Assembly (NCBI GenBank): GCA_013334765.1
Contig: JAAXWW010000001.1
Coordinates: 108,589-172,588 of the forward strand
DNA length: 64,000 bases
DNA from: Candidatus Moraniibacteriota bacterium
GTDB lineage: Bacteria > Patescibacteriota > Minisyncoccia > Moranbacterales > UBA2206
Reading direction: 5' to 3'
In this document: piece by piece, positions 1 through 64,000 of the stretch
Position numbering within the stretch: the stretch's first letter is position 1
Layout: every line of letters starts with the position of its first letter
Notes under the pieces: generated by a model
What the model was told of the DNA's origin: nothing
What the model saw: the letters and a program-made list of their open reading frames with translations, nothing else
Databases searched by the model: none
Translations under genes and position numbers: made by a program

Positions 1-524
1 GTTTTTCAGAGGAATTGGCTGGAGTTGTATTGCCTGAAGAGTTTGAGAATATTCCATCGGAAGAGGTTCTTGTTGAAAGACTCAAATCCTTTCTCATTAT
101 TGATGGAGATAATCCGTATCTTGGTACTCTTTATGATTTTTCAAGTAGCAATTCTCAATATATTTTCGAAGGAAATGAAGCGATGTTGCAAACTGACGAG
201 ATAAAGGGTCAGACTGCATATGCCGGAGCAGTCCGTGGTGCGGTTCGCATTATCAAGAAACAGAGTCAGATACAAAATATGAAACAAGGAGATATTCTTG
301 TTTCTCCTATGACGACACCTGATTTTTTGCCAGCCATGAAAATGGCAGCAGCTTTCGTTACCGACGAAGGAGGAATCACATGTCACGCCGCAATCGTTGC
401 TCGCGAGCTCAAGAAGCCCTGTATTATAGGCACTAAGAACGCTACTCAGATTTTGAAGGACGGCGATCTGGTCGAGGTGGATGCAGATAAGGGGGTAGTT
501 AGAATTCTAAAGAAAAAACCATAA
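1..524 (+). CDS. PEP-utilising enzyme (PpsA/PPDK-like) phospho-histidine mobile domain, C-terminal fragment (5' end outside window)
   Basis: Motif 'GGITCHAAIVARELKKPCIIG' is the canonical PEP-utilizers swivel-His signature; the ORF is open at the window start. Confidence 0.6.
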   Translation, partial: FSEELAGVVLPEEFENIPSEEVLVERLKSFLIIDGDNPYLGTLYDFSSSNSQYIFEGNEAMLQTDEIKGQTAYAGAVRGAVRIIKKQSQIQNMKQGDILVSPMTTPDFLPAMKMAAAFVTDEGGITCHAAIVARELKKPCIIGTKNATQILKDGDLVEVDADKGVVRILKKKP

Positions 525-606
525 AAATTTGCGTATTGAAGAAAGTAAATACCTTAAAAAACTCCTATTCTAAGCCAAAAAACAGAAGAAATAAATACTA
601 TACCAT

Positions 607-651
607 TACAAAGGGTTAGTATTGACAATCTGTAACCCTTTGATGCGGATA
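607..651 (+). promoter_or_regulatory. Candidate sigma70-type promoter (TTGACA-18-GATAAT) with an 8-bp inverted repeat (aagggtta/taaccctt) straddling the -35, ahead of the 697 operon
   Basis: ttgaca at 622-627 and gataat at 646-651; IR at 611-618 and 633-640. Read directly from the sequence. Confidence 0.35.
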
Positions 652-696
652 ATGGAATCATAAAAATAATCGGTCGGTTAAAATAAAAGAAAAAAT

Positions 697-1527
697 ATGT
701 TTGAAAATCCTATCGGAATAGCGGAAAAACAGGAACAAAAAGAGGGTCCGGAAGCCAGAGTGTTCTTTATCCGGCATTCCAAGGCTACTTATAGGAGCTA
801 TGGCGAGAAGCTGAAATCGACGGAGCCGGAAACGCCTATGGATATTGAAAGCCAATCGGCGGATCTTTCTTCAGAAGGAATCGAATTGGCTAGGAAAGAA
901 GCACAAAGATTCTTTTCCGAATTCGACCCAGGAAATGATATCGTCTTCATCGTTTCCAGCAATCAGATGCGGGCGATCGAGACGGCCAGGATATATGCGG
1001 ACACAGCCTTGGAAATGGGCATAGAAGTGGTGCATCATGAAAAGACTGGAACGGAAATAGCGGCGAAGGTCGGGGATGATATGGTCAGATCGATCGATAC
1101 TCTTTCTCCCAAAATGGAAAACATGGTTTTTGGAAGCGTCTTTAATCCAAAATCGCAGGTGCCGGAAATCAATTGGGAGGGCACGAACAGCGGAACGAAA
1201 GAGCTTTTCGAGAAAGCCAGAGCTATCGTGCTCGCGGATGATAGAGGTTCCTGGGGTGCTAATTTCTATGCGCATGCTGATGCAGTTAAAAAAATAATTC
1301 CGGAAGTGGAAACGCCGAAACATCTTCACGAAACCCAATTCAAAAATATGCAGCGCCTAGCTAAATTCGCCAGATCGAAGGCGACCGGAGAAAAAAGGGT
1401 CAATATTATCGGTTTCGGACATGAGGATGCCATGGGTGAGGTGTTAGAAGAACAGACCGGGGATCATAATATCGGGAATGTTGAGGCGGTGGAAATGACG
1501 GAGGACGGGAGGTTGGAGAGGTTGTAA
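697..1527 (+). CDS. Histidine phosphatase superfamily (PGM-like branch 1) protein
   Basis: N-terminal 'FFIRHSKATY' (RHG-type catalytic His motif) and downstream 'GFGHED' His; 276 aa. Confidence 0.45.
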   Translation: MFENPIGIAEKQEQKEGPEARVFFIRHSKATYRSYGEKLKSTEPETPMDIESQSADLSSEGIELARKEAQRFFSEFDPGNDIVFIVSSNQMRAIETARIYADTALEMGIEVVHHEKTGTEIAAKVGDDMVRSIDTLSPKMENMVFGSVFNPKSQVPEINWEGTNSGTKELFEKARAIVLADDRGSWGANFYAHADAVKKIIPEVETPKHLHETQFKNMQRLAKFARSKATGEKRVNIIGFGHEDAMGEVLEEQTGDHNIGNVEAVEMTEDGRLERL

Positions 1528-1550
1528 TGTTATAAGATAAGCATAATAAT

Positions 1551-2309
1551 ATGAATATGATGGAAATGCCAATTTTTGAGAAGAAAGAAAAAGAACCGAA
1601 GCTTCTTTTTAAGGCTATCTTAATGAGGCACGAGGAGCCTTATTATAAAGATGAGGGACATGATCTGACCGATAACGGAGTGGAGGGAGCGATTGAGACA
1701 GGAAGACGGATGAAAGCGGATGGGTTTTTTTCTGACAATGATCCGGTGACTCTTCTCCATTCTCCCAAACCTCGAGCCAAGGGCACGCTGGATTTCGTGG
1801 CTCAAGGGGCCGAAATTCCAACCGAAAAAGAAAGGGAAATAAAGATGATAGGACAGAGCAAGATGAATAATCGGGAGGCTTTTATGGATCGTGTAAGAGA
1901 ACTTGATTTTGACATTGAAAAATTAGCCGAGGATCATTATAAAAATGATATGTATGAAAACCGTCCTGACATTATTGAGCCGAACAATAAGAAAAAAGAA
2001 AGGCTGTATCGGTCAATGGAATATCTCATACGCTCGATAATGAAAAGCGATGGTAATCAGAATGAGAATGGAACGCCTCAAATCCTCGCAGTGTCGCATT
2101 TCGAGATAATCACGCATCTCATCGATGATGTTTTCGGCATTGAGAATATCGGGAAATACGATTCTCCATCATTCGGAGAGCAGGTCAAAATATCGGCTTT
2201 CGAAACAGAGGATAAAAACAAGATCAGTCTGGACATAGAATTCCGCGATATGCGAAAAACGGTAATATTCGACAGGACTTCCAGGTCAATCGAGCAAATA
2301 AACCAATAA
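1551..2309 (+). CDS. Histidine phosphatase superfamily protein, paralog of the upstream gene
   Basis: 'ILMRHEEPYY...GHDLTDNGVEGA' and a C-terminal 'AVSHFEII' His motif; 24 nt after the previous gene. Confidence 0.45.
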   Translation: MNMMEMPIFEKKEKEPKLLFKAILMRHEEPYYKDEGHDLTDNGVEGAIETGRRMKADGFFSDNDPVTLLHSPKPRAKGTLDFVAQGAEIPTEKEREIKMIGQSKMNNREAFMDRVRELDFDIEKLAEDHYKNDMYENRPDIIEPNNKKKERLYRSMEYLIRSIMKSDGNQNENGTPQILAVSHFEIITHLIDDVFGIENIGKYDSPSFGEQVKISAFETEDKNKISLDIEFRDMRKTVIFDRTSRSIEQINQ

Positions 2310-2313
2310 TCAT

Positions 2314-3324
2314 ATGGAAAATACGGTTTTTAATCTGATCAAAAAAGGGAAAATCAAAGGGTTTTCATCATCTCCAAGGATGATAGAGACGGTTATTTCC
2401 AGAGTATTCATTTTCGACGAAGACGATACGGTCCTCAAGTTCTACAAGAAGGACAATGACTGGTGGAATACCGAAATGAGGGATATATCAGAAGGGGCTC
2501 CAAGGATATCGTTCATCCGCGATGATTTTGAATTCAACAAGTTTCTCAATCCGAAGATATACATATCGCTCAAGGTTCCGATTATTTCTGATGGGATTGT
2601 CGTCTTGTCTGAGCCAAAAAAGGATGATGATGATTTGGTGATCGTCATGCGAAAAGAAGATGTGTCTTCGGTGTTTACGGATGTCCTCTGGAAGGGCGAT
2701 CTTTCAAGTGATGAATATCGCGAGATCGGAAAATCCTTCGCTAAGATAAAGCTTTCCATTCCGAGAAGCTTTATGCCTGAAGAAGTGCCCAGTTGGCATG
2801 AGCAGGCCAGGAAAAGAATCGAAGATGTGGCTGGATGGGTTGCGAGCGAGAAGGATTTTCCAGAGAAAATCGCAAAGAAGGGTATGAAAATTCTTTGGAA
2901 CAGTATCGACAGCAAGAAAGGACATTTTGATTCGATCGGAAAAAATGATCTGTTTGTCTCAATTGATTGCAACTCGGAAAACTTGATATATTCCGGGAAA
3001 GAACTTAGATTCATGGATGCCTATTCTCCAAAAGAAAATTGGCTGACTCAGACATTCGATATGGATATATTCAGGGTCGCGAGCGATATATACGCTCTTT
3101 CAGGAAAGGACGCGTATGAAAGCTATCTTTCGGGTGTCAAGGAAATCGCCGGAGAACATATGCATGATGAAGCTCACGAGTTCTACCTTTTCTATGGTGC
3201 CATGATTATGGGGCCCTATTTCTTCATGCTGAGCCATAAGGACAAGAGGTATCTTCCTATGGCGGAAAAATACCTCAAATTCATTGCTGATCAAATTAAT
3301 CAATCCAAGATAGCAGCTTCTTAA
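2314..3324 (+). CDS. Hypothetical protein, possibly protein-kinase-like fold
   Basis: 336-aa ORF 5 nt after the previous gene; 'SIDCNSEN' (D-x4-N) and 'RFMDAYS' weakly resemble a kinase catalytic loop and DFG-like motif. Speculative. Confidence 0.5.
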   Translation: MENTVFNLIKKGKIKGFSSSPRMIETVISRVFIFDEDDTVLKFYKKDNDWWNTEMRDISEGAPRISFIRDDFEFNKFLNPKIYISLKVPIISDGIVVLSEPKKDDDDLVIVMRKEDVSSVFTDVLWKGDLSSDEYREIGKSFAKIKLSIPRSFMPEEVPSWHEQARKRIEDVAGWVASEKDFPEKIAKKGMKILWNSIDSKKGHFDSIGKNDLFVSIDCNSENLIYSGKELRFMDAYSPKENWLTQTFDMDIFRVASDIYALSGKDAYESYLSGVKEIAGEHMHDEAHEFYLFYGAMIMGPYFFMLSHKDKRYLPMAEKYLKFIADQINQSKIAAS

Positions 3325-3355
3325 TTATGATAGTAAAAGTATAAGATTAAGTATT

Positions 3356-3751
3356 ATGGGACGAATACTTGGGATAGATTATGGGAAGGCTAAAGTGGGG
3401 TTGGCGATCGCGGACGCTGAGATCAGCATCGCTTTTAGCCATGGGATGCTTAGGAATGACAAGGATTTTCTGGAACGTCTGTTGAAAATAATCCAAGACG
3501 AGGATGCGGACATCATAGTCATAGGAATCCCTTCGTATGTCAATCGGGAGGAGACGGAATATGATGGGGAAAAGTTAGGAAAATATCTTGCCGATCATAC
3601 GGATGCCGCGATCGAATATCATGACGAGATGTTCTCGACGAAAATCGCCAGGGAGAATCTCAAGGAAAAAGGGATGAAGAATCTGAATGCCTTTGATGAT
3701 GCGGAGTCCGCCAAGGTTATCCTTCAGAGCTGGCTGGATAAGAAGAAATAG
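3356..3751 (+). CDS. ruvX: Holliday-junction resolvase-like YqgF/RuvX (pre-16S rRNA nuclease)
   Basis: 'ILGIDYGKAKVGLAIAD' N-terminal signature; 131 aa. Confidence 0.85.
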   Translation: MGRILGIDYGKAKVGLAIADAEISIAFSHGMLRNDKDFLERLLKIIQDEDADIIVIGIPSYVNREETEYDGEKLGKYLADHTDAAIEYHDEMFSTKIARENLKEKGMKNLNAFDDAESAKVILQSWLDKKK

Positions 3752-3781
3752 AGCTAACACGGGACTATTTTATTTTCAAAA

Positions 3782-3804
3782 GACGGGATATGCCCGTTTT
3801 TTGC
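3782..3804 (+). terminator. Rho-independent terminator after ruvX
   Basis: Hairpin acgggatatgcccgt followed by TTTTTT. Confidence 0.6.
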
Positions 3805-3841
3805 TTTATTATCGGTATTTTTTATCAATAAAAACGGGACA

Positions 3842-3870
3842 TTGACTATTTGCGAATATTATGCTAATAT
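3842..3870 (+). promoter_or_regulatory. Near-consensus sigma70 promoter (TTGACT-17-TAATAT)
   Basis: ttgact at 3842-3847, 17-nt spacer, taatat at 3865-3870. Confidence 0.45.
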
Positions 3871-3924
3871 CCACGGTCAGCTAATCTAAGAATTCAATCC
3901 TGGCTTGGCTCGGTGACAAAATCT

Positions 3925-4059
3925 ATGATTCCAGACCATCGCAACAACGAAATGATGATCAAGGGAGTAGCCATCGCTTTCGTTGCCATATTCATGGCAG
4001 CGATGTCGTTCACGTTCGTGATGGCTGTCTATGGCTCGGCAGCATTGGCGATTAGGTAG
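3925..4059 (+). CDS. Candidate 44-aa hydrophobic micro-protein (MIPDHRNNEMMIKGVAIAFVAIFMAAMSFTFVMAVYGSAALAIR)
   Basis: ORF below the 60-aa cutoff of the ORF track; sits downstream of the strong promoter; single predicted TM helix; 'ggtga' about 8 nt upstream as a weak RBS. Confidence 0.25.
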   Translation: MIPDHRNNEMMIKGVAIAFVAIFMAAMSFTFVMAVYGSAALAIR

Positions 4060-4115
4060 GATTTTGTCATATAGGCTGAAGTTTCTTAACAATTCAAAAA
4101 ACCAAGGAGAAGACC

Positions 4116-4694
4116 ATGAAGGTTTTAAGGGGTATTATTGTAGTGATCTGTGCTGTTTTTATGACAACCTTTCTTATCTGGATGTCGAGCGGCTGTTCGA
4201 AACCTGAAAAGCTCGAAGACCGGAAACAGGCATTGATGCAAATCGCCAGGGATCATCAGTTCGCCAAACAGGCTGGCGAAGCGGCCCTGACGAATGCTGG
4301 GAAATATACCAGTGCTGGCAGTTCGTCGTACTGGCTTTATGTTGCGATGGCTTGCGGGAACGACACATCCGGATATGACGGCGCGTCCATCGGCGACAAG
4401 GTTGCTCTTGGTCGGATGGCCGAGCTGGCCAAGCGGTTTGCTGATGGCGCCAAAGCTGACGAACTGTTCCGTCTTGCTCGAAGCGGACGTGCTCAAGATG
4501 CGCTTCAGCAAGCGCTCATGGTAAGCGGTGTTCCTGGTGAGCGGGATTGGCAAAAGACGGCTGATATTCTTGAGAGCCATCTGAAGAACAACCCTAATCT
4601 AACGATATCGGAAGGCAAGGCGATCGATGAAATGATCGCCAGCATCCAATCCTTTATCAAGGAGCGCAGTCGGCTTTTTGCCAAAAGTTCCTGA
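4116..4694 (+). CDS. Putative secreted lipoprotein (unknown function)
   Basis: Signal peptide with lipobox 'MSSGC'; strong RBS aaggag upstream; GC content higher than surrounding DNA. Confidence 0.55.
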   Translation: MKVLRGIIVVICAVFMTTFLIWMSSGCSKPEKLEDRKQALMQIARDHQFAKQAGEAALTNAGKYTSAGSSSYWLYVAMACGNDTSGYDGASIGDKVALGRMAELAKRFADGAKADELFRLARSGRAQDALQQALMVSGVPGERDWQKTADILESHLKNNPNLTISEGKAIDEMIASIQSFIKERSRLFAKSS

Positions 4695-4834
4695 TATTTT
4701 CAAATTTTACATCCTGCTCCGACTGCTTTGCAATTGCCCGTAAGGCAGCAAGGCAGGAGTTTCATTTTTTTGAGCCTGGTTCGCATATTGTGCGAGTCGG
4801 GCTCTTTTTATATATTTTTTCGACTTGCTGAACT

Positions 4835-4844
4835 ATGCTATAAT
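4835..4844 (+). promoter_or_regulatory. Extended -10 promoter element TGcTATAAT upstream of galT
   Basis: tgctataat at 4835-4844; no good -35. Confidence 0.3.
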
Positions 4845-4871
4845 AAGTCTGTCATAAAATGAAAAACAAAA

Positions 4872-5909
4872 ATGTCTGAGGAAAATAAAAAAGAAGAAAA
4901 AGGCAAAAAATTCACCGAGCTCCGCCAGGATCTGGTGACGGGGGATTGGGTGGTTATTGCCGCTAATAGGGCTAGGCGGCCGGAAGAATTCATCGTGCAT
5001 GACGATTGCGAGGTTGATGTCAGCGATGATGCCCAAAAGAAATGCTTTTTCTGCTATCCGGAAGAAACCGGTCAGGAAAAGGACGTTCTGATATATACGG
5101 ATGCGAAAAACGATTGGACGCTTAGGGTTTTTCCCAATAAATATCCAGCGTTCACCCGTGGGGATGAAATATCCCACCAAGAGGAAGGCCCGTATTTCAT
5201 GATGGAAGGAGTGGGATATCATGAGCTGGTGGTGACTAGGGATCACAAGAAATCGATCGCTCTTCTGGACAAAGAGGCGGTAGCGGAAGTGCTGGACGCC
5301 TATCAGGACCGCTATATTGATCTCATGAACAAGAAAAGCGTCAATTATATAGAGATATTCCATAACCATAAGAAAAGCGCCGGGGCATCCATTCCGCACC
5401 CGCATTCCCAGTTGGTGGCGATTCCGGTCATTTCCCCATATATAAAGTCCGAACTGGACGGAGCTGAGGAATATCACAAGATGAACAGGCATTGCGCTTA
5501 TTGCGCCGTGGCTGAGTGGGAAAGGGAAAATGGAAAGCGGGTCGTTTTCGAGAATGATAAGTTCATTGCGTTCTGTCCGTTCGCCTCGCGCGCCGCGTTT
5601 GAAATCTGGATCATGCCGAAAAAGCACAATCCATATTTCGAAAGGATGAGCACCGAAGACAAGCTGGAAGCGGCTGAAGCCCTTCAGGTATCGCTTGCAA
5701 AGATCTATGAATCGCTCGGCAATCCGGCTTATAATTTCTATTTGCATACGGCTCCATGCGACGGAAAGGATTATCCGCATTTCCATTGGCATATCGAGAT
5801 TCTGCCGAGGACCGCGCTTTGGGCGGGATTCGAACTTTCGACCGGAATCGAGATTTCAACAATCGAACCGGAAGCAGCAGCTGAGTTTTTGAGGAATGCG
5901 AAAGTATGA
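4872..5909 (+). CDS. galT: Galactose-1-phosphate uridylyltransferase family (HIT superfamily) protein
   Basis: Histidine-triad 'IPHPHSQ', 'FCPFASRAAFEIWIMPKKH', and Cys/His zinc motifs typical of class I GalT. Confidence 0.7.
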   Translation: MSEENKKEEKGKKFTELRQDLVTGDWVVIAANRARRPEEFIVHDDCEVDVSDDAQKKCFFCYPEETGQEKDVLIYTDAKNDWTLRVFPNKYPAFTRGDEISHQEEGPYFMMEGVGYHELVVTRDHKKSIALLDKEAVAEVLDAYQDRYIDLMNKKSVNYIEIFHNHKKSAGASIPHPHSQLVAIPVISPYIKSELDGAEEYHKMNRHCAYCAVAEWERENGKRVVFENDKFIAFCPFASRAAFEIWIMPKKHNPYFERMSTEDKLEAAEALQVSLAKIYESLGNPAYNFYLHTAPCDGKDYPHFHWHIEILPRTALWAGFELSTGIEISTIEPEAAAEFLRNAKV

Positions 5910-6012
5910 TACTGAGTGTCTTGCCAAATCAGGATGATTTATTGGCAGAAGCACTATCGATAATAACTAAATATCAAATGCAAAGCGTGAAATGCTGGAT
6001 AAGTGATACGGC

Positions 6013-6666
6013 ATGTTTGCTGTTTGGATTAGCAAATTTATGATTAGCGGAATTATATCAGTACTAGCCAGTTTCATTATTTGGGGGATATCTTCGCTGG
6101 GATATTCCGGTGTGGCTCTTATGATGGCGATCGAATCGGCGTGCATCCCTCTTCCTTCGGAAATAATCATGCCTTTTTCGGGATACCTGGTTTCTACGGG
6201 CACGTTCACTTTGCTGGGCGTGGCCTTGGCTGGAGCTATCGGATGCGTTATCGGTAGCGTCCTGGCTTATTGGGTCGGATATTATGGCGGACGTCCGATG
6301 GCGGAAAAATACGGGAAATACATCCTGGTTACGAAGCATGATCTGGATATCGCCGATAATTTTTTTGGAAAATACGGCAATGCGGCGGTATTTTTTTCCA
6401 GGATGCTTCCTGTTATCAGGACTTTCATATCGCTTCCGGCCGGGATCGCAAGGATGAATTTCCCCCAGTTTGTCCTATATACCTTCTTGGGTTCTTTTCC
6501 TTTCTGCTATATCCTAGCTTATATAGGAAAAAAATTGGGCGATAACTGGGATACTTTAGGGGTGTATTTCCATAAATTCGATATCGGCATAGGTGTTCTC
6601 ATAGCAATCGGACTGATCTGGTTCGTGAGGAGGCATCTTAATATAAAAAAATCCGGTCGGGCTTAA
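6013..6666 (+). CDS. DedA/SNARE-associated family membrane protein
   Basis: Multi-TM protein with DedA-like 'GxxxGxxxGY..G' core; 217 aa. Confidence 0.7.
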   Translation: MFAVWISKFMISGIISVLASFIIWGISSLGYSGVALMMAIESACIPLPSEIIMPFSGYLVSTGTFTLLGVALAGAIGCVIGSVLAYWVGYYGGRPMAEKYGKYILVTKHDLDIADNFFGKYGNAAVFFSRMLPVIRTFISLPAGIARMNFPQFVLYTFLGSFPFCYILAYIGKKLGDNWDTLGVYFHKFDIGIGVLIAIGLIWFVRRHLNIKKSGRA

Positions 6667-6681
6667 ATCAATATTAAATAT

Positions 6682-7449
6682 TTGGATATGGGAAAGCTGC
6701 TGATAGGGAATTTGAAAATGAATATTCTGAGCTCATATGAGAGGGACAGGTATTTTTCCGATTTCAATCTTGAAATGAAAAAATATGATTTTCCAGGATC
6801 ATCCCTGGTATTGTGCCCGCCATCCCTGCACATCGAGGCTTTCAGGAATAATTTCGGCGAGACTCTTTCTGTCGGTGCTCAGAACGTCTTTTGGGAGGAC
6901 AAAGGGTCGTATACGGGTGAGATATCGCCCAAGATGCTCAAGAACTTCGGCGTGGAATACGTGATTGTCGGACACAGTGAAAGGCGGAAATTCCTTGGCG
7001 AAAACGGGAGGATAATAAACGCTAAGGTCACAGCTTCTTTGAAGGCCAATTTGAAACCTGTTCTTTGTATCGGAGAAACGAGGCAGGAGAAGGATGCGAA
7101 TCAGATCGTGAAGGTGCTGACTCTTCAGATCAGGGAAGCTCTTCACGGCGTGTCCAAGCTGCGTGCCGGAAGCATTATCATCGCCTATGAGCCGATCTGG
7201 TCGGTTGGGACGGACAAGATTCCCAGTTCCAATGAGATCATGGAAGCCAAGGTGATAATTCGGAAGATCATATTTTCCATGTTCGACAGGAATATCGCCG
7301 AGAGCATCCCGGTTATTTATGGCGGCAGCGTCAGCTCGTTCACTGCCAAGCAGGTATGTGTCGACAGCGCCATGGACGGCGCGCTGGTCGGAAGGGAGAG
7401 TCTCATCCCGAAGGAATTCTTGAAGATAGCAGGCGTTATCGGTTGTTAG
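6682..7449 (+). CDS. tpiA: Triosephosphate isomerase
   Basis: 'GNLKMN', 'VGHSERR', 'AYEPIWSVGT', 'YGGSV' motifs. Confidence 0.9.
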   Translation: MDMGKLLIGNLKMNILSSYERDRYFSDFNLEMKKYDFPGSSLVLCPPSLHIEAFRNNFGETLSVGAQNVFWEDKGSYTGEISPKMLKNFGVEYVIVGHSERRKFLGENGRIINAKVTASLKANLKPVLCIGETRQEKDANQIVKVLTLQIREALHGVSKLRAGSIIIAYEPIWSVGTDKIPSSNEIMEAKVIIRKIIFSMFDRNIAESIPVIYGGSVSSFTAKQVCVDSAMDGALVGRESLIPKEFLKIAGVIGC

Positions 7450-7473
7450 CATAATTCTAAAAAATAAAATCAT

Positions 7474-8343
7474 ATGATTACAAGCGTAAAAGAGATTCTT
7501 GCGAAAGCTAAGGAAGGCGGATACGCGGTCGGCGCTTTCAATACGATAAACTTGGAAACGACTCGGGCAATCGTCGATGCGGCACAGGAGCTGAGGTCGC
7601 CGGTTATTATCCAGGTTACGGAGAAAACCATGGAATACGCGGGGGGCAGGATGATATTCAATATCATCAAGAATGAAGTGGAATTCTATGCTCCTGAGGT
7701 TCCGGTAGGGATCCATCTCGATCACGGGAAAAGTTTTGAAATAATAGAACGCGCGGTGGAAATCGGTTTCACTTCGGTCATGTATGACGGATCGAGAAAG
7801 AAATTCGCCGATAATCTCGATATCACTAAAAAAGTAGTCGCTCTTTGCAAAGAGAAAGGGGTGGATGTGCAGGGGGAACTGGGTAGCGTTCCGTATCTTG
7901 GAGAAGCCGGGACGGGTGAGATCAACTGGGATGAATATATGACCGATCCTGGACAGGCCGCGACGTTCGTTCGCGAATCAGGCATTGACGCTTTGGCTGT
8001 GGCGATCGGGAACGCGCATGGGTTCTTCAAAGAGCGGGAGGTGCCTGATTATGACAGGCTTGAGATGGTAAACAAATCCTGTGATAACATGCCGTTGGTC
8101 CTTCATGGCGCTTCCGATTGGGAGGATGGGAAAGTCAAAGAAGTCATAAGCCGCGGGATATGCTGCTTCAATGTCGACACGGCGATCCGGTTGGCTTTCA
8201 TAAATAGTGTTATAAATTCCACCAAGAACCAAGGGAGGAGCATTTCTTTCGATGTGCGTAATCTTCTAGGAGAGGCAAGGGAGGCGGTCAAGGACGTGGT
8301 AAAGCAGAAGATGATACTTTTCGGTTCTGACGGAAAGATATAG
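7474..8343 (+). CDS. fba: Class II fructose-bisphosphate aldolase
   Basis: 'GYAVGAFN', 'PVIIQ', 'HLDHG' class II aldolase motifs. Confidence 0.85.
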   Translation: MITSVKEILAKAKEGGYAVGAFNTINLETTRAIVDAAQELRSPVIIQVTEKTMEYAGGRMIFNIIKNEVEFYAPEVPVGIHLDHGKSFEIIERAVEIGFTSVMYDGSRKKFADNLDITKKVVALCKEKGVDVQGELGSVPYLGEAGTGEINWDEYMTDPGQAATFVRESGIDALAVAIGNAHGFFKEREVPDYDRLEMVNKSCDNMPLVLHGASDWEDGKVKEVISRGICCFNVDTAIRLAFINSVINSTKNQGRSISFDVRNLLGEAREAVKDVVKQKMILFGSDGKI

Positions 8344-8385
8344 CCAATTCCAGGCAATAATAAAAGTGAAGTGAGATATTGAACA

Positions 8386-8835
8386 ATGAAGCCTGTTACG
8401 GTTGAAAAAATCCTTTTGGAATTCGATCCCGAGCAAGGGAATATTTTGCCGGTACTGAAAAGAATCAATGCCGCTTTTGGATATGTTTCCGAAACGGACG
8501 CTAAGAAGATGGCGGATTATTTCTCAGTTTCCCTGTCTCATATTTTCGAGTTGGCGAGTTTTTACAGCCTTATCGGGACTAAAAAGGATTCGGATATCGT
8601 TATCAAGATATGTTCCGGAACTAATTGTACGGTTCAGGGCAGTTCTTGCCTTATAGCTGAAGTTGAAAAATATTTCGGAATAAAAGCAGGCGATGAGTTC
8701 AATCCCAAAGTCAGGTTGGAAGTGATCAGCTGTCTTGGGAGATGCGGCGAAGGGCCGATCATGATGGTGAATGGCAGGATATACACGAAAGTGACAGTTT
8801 CAGGCGCCCGGGATATCTTGGAAAATATGGAGTAA
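8386..8835 (+). CDS. NuoE/HoxE-like [2Fe-2S] thioredoxin-like subunit (24 kDa family)
   Basis: Four-Cys pattern 'CSGTNC...CLGRCGEGP' typical of NuoE/HoxE/HydC. Confidence 0.8.
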   Translation: MKPVTVEKILLEFDPEQGNILPVLKRINAAFGYVSETDAKKMADYFSVSLSHIFELASFYSLIGTKKDSDIVIKICSGTNCTVQGSSCLIAEVEKYFGIKAGDEFNPKVRLEVISCLGRCGEGPIMMVNGRIYTKVTVSGARDILENME

Positions 8836-8857
8836 ACGGAATGCTTCCGAATATCAT

Positions 8858-10087
8858 ATGGATAATATAAAAATAATAACCGAGCATTGGGACAAGATCG
8901 ATCCGAAGAAGATCGCGGATTATGTCGCTGTCGGAGGATACGAAACGCTTAGGAAATTCGTTTGCGAGGCGGATCCGGCTTCAGCCTTGCAAGAGATAAA
9001 GAAGTCCGGTCTTCTGGGGCGGGGCGGGGCTGGTTTCCCGATCGGCGACAAGCTCGAGCTGGTGGCTTCCAGCAATAAAAAAGAAAAGTATTTCATTTGC
9101 AACCTGGATGAATCAGAGCCAGGGACATATAAGGACAGGGAAATCGCCAAGAACAACCCGCATCTTCTCATTGAGGGAATAGCTTTGGCGTCGCTTATTA
9201 TTGGGGCGAAAAAGGCATTCATTTATCTCAATGGGAATTATGAAGAAGAAGAGGAGATTCTGGAATGTGCTCTTTCTCAGTCTATTGAGAACGGCTTCAT
9301 TGGTGAAGGAATACTCGGATCGGAATACGGGCTTGAGATGGAAGTGTTCCAAGGGGCTGGCGCGTATATTTGCGGAGAGGAAACGGCGCTTCTCAATTCG
9401 ATCGAAGGCCGTCGCGGCGAACCGAGGCTGCGTCCGCCGTATCCGACGGACAAAGGGCTTTGGGGCCATCCGACGGCTATTGGGAATGCCGAGACCGTTT
9501 CGAATTTTCCTTGGATAATCAAGAACGGAGGGGCGGAATATTCCAGGATCGGTTCGGCTGATTCTCCAGGCACGAAGCTGTATACTTTGGGCGGATCCGT
9601 GAAAAATACGGGAATATTCGAGCTGCCGACCGGAATCAGCATTCGCGATCTTATCCAGAAATCGGGTGGCGGGATGATGCTGGGGAAGGAATTCTGGTTT
9701 GCGCAGATAGGCGGAGCGTCCGGAAGGTTGGTGTTGGAAAACGAGTTGGAAGAGAAGCTGGTTCTGAAAAAGGGCGCCAAGATACCGCTGGGTTCCGGAG
9801 CGGTTCTGGTGGTTGATAAGACGGTGGATATCCATGATATGATTTTGTCCTGGACTGGATTTTTCAGGCGAGAATCTTGCGGGAAATGCGTTCCGTGCCG
9901 GGAGGGGACATTCCGCCTTTTTGAAATAGCGAAGAGGATGAATAATGGGAAGATGAGCGAACGGGATAAGGCGGCTGTTTCCGATATCCTTTGGGCGCTT
10001 GAGAACACGACTTTCTGCCCGTTCGGGAAATTTTCTGCCACTGCTTTCCGGGATACAGTGGAGAAGTTGAACATATCGAATTCGTAA
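8858..10087 (+). CDS. NuoF/HoxF-like NAD(P)H-binding FMN/[4Fe-4S] diaphorase subunit (51 kDa family)
   Basis: 'GRGGAGFP' FMN site, NADH-binding Gly-rich segment, 'CGKCVPCREG' 4Fe-4S motif. Confidence 0.85.
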   Translation: MDNIKIITEHWDKIDPKKIADYVAVGGYETLRKFVCEADPASALQEIKKSGLLGRGGAGFPIGDKLELVASSNKKEKYFICNLDESEPGTYKDREIAKNNPHLLIEGIALASLIIGAKKAFIYLNGNYEEEEEILECALSQSIENGFIGEGILGSEYGLEMEVFQGAGAYICGEETALLNSIEGRRGEPRLRPPYPTDKGLWGHPTAIGNAETVSNFPWIIKNGGAEYSRIGSADSPGTKLYTLGGSVKNTGIFELPTGISIRDLIQKSGGGMMLGKEFWFAQIGGASGRLVLENELEEKLVLKKGAKIPLGSGAVLVVDKTVDIHDMILSWTGFFRRESCGKCVPCREGTFRLFEIAKRMNNGKMSERDKAAVSDILWALENTTFCPFGKFSATAFRDTVEKLNISNS

Positions 10088-10263
10088 TAATCATCATGGT
10101 TTTCGGGATTTATACATCCTCATAGGAATTACTATTGCGACATGGATGGGTGTAAGTTTAGTTTTCGGATTTTCATAAGACGGATATCTTTTATAATAAT
10201 GGGCATGAGTAATTTATTTCTGAATGCTCACTCCCTCAGCGCAGTAATTGGTTGGTATAAATT

Positions 10264-11658
10264 ATGAAAATAAAAATAAACAACGTTGAATATAGCGCCA
10301 AAATCGGAGAAACGATTCTGGATGTCTGCAAAAGGGAGAGAATAAGGATCCCAACCCTGTGCGCGTATAAGAACCTGAATCGTGAGGCGGTTTGCCGGAT
10401 GTGTTTGGTTGAGGTGAATAAGAGCGATAGCCTGGTCACGTCCTGCTCGTTCAAGGTCTGCGGCGGTTTGGAGGTGACAACTGAAAGCGAGAGGATTCAG
10501 AAGGCTCGCAAGGTCAGTTTGGAGCTTCTTTTCGCGGATCACGCGGGGAAGTGCGTAAAATGCAGGAAAAATAGGCGCTGCGAACTTCAGAACTTGGCCG
10601 AGGAGAACAAGATAGATAATTTCCATTTTGTTCCAAAGAAAGATGAGATCGGTTCTGCTGACGAGCTTGATCTGCTCAAGGACAACAGATCGCGCCTGGT
10701 TTTTGAGGATAATAACAGGGTAATCACGAGGACGACGGAATATTGCATTTCGTGCAGAAGGTGCGTAAACGTTTGCCCGACTCAGGAATTCGGCCTTAGC
10801 CGTCGCGCGGCGGATACGGTTGTCGGAACTCCGTATGGCAAGGAACTGGATTGCATATTCTGCGGCGCATGCGTCAGGGCTTGTCCGACAGGCGCGCTTA
10901 CGGATCATGGCGATATTGTGAAAGCGCAGGACGAACTGGATAACCTCAACAAGCTCGCGGTGGCGATCGTGGACGAGACTGTTCTGAGAAATATCGCGGA
11001 TGAGATCGGAGGATTGCCGGCTGGGGATGTGAGCGGGGAAGTCATCGGGTATTTGCACGAGCTCGGATTTGAAAAAGTCTTCAGTCTTTCTTTCGGTCTC
11101 GGAAAATGGATCGAATCCGCCAAGGAAAAGATGGAAAACAGAAAAAGGCCGATTATCAGCGATTATTGCCCGTCGGTTGCCATATATGTGAAAAAATATT
11201 TCCCGTCTCTCGCGGATAATCTGCTGGGTGTGCCTACGCCGGATGATATCATGGCAAGATATATCAAGAATGAATATGCGGATAAGGAAAAGATAGATGC
11301 GGATAATATCGTGGTTATTTCAATCTCAGGGTGCCTTGCGAAGAGGAAAACCAAAGGAAGATATCTGGATCATGTCATGAGCCCGAGCCAGATCGGGCGG
11401 ATGGTCCGCGTGAAAAAGATAGGCAAGGTTGAGAAGGGTAAGTTTGATCATCTTGCAAAAGAAGATATGCATCCGGATGCGTATAGTATGAACAGGAAAG
11501 GCGGAGTGGCGAACGCTCTTTCTAGCGGGATATCCGACGCCAGGGCAGCAAGCGGAATCAAGGATATAAAGAGGATTCTTGAGGATATGGACAGAGGAAA
11601 TGCCGAATATGATTTCGCCGATCTCATGGTTTGCGATGGGGGATGTGAAAATAAATAG
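10264..11658 (+). CDS. HoxU/NuoG-N-terminal-like Fe-S subunit fused to a C-terminal domain with degenerate [FeFe]-hydrogenase H-cluster motifs
   Basis: 2Fe-2S Cys pattern (C33,C44,C47,C61); His-ligated cluster 'HAGKCVKCRKNRRC'; two CxxCxxCxxxCP motifs; C-terminal C302 (SDYCPSV), C357-K360 (SGCLAK), C457/C461 (MVCDGGC) with spacings 55/100/4. Confidence 0.7.
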   Translation: MKIKINNVEYSAKIGETILDVCKRERIRIPTLCAYKNLNREAVCRMCLVEVNKSDSLVTSCSFKVCGGLEVTTESERIQKARKVSLELLFADHAGKCVKCRKNRRCELQNLAEENKIDNFHFVPKKDEIGSADELDLLKDNRSRLVFEDNNRVITRTTEYCISCRRCVNVCPTQEFGLSRRAADTVVGTPYGKELDCIFCGACVRACPTGALTDHGDIVKAQDELDNLNKLAVAIVDETVLRNIADEIGGLPAGDVSGEVIGYLHELGFEKVFSLSFGLGKWIESAKEKMENRKRPIISDYCPSVAIYVKKYFPSLADNLLGVPTPDDIMARYIKNEYADKEKIDADNIVVISISGCLAKRKTKGRYLDHVMSPSQIGRMVRVKKIGKVEKGKFDHLAKEDMHPDAYSMNRKGGVANALSSGISDARAASGIKDIKRILEDMDRGNAEYDFADLMVCDGGCENK

Positions 11659-11672
11659 TAAATAACGAAAAT

Positions 11673-11888
11673 ATGTGTCTGACTATACCTAAGAAAGTGG
11701 TTGAGATAGACGGCAACAAAATCGTGGTCGAGCTTGCCAATGGCGATAGACAAAGCGTGAAAAGTATCGTAGCATTGGAAATAGGTGATTTTTGCTTAAC
11801 GCAGCAGAACGTTGCCATAGAGAGGATAGACGCCGACTATGCTGGCGAGCTCATTGAAATACTGAAAGGAGGAAAAGCCAATGTCTGA
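11673..11888 (+). CDS. hypC: Hydrogenase maturation factor HypC
   Basis: Starts 'MCLTIPKKVVEI', the HypC N-terminal Cys2 signature; 71 aa. Confidence 0.8.
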   Translation: MCLTIPKKVVEIDGNKIVVELANGDRQSVKSIVALEIGDFCLTQQNVAIERIDADYAGELIEILKGGKANV

Positions 11889-12600
11889 AATCATCATAAC
11901 TCCGGACGGCTTGCGCCTCCTGGGTCTTGTTTTGGTAACTTGCCCGTCGGAAACCACCAATGGAGGGGTTCTTGGCAAACAGCACGCCTTGGAATTGGCA
12001 AGAGACGAAAAAAGCGTGGGTTTTGAAGAATTCATGCACTATCTGGGATTGAGAAATCCCGGTCCGAGCGTTTTTTCCCATATCCACAAAGTGGCTGTTG
12101 GAAAAGGCGCGGCTTCGATCGATGCTGCCTTTGTGGCTGGATATTTCGGCGGCAAGCCGCATATCGAAAGAGTTGTCGCTGGAACTAGTAAAGAAACACT
12201 CTGCGGACTGTTTGGAGATAATGGATATTATTTCAAATCAATCGTTTCGCACGTCCTGCTGCCAGCTCGCGTCAGCAATGTCCGCTTGGATGATGTCAAA
12301 GGAAAGAAAGCGCATGTCGTTGATGCCATTTATGAAAATGGGGATATGAATCTTTCCTTCTCCAACCTTATTATGCTCCCAAGAGAACCGGTCGAAAAAG
12401 GCCAGTTTGTCCTGTGCCATCACTCATCCGTTCTTCCGGGAATAGTTTCTGAAGATATGAAAAAGCTGCTTCTTGAAGCGCAGTTGGATAGTAGCGCATT
12501 CATGGAAGCATGCCGCAAGATTGATCAAGACGGCATCAACCATTGTTCGATGCTGAGTTTACCTGCTGCAAGAGCAGCGCTGGATTACGATTGTTCCTAA
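11881..12600 (+). CDS. Hypothetical protein embedded in the hydrogenase cluster
   Basis: 239-aa ORF overlapping the hypC stop by 8 nt (translational coupling); no recognised motif; terminator directly after it. Confidence 0.5.
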   Translation: MSEIIITPDGLRLLGLVLVTCPSETTNGGVLGKQHALELARDEKSVGFEEFMHYLGLRNPGPSVFSHIHKVAVGKGAASIDAAFVAGYFGGKPHIERVVAGTSKETLCGLFGDNGYYFKSIVSHVLLPARVSNVRLDDVKGKKAHVVDAIYENGDMNLSFSNLIMLPREPVEKGQFVLCHHSSVLPGIVSEDMKKLLLEAQLDSSAFMEACRKIDQDGINHCSMLSLPAARAALDYDCS

Positions 12601-12643
12601 GCGGAGCATGAACCATCAGGTTTCATCGCTCCGCTTTTTTTAT
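12601..12643 (+). terminator. Rho-independent terminator
   Basis: gcggagc...gctccgc stem followed by TTTTTTT. Confidence 0.6.
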
Positions 12644-12672
12644 TCCTGCGAATTTATGGTAAAATATAAGGC

Positions 12673-13803
12673 ATGAAACACAAAAATATTTCAAATATAA
12701 AAACCGGTGCCAAGAAGAGGGTCCTTCGCAAAAAAATTGCGGAGCGGACAAAAAAGAAGGTCGCAAGAAAACCGGCAAAAAGGAAACATCTGGATATCGG
12801 ATCACTAACAGGAAAAAAATCACTGTTCGATCATATCAAGGGAAGCCTTGTGGCTTTTTCGAAAAAGAAAGAAGGCAAGAGTATCCCAGAAGAAGGGAGG
12901 ATAATTTCCATGAACGAACCGGTGAAGGAAATCGAAATCCCGATTGTTTTGAAAGAAGCAAGAAAGAATCCTGCAAAAAAAGCTCCTGCGAAAAAAAGGA
13001 AGAAGGCTGTTGCTGAGGAAACCGGGCTTATGAATCTTCCTAAGCCCCGCGTTGCGATCGTGAGCCTCACTTCGTGCGAAGGCTGCCAGTTCGTCCTTTT
13101 GGATCTCGGGGAAAGGTTTTTCGAGTTCGTGAAGAGCGTTGAACTGGTTGATTTCCGCATGGTCGAGGATCAGGAAGATGACAACCTGCAGCTCGATCTG
13201 GTGCTGGTGGAAGGCAATCCTGTTACTGAGGAGAATGTGGAAACTCTCAAAAGAGTGCGGGCTAGGGCCAAAGTCCTAGCGGCTCTTGGAAACTGTGCGG
13301 CGATGGGCGGAGTGCCAGAGATCAAGAACTATCAGAAAGGGAAGAGCACCATAAAGCACGTATACAAGTATATTCACGGCATAAGCAATCCTGAGATCAA
13401 GGAAATAGATAATTTCGTGAAAGTTGATTTCGTTTTCCCGGGGTGTCCGATTGACGGAGAAGAGTTCCTGAAATATATGCCAGAGCTTCTCAAGGGAAAT
13501 GTTCCGCAGATTCCGGATCAGGCGGTCTGTCTTGAGTGTAGGAAGAAAGGAAACAAATGCCTTCTTTTGGAGAAGAAGCCGTGCTTCGGTCCGATGATCC
13601 TGGGCGGATGCGATGCGGTCTGTCCTACGGCTAGGATGGGCTGTCAGGGTTGCCGCGGGCTGCGCCCGGAAGGCAGCATCAAAGTGATGCGTGCGACATT
13701 GAAAAGCATGATGACTGATGAAGAATTCGAGAATGTGACGGAAATATACGGCCTCAGGGATGATTTGGAAGAGAAAGAGAAAAAAGAGAAAAAGGAGAAG
13801 TAG
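12673..13803 (+). CDS. [NiFe]-hydrogenase small subunit (group 3-like) with a Cys-rich C-terminal extension; true start uncertain (alternatives 12910 or 13030)
   Basis: 'VAIVSLTSCEGCQ' proximal-cluster motif and 'CLECRKKGNKC...CFGP...GGCDAVCP...CQGCRG' extra Fe-S cysteines. The N-terminal ~119 aa are Lys/Ala-rich; a strong RBS gaagggagg precedes the ATG at 12910. Confidence 0.7.
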   Translation: MKHKNISNIKTGAKKRVLRKKIAERTKKKVARKPAKRKHLDIGSLTGKKSLFDHIKGSLVAFSKKKEGKSIPEEGRIISMNEPVKEIEIPIVLKEARKNPAKKAPAKKRKKAVAEETGLMNLPKPRVAIVSLTSCEGCQFVLLDLGERFFEFVKSVELVDFRMVEDQEDDNLQLDLVLVEGNPVTEENVETLKRVRARAKVLAALGNCAAMGGVPEIKNYQKGKSTIKHVYKYIHGISNPEIKEIDNFVKVDFVFPGCPIDGEEFLKYMPELLKGNVPQIPDQAVCLECRKKGNKCLLLEKKPCFGPMILGGCDAVCPTARMGCQGCRGLRPEGSIKVMRATLKSMMTDEEFENVTEIYGLRDDLEEKEKKEKKEK

Positions 13804-14266
13804 TCTCTACGAATTACGAATCTTACGAAATTACGAACAGCAGATGAAAACAAATAAAGATATCATATATGCCGATGAATCTTATGAGATTATTGGGATG
13901 ATGTATGAGGTTCATGACAAGATAGGATCTGGACACAAAGAAGTTTTCTATCAAAAAGCTGTAGCGGAAATTTTCAGGAAGAATGGCAAAAATTTCAAAG
14001 AGCAGCTAAGATTGAAGGTGAAGATGGGTGGCAAGGAAGTGGGAGAATATGTTCTGGATTTTTTGTATGAGGATATTATTGTCATAGAATTGAAGCAGGG
14101 TGAAGTTTTTTCAAAGAGCAATATAAATCAAATATATGTTTACCTGAAAGCGACCGGATTGAAACTTGGCTTGTTGATAAATTTTACAAGAAACGGAGTC
14201 AAATTCAAAAGAATCGTCAATATAGCATAAATTCGTAATTTCGTATAATTCGTATTTCGTAGAGAA
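13804..14266 (+). mobile_element. GxxExxY-gene cassette bounded by 'TACGAAT'-rich inverted repeats (copy E1)
   Basis: Left arm tctctacgaattacgaatcttacgaaattacgaac (13804-13838) and right arm attcgtaatttcgtataattcgtatttcgtagagaa (14231-14266) are reverse complements; inserted between the hydrogenase small and large subunit genes. Confidence 0.55.
13844..14230 (+). CDS. GxxExxY protein (PD-(D/E)XK nuclease superfamily)
   Basis: 'SYEIIGMMYEVHDKIGSGHKEVFYQKAV' (GxxExxY core) and 'ELKQGE' motif; start chosen at the internal Met 'MKTNKDIIY'. Confidence 0.75.
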   Translation: MKTNKDIIYADESYEIIGMMYEVHDKIGSGHKEVFYQKAVAEIFRKNGKNFKEQLRLKVKMGGKEVGEYVLDFLYEDIIVIELKQGEVFSKSNINQIYVYLKATGLKLGLLINFTRNGVKFKRIVNIA

Positions 14267-14269
14267 TTC

Positions 14270-15529
14270 ATGGAGATAAAAATAAACCACATTGCTAAGA
14301 TGGAAGGGCACACTGGCTTCATGGCGAGTGTGATTCATGGCGATGTGAAAGCTGCGAAACTGGAAGTCAAAGAGGGGATCCGTCTTATCGAGGGCGTGCT
14401 CATAGGCCGTGATTATCGGGATATGCCGGTGGTAGCGCAAAGGATCTGCGGGATCTGCCCGGTGGTGCACAACATCACTTCGATAAAAGCCATAGAGAAT
14501 GCGATGGGGGTTTCAGTCACGCCAGAGACGAAAAAGCTCAGGACGCTCATGGAATACGCCCAGATCATTCATTCTCATGCACTGCATCTTTTCTTTTTGT
14601 CCTTGGCTGATTTTTTGGATATGGATAATGACATCAAGCTCATGCAGGATTATCCTGAGGAAGCAAGGATGGCAATCAAAATACGCGAATACGGGATGTC
14701 GATTGTCAAAGTGATCGGAGGAAGGGTCGTGCATCCGCTCACTAATGAAGTCGGAGGATTCAAGAAGGCGCCGGATACTGAAGAACTCAAGAGGCTGCTT
14801 GATGAATCAGGGGAGGTGCTTAAAACGGCTCTGGAACTGGGAGAGTTTTTCAAGACGATCAAGGCCCCTGACTTTTCGCGCGAGACGGAATACGTATCTC
14901 TCGGCAAGAAAGGCGAATATGCCATATATGACGGCGATGTCATTTCTAATTTCGGGCTGCATATCCTGACGGAGAAATTCGAGAACAACTTCCTGGAGCT
15001 CCAGAAACAGAATGAGATCATAAAAAGGGTCGAGCATAGAGGAAAAAGCTATATGGTCGGAGCGATTGCCAGGTTGAACAATTCCAGGGAAAAACTCAGA
15101 CCGAAGGCGGCAAAATACCTGGAAAGTCTCGGCTGGAGCTTTCCGGACTATAATCCCTTCCACAACATCCTCGCTCAGATGACGGAACTTATCCACTTCA
15201 TTGAAGAATCTGCCAGGCTTCTTTCAGAGCTGCTCAATTGCGATCTGAATGAAGTCATAACCAAGGAATATGAAATCAAGGAAGGATCGGGTTCCGCGGC
15301 AGTGGAAGCTCCGCGCGGGACTCTCTACTACCATGTCGATATCGATCCGAAAGGATATATCAGGAACGTGAATATCATAACGCCGACGGCTCAATTCCTG
15401 TCGAACCTGGAAGATGACGTAGCGGCATATATCCCTGAAATAATAAACCTGGACCCGAAAGAAAGGGAGAAGAAGCTCCGCGCGTTCATCCGTGCCTATG
15501 ATCCGTGCATATCCTGCGCGGTTCACTAG
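14270..15529 (+). CDS. [NiFe]-hydrogenase large subunit (group 3-like), no C-terminal propeptide
   Basis: N-terminal 'RICGICPVVH' (RxCGxCxxxH) and C-terminal 'DPCISCAVH' immediately followed by the stop codon. Confidence 0.85.
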   Translation: MEIKINHIAKMEGHTGFMASVIHGDVKAAKLEVKEGIRLIEGVLIGRDYRDMPVVAQRICGICPVVHNITSIKAIENAMGVSVTPETKKLRTLMEYAQIIHSHALHLFFLSLADFLDMDNDIKLMQDYPEEARMAIKIREYGMSIVKVIGGRVVHPLTNEVGGFKKAPDTEELKRLLDESGEVLKTALELGEFFKTIKAPDFSRETEYVSLGKKGEYAIYDGDVISNFGLHILTEKFENNFLELQKQNEIIKRVEHRGKSYMVGAIARLNNSREKLRPKAAKYLESLGWSFPDYNPFHNILAQMTELIHFIEESARLLSELLNCDLNEVITKEYEIKEGSGSAAVEAPRGTLYYHVDIDPKGYIRNVNIITPTAQFLSNLEDDVAAYIPEIINLDPKEREKKLRAFIRAYDPCISCAVH

Positions 15530-15544
15530 ATAAAGTAAAAAATT

Positions 15545-15587
15545 AAAGGTAAAAAGTAAAAAATATTTTACATCTACTTTTTACCTT
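15545..15587. promoter_or_regulatory. AT-rich perfect 14-bp inverted repeat (aaaggtaaaaagta / tactttttaccttt) between the large subunit and hypA-like genes
   Basis: Read directly; could be a weak intrinsic terminator or an operator. Confidence 0.3.
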
Positions 15588-15613
15588 TTACTTCTAACTT
15601 TTAACTTTGAAAC

Positions 15614-15892
15614 ATGCATGATTTTCTATTAGCCAAAGAGATAATCGACAAGCTTCGCGAGATTGCCCAAGAGAAAAAGATTTCGAAGATAACTAGGGTC
15701 AATCTTGAAATAGGCAACATATCGATGAGCCACGACGGGCATCCGGAACACTTGGAGGAAATCAATATTGAAAATCTCGAATTCGGGCTTGGCGGAATCG
15801 TGAAAGACGATCCGATGTTCCGGGATGTTAAATTCGGTATCAGGAAAACTCAGAGCGAAAGCTGGGGCATAACGGATATCGAGGCGGAATGA
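15614..15892 (+). CDS. HypA-like protein lacking the zinc-finger cysteines
   Basis: N-terminus 'MHDFLLAKEIIDKLRE...ITRVNLEIGNIS' parallels the HypA 'MHE(L/I)SL...' Ni-binding N-domain; 92 aa with no Cys at all. Confidence 0.45.
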   Translation: MHDFLLAKEIIDKLREIAQEKKISKITRVNLEIGNISMSHDGHPEHLEEINIENLEFGLGGIVKDDPMFRDVKFGIRKTQSESWGITDIEAE

Positions 15893-15930
15893 GCAATTAA
15901 TTTTGAGGATTAAAATTAAACAACAAACAT

Positions 15931-16926
15931 ATGACAAAAATCGCAATCAACGGGTTTGGGAGGATCGGACGTCCATCGTTCAAAATCGCTTTCGCAAACG
16001 ATGAATTGGAAGTAGTGGCGATCAATGATCTTACGGATCTCAAAACTGCAGCGCATCTCCTCAAGTATGATTCGTCCTATGGGCGATATGGCAAGGAAGT
16101 CCTCATTGATGAGGAAAACTCGGAGCTGATCGTAGACGGAACGCGCATCAAATATCTGAGCGAACCGGATCCATCCAAGCTTCCGTGGGACGAATTGGGA
16201 GTCGAAGTAGTTCTTGAATGCACGGGAATATTCAACGACAAGGAAAAGGCAGCGAAGCATATAGCAGCCGGAGCAAGGAAGGTCATCCTTTCAGCGCCTC
16301 CGAAAGGCGACGATGTTCCGGTCTATCTCATCGGAGTCAACGACCATGAATACGCTGGCGAAGACGTCGTTTCCAATGGTTCCTGCACCACCAACTGCCT
16401 GGCGCCGATGATCAAGGTCCTGGAGGACAATTTCGGAGTGGAAAAGGGGTTTATGACAACGACGCATTCATATACCAATGATCAGAGGCTCCAGGATCTC
16501 CCGCATAGCGATCTTCGCCGGGCAAGAGCCGCAGCTTTGAATATCATCCCGACAACGACTGGAGCTGCCAAGACTGTCGGAAAAGTGATGTCCAGTCTCA
16601 AGGGTCAATTGGATGGCATAGCGCTTCGCGTTCCGACGCCGACCGTTTCGATCGTCGATTTCATCTGTATATTGAAGAAAGAAGCGACAGTCGAGGAAAT
16701 AAACGAAGCCTTCCGTCAGGCGGCATCCAACGGATTGAGGAATATTCTCGGAACCACAGACGAAGGCCTGGTATCTATGGATTTCAAGGGAGAGAAGAAC
16801 AGCGCGGTTGTCGATTTGCCGCTCACGATGGCTAACGGAACGCTTGCTAAGGTTGTCGGATGGTACGATAATGAATGGGGATACTCGAACAGGATGGTCG
16901 AGATGGCTGTCATCGTGTCGAAATAA
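15931..16926 (+). CDS. gap: Glyceraldehyde-3-phosphate dehydrogenase
   Basis: 'INGFGRIGR' and 'SCTTNCLAP' active-site motifs. Confidence 0.9.
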   Translation: MTKIAINGFGRIGRPSFKIAFANDELEVVAINDLTDLKTAAHLLKYDSSYGRYGKEVLIDEENSELIVDGTRIKYLSEPDPSKLPWDELGVEVVLECTGIFNDKEKAAKHIAAGARKVILSAPPKGDDVPVYLIGVNDHEYAGEDVVSNGSCTTNCLAPMIKVLEDNFGVEKGFMTTTHSYTNDQRLQDLPHSDLRRARAAALNIIPTTTGAAKTVGKVMSSLKGQLDGIALRVPTPTVSIVDFICILKKEATVEEINEAFRQAASNGLRNILGTTDEGLVSMDFKGEKNSAVVDLPLTMANGTLAKVVGWYDNEWGYSNRMVEMAVIVSK

Positions 16927-16949
16927 AAAACGAAATAAAACAAAACATA

Positions 16950-18521
16950 ATGTTCGATATATTAATCCGGAACGGAATAATAATCGATGGAAGCGGCAAG
17001 GCGCCATATCACGGCGATATCGGGATAAAGGGAGATAAGATCAAGGAGATAGGCGAACTTCAGGATGAGAAAGGCGACGTCGAAATAAATGCCGACGGCA
17101 GGATAATCTGTCCCGGCTTTATCGATGTCAATAACCATAGCGATACCTATTGGCGGCTGTTTCTCGATCCGGATCTCGAGAGCCTGGTGCATCAGGGCAT
17201 AACCACCATAATAGGCGGCAATTGCGGGTCGTCGCTGGCTCCGCTGGCTTCTCCGAAAACGATCGAATCGATTCAGAAATGGATCGATCTTCGCGAGATC
17301 AACGTCAATTGGCTGAGCGAGAAGGAATTCCTGAAGGTGCTGGACAAGAAAGGCGTCACGCTCAATTTCGCCACGTTGGTCGGACACGGAACGCTCAGGC
17401 GGGGGCTTCTCGGAGATGAAATCAGAAGCCTCAATGCGAAGGAAATAAAGTTCCTTCATAAGATGCTCAAGCGCGCGCTCAAGGACGGAGCGATCGGCAT
17501 GTCTTCCGGGCTTATCTATTCGCACGCCAAATCAGCCGGCATAGAGGAATTGGTCGAACTGTCCAGGATAGTCAAGGATTATGACGGGGTTTATGCGACA
17601 CACATGAGATCCGAACAGGAAGGATTTTTGGATGCTATCGATGAGACTGTTTATCTGGCTAAAGAGACAGGCGTGAAGACTCATATTTCCCACTTGAAAG
17701 CCATGGGAGAAAGCAATTGGGGAAAAATGGACGAGGCTCTCGCGCTCTTGAGCGATGCCAAGGAAAAGGGCGCGGACATAACATTTGATATCTATCCATA
17801 TACCAACACCGGTTCGGTCCTTTATACCTTCCTTCCCGATTGGGTGACGGAGGGAGGAAAGAAAGCGATGCTATACAAGCTCAAGAACAAGGAGGTCCGC
17901 GAGCGCGTCATTTCGGAAATGAAGAGCTCTCCTTTCGACTATAGCAAAGTTGAGATTTCCATTTCTCCGCTTGATAAGACGCTGGCGAGGCGCAATATCA
18001 TGGAAATCGCCAAGAGCCAGGAGAAGGGCGTGGAGGATGCGATAATAGACATCCTGATAGCGTCCGAGGGGCGCGTCATCACCTCGATCGAGCTTCTGAG
18101 CGAAGAGAATATAAGAAAAGCCCTGTTGCATCCCTTATCGATGGTCGCGACCAACGGTTCCGGATATAGCATAGAGCATGTGAAGAGCGGGGAGAAGGTG
18201 CATCCTAGAAGCTTCGGTTCCTTCACTAAGGTTCTGGAAAAATATGTCAAAGCGGAAAGGATCCTGAGCTGGGAAAGCGCCATAAACAAGATGACCGGCT
18301 TCCCGGCTGCAAGGTTCGGGATTATGAAACGCGGACTTCTGAAAGAGGGATATTTCGCCGATATCCTGATGATAGATTCCGACCGGATAAAGAGTCCTGC
18401 AACGACCAAAAGCCCCTATCAGTATTCATCAGGAATCGATCTGGTCATGATCAATGGGGAAGTGGCGCTGAACGATGACAAGTTTGCCGGCGGCAAGAAC
18501 GGGATGGTCTTGAGGAGATAA
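16950..18521 (+). CDS. Amidohydrolase-family N-acyl-D-amino-acid deacylase (D-aminoacylase)-like protein
   Basis: 'FDILIRNG.IIDGSG....GDIGIKGDKI' and 'PGFIDVNNHSD' metal-binding start; start set at the internal Met 16950. Confidence 0.6.
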   Translation: MFDILIRNGIIIDGSGKAPYHGDIGIKGDKIKEIGELQDEKGDVEINADGRIICPGFIDVNNHSDTYWRLFLDPDLESLVHQGITTIIGGNCGSSLAPLASPKTIESIQKWIDLREINVNWLSEKEFLKVLDKKGVTLNFATLVGHGTLRRGLLGDEIRSLNAKEIKFLHKMLKRALKDGAIGMSSGLIYSHAKSAGIEELVELSRIVKDYDGVYATHMRSEQEGFLDAIDETVYLAKETGVKTHISHLKAMGESNWGKMDEALALLSDAKEKGADITFDIYPYTNTGSVLYTFLPDWVTEGGKKAMLYKLKNKEVRERVISEMKSSPFDYSKVEISISPLDKTLARRNIMEIAKSQEKGVEDAIIDILIASEGRVITSIELLSEENIRKALLHPLSMVATNGSGYSIEHVKSGEKVHPRSFGSFTKVLEKYVKAERILSWESAINKMTGFPAARFGIMKRGLLKEGYFADILMIDSDRIKSPATTKSPYQYSSGIDLVMINGEVALNDDKFAGGKNGMVLRR

Positions 18522-18550
18522 GTACGAAGTTTTCTTGATATAATAAAAAA

Positions 18551-18577
18551 CTCTCATTCTAGTGAGAGTTTTTTTAT
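18551..18577 (+). terminator. Rho-independent terminator after the D-aminoacylase gene
   Basis: ctctcattctagtgagag hairpin followed by TTTTTTT. Confidence 0.6.
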
Positions 18578-18579
18578 GT

Positions 18580-18653
18580 GGGCTTATCTGGATTCGAACC
18601 AGAGACCTCGTCATTATCAGTGACGCGCTCTAACCAACTGAGCTATAAGCCCT
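18580..18653 (-). tRNA. tRNA-Ile (anticodon GAU)
   Basis: Reverse complement folds as a cloverleaf: GGGCTTATAGCTCAGTTGGTTAGAGC...CTGATAA...GGTTCGAATCC...TAAGCCCA. Confidence 0.85.
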
Positions 18654-18659
18654 TCCTGT

Positions 18660-18732
18660 GGACCCTATCGGGCTCGAACCGATCACCCCCTGCTTGCAAA
18701 GCAGGTGCTCTACCAAATGAGCTAAGGGCCCG
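18660..18732 (-). tRNA. tRNA-Ala (anticodon UGC)
   Basis: Reverse complement GGGCCCTTAGCTCATTTGGTAGAGC...CTTTGCAAG...GGTTCGAGCC...AGGGTCCA with G3:U70 Ala identity pair. Confidence 0.85.
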
Positions 18733-18770
18733 TTTTCCGTTAATTCCTGAGAAAACAGCACTAAGGACTA

Positions 18771-18798
18771 TTATACATAAAATTTTCAGCTTGTCTAC
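18771..18798 (-). promoter_or_regulatory. Candidate promoter for the tRNA-Ala/Ile pair (minus strand TAGACA-16-TATAAT)
   Basis: Reverse complement of 18771-18798 reads tagaca...tataat. Confidence 0.4.
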
Positions 18799-18803
18799 TT
18801 TTA

Positions 18804-18832
18804 TTGACAAAATCGTGGAAATGATATAGTAT
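18804..18832 (+). promoter_or_regulatory. Candidate promoter for secE-nusG-rplK-rplA (TTGACA-17-TAGTAT), divergent from the tRNA promoter
   Basis: ttgaca at 18804-18809; tagtat at 18827-18832. Confidence 0.4.
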
Positions 18833-18848
18833 TAGGTAAATAGAAAAA

Positions 18849-18865
18849 AGCCCTGAGGGGCTTTT
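18849..18865. terminator. Short GC hairpin (agccctgaggggct) flanked by an A-run and a T-run
   Basis: Symmetric; could terminate in either direction. Confidence 0.3.
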
Positions 18866-18877
18866 AAAAAAGGGGAA

Positions 18878-19003
18878 TTCTCTACGAATTACGAATTTTT
18901 ACGAATATACGAATCTTTTCTAAATCAGATTCATCCAGGTGGAAAGGCAAGGATTGCCAAGGAAGTATTCGTAATTTCGTAAAAATTCGTAATTCGTAGA
19001 GAA
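18878..19003. repeat. 'Empty' copy (E2) of the TACGAAT-rich inverted-repeat element with no gene between the arms
   Basis: Arms tctctacgaattacgaatttttacgaatatacgaat (18881-18914) and attcgtaatttcgtaaaaattcgtaattcgtagagaa (18966-19002) flank only about 50 nt. Confidence 0.55.
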
Positions 19004-19028
19004 TACAGACAATTTTAAAATCAAAAAC

Positions 19029-19214
19029 ATGAATAAGATTGCCCAATTTTTCAAAGAAGCCAAGGTTGAGCTCATGAAGGTCAATTGGCCGACCAAGAAA
19101 GAGACGATAAATTACACGATGGTCGTTATCGGCATAAGCCTCGGAACGGCGATCTTTCTCGGAGGGTTGGATTATTTTTTCGAATTCATCTTGAAAACAT
19201 TTATTATAAAATAA
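19029..19214 (+). CDS. secE: Preprotein translocase subunit SecE
   Basis: 61 aa with a single C-terminal TM; position immediately upstream of nusG. Confidence 0.75.
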   Translation: MNKIAQFFKEAKVELMKVNWPTKKETINYTMVVIGISLGTAIFLGGLDYFFEFILKTFIIK

Positions 19215-19225
19215 CCTTATAAACT

Positions 19226-19771
19226 ATGGCCAAGCAATCGCAGCACCACGGAAGAGCATGGTATGTCATCCACACCTATTCCGGTTACGAGGATAACGTA
19301 GCGAGGAATCTCAAGCAGAGGATCGAATCCATGGACATGCAGGAATATATTTTCGATGTCATGGTTCCGATGGAGAAGAAGATCAAGATCAAAGCCGGAA
19401 AAAGAACGGTTGTTGAAGAGAAGATCTATCCGGGATATGTCCTTGTGGAAATGGTCGTTACGGATGCTTCATGGTATGTCGTAAGGAATACTCCGAACGT
19501 GACCGGATTCATCGGGCTTGGAACCACTCCGACTCCGGTCGATCCGAAAGAGATCGAGATGCTCAAGAAGAGGATGGGAGTGGCTGAGCCGAAATACAAG
19601 ATCGACGTCAAGGAAGGCGATGTGGTCAAGATCACTGACGGTCCGTTCAAGGATTTCGATGGCAAAGTCAGCGAGGTGGATGAAGAGAAAGGGAGAATCA
19701 AGGTGTTCGTTTCCATTTTCGGTCGCGAAACTCCCGTGGAATTAGACTTTTTACAGATTAATAAGATATAA
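19226..19771 (+). CDS. nusG: Transcription termination/antitermination factor NusG
   Basis: NGN domain 'AWYVIHTYSGYE' and KOW motif 'GDVVKITDGPFKDFDGKV'. Confidence 0.9.
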   Translation: MAKQSQHHGRAWYVIHTYSGYEDNVARNLKQRIESMDMQEYIFDVMVPMEKKIKIKAGKRTVVEEKIYPGYVLVEMVVTDASWYVVRNTPNVTGFIGLGTTPTPVDPKEIEMLKKRMGVAEPKYKIDVKEGDVVKITDGPFKDFDGKVSEVDEEKGRIKVFVSIFGRETPVELDFLQINKI

Positions 19772-19834
19772 ATCAGATCAGGCTAAGTGTCTAAATTCAT
19801 TTTAGAGCTTCTCACTTCGCCCATAAAAAAAACA

Positions 19835-20260
19835 ATGGCAAAGAAAATCAAGGCAATCGTCAAACTACAGATTCAGGCGGGCAAAGCTAATCCTGCGCCT
19901 CCGGTCGGACCGGCTTTGGGACAGCATGGTCTCAATATTCAGGAGTTCTGCGTCAAATTCAATGAGGCGACCAAGGACAAAGGAACCGATATCATCCCGG
20001 CTGAAATAACCGTTTATGAAGACAGGACTTTCGAGTTCATCTTGAAGACTCCTCCTGCTTCTGACTTGCTCAGGAAAGCGGCAGGAGTGGCGAAAGGAGC
20101 TGGAAATCCTCTCAAGGACAAAGTCGGATCGATCAGTAAAGACAAGCTTCGCGAACTGGCTGAAAAGAAACTGCCTGACCTCAATGCGAACGATGTCGAT
20201 GGAGCGATGAAGATCATCGCCGGAACCGCAAGATCGATGGGGATAAAAATCGAGGGCTAG
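19835..20260 (+). CDS. rplK: 50S ribosomal protein L11
   Basis: '[29 protein letters not shown]'; start set at the internal Met 19835. Confidence 0.9.
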
Positions 20261-20281
20261 TTTTTATTCAGGCATATTTTT

Positions 20282-20425
20282 TGTCATCTCGAGCGTAATG
20301 AGTTCCGCTTGGTGGAACGAATGGAGTCGAGAGATCTGCCCACGAAATTGTTTCTGTGAATATTTCTGCCAGATTTCTCGACTTCGCTGCCTGCCTGCTG
20401 GCAGGCGCTTCGCTCGAAATGACAT
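20282..20425. repeat. MITE-like palindromic intergenic element, copy A (between rplK and rplA)
   Basis: Termini tgtcatctcgagcg / cgcttcgctcgaaatgacat and internal agtcgagagatctg...tcgacttcgct shared with copies at 29415, 35117 and 52045. Confidence 0.6.
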
Positions 20426-20482
20426 ATTATTAATACCTTAATCGTGGGAGGCTGCATATCAGCCGTCTGACCACAAAATATC

Positions 20483-21172
20483 ATGAAGCACGGAAAAAAA
20501 TACCGCGCGGTCGCAGAGAAGGTGGACAGGAATACTGTCTATGCTCTCGAGGAAGCGCTGAAGATCATCAAGGAGAACAAGACTGCCAAGTTCGATGAAA
20601 CTGTCGAGATTCACATCAAGACCAATATCGACCCGAAAAAGGGAGATCAGCAGATCCGTTCGACCGTATCCCTTCCGCATGGAGCTGGAAAGACAAAGAA
20701 AATCGCTGTCATTACGACGACTCATGCTGCTGACGCGAAAGCGGCTGGCGCTGAAATCGTGGGGGGCGAAGAAATGATTGACGAGATCAAGAGCGGCAAG
20801 ATTTTTGCCAAGGCCGGAGGATTCGATGTCCTGGTGGCGACTCCTGAAATGATGCCGAAACTCGCTCCGGTTGCCAAAATCCTGGGACCCAAGGGGTTGA
20901 TGCCGAACCCGAAAACTGAAACTGTGACTGTGAAAATCAAGGAAACAGTGGAGGCTCTCAAAAAAGGGAAAGCGGCATACAAGAACGACAATTCTGCCAA
21001 TATCCACCAAGCGGTCGGAAAAGTTTCTTTCGATGATGCGAAACTTTTGGAGAATATCAAGGCTTTCATGGATAGTCTTGAAAAGGCCAGACCGGTCGGA
21101 TTCAAAGGAAGGCTCATCAAGAGCATCTTCATCTGCTCTACGATGGGGATAGGAATCAAAGTCAATATCTAG
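20483..21172 (+). CDS. rplA: 50S ribosomal protein L1
   Basis: 'MKHGKKYRAV...ETVEIHIKTNIDPKKGDQQIRSTVSLPHGAGK'. Confidence 0.9.
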   Translation: MKHGKKYRAVAEKVDRNTVYALEEALKIIKENKTAKFDETVEIHIKTNIDPKKGDQQIRSTVSLPHGAGKTKKIAVITTTHAADAKAAGAEIVGGEEMIDEIKSGKIFAKAGGFDVLVATPEMMPKLAPVAKILGPKGLMPNPKTETVTVKIKETVEALKKGKAAYKNDNSANIHQAVGKVSFDDAKLLENIKAFMDSLEKARPVGFKGRLIKSIFICSTMGIGIKVNI

Positions 21173-21188
21173 GGTTTCAATAGCATGA

Positions 21189-21218
21189 AACAGCCCTTTT
21201 CAGAGGGGCTGTTTTTTG
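21189..21218 (+). terminator. Rho-independent terminator after rplA
   Basis: cagccc...gggctg stem followed by TTTTTT. Confidence 0.55.
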
Positions 21219-21282
21219 TTTTCGTGCTTGACGCGGCGTACTCTTTTTGATACACTCACAAAGTGTTTTAATATTCAAAAAT

Positions 21283-21849
21283 ATGCCAAATAGAAAAATC
21301 GTTTTCGGATTGATCGGGGAAAAAGGAGCTGGGAAAGGGACTGTTTCGGATTATATGATCGAGAAATATGGGGCGGTGCATTATGGGACTTCCAAGATTC
21401 TCCGCCGCACGCTGGAGGATATCCACTTACCGGTTACAAGGGATAATCTGGTGAAACTGGCGCTGGTTCTAAAAGAAGGATACGGTCCTACGATAATCAT
21501 CGATTCGCTGATCCATGACATGGAAAAGAACGGGTCAGATATCCTGATTGCCGATGGGATCAGGATGCACGGCGATGTGGATCCTTTCAGGAAGAAATAC
21601 GGAGAAAACTTCTATTTGGTATATGTGACGGCTGATCTCAAACTCCGCTATGAGAGGACGAAGGCCAGGAAGGAAAAGGCCGGCGAAGGCGACGCGACAC
21701 TCGAGCAGTTCCTCGAAGAAGAGGGAAAGCTGACCGAAGTGTCCATTCATGAAATCGGCCGCCAAGCGGATTTCAAGCTCAACAACAACGGCACCCAGGA
21801 CGAACTGGAGGCGCAGGTGGAAGAGATGCTTGGAAAAATCAGGAAATAG
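21283..21849 (+). CDS. P-loop NTPase, nucleoside/deoxynucleoside monophosphate kinase-like
   Basis: Walker A 'GEKGAGKGT' at the N-terminus; about 190 aa; context of dNTP-metabolism genes. Confidence 0.45.
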   Translation: MPNRKIVFGLIGEKGAGKGTVSDYMIEKYGAVHYGTSKILRRTLEDIHLPVTRDNLVKLALVLKEGYGPTIIIDSLIHDMEKNGSDILIADGIRMHGDVDPFRKKYGENFYLVYVTADLKLRYERTKARKEKAGEGDATLEQFLEEEGKLTEVSIHEIGRQADFKLNNNGTQDELEAQVEEMLGKIRK

Positions 21850-21857
21850 CTTCGAAA

Positions 21858-21885
21858 ACCCTCCCGCTTAGCGGGAGGGTTTTTA
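21858..21885 (+). terminator. Rho-independent terminator
   Basis: accctcccgc-ttag-gcgggagggt followed by TTTTT. Confidence 0.65.
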
Positions 21886-21956
21886 AATCCTTGACTTTCT
21901 GCAGGATAGCAGATAGGATTGTCTCAGCGAAAAAATATAGCCGAGGAGGCATCACG

Positions 21957-22295
21957 ATGGATGACGGTATTGATCGGTATTTCAGTGTAATCGTTGTCGG
22001 AAGCAATTTGGCTAAACTCGATAATGAGGAAATCCTGGGAGTGATCCAAGCAGCCAAGAAGCTTACCGAGGTCGATCAATGGGTGAAAGATGAACGTTTC
22101 CTGCTCGATACTGGAGCAGGAAAGGCACTGGCTTTGAAACGGATCGAAGCTGGTGACAGAAAGCTCCTTCTTGAAATGGTGGCTTATAACTTGGGTGGGA
22201 CTCTTTACAGGATTCCGCCCAGTGAGCGAGACGCTTTTATTGATGAAGTTCTTGAACAAGCCAATAATCCTCTATTTTATTCTTTCTTCTTATGA
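21957..22295 (+). CDS. Hypothetical protein
   Basis: ORF with RBS gaggagg 8 nt upstream of the ATG at 21957; no recognised motif. Confidence 0.4.
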   Translation: MDDGIDRYFSVIVVGSNLAKLDNEEILGVIQAAKKLTEVDQWVKDERFLLDTGAGKALALKRIEAGDRKLLLEMVAYNLGGTLYRIPPSERDAFIDEVLEQANNPLFYSFFL

Positions 22296-22329
22296 GCCAT
22301 CCATCTGCCAGAGCAGAGTGCGGGCTTAG

Positions 22330-22366
22330 CCTGGGGAGCATCATTGCTCCCCAGGCCTTTTTTTTT
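22330..22366 (+). terminator. Rho-independent terminator
   Basis: cctggggagca-tcat-tgctccccagg followed by a T9 run. Confidence 0.65.
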
Positions 22367-22431
22367 GACTCCCAGGGTGAAAAATAGTAGGATTAAGGAA
22401 CTGAATAGGAAAAACGGGGGATGGTTAATAT

Positions 22432-22980
22432 ATGAAAATCATCGCGGTTATCGGTCTTCCTGGTTCTGGAAAATCAGAATTAATCTCTTATCTTATCGAA
22501 AAATATCATTGGCCGAAAGTATATTTCGGGGACGTTACTTTCGATGAAATGAAACGTCGCGAACTTCCGATCAATGAGAAAAATGAGAGGATGGTTCGGG
22601 AAGAGCTGCGGGAAAAGTACGGCAAATTGCATTATGCGGATAAGGTCATTGAAAAGATAGAATCATTGAGGGGTTCTGAATATGTGATAGTCGAAAGCCT
22701 GTATATGTGGGAGGAATATTTGAGATTCAAAGAAGAATTCGGCGATGACTTCGTAACGATAGCGGTTTATGCCTCTCCGAAAACAAGGTATAATCGCCTC
22801 ATGAATCGTGAATATCGTCCACTGACAGAAGAGGAATCAAAGAGCCGTGATTATGCGCAGATAGGAAACCTGAGCCAGGGCGGGCCGATTGCTATGGCAG
22901 ATTATCTGGTGGTGAATGAGGGGACGAAGGAAGAGCTTGTTGAAAAAACTGATAAAGTAATAAAAAATATAAATAAATGA
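22432..22980 (+). CDS. P-loop NTPase, (d)NMP kinase / dephospho-CoA-kinase-like, paralogous in role to the 21283 gene
   Basis: Walker A 'GLPGSGKSE' at residues 8-16; 182 aa. Confidence 0.45.
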   Translation: MKIIAVIGLPGSGKSELISYLIEKYHWPKVYFGDVTFDEMKRRELPINEKNERMVREELREKYGKLHYADKVIEKIESLRGSEYVIVESLYMWEEYLRFKEEFGDDFVTIAVYASPKTRYNRLMNREYRPLTEEESKSRDYAQIGNLSQGGPIAMADYLVVNEGTKEELVEKTDKVIKNINK

Positions 22981-22986
22981 AATCAT

Positions 22987-23556
22987 ATGGCAGTCAAGAA
23001 AAAAATGAAATCGACGCGGTTGGGCTGGGATGAGACTTTTATGAATATGGCGATAGTTTTGACGAGAAGGGTTTCTTGCCAGGTTGTGAAGACAGCCGCT
23101 GTCTATGTGGATGCGGATCACCGGGTTGTTTCTTTGGGATATAACGGACCAGTCAAAGGCGGATATAATTGCGATGAAGTCGGATGTGCCAAAATAGACG
23201 GTAATCCTAAAACTGGGAAATTGGAAAGGTGCCGGGGGGCTCATGCGGAAATGAATGGCATAATCAATGCGGTTGATCCGAGAGCTCTGAAGGGAGCAAC
23301 GCTTTATAGCGTGAAATTCCCTTGTTTTGATTGCATGAAAGCCTTGGCCAACGCTGGCATAAAGGAAATAGTCTATTATGAGAAATATCTGAGGACGCAG
23401 ACCGGTGGCGAAAAATTCGAAGAGGAGACAGAGGCGGAAGATTTGGCGAAGATGAAAAAGATAAAAATAAGGAAATTCGAAGGAAATGTGCTCTCTGATC
23501 CAGCCGAAAGCCGTGATTCCAAGGAACATAAGAAGGGCGGTAAGAAGTGCTGCTGA
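22987..23556 (+). CDS. dCMP deaminase (cytidine/deoxycytidylate deaminase family)
   Basis: 'HAEMN' zinc motif and 'PCFDCMKALANAGI' (PCxxC). Confidence 0.8.
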   Translation: MAVKKKMKSTRLGWDETFMNMAIVLTRRVSCQVVKTAAVYVDADHRVVSLGYNGPVKGGYNCDEVGCAKIDGNPKTGKLERCRGAHAEMNGIINAVDPRALKGATLYSVKFPCFDCMKALANAGIKEIVYYEKYLRTQTGGEKFEEETEAEDLAKMKKIKIRKFEGNVLSDPAESRDSKEHKKGGKKCC

Positions 23557-23600
23557 CTGTAAAAGGCAATATATTAATTAGTAAACTTAAAAATATTCAT

Positions 23601-24656
23601 ATGGATAAAAAACATCCCGAGTATCAATATCTTGATTTATTAAAAGATATTCTTGATAACGGCTCCGATAAACAGCTATTCTTCACTCCGGAAATTTTAA
23701 AACAGTATGAAGAAAAAGGAGAACAGCCGCCTTTCATTCGCTCTGTTTTCGGTAGAATGATCCGGTTTGATCTGAATGAAGGATTTCCTCTGCTTACTAC
23801 TAAGAAAGTTTTTCATCGCGGTATTTTTACAGAGCTCATATGGTTTTTAAGGGGAGATTCGAATATAAAATATCTTGCTGATAATGACGTTCATATCTGG
23901 GATGAATGGGCCTGGAAGCGCTATCATAAAGCAGCATTGGCAGGTCAGCATGATGACATGACTCAACAGGATTTCATTGCCAAAATAAAAGCGGAAGATA
24001 AAGACAGCGAATTCGTGAAGACCTGGGGGGACCTCATCACAATCTATGGGCGCATGTGGAGGAGATGGCCGGCAAGTGATGGGCGAGAAATCGATCAGTT
24101 AGCTTGGGTTATCGATGGACTTAAAAACGATCCTTATCGCAAGTCTTATGTGGTTTCTTCCTGGAACCCAGACTTCATATATGCCATGGCTTCTGCTGGG
24201 AACAAGAATGAGGTTCCTCCATTCTGCCATACGACCTATCAATTCGGAGTTGTTAATGGAAAGTTGAACCTGGCTCTTTTTCAAAGAAGCGCTGATTCTT
24301 TTCTGGGAGTTCCGTTCAATATTGCAAGCTATGCCTTGCTTTTGCAGATGGTAGCTCAGGTCACCAATCTTCCAGTCGGAGAATTCGTGCATTTCTTTGG
24401 CGATGTCCATGTCTATTCCAATCATATGGATCAGGTCAAGGAGCAGATTTCGAGAATTCCAAAGGCTTTCCCAATTTTGAAGCTCAACTCGGAAATAACT
24501 GATATAGACGGATTTTCAATGAAGGACATCGTTCTGGAAAATTATGACCCGCACCCGATTCTTAAGGCTGAGATTGCTAATATTGGAGGCTTTAAAGAAA
24601 CGACCAAGAATTATGCCAGCAAGTCGGCTTGCGCTAAGGAACAAGATAAGAAATAA
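23601..24656 (+). CDS. thyA: Thymidylate synthase (ThyA)
   Basis: 'PPFCHTTYQF' catalytic Cys loop and 'LALFQRSADSFLGVPFNIASYALLLQM'. Confidence 0.85.
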   Translation: MDKKHPEYQYLDLLKDILDNGSDKQLFFTPEILKQYEEKGEQPPFIRSVFGRMIRFDLNEGFPLLTTKKVFHRGIFTELIWFLRGDSNIKYLADNDVHIWDEWAWKRYHKAALAGQHDDMTQQDFIAKIKAEDKDSEFVKTWGDLITIYGRMWRRWPASDGREIDQLAWVIDGLKNDPYRKSYVVSSWNPDFIYAMASAGNKNEVPPFCHTTYQFGVVNGKLNLALFQRSADSFLGVPFNIASYALLLQMVAQVTNLPVGEFVHFFGDVHVYSNHMDQVKEQISRIPKAFPILKLNSEITDIDGFSMKDIVLENYDPHPILKAEIANIGGFKETTKNYASKSACAKEQDKK

Positions 24657-24658
24657 TT

Positions 24659-25132
24659 ATGATTTCAATGATATGCGCGGTCGGGAGCAATAGGGCGATC
24701 GGTTGCAAAAATAAGCTTATCTGGGATATTCCCAATGATCTTCAACATTTCAAGAAGATTACTCTTGGTCATACAGTCATTATGGGAGACAGGACTTTTG
24801 AGTCGATCGGACGACCGCTTCTGGGAAGGAAAAATATCGTGGTAAGTCTCGATGAGAACTACGAAGCGCCCGGATGCGAAGTTTCTCATTCACTGGAAAA
24901 TCTTCTGGATGAAGCGAAAAAATCGGATGAGGAAATTTTCATTATCGGCGGAGCGACGATCTATCGCTTGACGCTGCCATATGCGGACAAGCTATATCTT
25001 ACTCTTGTCGATGATGCTCCGATTGATGCTGATGTGTTTTTTCCCGATTTTTCCGAATTCAAGAATGAAATTTCTCGCGAAGAACACGAAGAAAACGGAT
25101 TCAAATATGCGTTTGTGGAACTAATAAAATAA
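24659..25132 (+). CDS. folA: Dihydrofolate reductase
   Basis: 'MISMICAVGSNRAIG...LIWDIP.D...F...T.G..VIMG..T'; 157 aa, immediately after thyA. Confidence 0.85.
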   Translation: MISMICAVGSNRAIGCKNKLIWDIPNDLQHFKKITLGHTVIMGDRTFESIGRPLLGRKNIVVSLDENYEAPGCEVSHSLENLLDEAKKSDEEIFIIGGATIYRLTLPYADKLYLTLVDDAPIDADVFFPDFSEFKNEISREEHEENGFKYAFVELIK

Positions 25133-25143
25133 GATTATGCAAT

Positions 25144-25692
25144 ATGATTCTAGGTATTCAGGAACTTCACAAATTGGTCAAGGAGAATAAATTAGTTGAA
25201 GATTTGTGTGATAGGGAAATCAATAATCCGGAAGGCGCGGGTTTTGATTTGAGATTAGGCGAGGTCTTTGAGCTCGAGGGCGACGGATTTTTGGGTGTTG
25301 AAGAAAGACAGACCCCGAACTCTAAATCCGTTGCGAAATATGATTCAAAAAAAATAGACGACGAAAACTTTTTCGTTTTCGAACCCGGAAAATATTATCT
25401 AATAAAGACGATAGAGAAGGTTAATCTGCCAGTGACGCTTTCAGGAGTAATTTTTCCCAGAACCACCATGTTCCGTTCGGGTCTCGGACTTTTCAACGGA
25501 GTTGTCCAACCTGGATATTGCGGAGAGCTGACTTTCGGCATTTGCAATCTAGGGGAAAGCAACATCAAGGTTTCTTTTGGCGCAAGAGTCGTTCACATCA
25601 CCTTTCATGAAGTTCTTGGAGAAGGCAATCAATACCGCGGGCAATGGCAAGGAGGTCGTGTCAGCACTGGCGGAAAAGAAGTGCAAGTGTAG
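25144..25692 (+). CDS. dcd: dCTP deaminase / dUTPase-superfamily enzyme
   Basis: 'AGFDLRLG' and 'VVQPGYCGEL' motifs of the dCTP deaminase/dUTPase fold. Confidence 0.65.
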   Translation: MILGIQELHKLVKENKLVEDLCDREINNPEGAGFDLRLGEVFELEGDGFLGVEERQTPNSKSVAKYDSKKIDDENFFVFEPGKYYLIKTIEKVNLPVTLSGVIFPRTTMFRSGLGLFNGVVQPGYCGELTFGICNLGESNIKVSFGARVVHITFHEVLGEGNQYRGQWQGGRVSTGGKEVQV

Positions 25693-25716
25693 GTTTTCTT
25701 CGAAATGAATAAAAAA

Positions 25717-25752
25717 CAGGGAGGTCTCTTTTGGGACCTCCCTTTATTTTTT
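25717..25752. terminator. Bidirectional rho-independent terminator between convergent dcd and the Nudix gene
   Basis: gggaggtc...gacctccc stem with T-runs on both strands. Confidence 0.65.
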
Positions 25753-25773
25753 GCCCAACCTCCCTGGATTAGG

Positions 25774-26391
25774 TCAGGATGCCGACAGGAATTCGAGCAA
25801 GTGGCTGAAAATCAACCGGGACCAGTTTTCAAAGGGCTCCTTCTGAATGATGATGCCGACATCGCCGGCGTCCAGGAACATGCCCCAGAGTGCTTCGCCG
25901 CTTCTGGACCTGATAACCTTGCATCCTGTGTGAAGGATGAAGACGATGCCCAAATGAACCTGGCCCACGGAATCGCTGTCGTCGTTGATGATTCCGAAAA
26001 GCTCGAGTTTCTCTTTCTGGATCATGAGGTCGCGGTCAACGCCTTTGACCTCTTCTTGGAGTTCCCTTCTAATGTTGTCAGGGATGCTCTCATCGTTTTC
26101 GATGTGCCCTCCGACGCCCAGTGATACCTTCCCGCGGAGCCGCTTTTCTTCGTAGTCCTTTTCTTTAATCGAGCGCTGGTAGGTGTATACCCGCTTGTCA
26201 GGGTTGAGTATGACCGTGTAAGGGATGAGCTGCTTGAAATCGGTGTTTTTTTCAGCCTGTTCCTTTTCAATCATGTGTGCTTCCCTAGCCAGCCTGTCGA
26301 TGATGGCTGGATCGGAGAGCGGGACGAAGCCCTGAAGATTCCCGATGATGGCGGGAAGCTTGTCCGTTCTAACAACAAGAACCTGACGCAT
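25774..26391 (-). CDS. Nudix hydrolase family protein
   Basis: Nudix box 'GGHIENDESIPDNIRRELQEEVKGV' (Gx5Ex7REx2EExG); start trimmed to the internal Met so it does not overlap gatB. Confidence 0.6.
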   Translation of the reverse strand: MRQVLVVRTDKLPAIIGNLQGFVPLSDPAIIDRLAREAHMIEKEQAEKNTDFKQLIPYTVILNPDKRVYTYQRSIKEKDYEEKRLRGKVSLGVGGHIENDESIPDNIRRELQEEVKGVDRDLMIQKEKLELFGIINDDSDSVGQVHLGIVFILHTGCKVIRSRSGEALWGMFLDAGDVGIIIQKEPFENWSRLIFSHLLEFLSAS

Positions 26392-26511
26392 AATCTCCCT
26401 CCTGGGGTTTGTATTGCCTATTGTTGTCAAAGAAAGTACTATATTTCTAGCGCATTTGGAAATTTTTGGCAAGCGGGAGCTCATTTGCCATCGGGCGGTT
26501 TTTTGGTTAAG

Positions 26512-28008
26512 ATGAAACAAGTGATAAAAACAATTATTATGGCAAAATACACTCCTGTGATCGGCATGGAAATACATGTCGAGCTGAAAACTGAATCGAA
26601 GATGTTTTGTGATTCGAAAAACGGAATGGGACTTGAGAAAGAACCCAATGTGAATATCTGTCCGGTCTGCACGGGTCAGCCTGGGACTCTGCCGGTGCCT
26701 AATCGCCAAGCAATCGAGTTTGTCCAGCTGGCTGGGCTCGCGCTCAACTGCAATTTGGCTCTCACGAGCAAATTCGACCGCAAGAACTACTTCTACCCCG
26801 ATCTGCCCAAGGGATACCAGATTTCGCAATACGACCAGCCATTCTGCGAAAATGGGCATTTGGAGGTGCTAGGGAGGAACATCGGAATCACCCGTATTCA
26901 TCTCGAGGAGGACACAGGAAAGCTGGTTCATCCCAAAGGGGTCGATTATACCCTGGTGGACTTCAATCGCGCTGGGGTGCCCCTTATGGAGCTTGTGACG
27001 GAACCGGACATCGAAACCGGAGAGGAAGCCCGCGTGTTCTGCCAGAAGCTGCAGCAGATCTGCCGCTATATCGGGATATCGGATGCTGACATGGAACGTG
27101 GCAATATGCGCTGCGAAGTCAATCTGTCGCTATACAAAGAGGGCGAGGAAAAGCTGTCCGGAACCAAAGTGGAGGTGAAGAATATCAACTCTTTCAAATT
27201 CGTCGAGAAGGCGATCGCCTATGAGATCGAAAGGCAGACCGAAGTTTTGGAAAGAGGGGAAAAGGTCGTTCAGGAGACAAGAGGATGGGACAGCAACAAG
27301 AACGCGACTGTTTCCCAGCGCGCCAAGGAATCGGCGCATGACTATCGGTATTTCCCGGAACCTGACATCCCGCCTTTCAGGTTCGATGCTGCCTATGTGG
27401 ATAGCATCAGGAAGAAGCTGCCCGAGCTTCCCGACCAGAAGGCCAGCCGCTTCGAAAAAGAATATTCGCTTTCCAAGGACGATGTGGCAGTGCTCACTTC
27501 CGAGCGGGAATTGGCAAGCTATTTCGAGGACGTCATGAGCGAACTGGGCGACAAGATCCAAAGCGGAGAATTTTCCTGCCCGATCGACAAAGCCTCGAAG
27601 CTGGCTGCCAACTATGCTATCACGGAACTCAGGAAACATATGATCGTCAATGGGCACGACATCAGGGATGTGAAGATCACTCCGGAAAATTACGCCGAAC
27701 TCATCTGCTTCGTGGCAGAGGGAAAGATCAATTCTTCCGCGGCGCAGGCAGTCCTTCTCGAGATGTATCAGGCCGGAGGCGACCCGTCACAGATCATTTC
27801 AGAAAAAGGGCTGCTTCAGGTGAGCGATGAGGGAGAATTGGAAAAGATCGTCGATGACGTCCTTTCGAAGAATGAGAAATCGGTTGCTGATTTCAAAGCC
27901 GGGAAAGAGAATGCTCTCAAATTCATGATGGGACAAGTGATGGCAGCAACGAAGGGGTCGGCCAATCCGCAGATAGTCATGGAAATCATCAGGAGAAAGC
28001 TGACTTGA
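26512..28008 (+). CDS. gatB: Asp/Glu-tRNA(Asn/Gln) amidotransferase subunit B
   Basis: 'KYTPVIGMEIHVEL' N-terminal signature and GatB-type C-terminal YqeY-like tail; start at 26512 or 26539. Confidence 0.8.
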   Translation: MKQVIKTIIMAKYTPVIGMEIHVELKTESKMFCDSKNGMGLEKEPNVNICPVCTGQPGTLPVPNRQAIEFVQLAGLALNCNLALTSKFDRKNYFYPDLPKGYQISQYDQPFCENGHLEVLGRNIGITRIHLEEDTGKLVHPKGVDYTLVDFNRAGVPLMELVTEPDIETGEEARVFCQKLQQICRYIGISDADMERGNMRCEVNLSLYKEGEEKLSGTKVEVKNINSFKFVEKAIAYEIERQTEVLERGEKVVQETRGWDSNKNATVSQRAKESAHDYRYFPEPDIPPFRFDAAYVDSIRKKLPELPDQKASRFEKEYSLSKDDVAVLTSERELASYFEDVMSELGDKIQSGEFSCPIDKASKLAANYAITELRKHMIVNGHDIRDVKITPENYAELICFVAEGKINSSAAQAVLLEMYQAGGDPSQIISEKGLLQVSDEGELEKIVDDVLSKNEKSVADFKAGKENALKFMMGQVMAATKGSANPQIVMEIIRRKLT

Positions 28009-28128
28009 TAGCGGACATTGCCAAATTTTTCCGTTGTGATATGCTGATTGTAATATGGAGAAAGATTCAAGGAAAAACTCAGAAGTGGGAGTGATGGCAA
28101 AGAATCGCGTTTTCGTTTTTAGGAATCA

Positions 28129-28154
28129 TACCCGCCAATGAGGCGGGTTTTTTG
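28129..28154 (+). terminator. Rho-independent terminator after gatB
   Basis: acccgcc-aatg-aggcgggt followed by TTTTTT. Confidence 0.6.
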
Positions 28155-28185
28155 TTCCTTTGAGAAAAAAAGGGGGGAAGGAGTC

Positions 28186-28404
28186 ATGCTTACACCTAAG
28201 AGGCGGGCACTCAAGGCTTATGGAATCCAGTTCAAGCGCATCTTCGCTTTGCGCGGCAAAGTCGATTATGCAGAAGAGCCTATAGCATCCCTGATAAGGA
28301 AGTGCTTAGAGACTGGCGTTACTTGGGAAGAAATGCATTTGCTGGAAGACAAGATTATGAGCGAATGCCAACAGGGCATAAGCGGATCTCTTGCAACTGC
28401 CTAG
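28186..28404 (+). CDS. Small hypothetical protein (72 aa)
   Basis: Strong RBS aggggggaaggag before the ATG at 28186. Confidence 0.35.
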   Translation: MLTPKRRALKAYGIQFKRIFALRGKVDYAEEPIASLIRKCLETGVTWEEMHLLEDKIMSECQQGISGSLATA

Positions 28405-28431
28405 GTTTCCAGGCATGAAGCGCTTTTTAAA

Positions 28432-28474
28432 AACCCCGGGAACGCTATCGCGCGTTTCCGGGGTTGATTTTTTC
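28432..28474. terminator. Bidirectional terminator (serves minus-strand miaA)
   Basis: aaccccgggaacgc...gcgtttccggggtt stem; T-runs on both strands. Confidence 0.6.
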
Positions 28475-28479
28475 TTGGT

Positions 28480-29409
28480 CTATCCTAGGAATTCCTTAGC
28501 TTCTTTTTCTATGTCAGCATAATCATTCAGCCATAATATCCTCCTGTCTTTCTTGAACCAGGTCATCTGCCTCTTGGCATAATCCTTTTCCGATTGATAG
28601 GTCTTTTCGAACGCTTCGTCTTTTGAAATGCGTCCTTTGAAATATTGGGTTATCCAATAATATCCGAGACCGATTTCTTCCAGTCTTTTCCAGGATACGC
28701 CGCCTTCTAAATGCAGCTTCCCGACTTCCTCGACCATGCCGTTGTCGAATCTTTGCTTGAGCCTTATCCTGATCCTTTCATCAAGAACCTCTTTGGGATG
28801 CGTTATGCCTATCTGGAGGAACTCATAGGATGACTTTTCATTCCCAGTATTGATTGCCGGGACTTTTCCGATAGCTTTGCAGATCTCGATAGCCCGTATG
28901 AGGCGGACCTTGTTTTTGGCATCTATGCTGCTGGCCCGTTCCGGATCGATTTTTTTGAGCTCTTCGAATAATTCAGCGGCGGATTTTTCCGATAGCTTTT
29001 CCCGCAGTTTTGGGTCTGGCTTCACTTCCGGAAATATGGCATTGTCCACGACCGCCTTGATCCAGAAACCGGTTCCGCCGCAGATGATGGGCAGTTTTCC
29101 GCGCTTCAGCATATCCTTGATGATTTTCCCGGTTTTTCTTTTGAACTGGGCGGCGCTCCAGGAGGTCTTCGGACTCAGGATGTCTATCAGGTGATGCGGG
29201 ACATCTTCTGAAATGAAGGTTTTGCTATCCTCATTCCATATCCCAACAACTTTTCCCGTGCCGACATCCATCCCGCGATAGATCTGGCGCGAATCGGCGC
29301 TGATCACTTCACCATCGAATTTCTTCGCTAGGCGAATAGCCGCATCCGATTTTCCTGATGAGGTCGGTCCTAGGATGACGATTATTTTATTGAAATTTTT
29401 CATTGGCAT
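28480..29409 (-). CDS. miaA: tRNA dimethylallyltransferase
   Basis: P-loop 'ILGPTSSGKS' and 'SADSRQIYRGMDVGTGK'. Confidence 0.9.
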   Translation of the reverse strand: MPMKNFNKIIVILGPTSSGKSDAAIRLAKKFDGEVISADSRQIYRGMDVGTGKVVGIWNEDSKTFISEDVPHHLIDILSPKTSWSAAQFKRKTGKIIKDMLKRGKLPIICGGTGFWIKAVVDNAIFPEVKPDPKLREKLSEKSAAELFEELKKIDPERASSIDAKNKVRLIRAIEICKAIGKVPAINTGNEKSSYEFLQIGITHPKEVLDERIRIRLKQRFDNGMVEEVGKLHLEGGVSWKRLEEIGLGYYWITQYFKGRISKDEAFEKTYQSEKDYAKRQMTWFKKDRRILWLNDYADIEKEAKEFLG

Positions 29410-29414
29410 TATGA

Positions 29415-29578
29415 TGTCATCTCGAGCGGAGCATGGCTATTTCGTAGAAATGATCATGCGAAGTCGAGAGATCTGGTTGTGAAATATTCACTAGGTAGAT
29501 TATTGCCAGATTCCTATGCTACCGCTGAAGCTAAGGCGACACGCGGTCGACTTCGCTACGCTTCGCTCGGAATGACAT
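29415..29578. repeat. MITE-like palindromic element, copy B (between miaA and miaB)
   Basis: gtcatctcgagcgg...gcgaagtcgagagatctgg...gctaaggcgacacgcggtcgacttcgctacgcttcgctcggaatgacat. Confidence 0.6.
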
Positions 29579-29585
29579 AAGAAAG

Positions 29586-30869
29586 CTATTTTGTAATAGT
29601 ACCCTCCAGATTCCAGCAATTTGCTTTTACAATTTTCAGTTCTACTAATTTTCCGACTAAGCCTTTTTTATCGCTTTCGAATCTGACATGTTTTCCGGTA
29701 CGGGTCCGGGCGAAATAAATAGCATCATCTTCTTTTCTATCCACTAGAACCTCCATCATTTTCCCGACATATTTCCTGTTGTTGGCAGCCGCGGTTTCTT
29801 TGAGGATTTCATTCAGTGAATTCTCTCGGTATGCCTTTTCTTTTTTGGAAACGTTGTCTTTCATTTTCCACGCGACGGTGCCGGGGCGCGGGGAGAATTG
29901 TCCGAAATATACCATGTCATATTTGACCTTTTTCATGACTTCGGCGGAATCGGCAAATTGCTTCCTGGTTTCTCCCGGGAAGCCGACGATTATGTCGGAG
30001 GTGATGGAATAGGGCGTACCTGGTTTGTATTTCTTGAAGGCCGCCTTTATTTTCTTTGCGAGTGCCAAATATTGTTTCCGGGTATATTTCCTGTTCATCC
30101 TTTCCAGTATCTCGTCATTTCCAGCTTGCAGAGGGAGATGGATCAGTTCCGAGATCTTTTTCGATTTGGCGATGGTTTCGATGAGTTCGTCGGAATAATC
30201 CTTGGGATGGGCGGACATGAAAGACAGCCAGAATTTCCCGGGAATTTTTTCGATATCTTTCAGAAGCTTCGGGAAATCAGTATTTCCGAAATTATATGAG
30301 TTTACGTTCTGACCCAAGAGGATTATTTCTTTGTATCCCTGCCTGATAAGATTCCTGATTTCCTGGATTATATCTTCTGGATCCCTGGAAATCTCACGGC
30401 CTCTGGCATAGGGGACGACGCAATAGGAACAGAAATTGTCGCAGCCGGTCATGATAGGGACGGAAGCGGTGAAGGCGCTTGAATAGGCAGGCGTTATTTT
30501 CAGATAGTCGCTCCCATTGCTTTCTTGGCTGTTCTTCGCACCTATCAATCTTCCTAGTTCTTCAGGGAAGTCTTTTATTTCCAGGAACAGGTCGACTTTG
30601 TCACGGAGCCTTCTTTGGACATCTTTCCGGTTGGCTAGGCAACCGGTGAGGACTATCTTTTTATCCGGATAGGATTCTTTCAAATTGTGGATCTGGCCAT
30701 AAACCCGGTCTTCCGCCATTTGGCGCACTCCGCAAGTGTTGAAAATGACTAAAGAGGCATTTTTTACGTCTAGCGCGGCGCTGAAACCATGCATCTCTAA
30801 AAACCCGGAAATCCGCTCAGAATCGCTATGGTTCATTTGACAGCCGAATGTTTTGATGTAGTATTCCAT
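29586..30869 (-). CDS. miaB: Radical-SAM methylthiotransferase MiaB (tRNA-i6A37 methylthiotransferase)
   Basis: UPF0004 N-domain 'IKTFGCQMN', radical SAM 'CDNFCSYC', C-terminal TRAM; adjacent to miaA. Confidence 0.75.
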   Translation of the reverse strand: MEYYIKTFGCQMNHSDSERISGFLEMHGFSAALDVKNASLVIFNTCGVRQMAEDRVYGQIHNLKESYPDKKIVLTGCLANRKDVQRRLRDKVDLFLEIKDFPEELGRLIGAKNSQESNGSDYLKITPAYSSAFTASVPIMTGCDNFCSYCVVPYARGREISRDPEDIIQEIRNLIRQGYKEIILLGQNVNSYNFGNTDFPKLLKDIEKIPGKFWLSFMSAHPKDYSDELIETIAKSKKISELIHLPLQAGNDEILERMNRKYTRKQYLALAKKIKAAFKKYKPGTPYSITSDIIVGFPGETRKQFADSAEVMKKVKYDMVYFGQFSPRPGTVAWKMKDNVSKKEKAYRENSLNEILKETAAANNRKYVGKMMEVLVDRKEDDAIYFARTRTGKHVRFESDKKGLVGKLVELKIVKANCWNLEGTITK

Positions 30870-30940
30870 TGAACTGGATATGGTTGATAAGTACCTTACA
30901 AGGTATCAAAAATTGATACGATGAACAAGAAGGGGGCACC

Positions 30941-31294
30941 ATGGTTATCCCGCCAACTGGAAAGCATTACGAAAAGCCGCCAGAGGAGCTGAAAAATCCG
31001 AAGATGGGGCTAAGAGAAGTGGAGGACTTCGTCATCTATCTCAGATGCAATGGATCGGTATCCGCCTTCCAGATTGATTTTCGAAATCGCAGATCCGTTA
31101 TCGGTTATGGTCCTGCCACAATCGAAAAAAGCGATGATCCCGAACTTCGGGAAGGTGTGTTGAAATATCTTGACTCTTCAGGAAAGGAGACGTCAGTGAG
31201 CATCGAAGATATCTCAGGCATGTCTGTGCACGACCCGGATTGCAAGTCCGGGGAACATCTTGAAGTTGTCGAGGAAATGCCTGATAACGAGTGA
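30941..31294 (+). CDS. Hypothetical protein (117 aa)
   Basis: ORF with RBS-like aaggggg upstream; no recognised motif. Confidence 0.35.
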   Translation: MVIPPTGKHYEKPPEELKNPKMGLREVEDFVIYLRCNGSVSAFQIDFRNRRSVIGYGPATIEKSDDPELREGVLKYLDSSGKETSVSIEDISGMSVHDPDCKSGEHLEVVEEMPDNE

Positions 31295-31304
31295 TGCTGC
31301 AAAC

Positions 31305-31337
31305 GAGAGGCTGGCGTTCCGTGGAACGCCAGCCTCT
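31305..31337. terminator. Strong 14-bp hairpin between convergent genes (no clean T-run)
   Basis: agaggctggcgttc / gaacgccagcctct. Confidence 0.35.
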
Positions 31338-31353
31338 GATTATTTCTTGCGCC

Positions 31354-33099
31354 CTATTTTTTGCTTTTTATTTCCTCGCTGATCCTGTTTACAAATCCTT
31401 CGATAGCCAGCGCTTCCTGCTCCTTCACTCCTCGTTTTCTCACGGCAACGGTTCCAGACTCTTTCTCTTTTTCTCCGACGACCAGGATGTATGGGGCTTT
31501 CTGCATCTCTGCTTGGCGGATTTTTTTACCGAGCGATTCATCGGAATCATCTATCTCGGCTCTTGCGCCGGACTGAGTCAAGCTGTCTTTGACGGTTTTA
31601 GCATAATCAATGAATTTCTCGCTGACCGGAAGGATAGACACTTGGATGGGGGAGAGCCAAGCCGGGAACGCTCCGGCGTAGTGTTCAATGAGTATTCCCA
31701 TGAACCTTTCGAATGATCCCATAATAGTCCTATGTATCAGGACAGGGGTTTTTTCTTTCCCGTCATTGTCGATATACCGGCAATCGAATTTTAGCGGCAT
31801 CTGGAAGTCGAGCTGGACAGTAGCGCATTGCCATGTTCTTCCAATAGCATCCTTAAGTTGGAAGTCTATCTTTGGTCCATAGAATGCTCCGTCTTTTTCC
31901 TTGAGTCCATAATTGTCTCCATACAGTTCTCCAAGGATTTTCCTGAGGTCATCCTCGGCTTTTTCCCACACCGAAGCCTCTCCCATGAAATCATCCGGAC
32001 GAGTTGAAAGATATGCTTTATATTCGAGCCCGAACGGCTTATATATCTTATCAATCAATCTGATAACATTCTTTATCTCTTCCTCGATCTGTCCTTCGCT
32101 TATGAATATGTGGGCGTCATCCTGGACAAATTGCTGAACCCTTAAGAGGCCGCCGAGCTGGCCGGATTTTTCCTTCCTCGTAATCAGTCCCGGTTCAGCA
32201 TAGCGGATCGGCAGATTCCGATAGGATTTCATCGAGTTATTGTATATCATTATAGCTCCTGGACAATCCATGGGACGGAGGGCGAATTGCCGCTCGTTCT
32301 CTTTCGAATCAATGAAATACATATCATCTTTGTAGTGATCCCAATGTCCGGACTGCTTCCAAACCGATACATCCAGCATTGAAGGCGCAAGAACCATATC
32401 ATACCCGAATTCTTCCTGTGATTCTATCCAGAATTTCTTGAGCTCATTATATATGATCATTCCCTTTGGATGGAAAAATGGCATGCCCGGAGCAATATCG
32501 TGGAAAGAAAACAAATCCAGTTCTTTTCCGATTTTCCTGTGATCCCTTTTCTTGGCTTCTTCGATCATCTCGAGATATTCGTCCAGTTCCTTTTTGCTTT
32601 CGAAAACGACGCCATAGATCCTTTGCATCTGCTTGTTTTTCTCGTCAGCCTTCCAATAGGCGCCGGAAATCTTTGTGAGCTTGATGGCGTCCTTTTTTAT
32701 TTCTCCGGTCGAATCAAGATGGGGACCGGAGCAGAGGTCGACGAATGGCCCGGATTTATAGACGGATATTTTGGCTCCTTCTTTTTCAAGTTCGCCTATC
32801 AGTTCCAGCTTATAGTCCTGGCCGAGTTCCTGGAAATCTTTCCTGGCTTCCTGGGCTGAAATCTCGGCACGCTCGAAAGAATAGTCCTTGTCGATTATTT
32901 CCCGCATCTTGCCTTCCAGGATTTCCAGATCTTCCGGGATGAGGGTTCTCGGCAGGTCGAAGTCATAATAGAAGCCGTTTTCGATAGCAGGCCCGGTTCC
33001 GAATTTGGCTTCGGGAAACATTTCAAGGACAGCCGCCGCCAGGACATGGGCGGCGGAGTGACGGAGGATTTCAAGACGATCGGTTTTTTGCGTATTCAT
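31354..33099 (-). CDS. thrS: Threonyl-tRNA synthetase (lacks the N-terminal TGS domain)
   Basis: Editing-domain 'HSAAHVLAAAV', class II motifs, 'RDHRKIGKELDLF'; 581 aa. Confidence 0.85.
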   Translation of the reverse strand: MNTQKTDRLEILRHSAAHVLAAAVLEMFPEAKFGTGPAIENGFYYDFDLPRTLIPEDLEILEGKMREIIDKDYSFERAEISAQEARKDFQELGQDYKLELIGELEKEGAKISVYKSGPFVDLCSGPHLDSTGEIKKDAIKLTKISGAYWKADEKNKQMQRIYGVVFESKKELDEYLEMIEEAKKRDHRKIGKELDLFSFHDIAPGMPFFHPKGMIIYNELKKFWIESQEEFGYDMVLAPSMLDVSVWKQSGHWDHYKDDMYFIDSKENERQFALRPMDCPGAIMIYNNSMKSYRNLPIRYAEPGLITRKEKSGQLGGLLRVQQFVQDDAHIFISEGQIEEEIKNVIRLIDKIYKPFGLEYKAYLSTRPDDFMGEASVWEKAEDDLRKILGELYGDNYGLKEKDGAFYGPKIDFQLKDAIGRTWQCATVQLDFQMPLKFDCRYIDNDGKEKTPVLIHRTIMGSFERFMGILIEHYAGAFPAWLSPIQVSILPVSEKFIDYAKTVKDSLTQSGARAEIDDSDESLGKKIRQAEMQKAPYILVVGEKEKESGTVAVRKRGVKEQEALAIEGFVNRISEEIKSKK

Positions 33100-33343
33100 A
33101 TTGGTTGAGATTATGGTTTATTGAAATAAAAAATGCCCTAATAACACGGAAGAAACTTGATGTTTCCATATCGAGGTCCAGCTTTCATACTGGACGGTTC
33201 CACTCGATTTCCCTGTATTATTCGGGCGCTTTCTTTGATCCTCTCGCGGATCGGGACGGAAGCTCAGCAGGTGGTGGGGCTGCGTCAAGGCTTCATTCGG
33301 TTTTCTAGTTGCTATTATACATTATTGATATGGATAAGTCAAT

Positions 33344-33373
33344 TTGACATCGCATTCTGTTTTTGCTTATATA
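33344..33373 (+). promoter_or_regulatory. Near-consensus sigma70 promoter (TTGACA-17/18-TATATA) upstream of the GC-rich gene
   Basis: ttgaca at 33344-33349; ttatat/tatata at 33367-33373. Confidence 0.4.
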
Positions 33374-33503
33374 AGGTCAGTGTTTTAAAGTTCTTTTATT
33401 AATTTGAACGGAGGATAATGTCATGTATTAGCTGTCTTGGAAGAACGGCGTGTTGTTGGGTAATGACAAATTAAACCGAAGTGAGAAAGAGCGAGGTTGA
33501 GTC

Positions 33504-34109
33504 ATGCGAAAAATGCTCATGCCCCTCTTCGCCGCGATGGCCGTCATGCTGCTGCTTTGTAGCATGGCCATCGCTGCTCCGCCGCAAGTTGCGGGCGGAG
33601 CCGGAGCCATGGCCGTGCATGCCACTCCCCAATTGGGCGGTGGTGGCAGCAATGCTCTTCAGCCCGACTACAAAACGCTTGCCTGCATCGACTGCAGGTC
33701 CGATTCGCTCGGGGGCATTTACAAGGGCGAAACTACCCTGACCATGGCTGAGCCGTTCGGCACCCACACCAAGCCGTTGACGACAGCCAAGTTGTACGAC
33801 ACCGACAAGCTCGCCGCATCCGCGCAACAAGGCGTACCCGCCGCCATCGCCCGGACCGTGACCACCTTCGATACCGCAAGGCCCCCTTTCCTGGGCGCCT
33901 CGAAACATGACCCCGGCGTTGCGGAGGTCGCTCCGCTCAAGATGCCGGGCCGCGTTGCCTCCGTCATCGTACCTGGTCTTCACCATCAGCAGCCGCAAGC
34001 CCTGGCCGTAACGACCATCGAGGTGGCGCACTGCGACATCTTGCCGCAGTCGGCCCCCATGTCTATCGTGGGCTTCAACGGCAGCGCGGACGGTCACTTC
34101 GTTACCTAG
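33504..34109 (+). CDS. Secreted protein of unknown function in a GC-rich island
   Basis: Signal peptide 'MRKMLMPLFAAMAVMLLLCSMAIAAP'; RBS gaggt 8 nt upstream; about 62% GC against about 42% background. Confidence 0.55.
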   Translation: MRKMLMPLFAAMAVMLLLCSMAIAAPPQVAGGAGAMAVHATPQLGGGGSNALQPDYKTLACIDCRSDSLGGIYKGETTLTMAEPFGTHTKPLTTAKLYDTDKLAASAQQGVPAAIARTVTTFDTARPPFLGASKHDPGVAEVAPLKMPGRVASVIVPGLHHQQPQALAVTTIEVAHCDILPQSAPMSIVGFNGSADGHFVT

Positions 34110-34165
34110 GCACCACATCGCCAGGGCAAGTGACTGTAGGAGCAACTGCTCTAACTCTCTCCCTT

Positions 34166-34203
34166 GGAGAGGATAATCTCGCTGATTATCCTCTCCTTTT
34201 TTA
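34166..34203 (+). terminator. Rho-independent terminator
   Basis: ggagaggataatc...attatcctctcc stem followed by TTTTTT. Confidence 0.65.
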
Positions 34204-34260
34204 TTGCTTCGATTCGCATGATATAATGAATGCACTAAACAAAATTCATTTCAAAAAAAT

Positions 34261-35049
34261 ATGGAACAGGAAACAAATCAGAGCGAGGAAAAAAATTGGA
34301 AGAAATACAAGATCGCAATCAGGTTTTTCGGCATGCTGATTCTGGGCGCGATAGTCATCGTTTCCATCCTGCGCGAGAGGATCGTCAATCCGCCGCAGAA
34401 CAGGGTGACGGTTGCCGGCGAGGGGAGGGTGGAATATTCTCCCGATCAGGCGACCATAACTCTCGGCGTTCAGGTCTTCAAGGCTCCGACAGCGCAGGAT
34501 GCCTTGAATCAGCTCAACGACAAGATGAAAAGCGTCACTTCTTCAATAAGGAGCGCCGGAGTGGACGACAAGGATATCAAGACCGATACGTATTCGTTGA
34601 GCCCGCAATACGATTATGCTGACGGGACAAGCACCGTTTCCGGATATAACGCCAATCAGAATCTTGAAATCAAAGCCAAAGATATCAAGAAGAACAGCGC
34701 GCTTGTCGCGAGCATCATCCAGGCCGCTTCATCCCAGGGGGTGAACCGGGTACTAGGCGTTGATTTCGATACGTCTGATCTGGAAAGCTTCAAGCAAGAG
34801 GCGAGAGTGAAAGCTATCGAAGATGCCAAGAAGAAAGCGGATGAGCTTTTCAAGTCAGCCGGAATGCGGGAAGGAAAAGTCGTCGGGTGGCATGAGAATT
34901 CAGTGAACATTCCATGGACATATGGCAGGAATTATGATGCGATGGGCGGATCTCTTACGGATTCGGCTAAGGCGGTATCAGTTCCGGAAGTGCCATCAGG
35001 AACCCAAGAAGTGGTCGTCGAAGTCGGCGTGGATTATGCCGCGAACTAG
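34261..35049 (+). CDS. SIMPL-domain (DUF541 / BP26-like) protein
   Basis: N-terminal TM then 'VTVAGEGRVEYSPDQATITLGVQV', characteristic of the SIMPL/DUF541 family. Confidence 0.65.
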   Translation: MEQETNQSEEKNWKKYKIAIRFFGMLILGAIVIVSILRERIVNPPQNRVTVAGEGRVEYSPDQATITLGVQVFKAPTAQDALNQLNDKMKSVTSSIRSAGVDDKDIKTDTYSLSPQYDYADGTSTVSGYNANQNLEIKAKDIKKNSALVASIIQAASSQGVNRVLGVDFDTSDLESFKQEARVKAIEDAKKKADELFKSAGMREGKVVGWHENSVNIPWTYGRNYDAMGGSLTDSAKAVSVPEVPSGTQEVVVEVGVDYAAN

Positions 35050-35116
35050 ATATATATGAAATCGAAAATAAGAAGCGATACGCAAGTATCGCTTTTTTTG
35101 ATTATGATATGGATAT

Positions 35117-35292
35117 CGTCATCCTGAGCGGAATGACGAAACGATAGCGGAGGAATGAAGTCGAAGGATCTAGCAATGAAAATTTCTATGATTGTATATG
35201 AGGGAAGATTTCTGTGCCGCCGCTAAAGCTTTGGCGACACGCGGTCGACTTCGCTTCCTGCCTGCTGGCAGACGCTTCGCTCAAAATGACAT
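35117..35292. repeat. MITE-like palindromic element, copy C (between the SIMPL gene and the dnaE 3' end)
   Basis: cgtcatcctgagcgg...gaagtcgaaggatct...ggcgacacgcggtcgacttcgcttcctgcctgctggcagacgcttcgctcaaaatgacat. Confidence 0.6.
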
Positions 35293-35295
35293 TTT

Positions 35296-38200
35296 TTATG
35301 CACTGACTTTGACTTTCACCTCAGGCGCTATCAAGCTCAATTCCTCTTCGATTTTTTCGGAAAGGGCTATGGAATAATTGGTCTTCACTTTCTTGCCGCT
35401 TATCCATAGGTATATTTTCACGTCTCCCTTTTCGCAGTTGGCGAAATAGTCTGAAAGGCTCTTGATGGCAGAGGGATCGATGCTTGCCGGGAGGACCACT
35501 TCCGCGGAGGCTTCCGGCGCTTCCGATTTCGGAACGAAAGCGTCGCCGTTAGCTTTCCTGGTTTCCAGGATGCGGCGGAACCTTTCGACTTCCTGATTGT
35601 TGACCGCGCTGGCGCTGTCGACCAGGAATTTCGCGCTTCCGTCCTTGTCGGATATCTTTCCTGACGCGAGGATTATCTTGTCTTCCACCCAAAGGGAAGC
35701 TGATTCTTCAAGGATCTTGGGGAAAACGATGAACTCTATGGATGACTCCGTGTCTTCTATGGTCACGAACATCATGGCTTTGCCGGTTTTAAGATATATT
35801 TTCTTGGTCTTGGTTATGATGCCTCCGAGATTGACGCTCTTTCCAGCGAGATGGCTGCCGATATTCCTGAGCGGAACGGCCATATGCTCGAAATATTCCT
35901 TGTATTCATGCATGGGGTGATCGCTGATGTATAGTCCCATGAGTTCCTTTTCCCAGGCGAGGCGCTGTTTTTTGTCAGCAGGAATGGCCGCGACCAGCTG
36001 GATTTCCGGCAAGGTAGCCTCGATGTCGCCGAAAAGGCTTATCTGGGCTGAGTTCCTGACATTATTAAAGTTCTTGATGTGGGTGATGATGTTTTCGACG
36101 GATTGGATTATCTGGTTCCTTTCTCCCATCATATCGAGCGCTCCGACTTTCGCCAGCGCCTCGATGGATTTCTTGTTCAAATCTTTCGTGTCGACTCTTT
36201 CCGCCAGGTCGCGCAGGCTTTTGAATTTCCCGTTCCTCTTCCTTTCCTCAACGATTTCATGCGCGACCGTGCGGCCGACATTCTTGATGGCATTCAGTCC
36301 GAACCTGATCTTGTTCCGCCGGCTGGCGGATTCCTCCTCGCCTTTTATGACCGCGAATTCCTCGAAGCTCTCATTCACGTCGGGTGGAAGGACTTCGATG
36401 CCCATTTCACGGCATTCCGAAACCTCGATTGCCACGCGATCGATATCGTCCTGATCGGAAGTGAGAAGGGCTGCCATGAATTCGGCAGGGAAATGAGCTT
36501 TGAGATAGGCGGTCTGATAGCCGATAAGGCCATAGCAGGCGGCATGCGAACGGTTGAATCCGTATCCGGCGAAAGGTTCGATATATGCGAAGACTTCTTC
36601 TGCCACTTTCTTGGTGATGCCGTTGGCGACGCATCCCTCGACGAATTTTATCTTCTGCTCCTTGATGAGATCGAAAATCTTCTTGCCGACCGCTTTCCTG
36701 AGAACGTCAGCTTCGCCGAGCGTGAATCCGGCAAGCGCCTGAGCGATCTGCATGATCTGCTCCTGATATACTGCTACGCCATAGGTTTTCCCCAGGATCG
36801 ATTCCAGTTTCGGATGGAGATAGGTTATTTTCTTTTCGCCGTGCTTCCTGGCAATAAAGTCTGGAATCCAATCCATCGGACCCGGGCGATAGAGGGCGAC
36901 CATAGCGATGACATCTTCAAGGTCGTTGGGTTTCAAGAGTTTCAGATATCTTTTCATGCCGGAACTTTCAAGCTGGAACACTCCGGTGGTCTGTGCTTTC
37001 TGAAGAAGCTCGAAAGCCTTCTCATCATCAAGAGGTATCTTGTCTATATCAACGTCTATGCCTTTCGTTTTCTTGACTATTCGGAGGGTGTTCTGGATGA
37101 TGGTGAGATTCTTGAGTCCCAAAAAGTCCATTTTGAGAAGGCCGATCTTTTCCACGAAACTGGATTTGGTCGATGAGGAATATTGTGTCACGCAGCCTTC
37201 CCCTTTGCCTTGGATTTTCTGAAGAGGAGAATATTCCGTGACGGGTTCCGGCGTGATGACTACTCCGCAAGCATGCATGCCGGCATGGCGCACCACTCCT
37301 TCGAGCCGCTTGGCGCTGTCGATCAGCTTCTTGGCATCGGGACCGCTGTCGTAGAGGTCTTTGAATTCCTTCACTTCTTCCAATGCTTTCGAGATGGAAG
37401 AGAACATCGGGATCATCTGGGAAGTCTTGTTGCAGAAATCATAGGGGAGACCGAGAGCCCGTCCGGTGTCGCGGATGGCAGCGCGGGCTGCCATGGTTCC
37501 GAAGGTGATGATCTGGGCGACATGGTCATTGCCATATCTCCTTCTGACATAATCCAGAACGTCGTCGCGCCTGTCGTCAGCGAAGTCCATATCGACATCG
37601 GGCATGGAGATCCTTTCCGGATTGAGGAACCTTTCGAACAGAAGGTCATACTTGATCGGATCCATGTTGGTGATGCCGACAAGATAGGACACGAAGCTTC
37701 CGGCGGCGCTTCCGCGTCCCGGTCCGGTGACGATGCCGTTGTCCTTGGCCCAGTTCACGAAATCCTGGACGATAAGGAAGTATGACGCATAGCCGGTCTT
37801 CTCGATGACCGAAAGCTCGTATTCCATGCGGTCCCTCTGTTCTTTGGTGATATCCTGGTCGCCGTATCTTTTTATGAGCCCTTCTTCGCACATCTGTCTC
37901 AGGAAGCTCATAGGAGTATGACCATCGGGAACATCGAAATGGGGGAGCTTGGTTTCGCCGAGCTTCAGTTTGAACTCGCAAAGGTCGACTACTTTCTGGG
38001 TATTGGAAAGAACCTCCGGATTATCCGGGAAACCGGCTGCCACTTCCTCCGGGCTCCTGAGAGACAGATTGAAATCCATAAGGTTCATGCGGTTGGTCTC
38101 ATCCACTTTGCGGTTGGTCTGCACGCAAAGGAGGATATCCTGCGCCGATGCGTCTTCCTTGCGGACATAATGGACATCGCAGGTCGCGACTACCAGCAGG

Positions 38201-38808
38201 TCAAGCTCTTTAGCTAGCTTGAAAATTCCTTTATTGGCGATTTTCTGGGGCTCGAAATTGGGATGATCCTGCACTTCCAGAAAGAAGCTGCCTTCATCGA
38301 AAATATCCTTGTATTCCAGTGCAAGATTCTTGGCTTTCTCGTAGTCTCCAGTAATAATGGCGACAGGAATTTCTCCCTCAGCGCACGCGCTCAGTCCCAC
38401 GAGCCCTTTAGCATATTGCCGCAGGACCTTGCGGTCGATGCGCGGCTTGTAATAGAACCCGTCGAGGTGGGCGATGGAAACCAGCTTCATGAGGTTGTGA
38501 TAGCCTTCCTCGTTCTTGACCAGCAGGATGAGATGATGGCGCTTCCTGTCTTCGGCAGTCGGATTCTTGCTGTGAAGGTCGTTGGCGGTTATATACATCT
38601 CGCAACCGATGATCGGCTTGATTCCTTTTTCTTTGGCTTTGATGAAAAGCTCCACTGCGCCATACATGACCCCGTGGTCGGTGAGGGCGATCGAATCCAT
38701 GCCGAGCTCCTTGGCGCGGTCAATAAGGTCGTCGATCTTCCCGAGGCCGTCGAGCAGGGAATAGTGGGAATGGACGTGGAGGTGGGTGTATTTCAATTGT
38801 TCAGGCAT
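35296..38808 (-). CDS. dnaE: DNA polymerase III alpha subunit
   Basis: PHP domain 'LHVHSHYSLLDG', polymerase core, OB-fold; 1170 aa. Confidence 0.9.
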   Translation of the reverse strand: MPEQLKYTHLHVHSHYSLLDGLGKIDDLIDRAKELGMDSIALTDHGVMYGAVELFIKAKEKGIKPIIGCEMYITANDLHSKNPTAEDRKRHHLILLVKNEEGYHNLMKLVSIAHLDGFYYKPRIDRKVLRQYAKGLVGLSACAEGEIPVAIITGDYEKAKNLALEYKDIFDEGSFFLEVQDHPNFEPQKIANKGIFKLAKELDLLVVATCDVHYVRKEDASAQDILLCVQTNRKVDETNRMNLMDFNLSLRSPEEVAAGFPDNPEVLSNTQKVVDLCEFKLKLGETKLPHFDVPDGHTPMSFLRQMCEEGLIKRYGDQDITKEQRDRMEYELSVIEKTGYASYFLIVQDFVNWAKDNGIVTGPGRGSAAGSFVSYLVGITNMDPIKYDLLFERFLNPERISMPDVDMDFADDRRDDVLDYVRRRYGNDHVAQIITFGTMAARAAIRDTGRALGLPYDFCNKTSQMIPMFSSISKALEEVKEFKDLYDSGPDAKKLIDSAKRLEGVVRHAGMHACGVVITPEPVTEYSPLQKIQGKGEGCVTQYSSSTKSSFVEKIGLLKMDFLGLKNLTIIQNTLRIVKKTKGIDVDIDKIPLDDEKAFELLQKAQTTGVFQLESSGMKRYLKLLKPNDLEDVIAMVALYRPGPMDWIPDFIARKHGEKKITYLHPKLESILGKTYGVAVYQEQIMQIAQALAGFTLGEADVLRKAVGKKIFDLIKEQKIKFVEGCVANGITKKVAEEVFAYIEPFAGYGFNRSHAACYGLIGYQTAYLKAHFPAEFMAALLTSDQDDIDRVAIEVSECREMGIEVLPPDVNESFEEFAVIKGEEESASRRNKIRFGLNAIKNVGRTVAHEIVEERKRNGKFKSLRDLAERVDTKDLNKKSIEALAKVGALDMMGERNQIIQSVENIITHIKNFNNVRNSAQISLFGDIEATLPEIQLVAAIPADKKQRLAWEKELMGLYISDHPMHEYKEYFEHMAVPLRNIGSHLAGKSVNLGGIITKTKKIYLKTGKAMMFVTIEDTESSIEFIVFPKILEESASLWVEDKIILASGKISDKDGSAKFLVDSASAVNNQEVERFRRILETRKANGDAFVPKSEAPEASAEVVLPASIDPSAIKSLSDYFANCEKGDVKIYLWISGKKVKTNYSIALSEKIEEELSLIAPEVKVKVSA

Positions 38809-39024
38809 ATTTTTGCATGTATGGATTGGATAAAATAAAAACCACTATCTGAATGAATAGCAGTTCAAGCGAATTTTGAATCGGATGTTTTCATATTCTT
38901 TCGTTTCCTCATAGCCCGGAGCTAAGTCGCTAGGTTTTGCAGGAAAGGTTAAGTGGTTTGATTATAGCATGAGTCGGGGAAAACCGATACTGGATAAAAG
39001 ATACTCAAGGAGTATACTGAGGAT

Positions 39025-39744
39025 ATGGCTAGAATAATCGCAAATTTCGATTTGGAAAAAGATCTTCTTGAAAAGGGGTATGGCCTTCTGATAGGCATCG
39101 ACGAGGCGGGAAGGGGGCCGCTGGCAGGGCCGGTGGTGGCCGCGGTGGCGTGTCTCAAAAATGAGAACTGGGATTTCATTTCGGAAATCGAATCTTCAGA
39201 GAACGACAAGGACAAATGGCATCTGGTGCGGGATTCCAAGACTTTGTCAGAGCGCCAGCGCGACATGGCATTCGATTTCGTCAGGGAAAATTTCCACGTC
39301 GGCATCGGCATTTGCGATCATGAGACGATTGACCGGATGAATATCTTGGAAGCGACATTCCTGGCTATGAAAAAAGCGCTTACGGAATTTTCCAATATCA
39401 CGAAAGAAATGTCCGGCGAGAGGATACTTCTGGTTGACGGGAACAAGGAAATCCCAAGTATCAGCATGGAGCAGAAAGCGATCGTTTCCGGAGACAAACT
39501 AGTGAAGTCAATCGCTGCCGCTTCGATAATCGCCAAAGTTACCAGGGACCGCATAATGCTTCTGGCTGAGGAGAAATATCCGCACTACGCTTTCAAGAAA
39601 CATAAAGGATACGGAACGAAGCTTCATTTCGAACTGCTTAGGAAGTTCGGGCCTTGCGAGATTCACCGCAAGAGCTTCGATCCAGTGAAAAAGGCAATAA
39701 ATATCCAAGACAGGATGCTCAGTGCCAGGGGAGGAGGATATTGA
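39025..39744 (+). CDS. rnhB: Ribonuclease HII
   Basis: 'GIDEAGRGPLAGPVV' catalytic motif. Confidence 0.85.
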   Translation: MARIIANFDLEKDLLEKGYGLLIGIDEAGRGPLAGPVVAAVACLKNENWDFISEIESSENDKDKWHLVRDSKTLSERQRDMAFDFVRENFHVGIGICDHETIDRMNILEATFLAMKKALTEFSNITKEMSGERILLVDGNKEIPSISMEQKAIVSGDKLVKSIAAASIIAKVTRDRIMLLAEEKYPHYAFKKHKGYGTKLHFELLRKFGPCEIHRKSFDPVKKAINIQDRMLSARGGGY

Positions 39745-39845
39745 ACCTGATCGAGCTGTTTCTAACTTGCATTTTCCTGCAAGCTGGCATAATATATGAC
39801 CAGCTCTTTTTGTGTTATTTAAACCTTCTTAAGGAGGAAAATCGA

Positions 39846-40568
39846 ATGGAAGGGTATATGGATATGAGAGAGTTGGTGGCCACTGTGATTATCGGAAGCG
39901 GCGCATTACGTTTCGGACAGTTCCGGCTCAAGCTTCATGAGAGTAACCCGGAGGCGCCTCTTTCTCCAGTGTATCTCAATCTTCGCACGTCTTTTCACCC
40001 CGATCCGAATAAGCGCGGACCGTTGACGGAGGCTCATTGCAGTATAATTGGTCGGGCCTTGGCAGACATGACGGTCCGCCTTCCGAATTTCCAGGGATTT
40101 GTTGCTGGTTTGCCATACGCGGCCGATCCTTTTGTTGGTGCGGTATCCAATATGCCTGAGTGGTGCGGGCAGATAAGATTTGTCAGTCTGGCAAAATATA
40201 TTGATCCGGAATCCGGTAATCGCTGCATCGTTCCCGAGCGGAAAAACAGCTATCCGGTGGGTCGGAATGTGGTTCTTTGGGATGATCTCATAACCATGGC
40301 CGATTCCAAAATTGAGGCTGCCAACAGTCTCATGCTCATGGGTTGTGATGTGACCGACATCATTGTTCTCGTTGATTGTCAGCAAGGAGGGTCCGAAAAG
40401 CTCGTCAACATGGGTTTTCGCGTTCACTCGATACTGCCCTTTCTCAATTACCTTCTTCCATTTGCCCGTCAAACCGGCTATGTCGAGAAGGATGATTGGG
40501 ACAGGTGCTGCGAATATTTCGGCAGCCAAGGCCATCCCTTATCCGACAATCCCACCGCTTTCGTTTGA
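39846..40568 (+). CDS. pyrE: Type I phosphoribosyltransferase, orotate-PRTase-like
   Basis: 'FGQFRLKLHESNPEAPLSPVYLNLR' (OPRT-like N-terminus) and PRPP loop 'VVLWDDLITMADS'; RBS aaggagg before the ATG at 39846; elevated GC. Confidence 0.45.
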   Translation: MEGYMDMRELVATVIIGSGALRFGQFRLKLHESNPEAPLSPVYLNLRTSFHPDPNKRGPLTEAHCSIIGRALADMTVRLPNFQGFVAGLPYAADPFVGAVSNMPEWCGQIRFVSLAKYIDPESGNRCIVPERKNSYPVGRNVVLWDDLITMADSKIEAANSLMLMGCDVTDIIVLVDCQQGGSEKLVNMGFRVHSILPFLNYLLPFARQTGYVEKDDWDRCCEYFGSQGHPLSDNPTAFV

Positions 40569-40669
40569 ATGCGCGGCTGTTTCCCCTCTCCCCGGACTGT
40601 TCTTACAGTCCGGGGATTTTTTGTCTAGTCAAATTTGCCTTTATTCAGGCTCTGATATAAGATGAAATC

Positions 40670-42262
40670 ATGAAAAACAAGCTCAAAAAAGCAATAGAAA
40701 GCGCCGTTTCAAGCCTCAAGGAAAAATATGGGGCGGATTTCGATCATCTCGAAATCGAGGTCGATTATCCGAAAAACGAAGCGTTCGGGGACTATACGAC
40801 CAACGTCGCCATGATGCTTGGGAAAGTATTGAAAAAGAACCCGATGGAAGTGGCAGAAGAGATTGTCAAAGAGCTGGATGGAAAAATCGACGGTTTTGAA
40901 GCGCCTGAAATAGTGAAGCCGGGATATATCAATTTTCGCTTGGCAGAAGGACGGTTGCAGGAATTGGTTGGCGAAATATCAGAACTCGGAAAAAAATATG
41001 GCGAGAGCGGAATAGGCAATGGGATAAGAATAAATAACGAATTCATATCAGCCAATCCGACCGGACCGCTTCATCTTGGAAACGGACGCGGAGGATTTTT
41101 CGGCGATACTCTTTCAAGGGTTTTCAGGAAAGCTGGATATGAAGTGGTAAATGAATATTATCTGAATGATGCCGGAGAGCAGGTGATGAAGCTGGGGCAT
41201 AGCGTCCTTAAGGATTCCGAGGCAGCCTATGCAGGAGAATATATAGATAATCTTCATGAAAAATTGGGGAATATTTCAGATGTCAGGGAGGCCGGAGAAA
41301 AAGCAGCCAAAGAAATCATTGATAATATAATCAAGAGGATCGTAAAAGAGAAAATGGGCATCCATTTTGATTTGTGGTTTTCAGAAAAAAAACTTCAGGC
41401 TGATGGATATGTCGATAAGGCGATAGAAATATTCAAGGAAAAGGATCTGACTTACGAAAAAGACGAAGCCCTCTGGCTCAAGACGACTGAATTCGGGGAT
41501 GACAAGGATCGTGTGCTTATCAAAAAGGATGGACAGAAGACATATTTCGCATCTGATTGCGGCTATATTCTCAACAAGATGGAAAGGGGATTCGATGTGA
41601 CGATTGAGACCTGGGGAGCGGATCACCATGGATATATCGCGAGGTTCAAGGCTGCAGCCGAAGCTCTCGGATTCAAGGGCGAACTCAGGTTCGTCATTGT
41701 TCAGATGGTCAGGCTCGTGAAAGACGGCAAGGAAGTGAGGATGAGCAAGCGTGCCGGAAATGTCGTTTATATTGACGAGCTTATTGATAAGATTGGAATC
41801 GATGTGGCAAGATTCTTTTTCCTGATGTATTCATGCGATACTCACATGAATTTCGATCTGGGTCTTGCCGAGGAAAGATCGCAGAAAAACCCGGTCTATT
41901 ATGTCCAATACGCCCACGCCAGGATTTCAAGCATTCTCGGAAAGGCGGAAGATGGGAAATTTGGAAACGGAAAAGCGGACCTAGGATTGCTTAAGCATGA
42001 AAAGGAATTAGATCTTATTCGCGAGCTCAACAAATTTCCGGAACTTATCGAGGAGGTGGCAAAGAGCTATGATGTTCACAAGTTTCCGTATTATGCCATC
42101 AAGATCGCTGACAGATTCCATTCTTTCTATAACGACTGCCGAGTGATCGACGAAGAGAATCCGGCTTTGACCACTGCCAGGCTGGAGCTTATAAGATCCG
42201 CTAAGACCGTTCTCGGGGAAGTGCTTGGAATGTTGGGAGTCAGCGCGCCGGAGAAGATGTAG
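40670..42262 (+). CDS. argS: Arginyl-tRNA synthetase
   Basis: Class I 'ANPTGPLHLGNGRGG' (HIGH-type), DALR anticodon-binding C-terminus 'YYVQYAHARISSIL'. Confidence 0.85.
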   Translation: MKNKLKKAIESAVSSLKEKYGADFDHLEIEVDYPKNEAFGDYTTNVAMMLGKVLKKNPMEVAEEIVKELDGKIDGFEAPEIVKPGYINFRLAEGRLQELVGEISELGKKYGESGIGNGIRINNEFISANPTGPLHLGNGRGGFFGDTLSRVFRKAGYEVVNEYYLNDAGEQVMKLGHSVLKDSEAAYAGEYIDNLHEKLGNISDVREAGEKAAKEIIDNIIKRIVKEKMGIHFDLWFSEKKLQADGYVDKAIEIFKEKDLTYEKDEALWLKTTEFGDDKDRVLIKKDGQKTYFASDCGYILNKMERGFDVTIETWGADHHGYIARFKAAAEALGFKGELRFVIVQMVRLVKDGKEVRMSKRAGNVVYIDELIDKIGIDVARFFFLMYSCDTHMNFDLGLAEERSQKNPVYYVQYAHARISSILGKAEDGKFGNGKADLGLLKHEKELDLIRELNKFPELIEEVAKSYDVHKFPYYAIKIADRFHSFYNDCRVIDEENPALTTARLELIRSAKTVLGEVLGMLGVSAPEKM

Positions 42263-42286
42263 ATATTGAGAAAATAATTTATTGCC

Positions 42287-42595
42287 ATGCAGGAATTCTA
42301 CGAACACATAACTTTGGAAGAAGCCAGCAAACTGGCTTTAGAGAATAAGGATAATAAGGATTTCATCATCCTGGACGTGAGGACGCCGCAGGAACTTATG
42401 GGCGGGGTGATCGGGGAACCGGTCAATATCGACATCTATGACTCTGAGTTCGCTGCGAAGATCGGAGCGCTCGACAAAGAGAAGACCTATTTGGTCTATT
42501 GCCGGAGCGGCAACCGCAGCAAGGCGGCCGCGGGACTTATGAAACAGCTGGGCTTCAAGAAGATATATGAAGTCGACAGGGGAATCATGGGCTAG
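42287..42595 (+). CDS. Rhodanese-domain sulfurtransferase
   Basis: Active-site loop 'CRSGNRS'; 102 aa. Confidence 0.75.
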   Translation: MQEFYEHITLEEASKLALENKDNKDFIILDVRTPQELMGGVIGEPVNIDIYDSEFAAKIGALDKEKTYLVYCRSGNRSKAAAGLMKQLGFKKIYEVDRGIMG

Positions 42596-42735
42596 CATTC
42601 AACCTTGCCAAAAATAGGATATTATGCTAGAGTTGCACCAATAAAGCCACTCTGCTGGCTAAATAGTTCTTTGCGTCATATAGCTGCTTTTTGTTTTTCC
42701 CGACGAATCCTTCTAAATTTTTTGGAGGGCAAGAC

Positions 42736-42933
42736 ATGTCTGGATCTGAGATTGATGGCAAATCCGGCGGCAAAAGGTCGTTCAAACGTACCAAGAATTT
42801 CCTCTTGAATATGTATCGGGCAGGCCGGAACGGTTGCAGTATGCTGGCGGACAAATACCGTGGCAAGCTGAACGATCTTGGCTTGACCGATGAGGAGATT
42901 TTCGAGGAACTTGACCGACTTGCTGGTGCTTAG
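42736..42933 (+). CDS. Small hypothetical protein
   Basis: Short ORF; terminator follows directly. Confidence 0.3.
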   Translation: MSGSEIDGKSGGKRSFKRTKNFLLNMYRAGRNGCSMLADKYRGKLNDLGLTDEEIFEELDRLAGA

Positions 42934-42963
42934 CTAGGTTTCTAGCCTAGTCCCAATCTCACA

Positions 42964-43000
42964 AAGGGCGGCGAACGCTTTCGTCGCCCTTTTCTTTTTT
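42964..43000 (+). terminator. Rho-independent terminator
   Basis: aagggcggcga...tcgtcgccctt followed by TTTCTTTTTTT. Confidence 0.55.
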
Positions 43001-43024
43001 TCATTTTCAGGTATTATGTATTTG

Positions 43025-43255
43025 CAAAGATAAAAGCGTTTGAGGAAGGCTATCACCTTCCGAGCTGGGGAAAGAAATGTTTGTCGTAGCATGAAGGCAA
43101 CCCGCCTTCGTCCCGCTGAGCGGGACTACGGCGGGCGAAGTAGAATCTCCCGGGTTTGCCCGTAACAGCTAGAATGAAGCCCTGATTTTTTCGGGGGAAT
43201 TAAGGTGGTACCACGCTATTGGCGTCCTTATGTTGTATTGAGGGCGTTTTTTATT
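43025..43255 (+). promoter_or_regulatory. Putative T-box leader (Ile specifier) for ileS
   Basis: 'aattaaggtggtaccacg' at 43198-43215 matches the T-box consensus AATTAGGGTGGTACCGCG at 16/18; candidate specifier 'ggctATCAcc' at 43048-43057; nested GC hairpins at 43095-43135; T-run at 43246-43252. Confidence 0.4.
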
Positions 43256-43721
43256 AGACTACGAAATACGAAAATATTACAAAAATACAAAAAATGGAGA
43301 CGGGCAAAGTTATTTATAAGGAGTTAAGTTATGAGATAGTCGGTGCTGCTTTTGAAGTTTTTAAAGAGCTTGGACCTGGCTATAAAGAGAAACATTATGA
43401 AGATGCTGTCTCAAAGGAATTTACAAAAAGAAATATAAGCTATAAAAGACAGATACAATATAAATTGCTATATAAAGGAGAATCAATAGGAATGAATCAG
43501 TTTGATTTCCTGATAGATGATAGAATAATCGTAGAGTTGAAACGCGGAGATTATTATTCTAAAAACAATATAGACCAAGTGATCCAATATTTGAAGACGT
43601 CCAAGCTGAAGCTGGCCATTCTCATAAATTTCACATCAACCGGAGTAAAATTCAAACGAATATTGAATATAAAATAGTTTGTAATTTTTGTATTTTTGTA
43701 ATAATTTTGTAATTTTGTAGG
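43256..43721 (+). mobile_element. GxxExxY-gene cassette with TACGAAA/TACAAAA-type inverted repeat arms (copy E3), between the T-box leader and ileS
   Basis: Left arm agactacgaaatacgaaaatattacaaaaatacaaaaa; right arm tttgtaatttttgtatttttgtaataattttgtaattttgtag (imperfect reverse complement). Confidence 0.5.
43294..43677 (+). CDS. GxxExxY protein (PD-(D/E)XK nuclease superfamily), paralog of the 13844 gene
   Basis: 'SYEIVGAAFEVFKELGPGYKEKHYEDAV' and a C-terminus 'KLAILINFTSTGVKFKRILNI' nearly identical to the other copy. Confidence 0.75.
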   Translation: METGKVIYKELSYEIVGAAFEVFKELGPGYKEKHYEDAVSKEFTKRNISYKRQIQYKLLYKGESIGMNQFDFLIDDRIIVELKRGDYYSKNNIDQVIQYLKTSKLKLAILINFTSTGVKFKRILNIK

Positions 43722-43724
43722 AAT

Positions 43725-46670
43725 ATGTTCAAAAAAGTAGACCCGAAACGAACGCTTCCCAAAATGGAAGAGGAAATATTGAAGTTCTGGAACGAGAACA
43801 GGATATTCGAGAAATCCATCGAGAATAGGGAATGCTCACCGCTCTATAGCTTCTATGACGGTCCGCCGTTCGCGACTGGGCTGCCTCACTACGGTCATTT
43901 GGTCGGCAGCACTATGAAAGATGTCGTACCGAGATATTGGACGATGAAAGGATATAAAGTGGAAAGGAAATGGGGATGGGATTGCCATGGCCTTCCGATC
44001 GAGAACATCGCTGAGAAAGGGCTGGGAATCAAAAGGAAGAATGAGATCGAGGAATTGGGCGTTGAAAAATTCAACGAGTTCTGCCGTTCGACGGTTCTTG
44101 AATATGTCGCGGAGTGGAAAGTCATCATCAATCGCCTGGGGCGCTGGGCGGATATGGAAAACAGCTATAAGACGATGGATAAGCCGTTCATGGAATCGGT
44201 CTGGTGGGTTTTCAAGGAACTTTGGGACAAAGGGCTCATATATGAAGGATACCGTTCCATGCATGTCTGCACCCGATGCGAGACGACTTTGTCGCAACAG
44301 GAAGTTTCTGAAGGTTACAAAGACATCAAGGATCTTTCGGCAATCGCAAAATTTGAGTTTGTTGATGAACCGGGAATATATGTTCTTGCTTGGACGACGA
44401 CACCTTGGACGCTGATTGGAAATGTCGCATTAGCTGTCGGGAAAGATATTGATTATGTGAAAATAAGATATAACAACAAAGAAGGTGATCCTGAATTATT
44501 TATTTTGGCAAAAAACATTTATGATGCCAGAAAAGAAGACTTATTTCCGTCAGTTAAGCAACTGTCCGAGGGTGAAGTTCCTCCTGTGCCGCCAGTCATA
44601 ATAGATACTATCCATGGATCGGATCTAGTTGGCAAAAAATACAAACCCCTCTTTGATTATTATCAGGACAAAGGTCTTCAGAACGAAGAGAATGGCTGGA
44701 AAATATATCCGGCTGATTTCGTGACGACCGAAGATGGAACAGGGGTGGTGCATATCGCTCCGGCTTTCGGAGAAGACGATTTGAATTTGAGTTATGAACA
44801 TAAGCTGCCGTTCATCCAGCATGTCGGCATGGACGGGCTCATCAGGAAAGAAGCCGGTGAATTTGCCGGGATGAGCGTGAAACCCCTGGATGATCACATG
44901 AAAACCGACATCGAAATCATCAGATATCTTGCCAAGAACGGGTTGCTTTTTTCCAAAGAGAAATACGAGCATAGCTATCCTCACTGCTGGAGATGCGACA
45001 CTCCTCTCATCAACTATGCGACATCATCCTGGTTCGTGGCTGTCACTAAGATCAAAGAAAAGGCCTTGGAGTTGGCCAAAGAAATAAGCTGGTCGCCGGA
45101 GCATATGAAAGAAGGGCGGTTCGGCAACTGGCTGGAAGGGGCGCGTGACTGGTCGATTTCCCGTCAGCGCTATTGGGCTTCAGTCATGCCGATCTGGAAA
45201 TGCGAATGCGGGGAAATGCGAGTGTTCGGCCGGGTGAGCGATCTGGAAGAGGCGAGCGGACAGAAAGTTGATGATCTTCATAAGCATGTCGTCGATAAGA
45301 TAACCATGCCTTGCGCGAAATGCGGAGGAATAATGAAGCGCATTCCTGACGTTCTTGATACTTGGTTTGATTCCGGATCGATGCCGTATGCCCAGGCTCA
45401 TTATCCGTTTGAAAATGAGGAGAAATTCGAAAAAAGTTTCCCGGCCCAATTCGTTGCGGAAGGCGTCGATCAGACGCGTGCCTGGTTCTATTATCTGCAT
45501 GTCATCGCAACTGGCATCAAGGAAAAAGCCGCATATAAGAATGTCATCGTGAACGGAATAGTTTTAGCGGAAGATGGAAAGAAAATGTCGAAACGTCTTA
45601 AGAATTATCCTGATCCGACTGATATGTTCGATAAGTATGGGGCGGATGCGCTCAGGTTCTATCTGATGTCTTCTCCTGTTGTTGCTGCAGAAAATCTCAA
45701 TTTCAAAGAAGCGGATGTGTCCGATCTTGTGCGCGGGATGTTCCGCATGCTCTGGAATTCATATTCATTCTTCGCGCTCTATGCCGATATCGATGGCTGG
45801 GATCCAAAGAGGAATCGGCTTGAACCTGTTCATCTCTTGGATAAATGGATGTTGTCAGAGCACAATGTCCTCGTTCGTGACGTGAATAGGCACATGGAGA
45901 ATTATGAACTGCACAGAGCTTCCAGGCTGTTCGTGAAATTCATCGACAACCTGTCCAACTGGTATATCCGCCGCTCAAGGAAGCGCTTCTGGAAGAGCGA
46001 GAATGATGATGACAAGAATCAGGCCTATGCGACGCTCTATCATGTCCTTGTCGAGCTTTCCAAACTGATGGCTCCGTTCACGCCGTTCATTGCTGAAGAG
46101 ATATACAAGAACCTGACCCAGGGGGAATCGGTGCATCTCGAAGATTTTCCGCAGGCCGACGCTTCTGCGATAGATGAGAAGCTGAATCAGGAGATGGCTA
46201 AGGTCAGGGAGGTGATCAGCGAGGGATTGCAGTTGCGCGCCAAGGCAAAGATAAAAGTCAGGCAGCCGCTTCAAGCGGTTATCGTCAAGAACGAGGTATC
46301 CAATAGCGAACTGGTAGAAATAATCAAGGACGAGCTGAACGTCAAAGATGTCGTCGTGAAAAAAGACCAGGAAGAAGAGATTGTCTTGAACACTGAAATC
46401 ACTGAGGATTTGAAACTCGAAGGTCAGGCTCGCGAGATCGTCCGCGCTGTCCAGGAGATGAGAAAAGAAGCTGACTATGTTGTCGACAACCGGATCGAAA
46501 TCGCCTATGATTCAGCTTCGCCGATATTTTCAAATCCGGAGCTCAAAGAGCTCATCAAGAAAGAAACCCTTGCCAACAAGCTGGAAGAGGGGGGCATGGA
46601 AAATCCGGATATCCGAAAAGAACTGAATATCGATGGAGAAAAGATTTCCATCTCGATAAGAAAAGCATAA
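43725..46670 (+). CDS. ileS: Isoleucyl-tRNA synthetase
   Basis: 'PFATGLPHYGHL' (HIGH), 'KMSKRLKN' (KMSKS), CP1 editing domain; 981 aa. Confidence 0.9.
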   Translation: MFKKVDPKRTLPKMEEEILKFWNENRIFEKSIENRECSPLYSFYDGPPFATGLPHYGHLVGSTMKDVVPRYWTMKGYKVERKWGWDCHGLPIENIAEKGLGIKRKNEIEELGVEKFNEFCRSTVLEYVAEWKVIINRLGRWADMENSYKTMDKPFMESVWWVFKELWDKGLIYEGYRSMHVCTRCETTLSQQEVSEGYKDIKDLSAIAKFEFVDEPGIYVLAWTTTPWTLIGNVALAVGKDIDYVKIRYNNKEGDPELFILAKNIYDARKEDLFPSVKQLSEGEVPPVPPVIIDTIHGSDLVGKKYKPLFDYYQDKGLQNEENGWKIYPADFVTTEDGTGVVHIAPAFGEDDLNLSYEHKLPFIQHVGMDGLIRKEAGEFAGMSVKPLDDHMKTDIEIIRYLAKNGLLFSKEKYEHSYPHCWRCDTPLINYATSSWFVAVTKIKEKALELAKEISWSPEHMKEGRFGNWLEGARDWSISRQRYWASVMPIWKCECGEMRVFGRVSDLEEASGQKVDDLHKHVVDKITMPCAKCGGIMKRIPDVLDTWFDSGSMPYAQAHYPFENEEKFEKSFPAQFVAEGVDQTRAWFYYLHVIATGIKEKAAYKNVIVNGIVLAEDGKKMSKRLKNYPDPTDMFDKYGADALRFYLMSSPVVAAENLNFKEADVSDLVRGMFRMLWNSYSFFALYADIDGWDPKRNRLEPVHLLDKWMLSEHNVLVRDVNRHMENYELHRASRLFVKFIDNLSNWYIRRSRKRFWKSENDDDKNQAYATLYHVLVELSKLMAPFTPFIAEEIYKNLTQGESVHLEDFPQADASAIDEKLNQEMAKVREVISEGLQLRAKAKIKVRQPLQAVIVKNEVSNSELVEIIKDELNVKDVVVKKDQEEEIVLNTEITEDLKLEGQAREIVRAVQEMRKEADYVVDNRIEIAYDSASPIFSNPELKELIKKETLANKLEEGGMENPDIRKELNIDGEKISISIRKA

Positions 46671-46691
46671 GCATTCCGTATTGAAGATAAA

Positions 46692-46719
46692 AAACAGAAG
46701 CCAGGCTTCTGTTTTTTTG
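46692..46719 (+). terminator. Rho-independent terminator after ileS
   Basis: aacagaagcc-agg-cttctgtt followed by TTTTTT. Confidence 0.65.
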
Positions 46720-46757
46720 TACTCTTTTGAGAGCATTCAGGATGCTGTATAATTGAG

Positions 46758-46997
46758 ATGGCTCATTTATTGAATTCAAAGGAGGTCCTTATGTCAGAAT
46801 ATAAGGAAGAAGGGGCGGTTTCTTCTGATGCTGAAAAGCTGGAGGAAAAGGTGGCAGATGCCTGGAGAGCGTTTCAGCAAGCTATCGTTCCTGACGGCAG
46901 CGATGAGGCGATGGCCAAAAAGCAGAAGCAGCTTTTTCTCAGGTATCAGGAACTAAGGAGACAGCTGGATGACAAGAGCAGCGCAATAGCTGCCTAG
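46758..46997 (+). CDS. Small hypothetical protein (79 aa)
   Basis: ORF followed by a GC hairpin ggggcgacg...cgtcgcccc. Confidence 0.3.
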   Translation: MAHLLNSKEVLMSEYKEEGAVSSDAEKLEEKVADAWRAFQQAIVPDGSDEAMAKKQKQLFLRYQELRRQLDDKSSAIAA

Positions 46998-47143
46998 AGC
47001 CAGCCTTCCCAATGAAAGGGGCGACGCAACGATCGTCGCCCCTACAAATTATTTGCATAGAATGGAAAAACGTGCTATAATGCATCTGTAGATGGCTCAG
47101 GAGAGCCTAAATCAACGGGTAAAGACCCGTTTTTTATTTTTTT

Positions 47144-47986
47144 ATGGACACATTCAAATCAGAATTGCAGAAGAACAAGCATATCATCCATATATTGGCG
47201 ATGGCTTCTTTGTTCGCTCTTTTCATGTTCATCCACTTCGCCTCAGCTTCTGAAATAACCGCCGATAACGTCATCAGGCTGGTCAATGAATCCAGGGAAA
47301 AGGAAGGGCTGCCCGGCTTGAGAGTCAGCGAGATCCTGTCGGACATCGCCAAAGACAAGGCGGATGACATGGTCAGCAATCACTATTTCGCTCACACGTC
47401 GCCGCAGGGAATCACGCCCTGGTATTGGTTCGGGAAGAATCAATACGATTATCGTTATGCCGGAGAGAACCTGGCTATAAACTTCACGAACTCGGAAGAC
47501 GAACAGGAGGCCTGGATGAACAGCCCGACGCACAGGAAGAATATCCTCAATCCTAATTACAAGGAAATAGGAGTAGCGATCGCGGTCGACAAAGTGGATG
47601 GGAAAGAGTCCCTGATAGTGGTGCAGGAATTCGGAGCCTTGATCGGTTCATCCGAAACCGGAGCCAAGAAAGAGGAGAATGCCGCGAGCGACCCGGCAAG
47701 CAAAGAAGCAGGAGCGATGCCGGCAATACTTTCTATCGATAATATCAATGGTCCGACTGATTCCGAGGGCAAGAATGATGGTTTATTGTCGGGCAATCAA
47801 TCCGGTGAGATAGGATCGCAAGGCATGATGATCGAACTTCTCGATATCGCCATCATCTGCCTTATCTTTGCCTTATTCATTTCGATCCCGGCGGTTTTTG
47901 TTGAGAAGTCATGGAAGGATATCCTTGCTGTCATGAATGAGCAGCGGAGGTATCGCCTTAATAGGAATATCGAACAGTTCAAATAG
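47144..47986 (+). CDS. CAP/SCP/PR-1 (YkwD-like) domain protein with N- and C-terminal TM segments
   Basis: 'HYFAHTSPQG...GENLA...EAWMNSPTHRKNIL' CAP signature; 280 aa. Confidence 0.7.
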   Translation: MDTFKSELQKNKHIIHILAMASLFALFMFIHFASASEITADNVIRLVNESREKEGLPGLRVSEILSDIAKDKADDMVSNHYFAHTSPQGITPWYWFGKNQYDYRYAGENLAINFTNSEDEQEAWMNSPTHRKNILNPNYKEIGVAIAVDKVDGKESLIVVQEFGALIGSSETGAKKEENAASDPASKEAGAMPAILSIDNINGPTDSEGKNDGLLSGNQSGEIGSQGMMIELLDIAIICLIFALFISIPAVFVEKSWKDILAVMNEQRRYRLNRNIEQFK

Positions 47987-48110
47987 GAAAAACAAAAATA
48001 AAAACAGAATAAAAAACAAAAAATCCCGCGAAAGCGAGACAAAAAAGATCAAAGACAAGTTTCCTTGTCTTTCCCACATGGATTTTTTTCCAAGGGAATC
48101 AGATAGAAAA

Positions 48111-48141
48111 TACCTCGGCAATTATTGCCGGGGTATTTTTG
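48111..48141 (+). terminator. Rho-independent terminator
   Basis: tacctcggcaat-tat-tgccggggta followed by TTTTT. Confidence 0.55.
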
Positions 48142-48169
48142 TTATCCGCTATTATGCTAGTATTGGGGT

Positions 48170-48889
48170 ATGGAAATGAAATATTCAGGAATCATTATCG
48201 GCAAGAGGGACGTTCGGGAAGTCGACCGACTGTATGTCGTCTATACCTTGGAACAGGGGAGGCTCAGTATGCTTGGAAAAGGCGTCAGGAAAGCAAGCGC
48301 CAAGCTGGCGGGAAATCTTGAAACGCTGAGCCATGTCGAGATATACATGTCCAAGGGGCGCGGGCAGGGGAATATTACTGGAGCGATAGCTTTGGACAGC
48401 TTCCTTTCGCTTAAGGCGGATTTTTCAGCGCTGGGGCGCGTTTTTTATGCTGTTTCGTATTTCAACAAATTCATAACCCAGGAAGAGAAAGATGAGAAAA
48501 GCTTCGAATTCCTGCTGGAATATCTGAGGGTCATGGACGCGCTGGCTGCAAGCGGGAAGGGAGAGAGAAAATATGACGCGGTGACTTTCGGTTTCCTTTT
48601 CAAGTTCCTGGAAAATGTGGGTTACGGTATCGACGCTAATTTCTGTTCTGTCTGCGAAGGGAAGATAACAGGCGGCGGAAACTATTTCAGTGCCAAGCGG
48701 GGCGGGATAATCTGCGGCAATTGCAGGAGACAGGAAGGAGGAACAGTCAGGATCGATGATCATTCAGTGAAGCTTATCCGCATTTTCTATAAAAACAGGA
48801 TAGCCAGCCTTTCAAAGCTGGAAGTCAGCAGGCGGGATATTTCCAATCTGAAGATAGTTTTCCAGGAATTCGCGAACTGGATAAAGTGA
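48170..48889 (+). CDS. recO: DNA repair protein RecO
   Basis: N-terminal OB fold 'GIIIGKRDVREVDRLYVVYT', C-terminal zinc motif 'CSVCEGK...CGNC'. Confidence 0.75.
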   Translation: MEMKYSGIIIGKRDVREVDRLYVVYTLEQGRLSMLGKGVRKASAKLAGNLETLSHVEIYMSKGRGQGNITGAIALDSFLSLKADFSALGRVFYAVSYFNKFITQEEKDEKSFEFLLEYLRVMDALAASGKGERKYDAVTFGFLFKFLENVGYGIDANFCSVCEGKITGGGNYFSAKRGGIICGNCRRQEGGTVRIDDHSVKLIRIFYKNRIASLSKLEVSRRDISNLKIVFQEFANWIK

Positions 48890-49007
48890 TAGCAGATGTT
48901 TCGGCATGCCTGTCCGGTTGTTAGTATTCGGATAGTTTGGTATTATTGAGCTGAACAGCTGCCTCAAATGTCAGGCGGTCGCTAAACATAAAAACAATCA
49001 CAAAAAA

Positions 49008-50912
49008 ATGTCACTTTCGGAAATAAAGAAGAAGCTTTATCAGAAAAACGCGGAAGAAAACCTTGCGCGTCATGACGAAAGCGAATATGACGCCAGGATC
49101 GCTAGCGGAACGATAAATAGCGGAGAGCCTGGAGACGCCTGGGAAAAGAAAAAGGATTGGTTCGGAACCGAAGAAAAGAAAGCGTCAAAAGTCGGCATAG
49201 TGGCCTTGTCCATAGTGCTTGGCATTATCGCGATCATGGTTATCGGATATCTCGTCATGAGCGCTCTTTTCAAGACTGAGCGGGTGACGGTTTCCATCAA
49301 CGGGACAAGCGAGGCAAAAAGCGGAAACCTTATCACCTATGAGATAGGCTATAGCAATGACAACTTCGTCGATATCAAGAACGCGACTCTCAGGCTCACG
49401 TATCCGGCGGATATCCGCCCGGAAAGCAACCCTGATTTCGTGACTAGCGAGATGACTACCGGAACTTTCAATATCGGAACGATAAAATCACACGGTTCAG
49501 GGAAGATAACTTTCAATGTAAGGACATATAATCCCAAGGGCGCGCTGGTGTATCTGAAAACCGATCTGGCGTATACGCCTTTCTCTATCGGAGGGCAGTC
49601 AGTCGCCAGCAATCAGCTCGGCATCAATATCGTCACTTCGCCCATAAGCATCGAGGTCGCCGCTCCGCAGAGCGTTTCTTCGGGGGACCAGGTCGATTAT
49701 CAGATAATATACAAGAACACTTCCCAGGAGGAATCGAATGGGATAAGGATCCGCTTGGAATATCCTGACGGGTTCGCTTTCACAGGCTCCGATCCTAAAG
49801 TGTTCGAGGGTGGCAATGTCTGGTATATCGGGACGCTTGCTCCTGGTCAATCCGGGAAAATAGTTGCCAGCGGGAAATTGGAAGGGGTCCAGGGCGACAA
49901 CAAGCAGGTCAAAGCGACTGTCGGAATCGTTGAGAACAGCCGATTCATAAGCTATAACGAAGAGGACGCGGATACGAAGATCGCTTCTTCCCCTTTCGTG
50001 ATCTCGCAGACGGTCAATGGGCGTTCGAAGCTGTCGGTTAATGCCAAGGATAGCTTGAGCTTCGAAATAAACTATAAGAACACAGGCACGATAGGGCTTC
50101 GGGATGCTATCGTCAAGGAATATCTGGATAGCCCGGTTCTGGATTATTCGCTGCTGGATCTCAAGGGCAAAGGGGTTTATGACGATTCGAAGAAGACGAT
50201 CACTTGGAAAGCTTCCGATTTCCCGGAGCTTGCCAATGTGCTTCCGGGACAAGGCGGAAAGATACAGTTCTCTATCCGGGTCAAGGAAACCATTCCGATT
50301 GCCGGCAACAATGACAAGAATTTCATCATTTCAAGCCTTGCGAAAATAGACAGTCCGGATGTTCCGACATCGATCAACGCCAACAAGGTCATCGCGGGGA
50401 ACAGGATGGATATGCGGCTTAACTCCAAGCTGGTGCTGGATGTGAAAGCTTATTATAACGATCCGAATATTCCCAACTCCGGTCCGATTCCTCCCAAAGT
50501 AGGTCAAGAGACGACATATACGGTCCATCTTATTGCTAGCAATATTTCTAACGACGTCGAGGGCGCCAAAGTCGAGGCCGTCCTTCCGACTGGCGCAACC
50601 ATGACGGGAGCTATATTCCCACAGGACGCAAGCCTCAAATATAACGAGAGGACCAACTCCCTAGTTTGGGACATGGGGAATATTCCGTCTGGAACCGGCG
50701 TCCTGACTGTGCCGCAGGAAGTGTCTTTTCAAGTGAGGATAAAGCCGTCGCTTGATCAGGTCAGGAAAGAGGCGATTCTTATGGAACGGGCGGCTTTCAG
50801 CGCTAAGGACACCTTTACAGGAGAAAATTTATCCGTTAATATCTATCAGAAGACAACAGTGCTGACGGAGGATACTTCTGTTCCTAGCTCGGCGTATAGG
50901 GTGGTGAATTAA
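49008..50912 (+). CDS. Membrane-anchored surface protein with repeated DUF11-like beta-sandwich domains
   Basis: N-terminal TM (residues about 60-85) followed by repeated 'G..V.Y.I.Y.N.G' segments; 634 aa. Confidence 0.55.
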   Translation: MSLSEIKKKLYQKNAEENLARHDESEYDARIASGTINSGEPGDAWEKKKDWFGTEEKKASKVGIVALSIVLGIIAIMVIGYLVMSALFKTERVTVSINGTSEAKSGNLITYEIGYSNDNFVDIKNATLRLTYPADIRPESNPDFVTSEMTTGTFNIGTIKSHGSGKITFNVRTYNPKGALVYLKTDLAYTPFSIGGQSVASNQLGINIVTSPISIEVAAPQSVSSGDQVDYQIIYKNTSQEESNGIRIRLEYPDGFAFTGSDPKVFEGGNVWYIGTLAPGQSGKIVASGKLEGVQGDNKQVKATVGIVENSRFISYNEEDADTKIASSPFVISQTVNGRSKLSVNAKDSLSFEINYKNTGTIGLRDAIVKEYLDSPVLDYSLLDLKGKGVYDDSKKTITWKASDFPELANVLPGQGGKIQFSIRVKETIPIAGNNDKNFIISSLAKIDSPDVPTSINANKVIAGNRMDMRLNSKLVLDVKAYYNDPNIPNSGPIPPKVGQETTYTVHLIASNISNDVEGAKVEAVLPTGATMTGAIFPQDASLKYNERTNSLVWDMGNIPSGTGVLTVPQEVSFQVRIKPSLDQVRKEAILMERAAFSAKDTFTGENLSVNIYQKTTVLTEDTSVPSSAYRVVN

Positions 50913-50913
50913 G

Positions 50914-52026
50914 ATGATAGAAATAACGAAAAAGGAAAAAAACAGCAGATCGCTGACTTTTAAGACGAAGAGCGGAGTAATCAATACTCCGTTTTTTATG
51001 CCTGACGCGACGCGCGGATTCGTGAAGTCGATGGGATTGGACGATCTTCGCGGTGTCGGGATGGGTCCGATGGTAGTGAACACATATCATCTCTATCTCC
51101 AACCGGGAATGGAGCTTGTGAAGGAAGCTGGCGGGGTGCATAAGCTCATGAATTGGGACAAGCCGCTCCTTTCCGACTCGGGCGGGTATCAGGTGTTTTC
51201 GCTGATCCACAAGAATCCGAAGATGGGTAAGGTCACCGAAGACGAGGTCATTTTCAAGTCGCCGCTCGACGGTTCGATGCACAGGATCACTCCGGAAAAG
51301 GCGATCGAGATCCAATTCGATCTGGGAGTGGATATGATGGTATGCTTGGATGACCCTTGTCCGAATGATTATCCTAAGGAGAAAATCGCGGCGGCAGTCG
51401 AGCGGACCATCCGCTGGGGCAGGAGATGCAAGGATGAATACGCGAGGCAGATTGCGGCGAGGAATATTCCCGAAGAGAACCGCCCGCTCATTTTCGGCGT
51501 CATTCAAGGCGGGGAATATCTGGATCTCAGGAAACGCTGCGCGGATGGATTGGCCCAAATCGGTTTCGACGGCTATGGTTTCGGGGCGCGGCATGTGGAT
51601 TCGGATGGCAATTTCTTGAGCGAGGTTCTGGAATATACGGCGAGCATCATCCCTGAAAATGCTCTCCGCTTCGCGTTGGGAATCGGGACGCCGTCGGATA
51701 TCGTGAAATGCCATTCGTTCGGTTGGGATATGTTCGACTGTGTCATTCCGACGCGCGAGGGGCGTCATGGCAAGCTTTTCGTCTGGAAAAGGGACGCTGA
51801 TATCCATAGCGGTTCTTTCTATGAGACAGTGAACATGAACAATGAAAAGTTCCGGCATGACTTTTCTCCGGTGGACGCGGATTGCGAGTGCGAGCTTTGC
51901 AGGAATTATTCCCGCGGCTATCTCCAGCATCTTTTCAGAATGAAGGAACCGCTTGGGATGCGCCTTTCCGCGATCCATAACCTGAAGTTCTATATGGAGT
52001 TGATGGAGAAACTGAGAGCGTCTTAG
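50914..52026 (+). CDS. tgt: Queuine tRNA-ribosyltransferase
   Basis: 'FMPDATRG', 'LSDSGGYQVFSL', zinc site 'CECELC...H'. Confidence 0.85.
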   Translation: MIEITKKEKNSRSLTFKTKSGVINTPFFMPDATRGFVKSMGLDDLRGVGMGPMVVNTYHLYLQPGMELVKEAGGVHKLMNWDKPLLSDSGGYQVFSLIHKNPKMGKVTEDEVIFKSPLDGSMHRITPEKAIEIQFDLGVDMMVCLDDPCPNDYPKEKIAAAVERTIRWGRRCKDEYARQIAARNIPEENRPLIFGVIQGGEYLDLRKRCADGLAQIGFDGYGFGARHVDSDGNFLSEVLEYTASIIPENALRFALGIGTPSDIVKCHSFGWDMFDCVIPTREGRHGKLFVWKRDADIHSGSFYETVNMNNEKFRHDFSPVDADCECELCRNYSRGYLQHLFRMKEPLGMRLSAIHNLKFYMELMEKLRAS

Positions 52027-52044
52027 GAGTCATAGTTTATTTTT

Positions 52045-52212
52045 TGTCATTTCGAGCGAAGTTATTTTATCCCGCTTTGCGGGATAAAATAACGCAGTCG
52101 AGAGATCTGCTTTCTAATATTTTCTGTATATGTTTATTGCCAGATCCCTGCGCCACCGCTAGAGCTAAGGCGGCACGTGGTCGACTTCGCTCCGCTACGC
52201 TCGGGATGACAT
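52045..52212. repeat. MITE-like palindromic element, copy D (between tgt and the U32 peptidase gene)
   Basis: tgtcatttcgagcg...[perfect hairpin ttattttatcccgctttgcgggataaaataa]...cagtcgagagatctg...gctaaggcggcacgtggtcgacttcgctccgctacgctcgggatgacat. Confidence 0.6.
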
Positions 52213-52216
52213 TATT

Positions 52217-53494
52217 TTGAATAGGGTTAATTTTATGAAAAGTAAAATCGAACTGCTGGCTCCGGCGGGGAGCCTGCAAAAACTCAAATACGCCATTTCA
52301 TTCGGGGCGGACGCTATCTATTGCGGCATGCCTGATTTTTCTTTGCGCGTGAGGATCAATAAATTTTCGAAAGAGGATCTTGAAGAAGCGGTGAAATATG
52401 TTCATGAACGCGGAAAGAAGATATACGTGACGCTCAATATCTATGCGCACAATTCGCATCTGGAAAAAATCAAAGAGCACCTCGGATATCTGAATGGGCT
52501 TGGGATTGACGCTATCATCGTAAGCGATCCGGGGATCATAATGCTTATCAAGAAATATTGTCCCGGCGTGGAAATCCACCTTTCGACGCAAGCCAATGCG
52601 ACCAATTATGAGGCGGTGGAGTTTTGGAAAAGCCAGGGGGTGAGCCGGGTGATTTTGGCGCGCGAGGCAAGCTTGCCTGAAATAAAGGAAATAAGCGAGA
52701 AAGTCGAAGGAATCGAGCTTGAGACTTTCGTTCATGGAGCGATGTGCATGAGCTATTCAGGCCGTTGCATCCTGTCGAAGTGGGTGACGGGACGGAGCGG
52801 AAATCTGGGGGATTGTTCGCAGCCGTGCCGCTGGGCCTATCATGAAGTTCAGAATATGGGGCACGGAGAAAAGGAAATAAGCCTTGTTGATGATCAGAAC
52901 AGATTCGGGATGGATGTCGAAGAAGACAGACACGGGACATATATGTTCAACAGTTATGACATGAACCTTATTGAACACGTTGGAGAAGTTATCGATTCCG
53001 GGATAACGTCGCTCAAAATCGAAGGCCGCGCCAAGAGCGCCTATTATCTGGCTGTCGTCGTGCGAGCATATAGGCGCGTTATCGATGCGATCGAAAACGG
53101 AGCCACCACCGAAGAGCTTGCCGGTATAGTCGCTGAACAGAAGGCGGAATTGGATAATCTAGCGCATAGGGGATATTCGACTGGATTCCTGCTCGGAGAA
53201 GAACCGACGCATAATTTCGAGAACAAGCTGAATAAAGGAAACTTTGAATTTGTCGGTGAAGTGGAAGGCACTCAAGGAAAAGCCAATATTATCCGCGCTC
53301 ATAATCATTTTTCAATTGATGACAGCTTGGAAGCGATTACGCCTCTGGGGAATATTCCTGTCAGGATAGTGAGGATCATTGATATGAACGGAAATAAGGT
53401 GAGCAATGCCAACGGAGGGCACGAGGGGAGATATGCAGTGGAGCTTGATAGGGTTTTGGAAGAGTGGAGTTTGTTGAGGAATAAATTTAATTAG
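52217..53494 (+). CDS. Peptidase U32 family protein (collagenase-like / RlhA-type)
   Basis: 'ELLAPAGSLQKLKYAISFGADAIYCG' N-terminus and 'E.EGRAKS.YY' motif. Confidence 0.75.
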   Translation: MNRVNFMKSKIELLAPAGSLQKLKYAISFGADAIYCGMPDFSLRVRINKFSKEDLEEAVKYVHERGKKIYVTLNIYAHNSHLEKIKEHLGYLNGLGIDAIIVSDPGIIMLIKKYCPGVEIHLSTQANATNYEAVEFWKSQGVSRVILAREASLPEIKEISEKVEGIELETFVHGAMCMSYSGRCILSKWVTGRSGNLGDCSQPCRWAYHEVQNMGHGEKEISLVDDQNRFGMDVEEDRHGTYMFNSYDMNLIEHVGEVIDSGITSLKIEGRAKSAYYLAVVVRAYRRVIDAIENGATTEELAGIVAEQKAELDNLAHRGYSTGFLLGEEPTHNFENKLNKGNFEFVGEVEGTQGKANIIRAHNHFSIDDSLEAITPLGNIPVRIVRIIDMNGNKVSNANGGHEGRYAVELDRVLEEWSLLRNKFN

Positions 53495-53633
53495 AAGATT
53501 TTAGATAGTACATTTCTTTATTTTTTCTTTATCTCTCTTCTGCTAGAATTTTTAAAGAGATGGGTCAGGGGGGGGTGAACTGCCGCCTGGTTTTTATGCA
53601 GCTATGTCATACTAAATTATCAAGCAAAATTTT

Positions 53634-54356
53634 ATGAATAGGAAAAAACTTGCTTTGGTCAGTATTGTAATTGCCGGAATCTTCGTTTTTTATTTTTGTG
53701 TCATTGAGATCGGAACAAAAAGCCATGATGCGCAAGTGGAAATCGAAGGAGCGGATAATTCTGAAAGTGAGAAGGAAGAAAACGCTGGCAGGGAGTTTGC
53801 GGAAAATGGAAAAGGAGGAGCTGACCTAGGGAACAATTATAAGCTGTATAAGGGCAGGATATATTATTGGAATGACGGTTCTCCCCAGGCGCCCTCATCG
53901 ATGTCCGAAATAGATGCGGATCCTGCCAGTTTCGTTTCGTTTTCAAGCGCATACTGCGTTAAAAATGCTGATTGTGCGGGATATGGAAAGGACAATGAAA
54001 AAGTTTTTATCAATGATTTTGAAATTGTAGGTGCCGATCCTGGCACATTCGTTCTTATGGGTACTGATCCGGGACTATACGGATATAGCAAAGATAAAGA
54101 TAGAGTCTATGTTGACAATAGCCCCGTGGACAATGCTGATCCGAATTCGTTCAAGGTATTGGGAGGATGCTATGGTTCGGATTACAGGGCTGTTTATTGT
54201 GACAGGAATGAAATGGGGAGTGCTGATGCGAAAACATTCACCGTTATTGATTCCAATAGAGGAATCGCGAAGGATAAGAATGGATTTTTTTTGAGAGGCG
54301 AAAGAGTCAGTCCGTCGAATTATGATAGTTATGGGATAAGCAAGTATCTTAAGTAG
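53634..54356 (+). CDS. Membrane-anchored DKNYY-repeat protein
   Basis: N-terminal TM; repeated 'GADP.TF..LG..YSKDKDRVY' units. Confidence 0.5.
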   Translation: MNRKKLALVSIVIAGIFVFYFCVIEIGTKSHDAQVEIEGADNSESEKEENAGREFAENGKGGADLGNNYKLYKGRIYYWNDGSPQAPSSMSEIDADPASFVSFSSAYCVKNADCAGYGKDNEKVFINDFEIVGADPGTFVLMGTDPGLYGYSKDKDRVYVDNSPVDNADPNSFKVLGGCYGSDYRAVYCDRNEMGSADAKTFTVIDSNRGIAKDKNGFFLRGERVSPSNYDSYGISKYLK

Positions 54357-54592
54357 CTTTTTTTATACTTATTGTTTTGATTCAAACCTGTCGGACGGGG
54401 TTGCTTGTTGTTGGTTTAGAAAAGAATTGCTGTTGAAAATATCTTTAAGAAAATTTTATCTGAGTTGTTTAGAATATAAAGGTAGAACCTTAACAATTAA
54501 AAACAAAAGGAAGGATTAATGGGTATCTGAACGAGGTAGATTCTTAGGGAGGTTTCTATTTCGGTTAATAGGTAACCAAAAGGAGTGGCTAA

Positions 54593-56818
54593 ATGAAACG
54601 TTTGGCTAGCATGGTCGTTATGCTATTCGCGATTGTTTTCGCTGGTATGGCTTTCGCCGGCTATCCTTATGAAAACTTCTGTCCGAACGGAGGGCGAGTT
54701 TTCAGTGACGATTATTATAATACGAGTGATAAGTACTGGGTGGATATTTGGAAGTTTGGAGAATGCGAATGCACCTCGTATGTTGCCTGGAAATTGAATG
54801 ATTTTATCGGGCGATCAAATTCTGACCCGGCGTTTTTCAATTCGTACTACATTAATAGATGGGGGAATGCCTACGGATGGAAAAGCCCGGTTGATGACGA
54901 GGTGTTCGCTCACTTCAGTCGTACGCCGGAGTATTTCTCAAAATCCGAACGGTCATATCCGTGGAAGCCGTATAAAGGGGGAATGTTCGATGTCAGAGCA
55001 GCCGTTGCATGGTGGGACAAGGGGAGTGGCGCATTGAGCTATGGCCATGTCGCTTTCGTGGATAGCATTTCGTGGAATAGCGATAAGACTGCTTCTAGCA
55101 TAACGGTTTCCGAATATAACTGGAACAATCCGCATGAATTCGGGCGCAGAACTTTGCGTCCGGGAGATTCGGGATATCCTGACGGATTTCTCTATATAGT
55201 GACCGACACATTTGTCGAGTGTTCTGATACTGATCTTTGCAGGAAGACGGTCAATGCTGGCGGCGGAGGTGGTGGTATTGTTGATTATCCTAATCTCAGG
55301 GTAAATAGCGTGGGTGTATTTACGCTTGATGGCCATGAGAAGAATGAACAGGCGTCGTTTCTCAGTATCGGGGAGACTTACGAAATTAGGGTTTATCCTG
55401 TTTCCGAAAAAGAGGACTGCGCAAGCGGGGTTGATTCGGATATTGAAAACGTGGAAACGGATATCTATTACAAGATTTCCAACGAGGATTCAGACGGTGA
55501 ATGGGCTTTTCTCAAGAGGGTTTATACTCGTCCTTCAACCTTGACCGAGGGAAATACCAACAAGGAGACAGCTTACTTCAAGATACCCGAAGAAGCCGCA
55601 AACAGGCGGATATATTTCAAGGCTAGGGTGGATGCGGCCAGCGAAGTCCATGAAACTGATGAGGGTGATAACGAGTCCTATTGGCAGAAAGAGTGGTATC
55701 CGGTCGCTGGAAACTATGATTTCATCATCTCTTACGCTCAAGTCAATAGCGGAAGATCTTCGCTCAACGAGGGAGATCGCTACGGTTTCGAAATGGGTGT
55801 CAAGAATATCGGAACGGATAGGCCGCTAGTGGGAATCCGGAGCGCTTATTATCACCAGGATCCTGGTTCTGCTGACGCTTGGGAGCTGGTTGCGACGGAT
55901 GGAACGGATAATTATGATCTGGTGCCTGGATTGGTCAAAGAAGAAACAACCCATTACCAGCCTTTTGTTGCCAAGAACCCAGGCATTCATAAAGCGAAGA
56001 TCTGTGCTGATTACGAAGGCAATGTGCCGGAAAAGGATGAAACGAACAATTGCATCGTTTTTTCTTTCGGTGTGAACATGCATCGTCCCGACTTCGTAAT
56101 ATCCCAATTCGGTCTTACGGGTGGACGGACATCGCTTAATCTTGGTGAACATTTCGGGCTGCGAGCAGTAGTATCTAATCAGGGATCGGCACCAGCCGTT
56201 ATTGATATTCGTAGCGCTTACTATCTTAAATTACCCGGGGAAGTTAGCTGGAAATACGTCCAAGATGATGGTACTGACGCTAATGAGCTCTGTCCAGGGT
56301 GTTCGCATGAAGAAGTGACCTTGAATGATCCTTTCCTGGCAAGTTCCGTGGGAACATGGCAAGCAATGGCTTGCGCTAATTATCAGCAAGCATCCGAAGT
56401 TGATTCGACCAATGATTGCTCAACCTTCTCATTTGAGGTTAAGCCTGTCGGACCGGATTTTGTTATTTCAGATCTGTATATAAAGGTTGGTAGTGCGGTT
56501 TATCGTGAAGGGTCGACGATCAAGAGAAATTCTGTCGTCCATCCTTACGCGATAGTTTCCAATATTGGCAATTCATCGATACATCCAGGATTCAGAATTG
56601 CGTATTATATAGATGCTGATAAATTCCGCGATTCGGATGGTCTGAATTCTAATGAGGTGTGTGCAGGCTGTTCGAAGACGGAATATATCTCCAACGACGG
56701 CATACGGCTTGGGGAAAAGGGGGCTAGAACATATAGGTGTTGCGCTGATTATCAAGGAGCAGCTCCTGAGCTAGACGAAACGAATAACTGCAAGACGATG
56801 ACTTTTCGCATAAAGTAG
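54593..56818 (+). CDS. Secreted CHAP-domain peptidoglycan amidase/peptidase fused to four CARDB-like repeats
   Basis: Signal peptide 'MKRLASMVVMLFAIVFAGMAFA'; CHAP Cys 'GECECTSYVAWKL' and His 'YGHVAFVDSI'; four repeats ending 'E(K/T)DETNNC'. Confidence 0.6.
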   Translation: MKRLASMVVMLFAIVFAGMAFAGYPYENFCPNGGRVFSDDYYNTSDKYWVDIWKFGECECTSYVAWKLNDFIGRSNSDPAFFNSYYINRWGNAYGWKSPVDDEVFAHFSRTPEYFSKSERSYPWKPYKGGMFDVRAAVAWWDKGSGALSYGHVAFVDSISWNSDKTASSITVSEYNWNNPHEFGRRTLRPGDSGYPDGFLYIVTDTFVECSDTDLCRKTVNAGGGGGGIVDYPNLRVNSVGVFTLDGHEKNEQASFLSIGETYEIRVYPVSEKEDCASGVDSDIENVETDIYYKISNEDSDGEWAFLKRVYTRPSTLTEGNTNKETAYFKIPEEAANRRIYFKARVDAASEVHETDEGDNESYWQKEWYPVAGNYDFIISYAQVNSGRSSLNEGDRYGFEMGVKNIGTDRPLVGIRSAYYHQDPGSADAWELVATDGTDNYDLVPGLVKEETTHYQPFVAKNPGIHKAKICADYEGNVPEKDETNNCIVFSFGVNMHRPDFVISQFGLTGGRTSLNLGEHFGLRAVVSNQGSAPAVIDIRSAYYLKLPGEVSWKYVQDDGTDANELCPGCSHEEVTLNDPFLASSVGTWQAMACANYQQASEVDSTNDCSTFSFEVKPVGPDFVISDLYIKVGSAVYREGSTIKRNSVVHPYAIVSNIGNSSIHPGFRIAYYIDADKFRDSDGLNSNEVCAGCSKTEYISNDGIRLGEKGARTYRCCADYQGAAPELDETNNCKTMTFRIK

Positions 56819-56837
56819 CTCTTTCAGGCAATAGCTT

Positions 56838-56872
56838 AACCCCGGCTTTATTTGAAGTCGGGGTTATTTTAT
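56838..56872 (+). terminator. Terminator-like hairpin after the CHAP gene
   Basis: aaccccggc...gtcggggtt followed by a weak T-run. Confidence 0.45.
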
Positions 56873-57039
56873 AGTCAGCAGAGTTGCCATTAGCATGCCA
56901 AGTCGTACATCGTGTTGACTATAACGGCGCAGTATCTTATTATTCTTGTATATGACCGAGGGGTTTGGCTCCCTTGGAAAAGTGAATAAATCAAGGTGCC
57001 TTCTGCTTGGCGGGAGGAAGCTAGATGGAATCGCGAGGA

Positions 57040-57105
57040 AACCTCGTTCTAGCAACTGAAGAAGCAACGATGCTTCTTGGTTGTCGGAACGAGGTTTTTT
57101 GTTGA
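57040..57105 (+). promoter_or_regulatory. Long terminator-like hairpin (attenuator candidate) in the glyQS leader
   Basis: aacctcgttc...(inner gaagaagca/tgcttcttg)...gaacgaggtt followed by TTTTTTG, about 150 nt upstream of the glyQS ATG. Confidence 0.35.
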
Positions 57106-57251
57106 TATTATGCTGGCAAAGGCGTTTCTTTTTCGGCACGCCCTTGGACAAGGAGTTAATGTCCAAGGGCTAAGAATTCGCTCTTGCTCATTATTGCCTC
57201 AAAAGAAACGCCTTTACCTTAATTATTAAAATTACTAATAATCAAAAATAT

Positions 57252-58646
57252 ATGACAGAAAAAAAAGAGGGATTGATGGAAAAAATAGTTTCCTTGTGCA
57301 AGAGGCGCGGATTCGTTTTTCCGAGTTCGGAAATCTATGGCGGATTCGCGGCGGTGTATGATTTCGGTCCATACGGAGTGGAACTGGCCAGGAATATCCG
57401 CGAAGCGTGGTGGAACGCGATGGTGCGTGATCATGAGAATATCGTGGGATTGGACAGCGCCATATTCATGCATCCGAAAGTTTGGGAGGCGTCGGGACAT
57501 GTCGGGGGATTCGCTGATCCTTTGGCGGAATGCCGTGAGTGTCATTTCCGGGCGCGCGTCGATCATCTCTTGGAAGAAGTCGGCGTGTTTGCCGATGAGA
57601 AGATGACTGAAGAAGAAATCAATCAGCTGATGAAAGAGAACAAGGATAGGATAAAATGTCCGAAATGCGGGAAGAGAGATTTTTCCGAGGCGAAGAAATT
57701 CAATCTGCTGGTCCAATCGAATCTGGGAAATTTCACGGGAGATTGGGGGAAGGAACCGACATATCTTCGTGGTGAGACCTGCCAGGGGATATATGTGAAT
57801 TTCAAGAACGTGCTTGACTCGACCCGTGTCAAAGTCCCGTTCGGAATCGCGCAGATCGGGAAGGCTTTCAGGAACGAAATCACTGCCAGGCAGTTCATTT
57901 TCAGGAAACGCGAATTCGAACAGATGGAGATGCAATATTTCGTTCACCCGGAAAGCGCGTCCGCGGCATATGACGAGTGGCGGGAAAAGCGCTGGCAATA
58001 TTATCTGGATCTTGGAATCAAAAAGGAGAATCTCAAGTGGCATGAGCATGAGAATCTTGTTTTCTATGCCAAAGCGGCTTGGGATATCGAATATAATTTT
58101 CCATTCGGATTCAAGGAGTTGGAAGGAATCCATAACCGCAGCGATTATGACCTGACGCAGCATTCGAAATTTTCAGGAGCGGATCTGTCTTATCGCGACC
58201 CTAAGACCAATGAGAAATATGTTCCTTGGATCGTGGAAACTTCAGTGGGGCTCGACAGGACTTTCCTGGCGGTTATGACCGAGGCCTATACTGAAGAGGA
58301 AGTTGCTGACGGTGATATTCGCACAGTGCTTAAATTTCCCAAGAAACTTGCTCCGATCAAGGCGGCGGTTTTTCCTCTGCTTAAGAACAAGCCGGAGCTG
58401 GTCGACAAGGCCAAAGCGATTTATGATGAATTGAAATCGAGTTTCATGTGTGAATTCGATGATAATGGCAATGTCGGCAAGCGCTACCGCCGTCAGGATG
58501 AGATCGGGACGCCGTATTGCATTACGGTCGATTTCGAAACGCTTTCCGACGGAGCGGTTACGGTGAGGGATCGCGATACGATGCTGCAGGAAAGGATAAA
58601 GATCGAAGAACTCAAGAAATACTTAGAGGATAATCTGGGTAAATAG
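57252..58646 (+). CDS. glyQS: Glycyl-tRNA synthetase (dimeric alpha2 type)
   Basis: 'FVFPSSEIYGGFAAVYDFGPYG' N-terminal signature; class II core; 464 aa. Confidence 0.85.
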   Translation: MTEKKEGLMEKIVSLCKRRGFVFPSSEIYGGFAAVYDFGPYGVELARNIREAWWNAMVRDHENIVGLDSAIFMHPKVWEASGHVGGFADPLAECRECHFRARVDHLLEEVGVFADEKMTEEEINQLMKENKDRIKCPKCGKRDFSEAKKFNLLVQSNLGNFTGDWGKEPTYLRGETCQGIYVNFKNVLDSTRVKVPFGIAQIGKAFRNEITARQFIFRKREFEQMEMQYFVHPESASAAYDEWREKRWQYYLDLGIKKENLKWHEHENLVFYAKAAWDIEYNFPFGFKELEGIHNRSDYDLTQHSKFSGADLSYRDPKTNEKYVPWIVETSVGLDRTFLAVMTEAYTEEEVADGDIRTVLKFPKKLAPIKAAVFPLLKNKPELVDKAKAIYDELKSSFMCEFDDNGNVGKRYRRQDEIGTPYCITVDFETLSDGAVTVRDRDTMLQERIKIEELKKYLEDNLGK

Positions 58647-58651
58647 AAAAT

Positions 58652-60157
58652 ATGAATCAGAATTCCATAGAAAAATTCAAGGAAGAATTGGCGGAAATAT
58701 ATCATCTTGGCGCTGCTGTTTCCGTGCTTCATTGGGATCAGGATGTGAATATGCCCAAAAAAGGAATGGAAATGAGAGCCAAGTCTATCGCCAATCTTTC
58801 TGGGATACTGCATGACAAATTCGTTTCGCCTTCTTTTTCCAGACTGGTGAGAGCGGCGAAAAAAGAATTGGATGGCGGAAAGCTGAGCGATGAGAACGCT
58901 TGCATCGTGAGGGAAATATGGCGCGAGTTTTCCAGGGAGAAGAAGCTGCCGCTGGAATTCGTCAAGGAGCTGTCAGAGACGACATCCGTGGCGACATCTG
59001 TCTGGGCTGAAGCGAGAAAAGAGAACGATTTCGGACTCTTCTTGCCGTATCTCAAGAAGATAGTGTCGCTTAAGAGGAAAGAGGCGGAGCTTGTCGGATA
59101 TAAGGATTCTCCGTATGACGCCCTGCTGGATGCCTATGAACCTGGCATGACGGCGCGCGAGATTGAGATGATATTTTCTGAGCTGAGGGATTTCCTGGTT
59201 CCTTTCTTGGCGAATATCATGAAATCAAAAGTGAGAGTCAGGAATATCCTGAAGGGTAAATTTCCTATTGAGCGCCAGGTCGAGTTCAACAAGGCTGTAG
59301 CGGAGAAGATCGGGTTCGATTTCGATGCTGGAAGATTGGATATAAGCACTCATCCTTTCACGACGCAGTTCCATCCGGGGGATGTCAGGATAACGACCAG
59401 ATATAGTGACAGAGACCCTTTCTATTCTATCGGAAGCACTATCCATGAATCGGGGCATGCTCTTTATGAGCAGGGAATACCGATGGAAAACTTCGGTTCT
59501 CCGTTGGGCGATGCTATTTCGCTCGGAATCCACGAATCGCAGTCGCGCATGTGGGAGAATATTGTCGGTAGGAGTGAAAATTTCTGGAAATATTTTTTTC
59601 CGCGCCTTAAGAAGGCTTTTCCCAAGAATTTCGATAAAGCGGAAATGGGCGATATCTATAGATATGTGAATGCGGTGAAGCCCTCGCTTATCAGGACGGA
59701 AGCGGATGAAGTGACATATAATCTGCATATCATCATGCGTTTTGAGATAGAGAAGGAATTGATTGAAGGAAGCATTGCAGTTGAAGACCTGCCGAAGATT
59801 TGGAACAGTAAAGTGAAGGAGTATTTCGGAATAGATGTTCCGAATGATGCTCTCGGGGTTTTGCAGGATGTGCATTGGTCGGGAGGATTGATTGGATATT
59901 TTCCGACCTATGCTCTTGGCAATCTTTATAGTGCCCAATTCTATGAGGCTGCCAAGCGGGATGTTCTGAATCTGGAAAAAGAGATCCGAGCCGGACAATT
60001 CGCGCATCTGCTCAACTGGCTTAGGAAGAATATCCATATTCATGGTAAGATGTTCACAGCCAGGGAGCTGATTGAAAATGCCAGCGGCGAGCCTTTGAAT
60101 GCGCAATATTTCATGGATTACATCGAGGACAAATATTCCAGGATCTATGGATTTTAG
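58652..60157 (+). CDS. M32 carboxypeptidase (Taq-type thermostable carboxypeptidase family)
   Basis: 'HESGHALYEQG' HEXXH and 'DVRITTRY', 'HPF' family motifs; 501 aa. Confidence 0.8.
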   Translation: MNQNSIEKFKEELAEIYHLGAAVSVLHWDQDVNMPKKGMEMRAKSIANLSGILHDKFVSPSFSRLVRAAKKELDGGKLSDENACIVREIWREFSREKKLPLEFVKELSETTSVATSVWAEARKENDFGLFLPYLKKIVSLKRKEAELVGYKDSPYDALLDAYEPGMTAREIEMIFSELRDFLVPFLANIMKSKVRVRNILKGKFPIERQVEFNKAVAEKIGFDFDAGRLDISTHPFTTQFHPGDVRITTRYSDRDPFYSIGSTIHESGHALYEQGIPMENFGSPLGDAISLGIHESQSRMWENIVGRSENFWKYFFPRLKKAFPKNFDKAEMGDIYRYVNAVKPSLIRTEADEVTYNLHIIMRFEIEKELIEGSIAVEDLPKIWNSKVKEYFGIDVPNDALGVLQDVHWSGGLIGYFPTYALGNLYSAQFYEAAKRDVLNLEKEIRAGQFAHLLNWLRKNIHIHGKMFTARELIENASGEPLNAQYFMDYIEDKYSRIYGF

Positions 60158-60354
60158 GTTGTTTTCATCGGGATTCGCGTATTTTAGGAAATTACTATAG
60201 CGACTTTTGTGGTGTCCGGGGAAGCCTGGCAATACATTTAATCAAGCCATAGTACTGTAATATGAATCTTGGTGAGTAATTCTTAAAAATTCCCCAGACA
60301 CCTCATTTGTTATTAAAAATATATAAACAATAAGAATGTTAAGATTTACGAATT

Positions 60355-61623
60355 ATGAAATTCAAGAAAACCAAACTGAAAAACGGGCTTAGGATAATCA
60401 CGGCTCCGATGACCGGAACGGAAACCGCGACAGTGGTTGTGATGGTGGGAGTGGGATCGCGCTATGAAACAGAAAAACAGGCGGGTCTTTCTCATTTCAT
60501 CGAGCATATGATGTTCAAGGGGACTGCGAACCGTCCGACGGCGCTCTCGATTTCTTCGGAGCTGGATGCGATTGGCGGTGAGTTCAATGCTTTCACATCC
60601 AAGGATGCGACCGGGTATTATGCCAAGGCGGATGCTAGGCATATGGATATTGCGCTGGATGTGATTTTCGATATGTTCTTGAATTCTAAATTGGATCAAG
60701 AAGAGATCGATCGCGAAAAAGGGACGATCATTCAGGAGCTCAATATGTATGAGGATAATCCGATGAGAAGCATCGGGGATGTTTTCGAGGGCATGCTGTA
60801 TGCTGGCAATAATCTCGGGCGGGATATCGGAGGATACAAGGAGACTGTGAAATCGTTCAAGCGCAGGGATTTCGTTTCATATATGAAGCGTTTCTATGTG
60901 GCTAATGACACTGTTGTTTCCGTTGCGGGTAAATTCAATGAAAAGAAAATCATACCGCAGATCAAGAAGTATTTCGAAAGCTTCTCTTCCGGGAACAAGG
61001 CGGCGATTTCCAGGGTCAAGGAGAATCAGAAAAAACCTGAAATCAAGGTCAAATTCAAGAAGACCGATCAGACTCATTTCATCGTCGGCACGCGCGCATT
61101 CGATCGGGATGATGATAGGCGCTATGCTCTTTCGCTGCTTTCCATAATCCTGGGCGGGAATATGTCGAGCCGTCTTTTCATCGAAGTACGCGAAAGGAGA
61201 GGCCTGGCATATTATGTCAGGACTACGACGGATCTTTTCGAAGATTGCGGATATATCGCGACGCAGGCGGGAGTGGAGCATGAGAATCTGGAAAAGGCGC
61301 TGAAAGTCATTTTAGAGGAATACAGGAAGATATCTGAAATGAGGGTGAGCGATGAGGAACTCAAGCGTGCTAAGGAATATGTGAAGGGCAAATCGGTGAT
61401 GGGATTGGAGGCATCGGATGAGATGGCGCTTTTCCTTGTGAACCAGGAAATAGAGAAGGGGAATATATTGGAGCAGGAGGAGATTTTCAAGAGGATTGAT
61501 AAGGTGACGGCTGATGATATAATGAAGGTGGCCAAGGAAGTGTTCCGCACCGAGATTCTCAATTTGGCAGTCATCGGTCCGCATAAGAATGAAGATAAGC
61601 TGAGGAATCTGCTGAAATTGTAG
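60355..61623 (+). CDS. M16 family zinc peptidase (pitrilysin-like)
   Basis: Inverted zinc motif 'HFIEHMMFKGT' (HxxEH). Confidence 0.8.
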   Translation: MKFKKTKLKNGLRIITAPMTGTETATVVVMVGVGSRYETEKQAGLSHFIEHMMFKGTANRPTALSISSELDAIGGEFNAFTSKDATGYYAKADARHMDIALDVIFDMFLNSKLDQEEIDREKGTIIQELNMYEDNPMRSIGDVFEGMLYAGNNLGRDIGGYKETVKSFKRRDFVSYMKRFYVANDTVVSVAGKFNEKKIIPQIKKYFESFSSGNKAAISRVKENQKKPEIKVKFKKTDQTHFIVGTRAFDRDDDRRYALSLLSIILGGNMSSRLFIEVRERRGLAYYVRTTTDLFEDCGYIATQAGVEHENLEKALKVILEEYRKISEMRVSDEELKRAKEYVKGKSVMGLEASDEMALFLVNQEIEKGNILEQEEIFKRIDKVTADDIMKVAKEVFRTEILNLAVIGPHKNEDKLRNLLKL

Positions 61624-61632
61624 TTCGGAATC

Positions 61633-61715
61633 GCTTGCCGTCATGGTGCTATTTTACTTGCCTTTCGTTCGCTTCGCTCACACGGAAGCCGCAAAATAGC
61701 ATCATGACGGCAAGC
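61633..61715. repeat. Long near-perfect inverted repeat (25-bp arms, about 33-nt loop); hairpin/terminator, possibly a degenerate relative of the MITE-like family
   Basis: gcttgccgtcatggtgctattttac...gcaaaatagcatcatgacggcaagc; loop contains 'cgcttcgctc' as in the MITE termini. Confidence 0.5.
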
Positions 61716-61737
61716 TTATAAATTTTTTCTATTCATT

Positions 61738-62781
61738 ATGGCTAAGCATGAAGTCGATGTGACGACGGGGATAATTTTCAGGACGGTCTTGATATTGGCT
61801 GGCATTCTGTTTTTGTATCTTATTCTGGATATATTGGCGCTTCTTTTCATCGCGGTGATTATCGCGTCTGCTATGAATCCGGCGATTGATTGGATGGAGA
61901 GGAAAAAGGTTCCGCGTACGGCGGGAGTGCTGATTCTCTATCTGCTTCTGCTCCTGGTTATCGGAGCTGCCATATTTTTTGTCGGTCCCTCCATTGCTGC
62001 TCAAGCTGGAGATTTCTATCAGAAACTGCCTCAATATCTGGAGGGGGTCCAGAATTCGATAAACTCTCTCCGAGACGCTTTCAGCGCTAAGAACATCAAT
62101 TTCAACTATCAGAGTTTTCAAAGCAGTGTGGACGGGGTTGTTTCCAATCTTCCAAGCAATATATTCTTCGGAACGATCGGAATATTTTCCGGACTCATTT
62201 CGGGAGTCATCGCGCTTTCCCTGGCATTCTATATGTCTATTGAGAGGGATGGGATAAAGAAATTCGTCGCGATGCTGGTGCCAGAGTCGCACAAGAAATA
62301 CGCCATTAGCCTCGTGGAGAGAATACAATCAAAAATAGGCAAATGGCTGCTGGGTCAGCTTCTCCTGATGCTTATCATTTTCGTTCTTGATTCCGTGGGA
62401 CTGTATATTATCGGCGTTCCGTATCCGCTTATTTTGGGAGCCTTTGCGGGGCTTATGGAAGTCATAGCCTATATCGGACCCATAATCTCAGCTGTTCCGG
62501 GAATAATCCTAGGGTTCTTCATCTCTCCGACTATCGGATTTTTAGCAATGCTTGTCTACCTGGTGGCTCAGCAACTGGAAGGGAATATCATCGTTCCTCA
62601 GATAATGAAAAAGGCGGTGGGATTGAATCCTATCGCTGTCATTATGGCGCTTCTTATCGGCGCCAAACTGGGCGGAGTGCTTGGCGCTATCCTGGCGATT
62701 CCGATAGCGACTGCTATCGGTCTTTTCCTGAGCGATATCATGAACAGGCAGAAAGAAGCGGAAGGGGCAGAAGGGTTGTGA
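61738..62781 (+). CDS. AI-2E family transporter (PerM/YdiK-like)
   Basis: 8-TM topology with the AI-2E core 'GPIISAVPGII'-type segment; 347 aa. Confidence 0.7.
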   Translation: MAKHEVDVTTGIIFRTVLILAGILFLYLILDILALLFIAVIIASAMNPAIDWMERKKVPRTAGVLILYLLLLLVIGAAIFFVGPSIAAQAGDFYQKLPQYLEGVQNSINSLRDAFSAKNINFNYQSFQSSVDGVVSNLPSNIFFGTIGIFSGLISGVIALSLAFYMSIERDGIKKFVAMLVPESHKKYAISLVERIQSKIGKWLLGQLLLMLIIFVLDSVGLYIIGVPYPLILGAFAGLMEVIAYIGPIISAVPGIILGFFISPTIGFLAMLVYLVAQQLEGNIIVPQIMKKAVGLNPIAVIMALLIGAKLGGVLGAILAIPIATAIGLFLSDIMNRQKEAEGAEGL

Positions 62782-62808
62782 TATTGAAAGGAGTATATTT
62801 GAAAAAGA

Positions 62809-62839
62809 AAAAACCGATTCGCAAGAAATCGGTTTTTTG
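62809..62839. terminator. Bidirectional rho-independent terminator
   Basis: aaaccgatt-cgcaagaa-atcggttt followed by TTTTT. Confidence 0.6.
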
Positions 62840-62870
62840 ATATTTCCGGATAGGATTTCGATTTGTGCCA

Positions 62871-63350
62871 TCAATTCGTTCCGATGATGATCATTATTAT
62901 CACAGCGGCTGAAATCAGGATGTCATTCCTGGCGTTCCTAAGATTCCAATGGCGTTCCCTGGCATCTTTGGGGTATTTCCCATAGCGATGGCAGAAGAAA
63001 TGGAACCTTATTATTTTCCTGAAAATCCTAGTTGGAAACAGCCAATAGATAGCTGTGATAAGATCGGGAAACATCGAAGCGAAGCTGCCGAGAAGTATGT
63101 TTCTGGATTTCTCGGGAGAAAAATCCTTGAAGTATGTCAGGGAAAACACTATCAGGAATGCCGCAGAAAGGTCCAGCGCTATTTTCCACCAGGTATTTTT
63201 AATGGTGGCTTTCTTCTCGTCGAGATATTCCCCATGGCGGAAAGAATCCATGAAGAAGTGGGTTATGAGCGAAAAGACGACTATCCAGAAAGGATTTTCG
63301 ACTTCCTTCCCGATGATGGCGCCGGCAAGGGCATGGGTGGTGAGAATCAT
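62871..63350 (-). CDS. Membrane protein, putative membrane-bound metal-dependent hydrolase (YdjM/DUF457-like)
   Basis: Hydrophobic protein with His-rich 'ITHFFMDSFRHGEY' segment; 159 aa. Confidence 0.4.
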   Translation of the reverse strand: MILTTHALAGAIIGKEVENPFWIVVFSLITHFFMDSFRHGEYLDEKKATIKNTWWKIALDLSAAFLIVFSLTYFKDFSPEKSRNILLGSFASMFPDLITAIYWLFPTRIFRKIIRFHFFCHRYGKYPKDARERHWNLRNARNDILISAAVIIMIIIGTN

Positions 63351-63411
63351 GACTCAAATTGTCAAACGGATGAATTATTGATAGAGTTACTGTATATCTA
63401 ACTTTTCTATC

Positions 63412-64000
63412 ATGGATACTGGTATATTATACATTGTCGCGACTCCGATTGGCAACCTGGGAGACATCACTTTCCGCGGGGTTGAAACGCTTAAAAAGGC
63501 TGATTTGATCGTGTGCGAAGACACTAGGACAACTAAGAGGCTCCTTGAGCAGTATGGGATTCCGACTCCGACCGTTTCATTCTATAAGAAGGTTTCCGGT
63601 GGCGGAGGCGTGAAGCCGCAGCCGAAAACGGAAGAAATCATCCGAGAGCTGAAAGCCGGAAAGAACGTGGCCTTCGTGAGCGACGCCGGAACGCCGGGAA
63701 TATCAGATCCGGGGAATCAGCTGGTGGAAGCGGCAATCGCGGAAAACATCTGCGTCATTCCGATTCCCGGGGCATCATCGATCACCTCGCTCATCAGCGT
63801 TTCCGGAATAGATATGCAGAAATTCGTTTTCATGGGGTTCCCGCCGCACAAGAAAGGAAGGGAGACTTTTTTCAAGGAAGTCGTCGCGCTCTCATATCCT
63901 GCCGTCTATCTGGAATCCCCGCATAGGCTAATCAAGAACCTGGAACTTCTCAAAAGCCTTGCTCCTGAAAAGAATATCATCCTCGGCCGTGAGCTCACCA
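63412..64000 (+). CDS. rsmI: 16S rRNA (cytidine1402-2'-O)-methyltransferase RsmI, N-terminal part (continues beyond window)
   Basis: 'LYIVATPIGNLGDITFRG...ADLIVCEDTR' tetrapyrrole-methylase-fold signature; open at the window end. Confidence 0.75.
   Translation, partial: MDTGILYIVATPIGNLGDITFRGVETLKKADLIVCEDTRTTKRLLEQYGIPTPTVSFYKKVSGGGGVKPQPKTEEIIRELKAGKNVAFVSDAGTPGISDPGNQLVEAAIAENICVIPIPGASSITSLISVSGIDMQKFVFMGFPPHKKGRETFFKEVVALSYPAVYLESPHRLIKNLELLKSLAPEKNIILGRELT

Follow-up and report, generated by a model that had tools for sequence, protein, structure and literature searches.

Four intergenic palindromes of a Candidatus Moraniibacteriota genome are probably gene-free pairs of Ssn-related, TGTC-tagged hairpin units

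The 64-kb stretch of Candidatus Moraniibacteriota DNA that was analysed in full, here called the window, contains four intergenic palindromic elements, A to D. They are most probably gene-free, head-to-head pairs of TGTC-tagged, REP-like hairpin units of the Ssn-related kind, and hence non-autonomous, MITE-like derivatives of a unit-ssn-unit module. Membership in the superfamily that comprises TGTC/CGTC-tagged REPs and Ssn-related motifs is well supported by architecture, by association with a nuclease gene in other genomes, and by profile search. Within this superfamily the units are a divergent class, and the published consensus of Ssn-related motifs does not describe them.

The four elements and their half-units

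Elements A-D are 144-176 nt long, all lie on the + strand and are mutually colinear in alignment, with a mean column identity of 70%. A preliminary description had listed copies at 20282-20425, 29415-29578, 35117-35292 and 52045-52212; these coordinates are right, and an independent run of a repeat finder recovers the same four elements (families D1, D2, D4 and D17). Their conservation is above chance. The terminal motif GTCATYYNGAGCG occurs nine times in the window against 1.4 expected, with eight of the nine occurrences at element ends, and AGTCGARRGATCT occurs five times against 0.46 expected, always within elements A-D. Regular-expression and HMM searches of the 64-kb window gave no extra copies or singletons. 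Since the copies are only ~70% alike, any local spread must be old.

Each element consists of two inverted half-units placed head-to-head, with the tags on the outside and an AT-rich spacer of 30-60 nt between them. A half-unit contains, in order, a (T/C)GTC tag, a 5-nt arm (AT+NNN), GAGCG, a free-sequence hairpin, AGTCGA, the complementary arm (NNN+AT) and the tail CT(G). All eight half-units in the window begin with TGTC or CGTC followed by AT, and all four copies are heterodimers. The features are as follows; HMM refers to a profile built from gene-flanking units of other genomes, described below.

Element A, 20282-20425, + strand: heterodimer in the rplK/rplA intergenic region (rplK 19787-20260, rplA 20483-21172); HMM matches at 20276-20339 on + (E 1.3e-5) and 20426-20370 on - (E 1e-4)
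A, left half-unit, 20282-20339, + strand: TGTC, stem ATCTC/GAGAT with perfectly complementary triplet, GAGCG...AGTCGA, tail CTG
A, left variable hairpin, 20302-20318, + strand: gttccgc-ttg-gtggaac
A, right half-unit, 20369-20425, - strand: TGTC, stem ATTTC/GAAAT
A, right variable hairpin, 20389-20406, - strand: GCCTGCC-AGCA-GGCAGGC, the 'cctgcctgctggcag' module of the preliminary description
Element B, 29415-29578, + strand: intergenic between miaA (28480-29409, -) and a miaB-like gene (29586-30869, -); HMM matches at 29415-29475 on + (E 2e-5) and 29578-29548 on - (E 4.8e-4)
B, left half-unit, 29415-29476, + strand: stem ATCTC/GAGAT, own variable hairpin catggctatttc-gta-gaaatgatcatg
B, right half-unit, 29507-29578, - strand: stem ATTCC/GGAAT, short GCGTAGCGAAG core
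B, right extra hairpin, 29516-29546: 31 nt, between AGTCGA and the closing strand, read directly, common to C and D (family D1)
Element C, 35117-35292, + strand: intergenic between a SIMPL gene (34261-35049, +) and dnaE (35296-38808, -), the most degenerate copy; HMM match of the left half only, 35116-35171 on + (E 2.6e-4), and none of the right half
C, left half-unit, + strand: stem ATCCT/AGGAT, read directly
C, right half-unit, 35204-35292, - strand: stem ATTTT/GAAAT, T.G wobble on the tag strand
C, right hairpin, about 35257-35272: ctgcc-agca-ggcag, family D4
C, right insert, 35214-35244: 31 nt, family D1
Element D, 52045-52212, + strand: intergenic between tgt (50914-52026, +) and a U32 peptidase gene (52217-53494, +); HMM matches at 52041-52110 on + (E 8e-6) and 52211-52142 on - (E 1.1e-3)
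D, left half-unit, 52045-52110, + strand: stem ATTTC/GAGAT, T.G wobble on the tag strand
D, left variable hairpin, 52062-52092, + strand: perfect 14-bp stem
D, right half-unit, 52140-52212, - strand: stem ATCCC/GGGAT
D, right insert, 52150-52180: 31 nt

The shared parts named in the preliminary description were each found, and most can be assigned to this anatomy. The inverted termini are the tags plus the first arms of both halves, the internal inverted pair corresponds to the two AGTCGA-arm segments, and 'tgccagat' is the tail of the right half; a 'gctaaggcgacacgcggtcgacttcgct' block is present as well. The hairpin in the second position does differ from copy to copy and is perfect over 14 bp in D. 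Two modules are optional: in A and C, the 'cctgcctgctggcag' module forms the right half's variable hairpin, and the 'gctaaggcgacacgcgg' block of B, C and D is an extra 31-nt hairpin between AGTCGA and the closing arm, again in the right half. A clean split into two sub-variants, A with C and B with D, fails because copy C holds both modules, the cctgcctgctggcag hairpin and the ...ggcgacacgcgg block. The 31-nt insert has no occurrence in other genomes (223 loci), and its presence in three of the eight half-units, the right halves of B, C and D, may inactivate them.

The selected structure

When a whole element is folded, as RNA or as DNA, long stems are predicted that join its two halves, and the preliminary description had treated the whole palindrome, with terminal and internal stems, as the unit. 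Compensatory changes favour the stem within each half instead. In every window copy the left arms are unlike the right ones, yet each half is complementary to itself. Only two of the window stems are imperfect (C right and D left), both through G.T wobbles on the tag strand. In other genomes, the variable stem triplet is perfectly complementary in 180 of 192 units among the matches listed, and these 192 units include nine fully complementary triplet types. Among the same matches there are 32 tag-outward dimers, 20 of them heterodimers; in these 20, Watson-Crick pairs are formed at 116 of 120 positions within halves versus 72 of 120 between halves. Covariation thus contradicts the inter-half stems and supports each half, a tagged hairpin with its within-half stem, as the functional unit.

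The resulting fold was found in nearly all instances examined. From the unpaired tag it runs through the 5-bp stem, a tandem GA/GA and a GC/G(T)C segment, in which one T is bulged, to a small internal loop and the variable hairpin. Compared with shuffled sequences, the variable region itself folds better, with a median z of -2.5.

Insertion sites and gene context

The flanking genes had been correctly named in the preliminary description. Pfam identifies L11 and L1 around element A, IPPT (miaA) and UPF0004 + Radical_SAM + TRAM (miaB-like) around B, SIMPL and DnaE around C, and TGT and peptidase U32 around D. The spacers in the window measure 222 nt for rplK-rplA and 176 nt for miaA-miaB. The best named L1 hits, at 73-77% identity, come from Candidatus Moranbacteria/Moraniibacteriota and Pacebacteria, which makes the host a CPR bacterium. 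Gene order is conserved in a relative whose L1 is 82% identical, where the two spacers measure 32 and 4 nt, respectively; another relative, 80% identical, has an rplK-rplA spacer of 10 nt. The elements are therefore insertions, as the rplK/rplA and miaA/miaB sites are free of them in relatives. The 10-32-nt spacers of the 80-82% relatives are not alignable base by base, and there is no clean empty site at high identity; the closest relative, with an L1 protein 93% identical, carries a different AT-rich palindrome at the rplK/rplA spot. No target-site duplications, which the preliminary description had proposed to look for, are visible beside A, B, C or D. Of the identities first offered for the family (non-autonomous transposon, REP-like repeat or RNA), that of non-coding, palindromic, REP/MITE-like inserted repeats holds in view of the insert-free relatives, and the RNA option is unsupported.

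The insertion between rplK and rplA had been singled out as notable. It is indeed an insertion, absent from the relatives; a new regulatory RNA is not what it represents. In five of five genomes an invariant GTGGGAG motif precedes rplA, and element A is inserted upstream of it; at the level of the window the event amounts to a repeat landing upstream of this conserved motif. We detect no sigma-70-like promoter and no terminator-like site on the + strand in or beside A. Element A may influence rplK-rplA expression. All four elements share one orientation, with flanking gene strands of +/+, -/-, +/- and +/+, and GC skew is positive over nearly the whole window; with four copies, this common orientation is no more than suggestive.

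Distribution across genomes

The family had been known from four local sites. A scan of species-representative genomes with a 26-nt two-block pattern of the half-unit places it in many phyla: at least 120 stretches from about 15 phyla contain it. Acidobacteriota is the most frequent phylum among the matches listed, which also include Clostridia, Actinobacteria, Bacteroidota/Rhodothermota, Ignavibacteriota, Omnitrophota, Gemmatimonadota, Planctomycetota, Verrucomicrobiota, Spirochaetota, Fibrobacterota, Proteobacteria and Bdellovibrionota. Six CPR lineages appear among them, one being a Moraniibacteriota MAG (locus L108) with a heterodimer closely like elements B and D. Both complete dimers and singletons are present in the matches listed, and one heterodimer recurs there in Clostridia, Kapaibacteria and CPR, with ATCCT and a long hairpin on the left and ATTCT and GCGTAGCGTAGCGAAG on the right. 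Of the 192 units among these matches, 169 have T before GTC and 12 have C; their tails read CTG (87), CTC (45), CTT (34) or CTA (19).

A phage origin was considered and rejected. Among 2.9 million viral contigs there are only 13 stretches with the pattern, and relatives of the GIY-YIG nuclease described below are encoded at only four viral loci.

An associated GIY-YIG nuclease gene

The preliminary description knew of no gene associated with the family. Elsewhere, the units flank a gene of the Ssn type. Clustering of the ORFs around the units (120 loci among the matches listed) revealed a gene of ~100 codons located exactly between two inverted units with outward tags at loci L074, L076 and L054; at L074 the terminal inverted repeats are perfect over about 57 nt. 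The product is a single GIY-YIG domain (Pfam PF01541, E 1e-11 to 3e-15), and among the matches listed, which cover about 1 Mb, this is the only recurrent small gene bounded by units. No transposase family of the Y1, DDE or serine type recurs near the units in the same clustering; only GIY-YIG does.

The association also holds in the reverse direction. Of 80 metagenome loci with relatives of the nuclease, 19 have GA-type units on both sides and 22 on one side, in the expected orientation; the background density is 0.0056 units per 250 nt in each orientation. By eye, most of 17 'unflanked' loci carry variants of the half-unit design, e.g. TGTCATCCCGAGCGAAGCGAGGGATCTGCAG. Tags at the GA-type loci point away from the gene more often than toward it (25 versus 12 on the left, 35 versus 13 on the right). 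A profile HMM was then built from 68 gene-flanking units only, none of them from the window. On the 64-kb window it yields seven matches (E 8e-6 to 1e-3), which fall on seven of the eight half-units, and no match outside elements A-D up to E 10. That a profile of gene-flanking units should find elements A-D alone supports their place in the superfamily.

The relevant known system is that of Neisseria. Chenal et al. (2025, Nat Commun 16:2388, PMC11893778) described the NTS repeat, CGTCATTCCCGCGMAVGCGGGAATCYRG, and related 'Ssn-related motifs' (SRM), which flank ssnA. SsnA, a 94-aa single-domain GIY-YIG protein of the cd10448 clade, binds the hairpin exclusively in ssDNA and exclusively on the strand that bears the tag; it makes its cut upstream of this tag and has a modulating effect on natural transformation. 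The NTS-ssnA-NTS layout was called IS-like, without demonstration of mobility (PMC11893778). We found no later literature on the Ssn system, and a search with the literal element sequences returned no relevant paper. There is no solved structure of SsnA; the nearest is UPF0213 protein BH0048 (E 6e-10).

When the GIY-YIG protein of L076 is compared with the N. gonorrhoeae chromosome by tblastn, it matches one locus with 41.6% identity over 89% coverage (E 4e-18). Canonical NTS repeats flank this locus, which carries no annotation in the record and is presumably ssnA; at this single locus the nearest NTS tags face the gene. We assign the gene family to Ssn because the L076 protein is homologous to the gene at this NTS-flanked locus. 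Several observations count against the Ssn reading of elements A-D, among them that the window has no ssn, it does not match the SRM pattern, and the prevailing tag direction differs from that at the gonococcal locus. Neither an ssn nor any other GIY-YIG gene is present in the 64-kb window and none was seen in the CPR loci examined, so a cognate Ssn nuclease in this genome and lineage is putative.

The same data allow a stronger reading, which we put forward tentatively and consider rather unlikely: the unit-ssn-unit module would be an autonomous mobile element, mobilised by its GIY-YIG ssDNA nuclease, and the GA-type heterodimers would be its horizontally spread MITEs. If so, this would be the first GIY-YIG-based, IS-like class of transposon in bacteria, spread through more than 15 phyla and reaching even ribosomal-protein operons and the reduced genomes of CPR bacteria. 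The gene-free dimers, together with gene-bearing copies that have perfect terminal inverted repeats (L074), provide material to test movement of the module.

DNA or RNA

Several findings favour selection on the tag strand in its single-stranded DNA form. This strand forms better folds than its complement does (p 1e-5 to 5e-16). G.T pairs are in excess on the tag strand (225 versus 114 overall), significantly so only when the conserved inner part is included; for the variable hairpin alone the counts are 63 versus 43, a trend (p 0.06). The loops are of a DNA type: C-GNA-G is found in 41 of 91 triloops, and GNRA in only 8 of 70 tetraloops.

These observations bear on an explanation that we regard as improbable, namely that the elements are cis-acting structured RNAs (terminators, attenuators, mRNA stabilisers, processing sites or small ncRNAs) maintained by selection on RNA. 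Their predicted RNA folds are very stable (A -73 kcal/mol, z -9.1; B -69.8, z -5.8; D -68, z -6.0), every copy is intergenic, and A lies within the rplK-rplA operon. A small structured RNA or attenuator, as first proposed, is nevertheless unsupported. At the gathering threshold, Rfam finds two tRNAs in the whole window and nothing else, and at E<=10 it finds nothing relevant on elements A and B. The conserved parts are palindromic, so that both strands look alike, and the single orientation of the copies is kept despite the mixed strands of the flanking genes. The covariation backs the half-unit stem and not the long minimum-energy stems. No T-run follows the elements except in C, which has a canonical terminator upstream, and A lacks promoter-like and + strand terminator-like sites, as noted above. 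The rarity of GNRA loops beside common C-GNA-G speaks against RNA as well, and SsnA does not bind RNA (PMC11893778). Strand symmetry, an orientation independent of transcription, the lack of an Rfam family, DNA-type loops, better folding of the tag strand and the ssDNA-only activity of SsnA together lead us to favour selection on tag-strand ssDNA. RNA-level side effects on the operons that hold the elements are possible.

On the preferred reading, in which A-D are gene-free pairs of Ssn-related units, each half would fold on its own strand wherever the DNA becomes single-stranded, as in the lagging-strand template or in incoming transforming DNA. In the predicted fold, an unpaired (T/C)GTC tag would sit below a 5-bp stem with A-T and T-A as its first pairs; above this stem would come the tandem G.A/A.G mismatch, then two G-C pairs and a bulged T, and finally the distal free-sequence hairpin. 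By homology with Neisseria NTS and SsnA, a cognate single-domain GIY-YIG nuclease (Ssn) would bind this hairpin as ssDNA only and on the tag strand only, and would nick a few nucleotides 5' of the tag. Recognition and cleavage of this kind in the present organism would be expected to modulate recombination or transformation of the flanking loci and might also propagate the repeat; the elements could in that case have a part in mobility.

Relation to known repeat systems

Like the SRM, the half-units have an unpaired HGTC tag and then a hairpin with AT (W-Y) as the first bases of its stem, are mostly intergenic, and elsewhere flank both sides of a ~100-aa single-domain GIY-YIG gene. The search pattern published for SRM was obtained from 29 genomes of four phyla (PMC11893778) and reads HGTCWYN(0-2)YYVSBRHN(0-5)WNVSBRGN(0-2)RNCYNB. 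It has no matches in the window on either strand; it matches canonical NTS, and it fails on five of five minimal GA-type units, four of which flank GIY-YIG genes. Unlike in SRM, the half-unit stem has only 5 bp, after which come the tandem G.A and GC/G(T)C; a nested hairpin of free sequence (9-70 nt) takes the place of the 3-5-nt loop, and the tail reads CTG where SRM have CYRG. Most tags point away from the gene, unlike those of the Neisseria locus examined, and the half-units form stable heterodimers, which in the window are gene-free. Their hosts include CPR, Firmicutes, Actinobacteria and Acidobacteriota, the last of which is unmentioned in the text of PMC11893778. The Ssn/SRM pairing was described only in 2025, and the window units represent a structurally distinct class, missed by the published pattern and set apart by a tandem G.A that interrupts the stem, by the nesting of a variable hairpin and by its stable heterodimers. 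The class adds to the nuclease/target pairs that are candidates for ssDNA tools.

A second relationship is with the CGTC/TGTC-tagged REPs of Di Nocera et al. (2013, PMC3733652), which have AT first in the stem, form head-to-head dimers and occur in hosts of several phyla. They include Neisseria dRS3/NIME and Rickettsia RPE-4/RPE-6, and no dedicated transposase was found for them (PMC3733652). The half-units share the CGTC/TGTC tag, A-T and T-A at stem positions 1-2, the predominance of head-to-head dimers with frequent heterodimers, the distribution over several phyla and the lack of a tyrosine transposase. They depart from these REPs, which have a continuous 8-9-bp stem, a 4-5-nt loop and a CCA tail, in the interrupted stem, the nested hairpin and the CTG tail.

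REP/REPIN-RAYT systems and BIMEs likewise show tagged hairpins that form inverted doublets, a mosaic of modules and a single-copy nuclease gene with repeats on its flanks, and we therefore weighed whether A-D are REPINs mobilised in trans by a RAYT or another Y1 (HUH) transposase of the IS200/IS605 type. The logic is shared down to singletons and the lack of target-site duplication, and RAYT-like TIRYT genes exist in Acidobacteria (PMC3733652). Such an origin is quite improbable all the same: the tag is TGTC and not GTAG, the enzyme fold is GIY-YIG and not HUH Y1, the ORF clustering (about 1 Mb, among the matches listed) gives no recurrent transposase family near the units, and Di Nocera et al. 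found no tyrosine transposase flanked by CGTC repeats (PMC3733652). REP sequences are, moreover, lineage-specific, whereas the half-unit motif is nearly identical across phyla. The ends of IS200/IS605 elements and their PATE derivatives resemble the units in having subterminal hairpins recognised as ssDNA, strand-specific action and no target-site duplication; unlike these elements, the half-units have no associated TnpA or TnpB. A peel-and-paste mechanism should not be taken for granted here, since no covalent intermediate arises with GIY-YIG nucleases.

An ordinary MITE, derived by deletion from an insertion sequence that has a DDE transposase and the same terminal inverted repeats, would account for the small size, intergenic location, several copies and inverted termini of about 13-20 nt; we consider it very improbable, as there are no direct repeats beside A-D, the supposed terminal repeat is itself a conserved hairpin with internal covariation, one-half singletons are common and no DDE transposase or such insertion sequence is bounded by units (both among the matches listed), and conservation of a 26-nt motif across phyla is unusual for IS ends.

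For annotation, finally, the half-units explain a common source of spurious 'CHPERS...VEGS' ORFs.

Modular composition of the elements

The four intergenic palindromic repeats of the window, elements A (rplK|rplA), B (miaA|miaB-like), C (SIMPL|dnaE) and D (tgt|U32 peptidase), each consist of a left and a right half-unit in inverted orientation. The right half-units of B, C, and D have in common a 31-nt hairpin insert, with a tag-strand consensus of about CCRCGTGYCGCC..AGC..GCGG, that is absent from all 223 other loci searched.

29516-29546, 31-nt hairpin insert, right half-unit of B
35214-35244, 31-nt hairpin insert, right half-unit of C
52150-52180, 31-nt hairpin insert, right half-unit of D

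Each left-half hairpin of A to D, in turn, is entirely unlike the other three. The window elements are mosaics, with right modules in common and left hairpins unique.

Half-units in other genomes

Singleton half-units of Acidobacteriota (L015, L026, L091, and others; L-numbers denote loci from other genomes) typically have ...ATCTGCGGTTG... after them, with a second conserved hairpin, GGGTGCCCCATCC...GGATGGG/GGGTGGG, coming next; this arrangement is a BIME-like mosaic. Six-frame translation of half-units yields the recurrent pseudo-peptides CHPERS...VEGS and ...SLRMT at many loci (e.g., L006, L012, and L066). BLAST connects unrelated ORFs through these peptides, which probably give rise to spurious hypothetical proteins.

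Genomic context of the elements

The SIMPL gene has its own canonical intrinsic terminator just upstream of element C, indicating that the element is not needed for termination of this gene.

35072-35100, intrinsic terminator of the SIMPL gene, gaagcgatac-gcaa-gtatcgc followed by T7

Element A lies upstream of a GTGGGAG motif and does not disrupt it. This motif, directly 5′ of the rplA start, which it overlaps in some gene calls, shows no variation among the five sequences compared, the window and four relatives. A TGACC motif follows about 20 nt later in the window, L202, and L203. The GTGGGAG motif is a possible mRNA site for L1 autoregulation.

20441-20470, GTGGGAG region, window
about 335-365, same region, relative L202
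about 808-835, same region, relative L203
about 4010-4025, same region, relative L204

In close relatives, long, unrelated AT-rich palindromes occupy the same sites as the window elements, namely the rplK|rplA spacer of L202 (200-300) and the miaA|miaB spacer of L204 (13870-14025). Hairpin repeats of Moranbacteria-like genomes seem to land repeatedly in these spacers.

Two adjacent tRNA genes precede secE-nusG-rplK.

18579-18731, - strand, two adjacent tRNA genes

Downstream of rplA (window 21247-26124; L001 2666-7075), a nucleotide-metabolism cluster stands instead of rplJ-rplL-rpoB and comprises two AAA_17/18 kinases, dCMP deaminase, ThyA, DHFR, and dCTP deaminase; relatives carry ThyX and thymidylate kinase at this position.

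Gonococcal ssnA-like locus

The plasmid collection files two 2.17-Mb Neisseria gonorrhoeae chromosomes as plasmids, one being L223 (NZ_CP119142.1). The reading frame in this strain that resembles ssnA, the Neisseria GIY-YIG ssDNA nuclease gene, seems to be interrupted near its 5′ end; the ORF listing contains only a 71-aa ORF at the locus, and the tblastn alignment spans 98 codons.

Follow-up and report, generated by a model that had tools for sequence, protein, structure and literature searches.

The thrS-SIMPL gap of an uncultured Moranbacteria genome harbors a GC-rich orphan gene that, judged from its sequence, looks like a real and separately transcribed coding unit for a secreted-type protein. 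Most probably it is an accessory gene that is foreign or turns over fast. Our favored proposal, to which we give about even chances, is that this unit was horizontally acquired from a GC-richer, unsequenced organism and occupies a lineage-specific slot. The whole stretch of DNA analyzed, hereafter the window, is 64 kb long.

The orphan gene and its expression signals

The features of the locus are the following:

33140-33315, minus strand: T-box-like Thr leader of thrS, seen in passing
33342..33314, minus strand: putative thrS promoter TTGACT-17-TATAAT from a consensus scan, back to back with the orphan-gene promoter
33344..33373, plus strand: putative orphan-gene promoter, with an exact -35 TTGACA (33344-33349), an 18-nt spacer and a -10 TATATA (33368-33373)
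33410-33415, plus strand: strong Shine-Dalgarno sequence GGAGGA, followed at 33423-33431 by the two-codon mini-ORF ATG TAT TAG, both read from the sequence
33471..34235, minus strand: antisense ORF of 254 aa, its codons in phase with the plus frame
33493..33497, plus strand: Shine-Dalgarno-like GAGGT, 6 nt 5' of the ATG, read from the sequence
33504..34109, plus strand: orphan ORF, 606 nt, 201 aa, annotated at NCBI as hypothetical protein HGB08_00835
33504..33575, plus strand: predicted Sec signal peptide (aa 1-24), with n-region MRK, h-region MLMPLFAAMAVMLLLCSM and c-region AIA
34110..34165, plus strand: 3' UTR, its initial 41 nt GC-rich (58.5%)
34166..34202, plus strand: intrinsic terminator GGAGAGGATAATC-tcgct-GATTATCCTCTCC then TTTTTT
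34219..34227, plus strand: SIMPL extended -10 promoter TGATATAAT, outside the orphan unit

The ORF is flanked by thrS, whose product carries tRNA_SAD, tRNA-synt_2b and HGTP_anticodon domains, and by the SIMPL gene (PF04402, E = 7.5e-43). A previous sequence-only reading had described a 606-nt ORF with a promoter and a strong terminator, and both were found: the terminator has a 13-bp stem (34166-34178 / 34184-34196) with a 5-nt loop before the TTTTTT run, and the TTGACA and TATATA hexamers are present, although separated by 18 nt and not by the 17 nt that had been claimed. The -10 hexamer ends in A and lacks the conserved final T, and for this reason the consensus scan missed this promoter. 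Having a sigma-70-type promoter, a Shine-Dalgarno sequence and a rho-independent terminator around its 201-codon ORF, the unit would be transcribed separately. The use of Shine-Dalgarno sequences is mixed among the neighbouring host genes, some having one and many not. The GGAGGA sequence and its mini-ORF sit within the 5' UTR of about 125 nt and may be the remnant of the start of a former resident gene, or a small upstream ORF.

The ORF has a three-base periodicity (chi2 = 26.9, p = 1.5e-6) with GC3 > GC1 > GC2, and when all six frames were scored with two codon models, the plus frame came out with the highest log-odds in both. The Kyte-Doolittle maximum over 15 residues is 2.53, at residue 5, and does not exceed 1.42 elsewhere in the protein. 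An equally hydrophobic N-terminus arose in just 0.16% of shuffled sequences (p about 0.002), so the signal-peptide-like start is not explained by composition. The N-terminus fits the Sec type I pattern of a positively charged n-region, a hydrophobic h-region of 10-20 residues and small c-region residues at -3 and -1; cleavage is expected before APP, at a site placed by eye. The sole candidate for a lipoprotein (type II) signal peptide, L-L-L-C19, was rejected, its Leu at -1 not fitting the lipobox [LVI][ASTVI][GAS]C. The mature protein of about 177 aa, predicted to be exported to the Moranbacteria cell surface or to the medium, is rich in Ala, Gly, Thr and Pro and contains 7 His and 3 Cys. AlphaFold2 run on the single sequence gave no confident fold (pLDDT 34 for the full length and 31 for the mature part), with helix confined to the signal-peptide segment.

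Because of the periodicity, the GAGGT sequence, the signal-peptide N-terminus, the promoter of its own and the 13-bp terminator, the ORF appears to be a real coding unit. It might instead be non-functional foreign GC-rich DNA, in which a long frame stays open from scarcity of stop codons and no protein is made. In line with this, each strand has an open frame exceeding 200 codons, as had been noticed (201 aa on the plus strand and 254 aa on the minus strand), the protein has no homologue and hence gives no sign of purifying selection, and the AlphaFold model is not confident. However, by our own estimate an open 201-codon frame would arise in random DNA of 63% GC in about 0.4% of the cases per frame, neither the periodicity nor the N-terminus is expected of such DNA, and the Shine-Dalgarno sequence, the promoter and the terminator lie exactly at the ends of the ORF. 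We regard this explanation as improbable. The antisense ORF has codon log-odds below those of the plus frame, its GC1 exceeds its GC3, and its reading would traverse the plus-strand terminator. It gave no homologue and no Pfam or NCBIfam match, and in our judgment it merely follows from the GNC-type pattern of the GC-rich codons.

A GC-rich island with its own promoter and terminator and no protein homologues could also be a structured non-coding RNA standing out of an AT-richer genome, the ORF being incidental. The fragment 33480-34200, which includes the terminator hairpin, indeed reached a folding z near -5.8 on each strand in 20 shuffles. With 100 shuffles of the ORF alone, however, z was -2.75 on the plus and -2.56 on the minus strand, alike on both; host coding windows had a mean of -0.38 (sd 1.05, minimum -2.58), and the ORF was scored as within the host range. 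Rfam at E <= 1 contained no relevant family for the island, and codon periodicity and a signal peptide are unexpected in an RNA gene. Since the larger shuffle set and the host controls show unexceptional folding stability, this idea was dropped and is given hardly any weight.

Composition and continuity of the island

The ORF has a GC content of 63.4% (GC1/GC2/GC3 = 0.63/0.51/0.76). The GC island proposed from the sequence is sharp and ranks first in the window, although its background is 46.5% GC and not the approximately 42% then assumed: sliding windows of 606 nt average 46.5% (sd 3.8%), and the highest, 64.4%, lies at 33521 (z = 4.5). Followed in 60-nt steps, GC climbs past 0.5 at about 33480-33510 and is below 0.5 again after about 34150. 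Thus, the island extends about 40 nt beyond the ORF into 3' non-coding DNA; the 58.5% GC of the 41 nt after the stop compares with 35.8 +/- 11% for the equivalent stretch of host genes, 4.5% of which match it. Oligonucleotides deviate as well, the GC-normalised dinucleotide distance being 0.191 vs 0.090 +/- 0.029 for host windows and the 4-mer correlation with the host -0.05 vs 0.71 +/- 0.10, both the most extreme values in the window.

The atypical codon usage claimed for the gene was also borne out. Its GC3 contrasts with 0.54 +/- 0.07 in host genes (maximum 0.65), and C-ending codons dominate in a manner unlike the host, with fractions (ORF/host) of 0.58/0.27 for GCC, 0.63/0.25 for GGC, 0.65/0.30 for ACC and 0.41/0.15 for CCC. 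After amino-acid correction, a GC3 excess of +0.171 remains, above all of the 176 host windows of 201 codons, but barely (maximum 0.165), and with a z of only 2.7 against the variation between genes. When the protein was re-encoded with host codon usage, a GC of 57.9% was already expected, so most of the excess is due to amino-acid content: about two thirds comes from the Ala/Gly/Pro/Thr-rich protein and about one third from the C-ending codons. This warns that a striking GC island can come mostly from amino-acid content.

These figures bear on the main competitor of foreign origin, a native, fast-evolving and lineage-specific gene whose protein composition and gene-specific codon bias would account for the island without any transfer. 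Amino-acid content alone taking GC from 46.5 to 57.9%, a GC3 residual close to the host maximum, and a synonymous log-likelihood under host usage of -1.158 per codon, inside the host range (minimum -1.176), all speak for it, the first two also counting against a foreign source. It is harder to reconcile with the near-zero 4-mer correlation, the extreme dinucleotide distance, the codon preferences for Ala, Gly, Thr and Pro, and the GC-richness that runs into the 3' UTR. In addition, the orphan gene is the sole compositional outlier of the 64 kb, with nothing else approaching it, and its domain-less neighbours have ordinary composition. Overall, we hold a native origin to be a serious minority explanation, with roughly half the weight of the transfer. 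Proteins without a family are frequent in the window, the 117-aa and 240-aa neighbours being examples, which would suit a native gene too.

The sequence-only reading also allowed for a chimeric or contaminating segment, an assembly error that would have joined a foreign fragment into the Moranbacteria contig. The sharp compositional breaks at both island ends, and the occurrence of the gene in one sample only, would fit such an error. Nevertheless, a second assembly (Logan, run SRR11449211; contig of 31.7 kb) was identical to the window over the 17,326 bases fetched, both junctions being spanned, which makes a chimera unlikely. Furthermore, the break points match the start codon and the 3' UTR and not arbitrary places, host-type promoter, Shine-Dalgarno sequence and terminator frame the ORF, and the AT-rich terminator together with the SIMPL promoter downstream aligns with a contig of a relative (L091). 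An artifact is therefore very improbable.

The thrS-SIMPL gap in related genomes

In seven relatives (L005, L057, L094, L095, L098, L099 and L100), whose SIMPL proteins are 44-56% identical to that of the window, thrS and SIMPL are divergent and adjacent, and the gap of 99-460 nt contains neither an ORF nor a GC island. Since in these distant relatives both genes are directly back to back, the orphan ORF appears to sit in a lineage-specific insertion between the thrS and SIMPL promoters. The SIMPL promoter aligns with the TGnTATAAT motif 5' of SIMPL in L005, L057, L091 and L092 and seems to mark the downstream edge of the insertion. Two further genomes, L065 and L093, have a different two-gene cassette in the gap, and its small proteins show no similarity to the orphan ORF or its flanks.

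The closest relatives, L091 and L092 (SIMPL 81% and 60% identical), keep the terminator at the same position 5' of the SIMPL promoter. In L091 the stem differs from that of the window by four compensated changes and is still perfect, suggesting that transcription from that side is under selection; this conservation also argues against non-functional DNA. Their contigs end 0-34 nt upstream of the terminator, before any upstream gene, and none of the contigs of L091, L092 and L097 reaches into the slot. When metagenomes were scanned a second time with SIMPL as query, only relatives at <=40% identity were retrieved. Because the two closest relatives share the terminator, the slot would predate the unameliorated composition of the gene, and the transcription unit, though not necessarily its present cargo, appears not to be recent. 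Had the gene been acquired before the split of the terminator-sharing relatives, much of its foreign GC3 should by now have disappeared. Of the recent high-GC acquisition proposed earlier, the compositionally foreign-looking gene with its atypical codons stands, whereas no donor was found and the age of the terminator makes "recent" doubtful. An old unit, with compensatory changes in L091 and presence in L092, is also what a native gene would predict.

Another possibility, less probable than a native gene but above non-functional DNA, is that the gap is a fixed expression slot with fast turnover of cargo, the present one, for an exported protein, having come from a GC-richer organism, possibly the cell on which the episymbiont lives or another Patescibacterium. 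The slot would have the host promoter upstream and the selectively kept terminator downstream, the GGAGGA-ATG-TAT-TAG stub would be the severed start left by an earlier cargo, and heterogeneity of cargo within populations might explain why the L091 and L092 contigs stop where they do.

The absence of a recognizable domain was confirmed by the profile searches, and no relative of the orphan protein was detected in about 15 billion public proteins. Only the protein itself was retrieved by a word-indexed search of 5.8 billion clusters, by full phmmer against 1.84 billion representatives and by tblastn at E <= 10 against approximately 100 fetched loci. Pfam, NCBIfam and PHROGs yielded nothing for the ORF and the other five frames beyond two PHROG noise matches (E 0.13-0.19), and no match was found in the PDB sequence search at E <= 10, in back-translated scans of viral and metagenome contigs, in plasmids (blastn, tblastn) or in phages (tblastn). 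At 90% clustering, ThrS and the orphan protein are each a singleton. Around the island, possible flanking repeats or target-site duplications were limited to chance-level 11-12-mers, no integrase or mobile-element gene lies among the housekeeping neighbours, the closest tRNA genes lie at a distance of 15 kb, and the window contains no other copy of the island. This lack of mobility signatures counts against a foreign origin and in favor of a native one. A target of a diversity-generating retroelement was considered and rejected, there being no second copy of any ORF part in the 64-kb window and no reverse transcriptase among the called genes within 17 kb.

On the other side of the gap, the thrS leader was compared with the sequence hallmarks of T-boxes (a specifier codon followed by a purine; a conserved T-box sequence whose UGGN forms a bulge in the antiterminator helix; and, competing with that helix, a terminator that ends in a U-run), and its sequence appears to contain all of them. 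In 11/13 aligned leaders a short hairpin presents the specifier ACC-A in its loop (ACC-G in L019 and L032); the L040 and L020 leaders, which align poorly there, carry ACC too. The GUGGAACC bulge, within a covarying helix, is invariant among the aligned leaders, and a long-range helix precedes a U-run; compensatory change is seen in 15/31 pairs. Instead of a long Stem I bearing a distal platform for the tRNA elbow, the leader has a 9-bp hairpin that carries the specifier in its terminal loop and resembles the "ultrashort" Stem I of translational actinobacterial T-boxes (PMC7583486). The Rfam T-box family (RF00230) did not match the window leader at E <= 10, nor those of 11 relatives at the gathering score. 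A leader with an ultrashort Stem I and an apparent transcription terminator, missed by Rfam, may possibly be of greater interest to RNA specialists than the orphan gene.

Origin of the gene and comparison with known systems

Under the proposal that we favor, the slot was inserted between the back-to-back thrS and SIMPL promoters, and horizontal transfer from a GC-richer organism brought in the coding sequence together with some 40 nt beyond its stop. The foreign DNA would have been inserted into a unit already equipped with host-type signals, or would have replaced its cargo. Since neither a homologue nor a donor was detected, a foreign origin is proposed from composition alone. The housekeeping genes of the relative L092 have a GC3 of 0.70-0.79, spanning the 0.76 of the orphan ORF, and thus a remote donor is not required. 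The donor may be another Patescibacterium, as a related lineage reaches the same GC3, and transfers among Patescibacteria have been reported to dominate the horizontal gene transfer of this group (PMC12455944). However, the dinucleotide distance of 0.235 between the island and L092 does not fit a donor of that type. As to its role, the product could act outside the cell or on its surface, as an accessory protein that core functions do not need.

If the foreign origin is true, this would be a minimal case of a streamlined CPR genome gaining one exported protein, at an insertion site framed by host expression signals and from a source outside everything sequenced, and so relevant to the renewal of surface or secreted proteins in ultrasmall episymbiotic bacteria. 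This is nonetheless one orphan gene, real but not extraordinary, whose value is mainly that of a well-documented example.

Among known systems, the large structured RNAs OLE, GOLLD, ROOL and HEARO share with the locus a GC-rich transcribed island in a genome of lower GC, here some 650 nt long and served by a promoter and a terminator of its own, but the orphan island differs by its lack of an Rfam match, its ordinary folding, its clear codon periodicity and its intact signal-peptide ORF.

Compositionally atypical, horizontally acquired single-gene islets are those described in the amelioration framework of Lawrence and Ochman. The orphan gene resembles them in the sharp deviation of GC, codons and oligonucleotides within one gene with no known function. 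It is also missing from the syntenic site of the seven more distant relatives with an empty gap, while the contigs of the two closest relatives stop short of that site. Nevertheless, acquired and orphan genes are usually AT-richer than their host, whereas the orphan gene is GC-richer, and it comes without a donor, a mobility gene or target-site repeats, between host-like flanking signals with a conserved terminator.

The gene also resembles the orphan secreted or surface proteins of CPR/Patescibacteria, in which horizontal transfer within the group has been reported as frequent (PMC12455944), in being small, lineage-restricted, provided with a signal peptide, devoid of Pfam domains and located in a housekeeping neighbourhood. 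It differs from its other domain-less neighbours, which are ordinary, in being the only outlier of the 64 kb.

Finally, integration hotspots between core genes carry different accessory cargo in each lineage at one site. The thrS-SIMPL gap differs from them in its tiny scale (<1 kb, a single gene) and in having no recognized integrase or recombination site, but it shares their alternation of content, being empty in seven relatives, filled by an unrelated two-gene cassette in L065 and L093, and, in L091 and L092 as in the window, taken up by a unit with a terminator.

Composition of the GC-rich island

The orphan ORF encodes the hypothetical protein HGB08_00835 and comes from a 306-kb contig of a Candidatus Moranbacteria metagenome-assembled genome. 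It is located between thrS and a SIMPL-domain gene, together with the following features.

Features of the thrS-SIMPL slot and its surroundings (window positions)
31354..33099, minus strand: thrS (domains tRNA_SAD, tRNA-synt_2b and HGTP_anticodon)
33140-33315, minus strand: candidate T-box-like thrS leader (conserved structure, alignment of 13 leaders)
33342..33314, minus strand: thrS promoter TTGACT-17-TATAAT (consensus scan), abutting the orphan promoter
33344-33349, plus strand: -35 box of the orphan promoter, exact TTGACA (read from the sequence)
33368-33373, plus strand: -10 box of the orphan promoter, TATATA, 18-nt spacer, final T absent
33410-33431, plus strand: GGAGGA-N7-ATG TAT TAG, a strong Shine-Dalgarno (SD) sequence and two-codon ORF in the orphan 5' UTR
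33471..34235, minus strand: antisense ORF of 254 aa, sharing codon phase with the orphan ORF
33493-33497, plus strand: SD-like GAGGT, 6 nt 5' of the orphan ATG
33504..34109, plus strand: orphan ORF of 201 aa (NCBI: hypothetical protein)
34166-34196, plus strand: intrinsic terminator stem-loop (13-bp stem, 5-nt loop, then TTTTTT), + direction only
34219-34227, plus strand: SIMPL extended -10 promoter TGATATAAT, separate from the orphan unit
34261..35049, plus strand: SIMPL-domain gene (PF04402, E = 7.5e-43)

The orphan ORF has a GC content of about 63.4-63.5% vs 46.5% for the window, a background that the sequence-only reading had put too low, at about 42%. Among 606-nt sliding windows (mean 46.5%, sd 3.8%) the maximum coincides with the orphan ORF (z = 4.5). 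In 60-nt steps, GC exceeds 0.5 from about 33480-33510 and drops below 0.5 past about 34150, and the 41 nt directly 3' of the stop codon have 58.5% GC vs 35.8 +/- 11% after host stop codons. The island is also the most extreme stretch in GC-normalised dinucleotide distance from the remainder of the window (0.191 vs 0.090 +/- 0.029 for host windows), and the 4-mer correlation with the host is -0.05 vs 0.71 +/- 0.10 for all other windows. Therefore, the sharp island noticed from the sequence is genuine and far above chance expectation.

Recoding the orphan protein with host synonymous usage yields 57.9 +/- 1.1% GC and a GC3 of 0.59, while about 63.5% and 0.76 are observed (z = 5.2 against sampling noise), and thus about two thirds of the GC excess is due to amino-acid content and one third to synonymous choice. 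The protein contains 15.4% Ala (host 7.1%), 8.5% Pro (3.8%) and 8.5% Thr (3.9%), and is depleted in Lys, Glu, Asn and Ile. As the sequence-only reading had remarked for GCC, codon usage is unlike that of the host, with a bias toward the C-ending GCC, GGC, ACC and CCC, and the GC3 residual (+0.171) lies just over the maximum (0.165) of 176 host 201-codon windows. This residual amounts to only z = 2.7 vs between-gene variation, which, together with the 57.9% GC already reached after recoding, favours a native gene that evolves fast and owes its composition to amino-acid content and codon bias. We consider this explanation possible, although doubtful.

Coding strand and predicted product

Both strands are indeed open for more than 200 codons. 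The orphan ORF shows a GC content by codon position of 0.63/0.51/0.76 (three-phase heterogeneity chi2 = 26.9, p = 1.5e-6), whereas in the antisense ORF GC1 is higher than GC3, the opposite of what GC-rich genes normally show. Codon log-odds, calculated against a zero-order background, were -21 bits for the + frame and -32 for the antisense frame with the host codon table, and +13 and -10, respectively, with the table of a GC-richer relative. The N-terminus, MRK-MLMPLFAAMAVMLLLCSM-AIA|APP, is organised into n, h and c regions like a Sec signal peptide, as had been proposed; its 15-residue hydrophobicity (2.53) is matched in just 0.16% of residue shuffles and is not approached elsewhere in the protein (<= 1.42). 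No homologue of the antisense ORF was found in the search, and its expression would require read-through of the terminator. Because of the periodicity, the codon log-odds and the signal-peptide N-terminus, and given these two points on the antisense ORF, we take the + ORF to be the gene and the antisense open frame to mirror its GNC-rich codon pattern. Inert foreign DNA carrying an incidental ORF is an unlikely explanation.

An RNA gene is highly improbable. Rfam gave no relevant match, and the fold z-scores of the orphan ORF (-2.75 on the + strand and -2.56 on the - strand, 100 dinucleotide shuffles) are neither strand-specific nor exceptional, since 20 host coding windows gave -0.38 +/- 1.05 with one at -2.58; a first value of about -5.8 on both strands came from 20 shuffles only and included the terminator hairpin. 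This reading was dropped on the lack of an Rfam match and on fold scores equal on both strands and inside the host-like range.

In agreement with the earlier view that the protein has no recognisable domain, Pfam, NCBIfam, PHROGs and PDB returned no match in any frame. The query itself was the only match in a word-indexed search of 5.8 billion clusters and when 1.84 billion representatives were searched exhaustively with phmmer; plasmids, phages, and viral and metagenome contigs, when scanned, contained no match. AlphaFold2 run without alignment gave pLDDT values of 34 and 31, and therefore a fold comparison is not meaningful. A lipobox was looked for and not found; seven His residues and a CxxC at residues 61-64 may hint at metal or disulfide chemistry. 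We read the product as a predicted exported accessory protein, and the gene is a compositionally atypical orphan, a kind already known.

The thrS-SIMPL slot and the origin of its cargo

The thrS and orphan units are driven off back-to-back -35 boxes. Of the near-perfect TTGACA-17-TATATA promoter that had been described, the TTGACA stands, but the spacer is 18 nt and the -10 box lacks the final T, for which reason the consensus scan missed it. The ribosome-binding site and the strong terminator were both recovered. The two-codon ORF in the 5' UTR might, speculatively, be what is left of the start of a former gene; it is overlapped by a Cys-rich 18-codon frame, MSCISCLGRTACCWVMTN (33418-33474, +), starting 3 nt past the GGAGGA. 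Among the 15 genes called in window 26784-44109, most housekeeping genes (thrS, SIMPL, dnaE, miaA, miaB, argS, ileS) have no SD, a motif that the orphan shares with several small hypothetical genes. In the convergent gap between a 117-aa ORF and the thrS end (31215-31342, +), Rfam matches to Ms_IGR-8 (E = 0.02) and asX1 (E = 0.29), both far under gathering scores, probably represent merely a terminator-like hairpin.

In many Patescibacteria dnaE is directly followed by thrS. Both are on the same strand and about 1-8 nt apart in several loci (L009, L013, L014; the arrangement also occurs in L008 and others), and in the window (31354-38808) they are 2.2 kb apart with the opposite-strand SIMPL gene and the orphan between. 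In the nearest Moranbacteria, SIMPL is divergent and upstream of thrS with no gene between, and the gaps of 99-460 nt (seven loci: L005, L057, L094, L095, L098, L099, L100) contain only the thrS leader and two promoters. The SIMPL promoter TGnTATAAT is recognisably common to the window, L005, L057, L091 and L092. Therefore, the thrS and SIMPL promoters of the window appear to be separated by a lineage-specific insertion, about 33343 to about 34205. At the same place, L065 (4844-6000) and L093 (2600-3600) carry an unrelated cassette of two small genes that has a TTGACA promoter, SD and terminator of its own; the second genes are homologous (32% identity, E = 3e-6), with CxxC motifs and normal GC.

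L091 and L092 are the two closest relatives (SIMPL 81% and 60% identical, respectively), and the DnaE of L091 shares a 90% cluster with that of the window. In both relatives, a terminator hairpin occurs where the window has its own. The 13-bp stem of L091 differs at four positions, all compensated on the opposite arm, which speaks for selection on + strand transcript termination in L091 as well. The contigs of L091 and L092 stop 0-34 nt 5' of the hairpin (L091 1-60, L092 1-35), possibly because the cargo upstream varies within the population or, in L092, through a palindrome artefact, since the hairpin there is a 24-nt perfect palindrome. The contig of L097 stops within SIMPL, and the 90% clusters of ThrS and the orphan are both singletons.

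The suspected chimera or contamination does not hold. A 31.7-kb contig from a separate assembly (Logan, run SRR11449211) is identical over the 17,326 fetched bases (window 26784-44109), the AT-rich terminator and the SIMPL promoter can be aligned to the contig of a relative, and two false joins would be needed, exactly at the start codon and within the 3' UTR; we regard an assembly artefact as very remote.

Within the Moranbacteria clade GC ranges from 56% in L092 to 48% in L091 and 46.5% in the window, with more distant relatives at 36-44%. Since GC3 in L092 is 0.70-0.79 in SIMPL, dnaE and rnhB, and its codon table predicts 65.1% GC and a GC3 of 0.80 for the orphan, a high-GC donor would not have to be a remote organism. 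The orphan and L092 also differ in dinucleotide signature, and no donor was found. Thus, the proposed recent transfer from a high-GC donor stands in part: the foreign-looking composition (GC, 4-mers, C-ending codons) is there, but two thirds of the excess is amino-acid content, no donor emerges and the unit would predate the split from L091.

We propose that a transcription unit was already in the slot when the lineages of the window and L091 diverged. The present coding DNA and 40 nt of 3' flank nevertheless do not have host composition, and a foreign fragment may have entered the existing unit, or swapped its cargo, thereby gaining host-type signals. This insertion or cargo replacement is the simplest way to reconcile a unit older than the L091 split with non-host composition, and we give it about an even chance.

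A T-box-like leader of thrS

The thrS leader comprises a short K-turn-like hairpin with ACC-A (Thr codon plus purine) in the terminal loop, an invariant GUGGAACC bulged in a covarying (antiterminator) helix, and a long-range helix that precedes a U-run. When 13 leaders are aligned, pairing holds in 90.5% of cells and compensatory change is seen at 15 of the 31 pairs (shuffle mean 7.4, with 0/500 reaching 15; slid controls 3-8). A covariance model built from this alignment (R1) places the element 5' of thrS at about 35 loci in Patescibacteria (the window, L005, L007, L017, L019, L028, L032, L033, L039, L040, L057, L093 and about 25 more) and at none of the Firmicutes loci, and the Rfam T-box model RF00230 does not detect the thrS leader even at E <= 10. 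We consider it a candidate conserved T-box-like element specific for tRNA-Thr.

T-boxes with an ultrashort Stem I are described among the translational ones of Actinobacteria; for transcriptional T-boxes, the distal platform is regarded as essential (PMC7583486). The TBDB short-Stem-I model was used on Actinobacteria, with only class I hits with truncated Stem I elsewhere (PMC7778990). The thrS leader resembles the actinobacterial translational T-boxes in its ultrashort Stem I and would differ from them in being terminator-type, a combination in CPR bacteria that may merit separate study.
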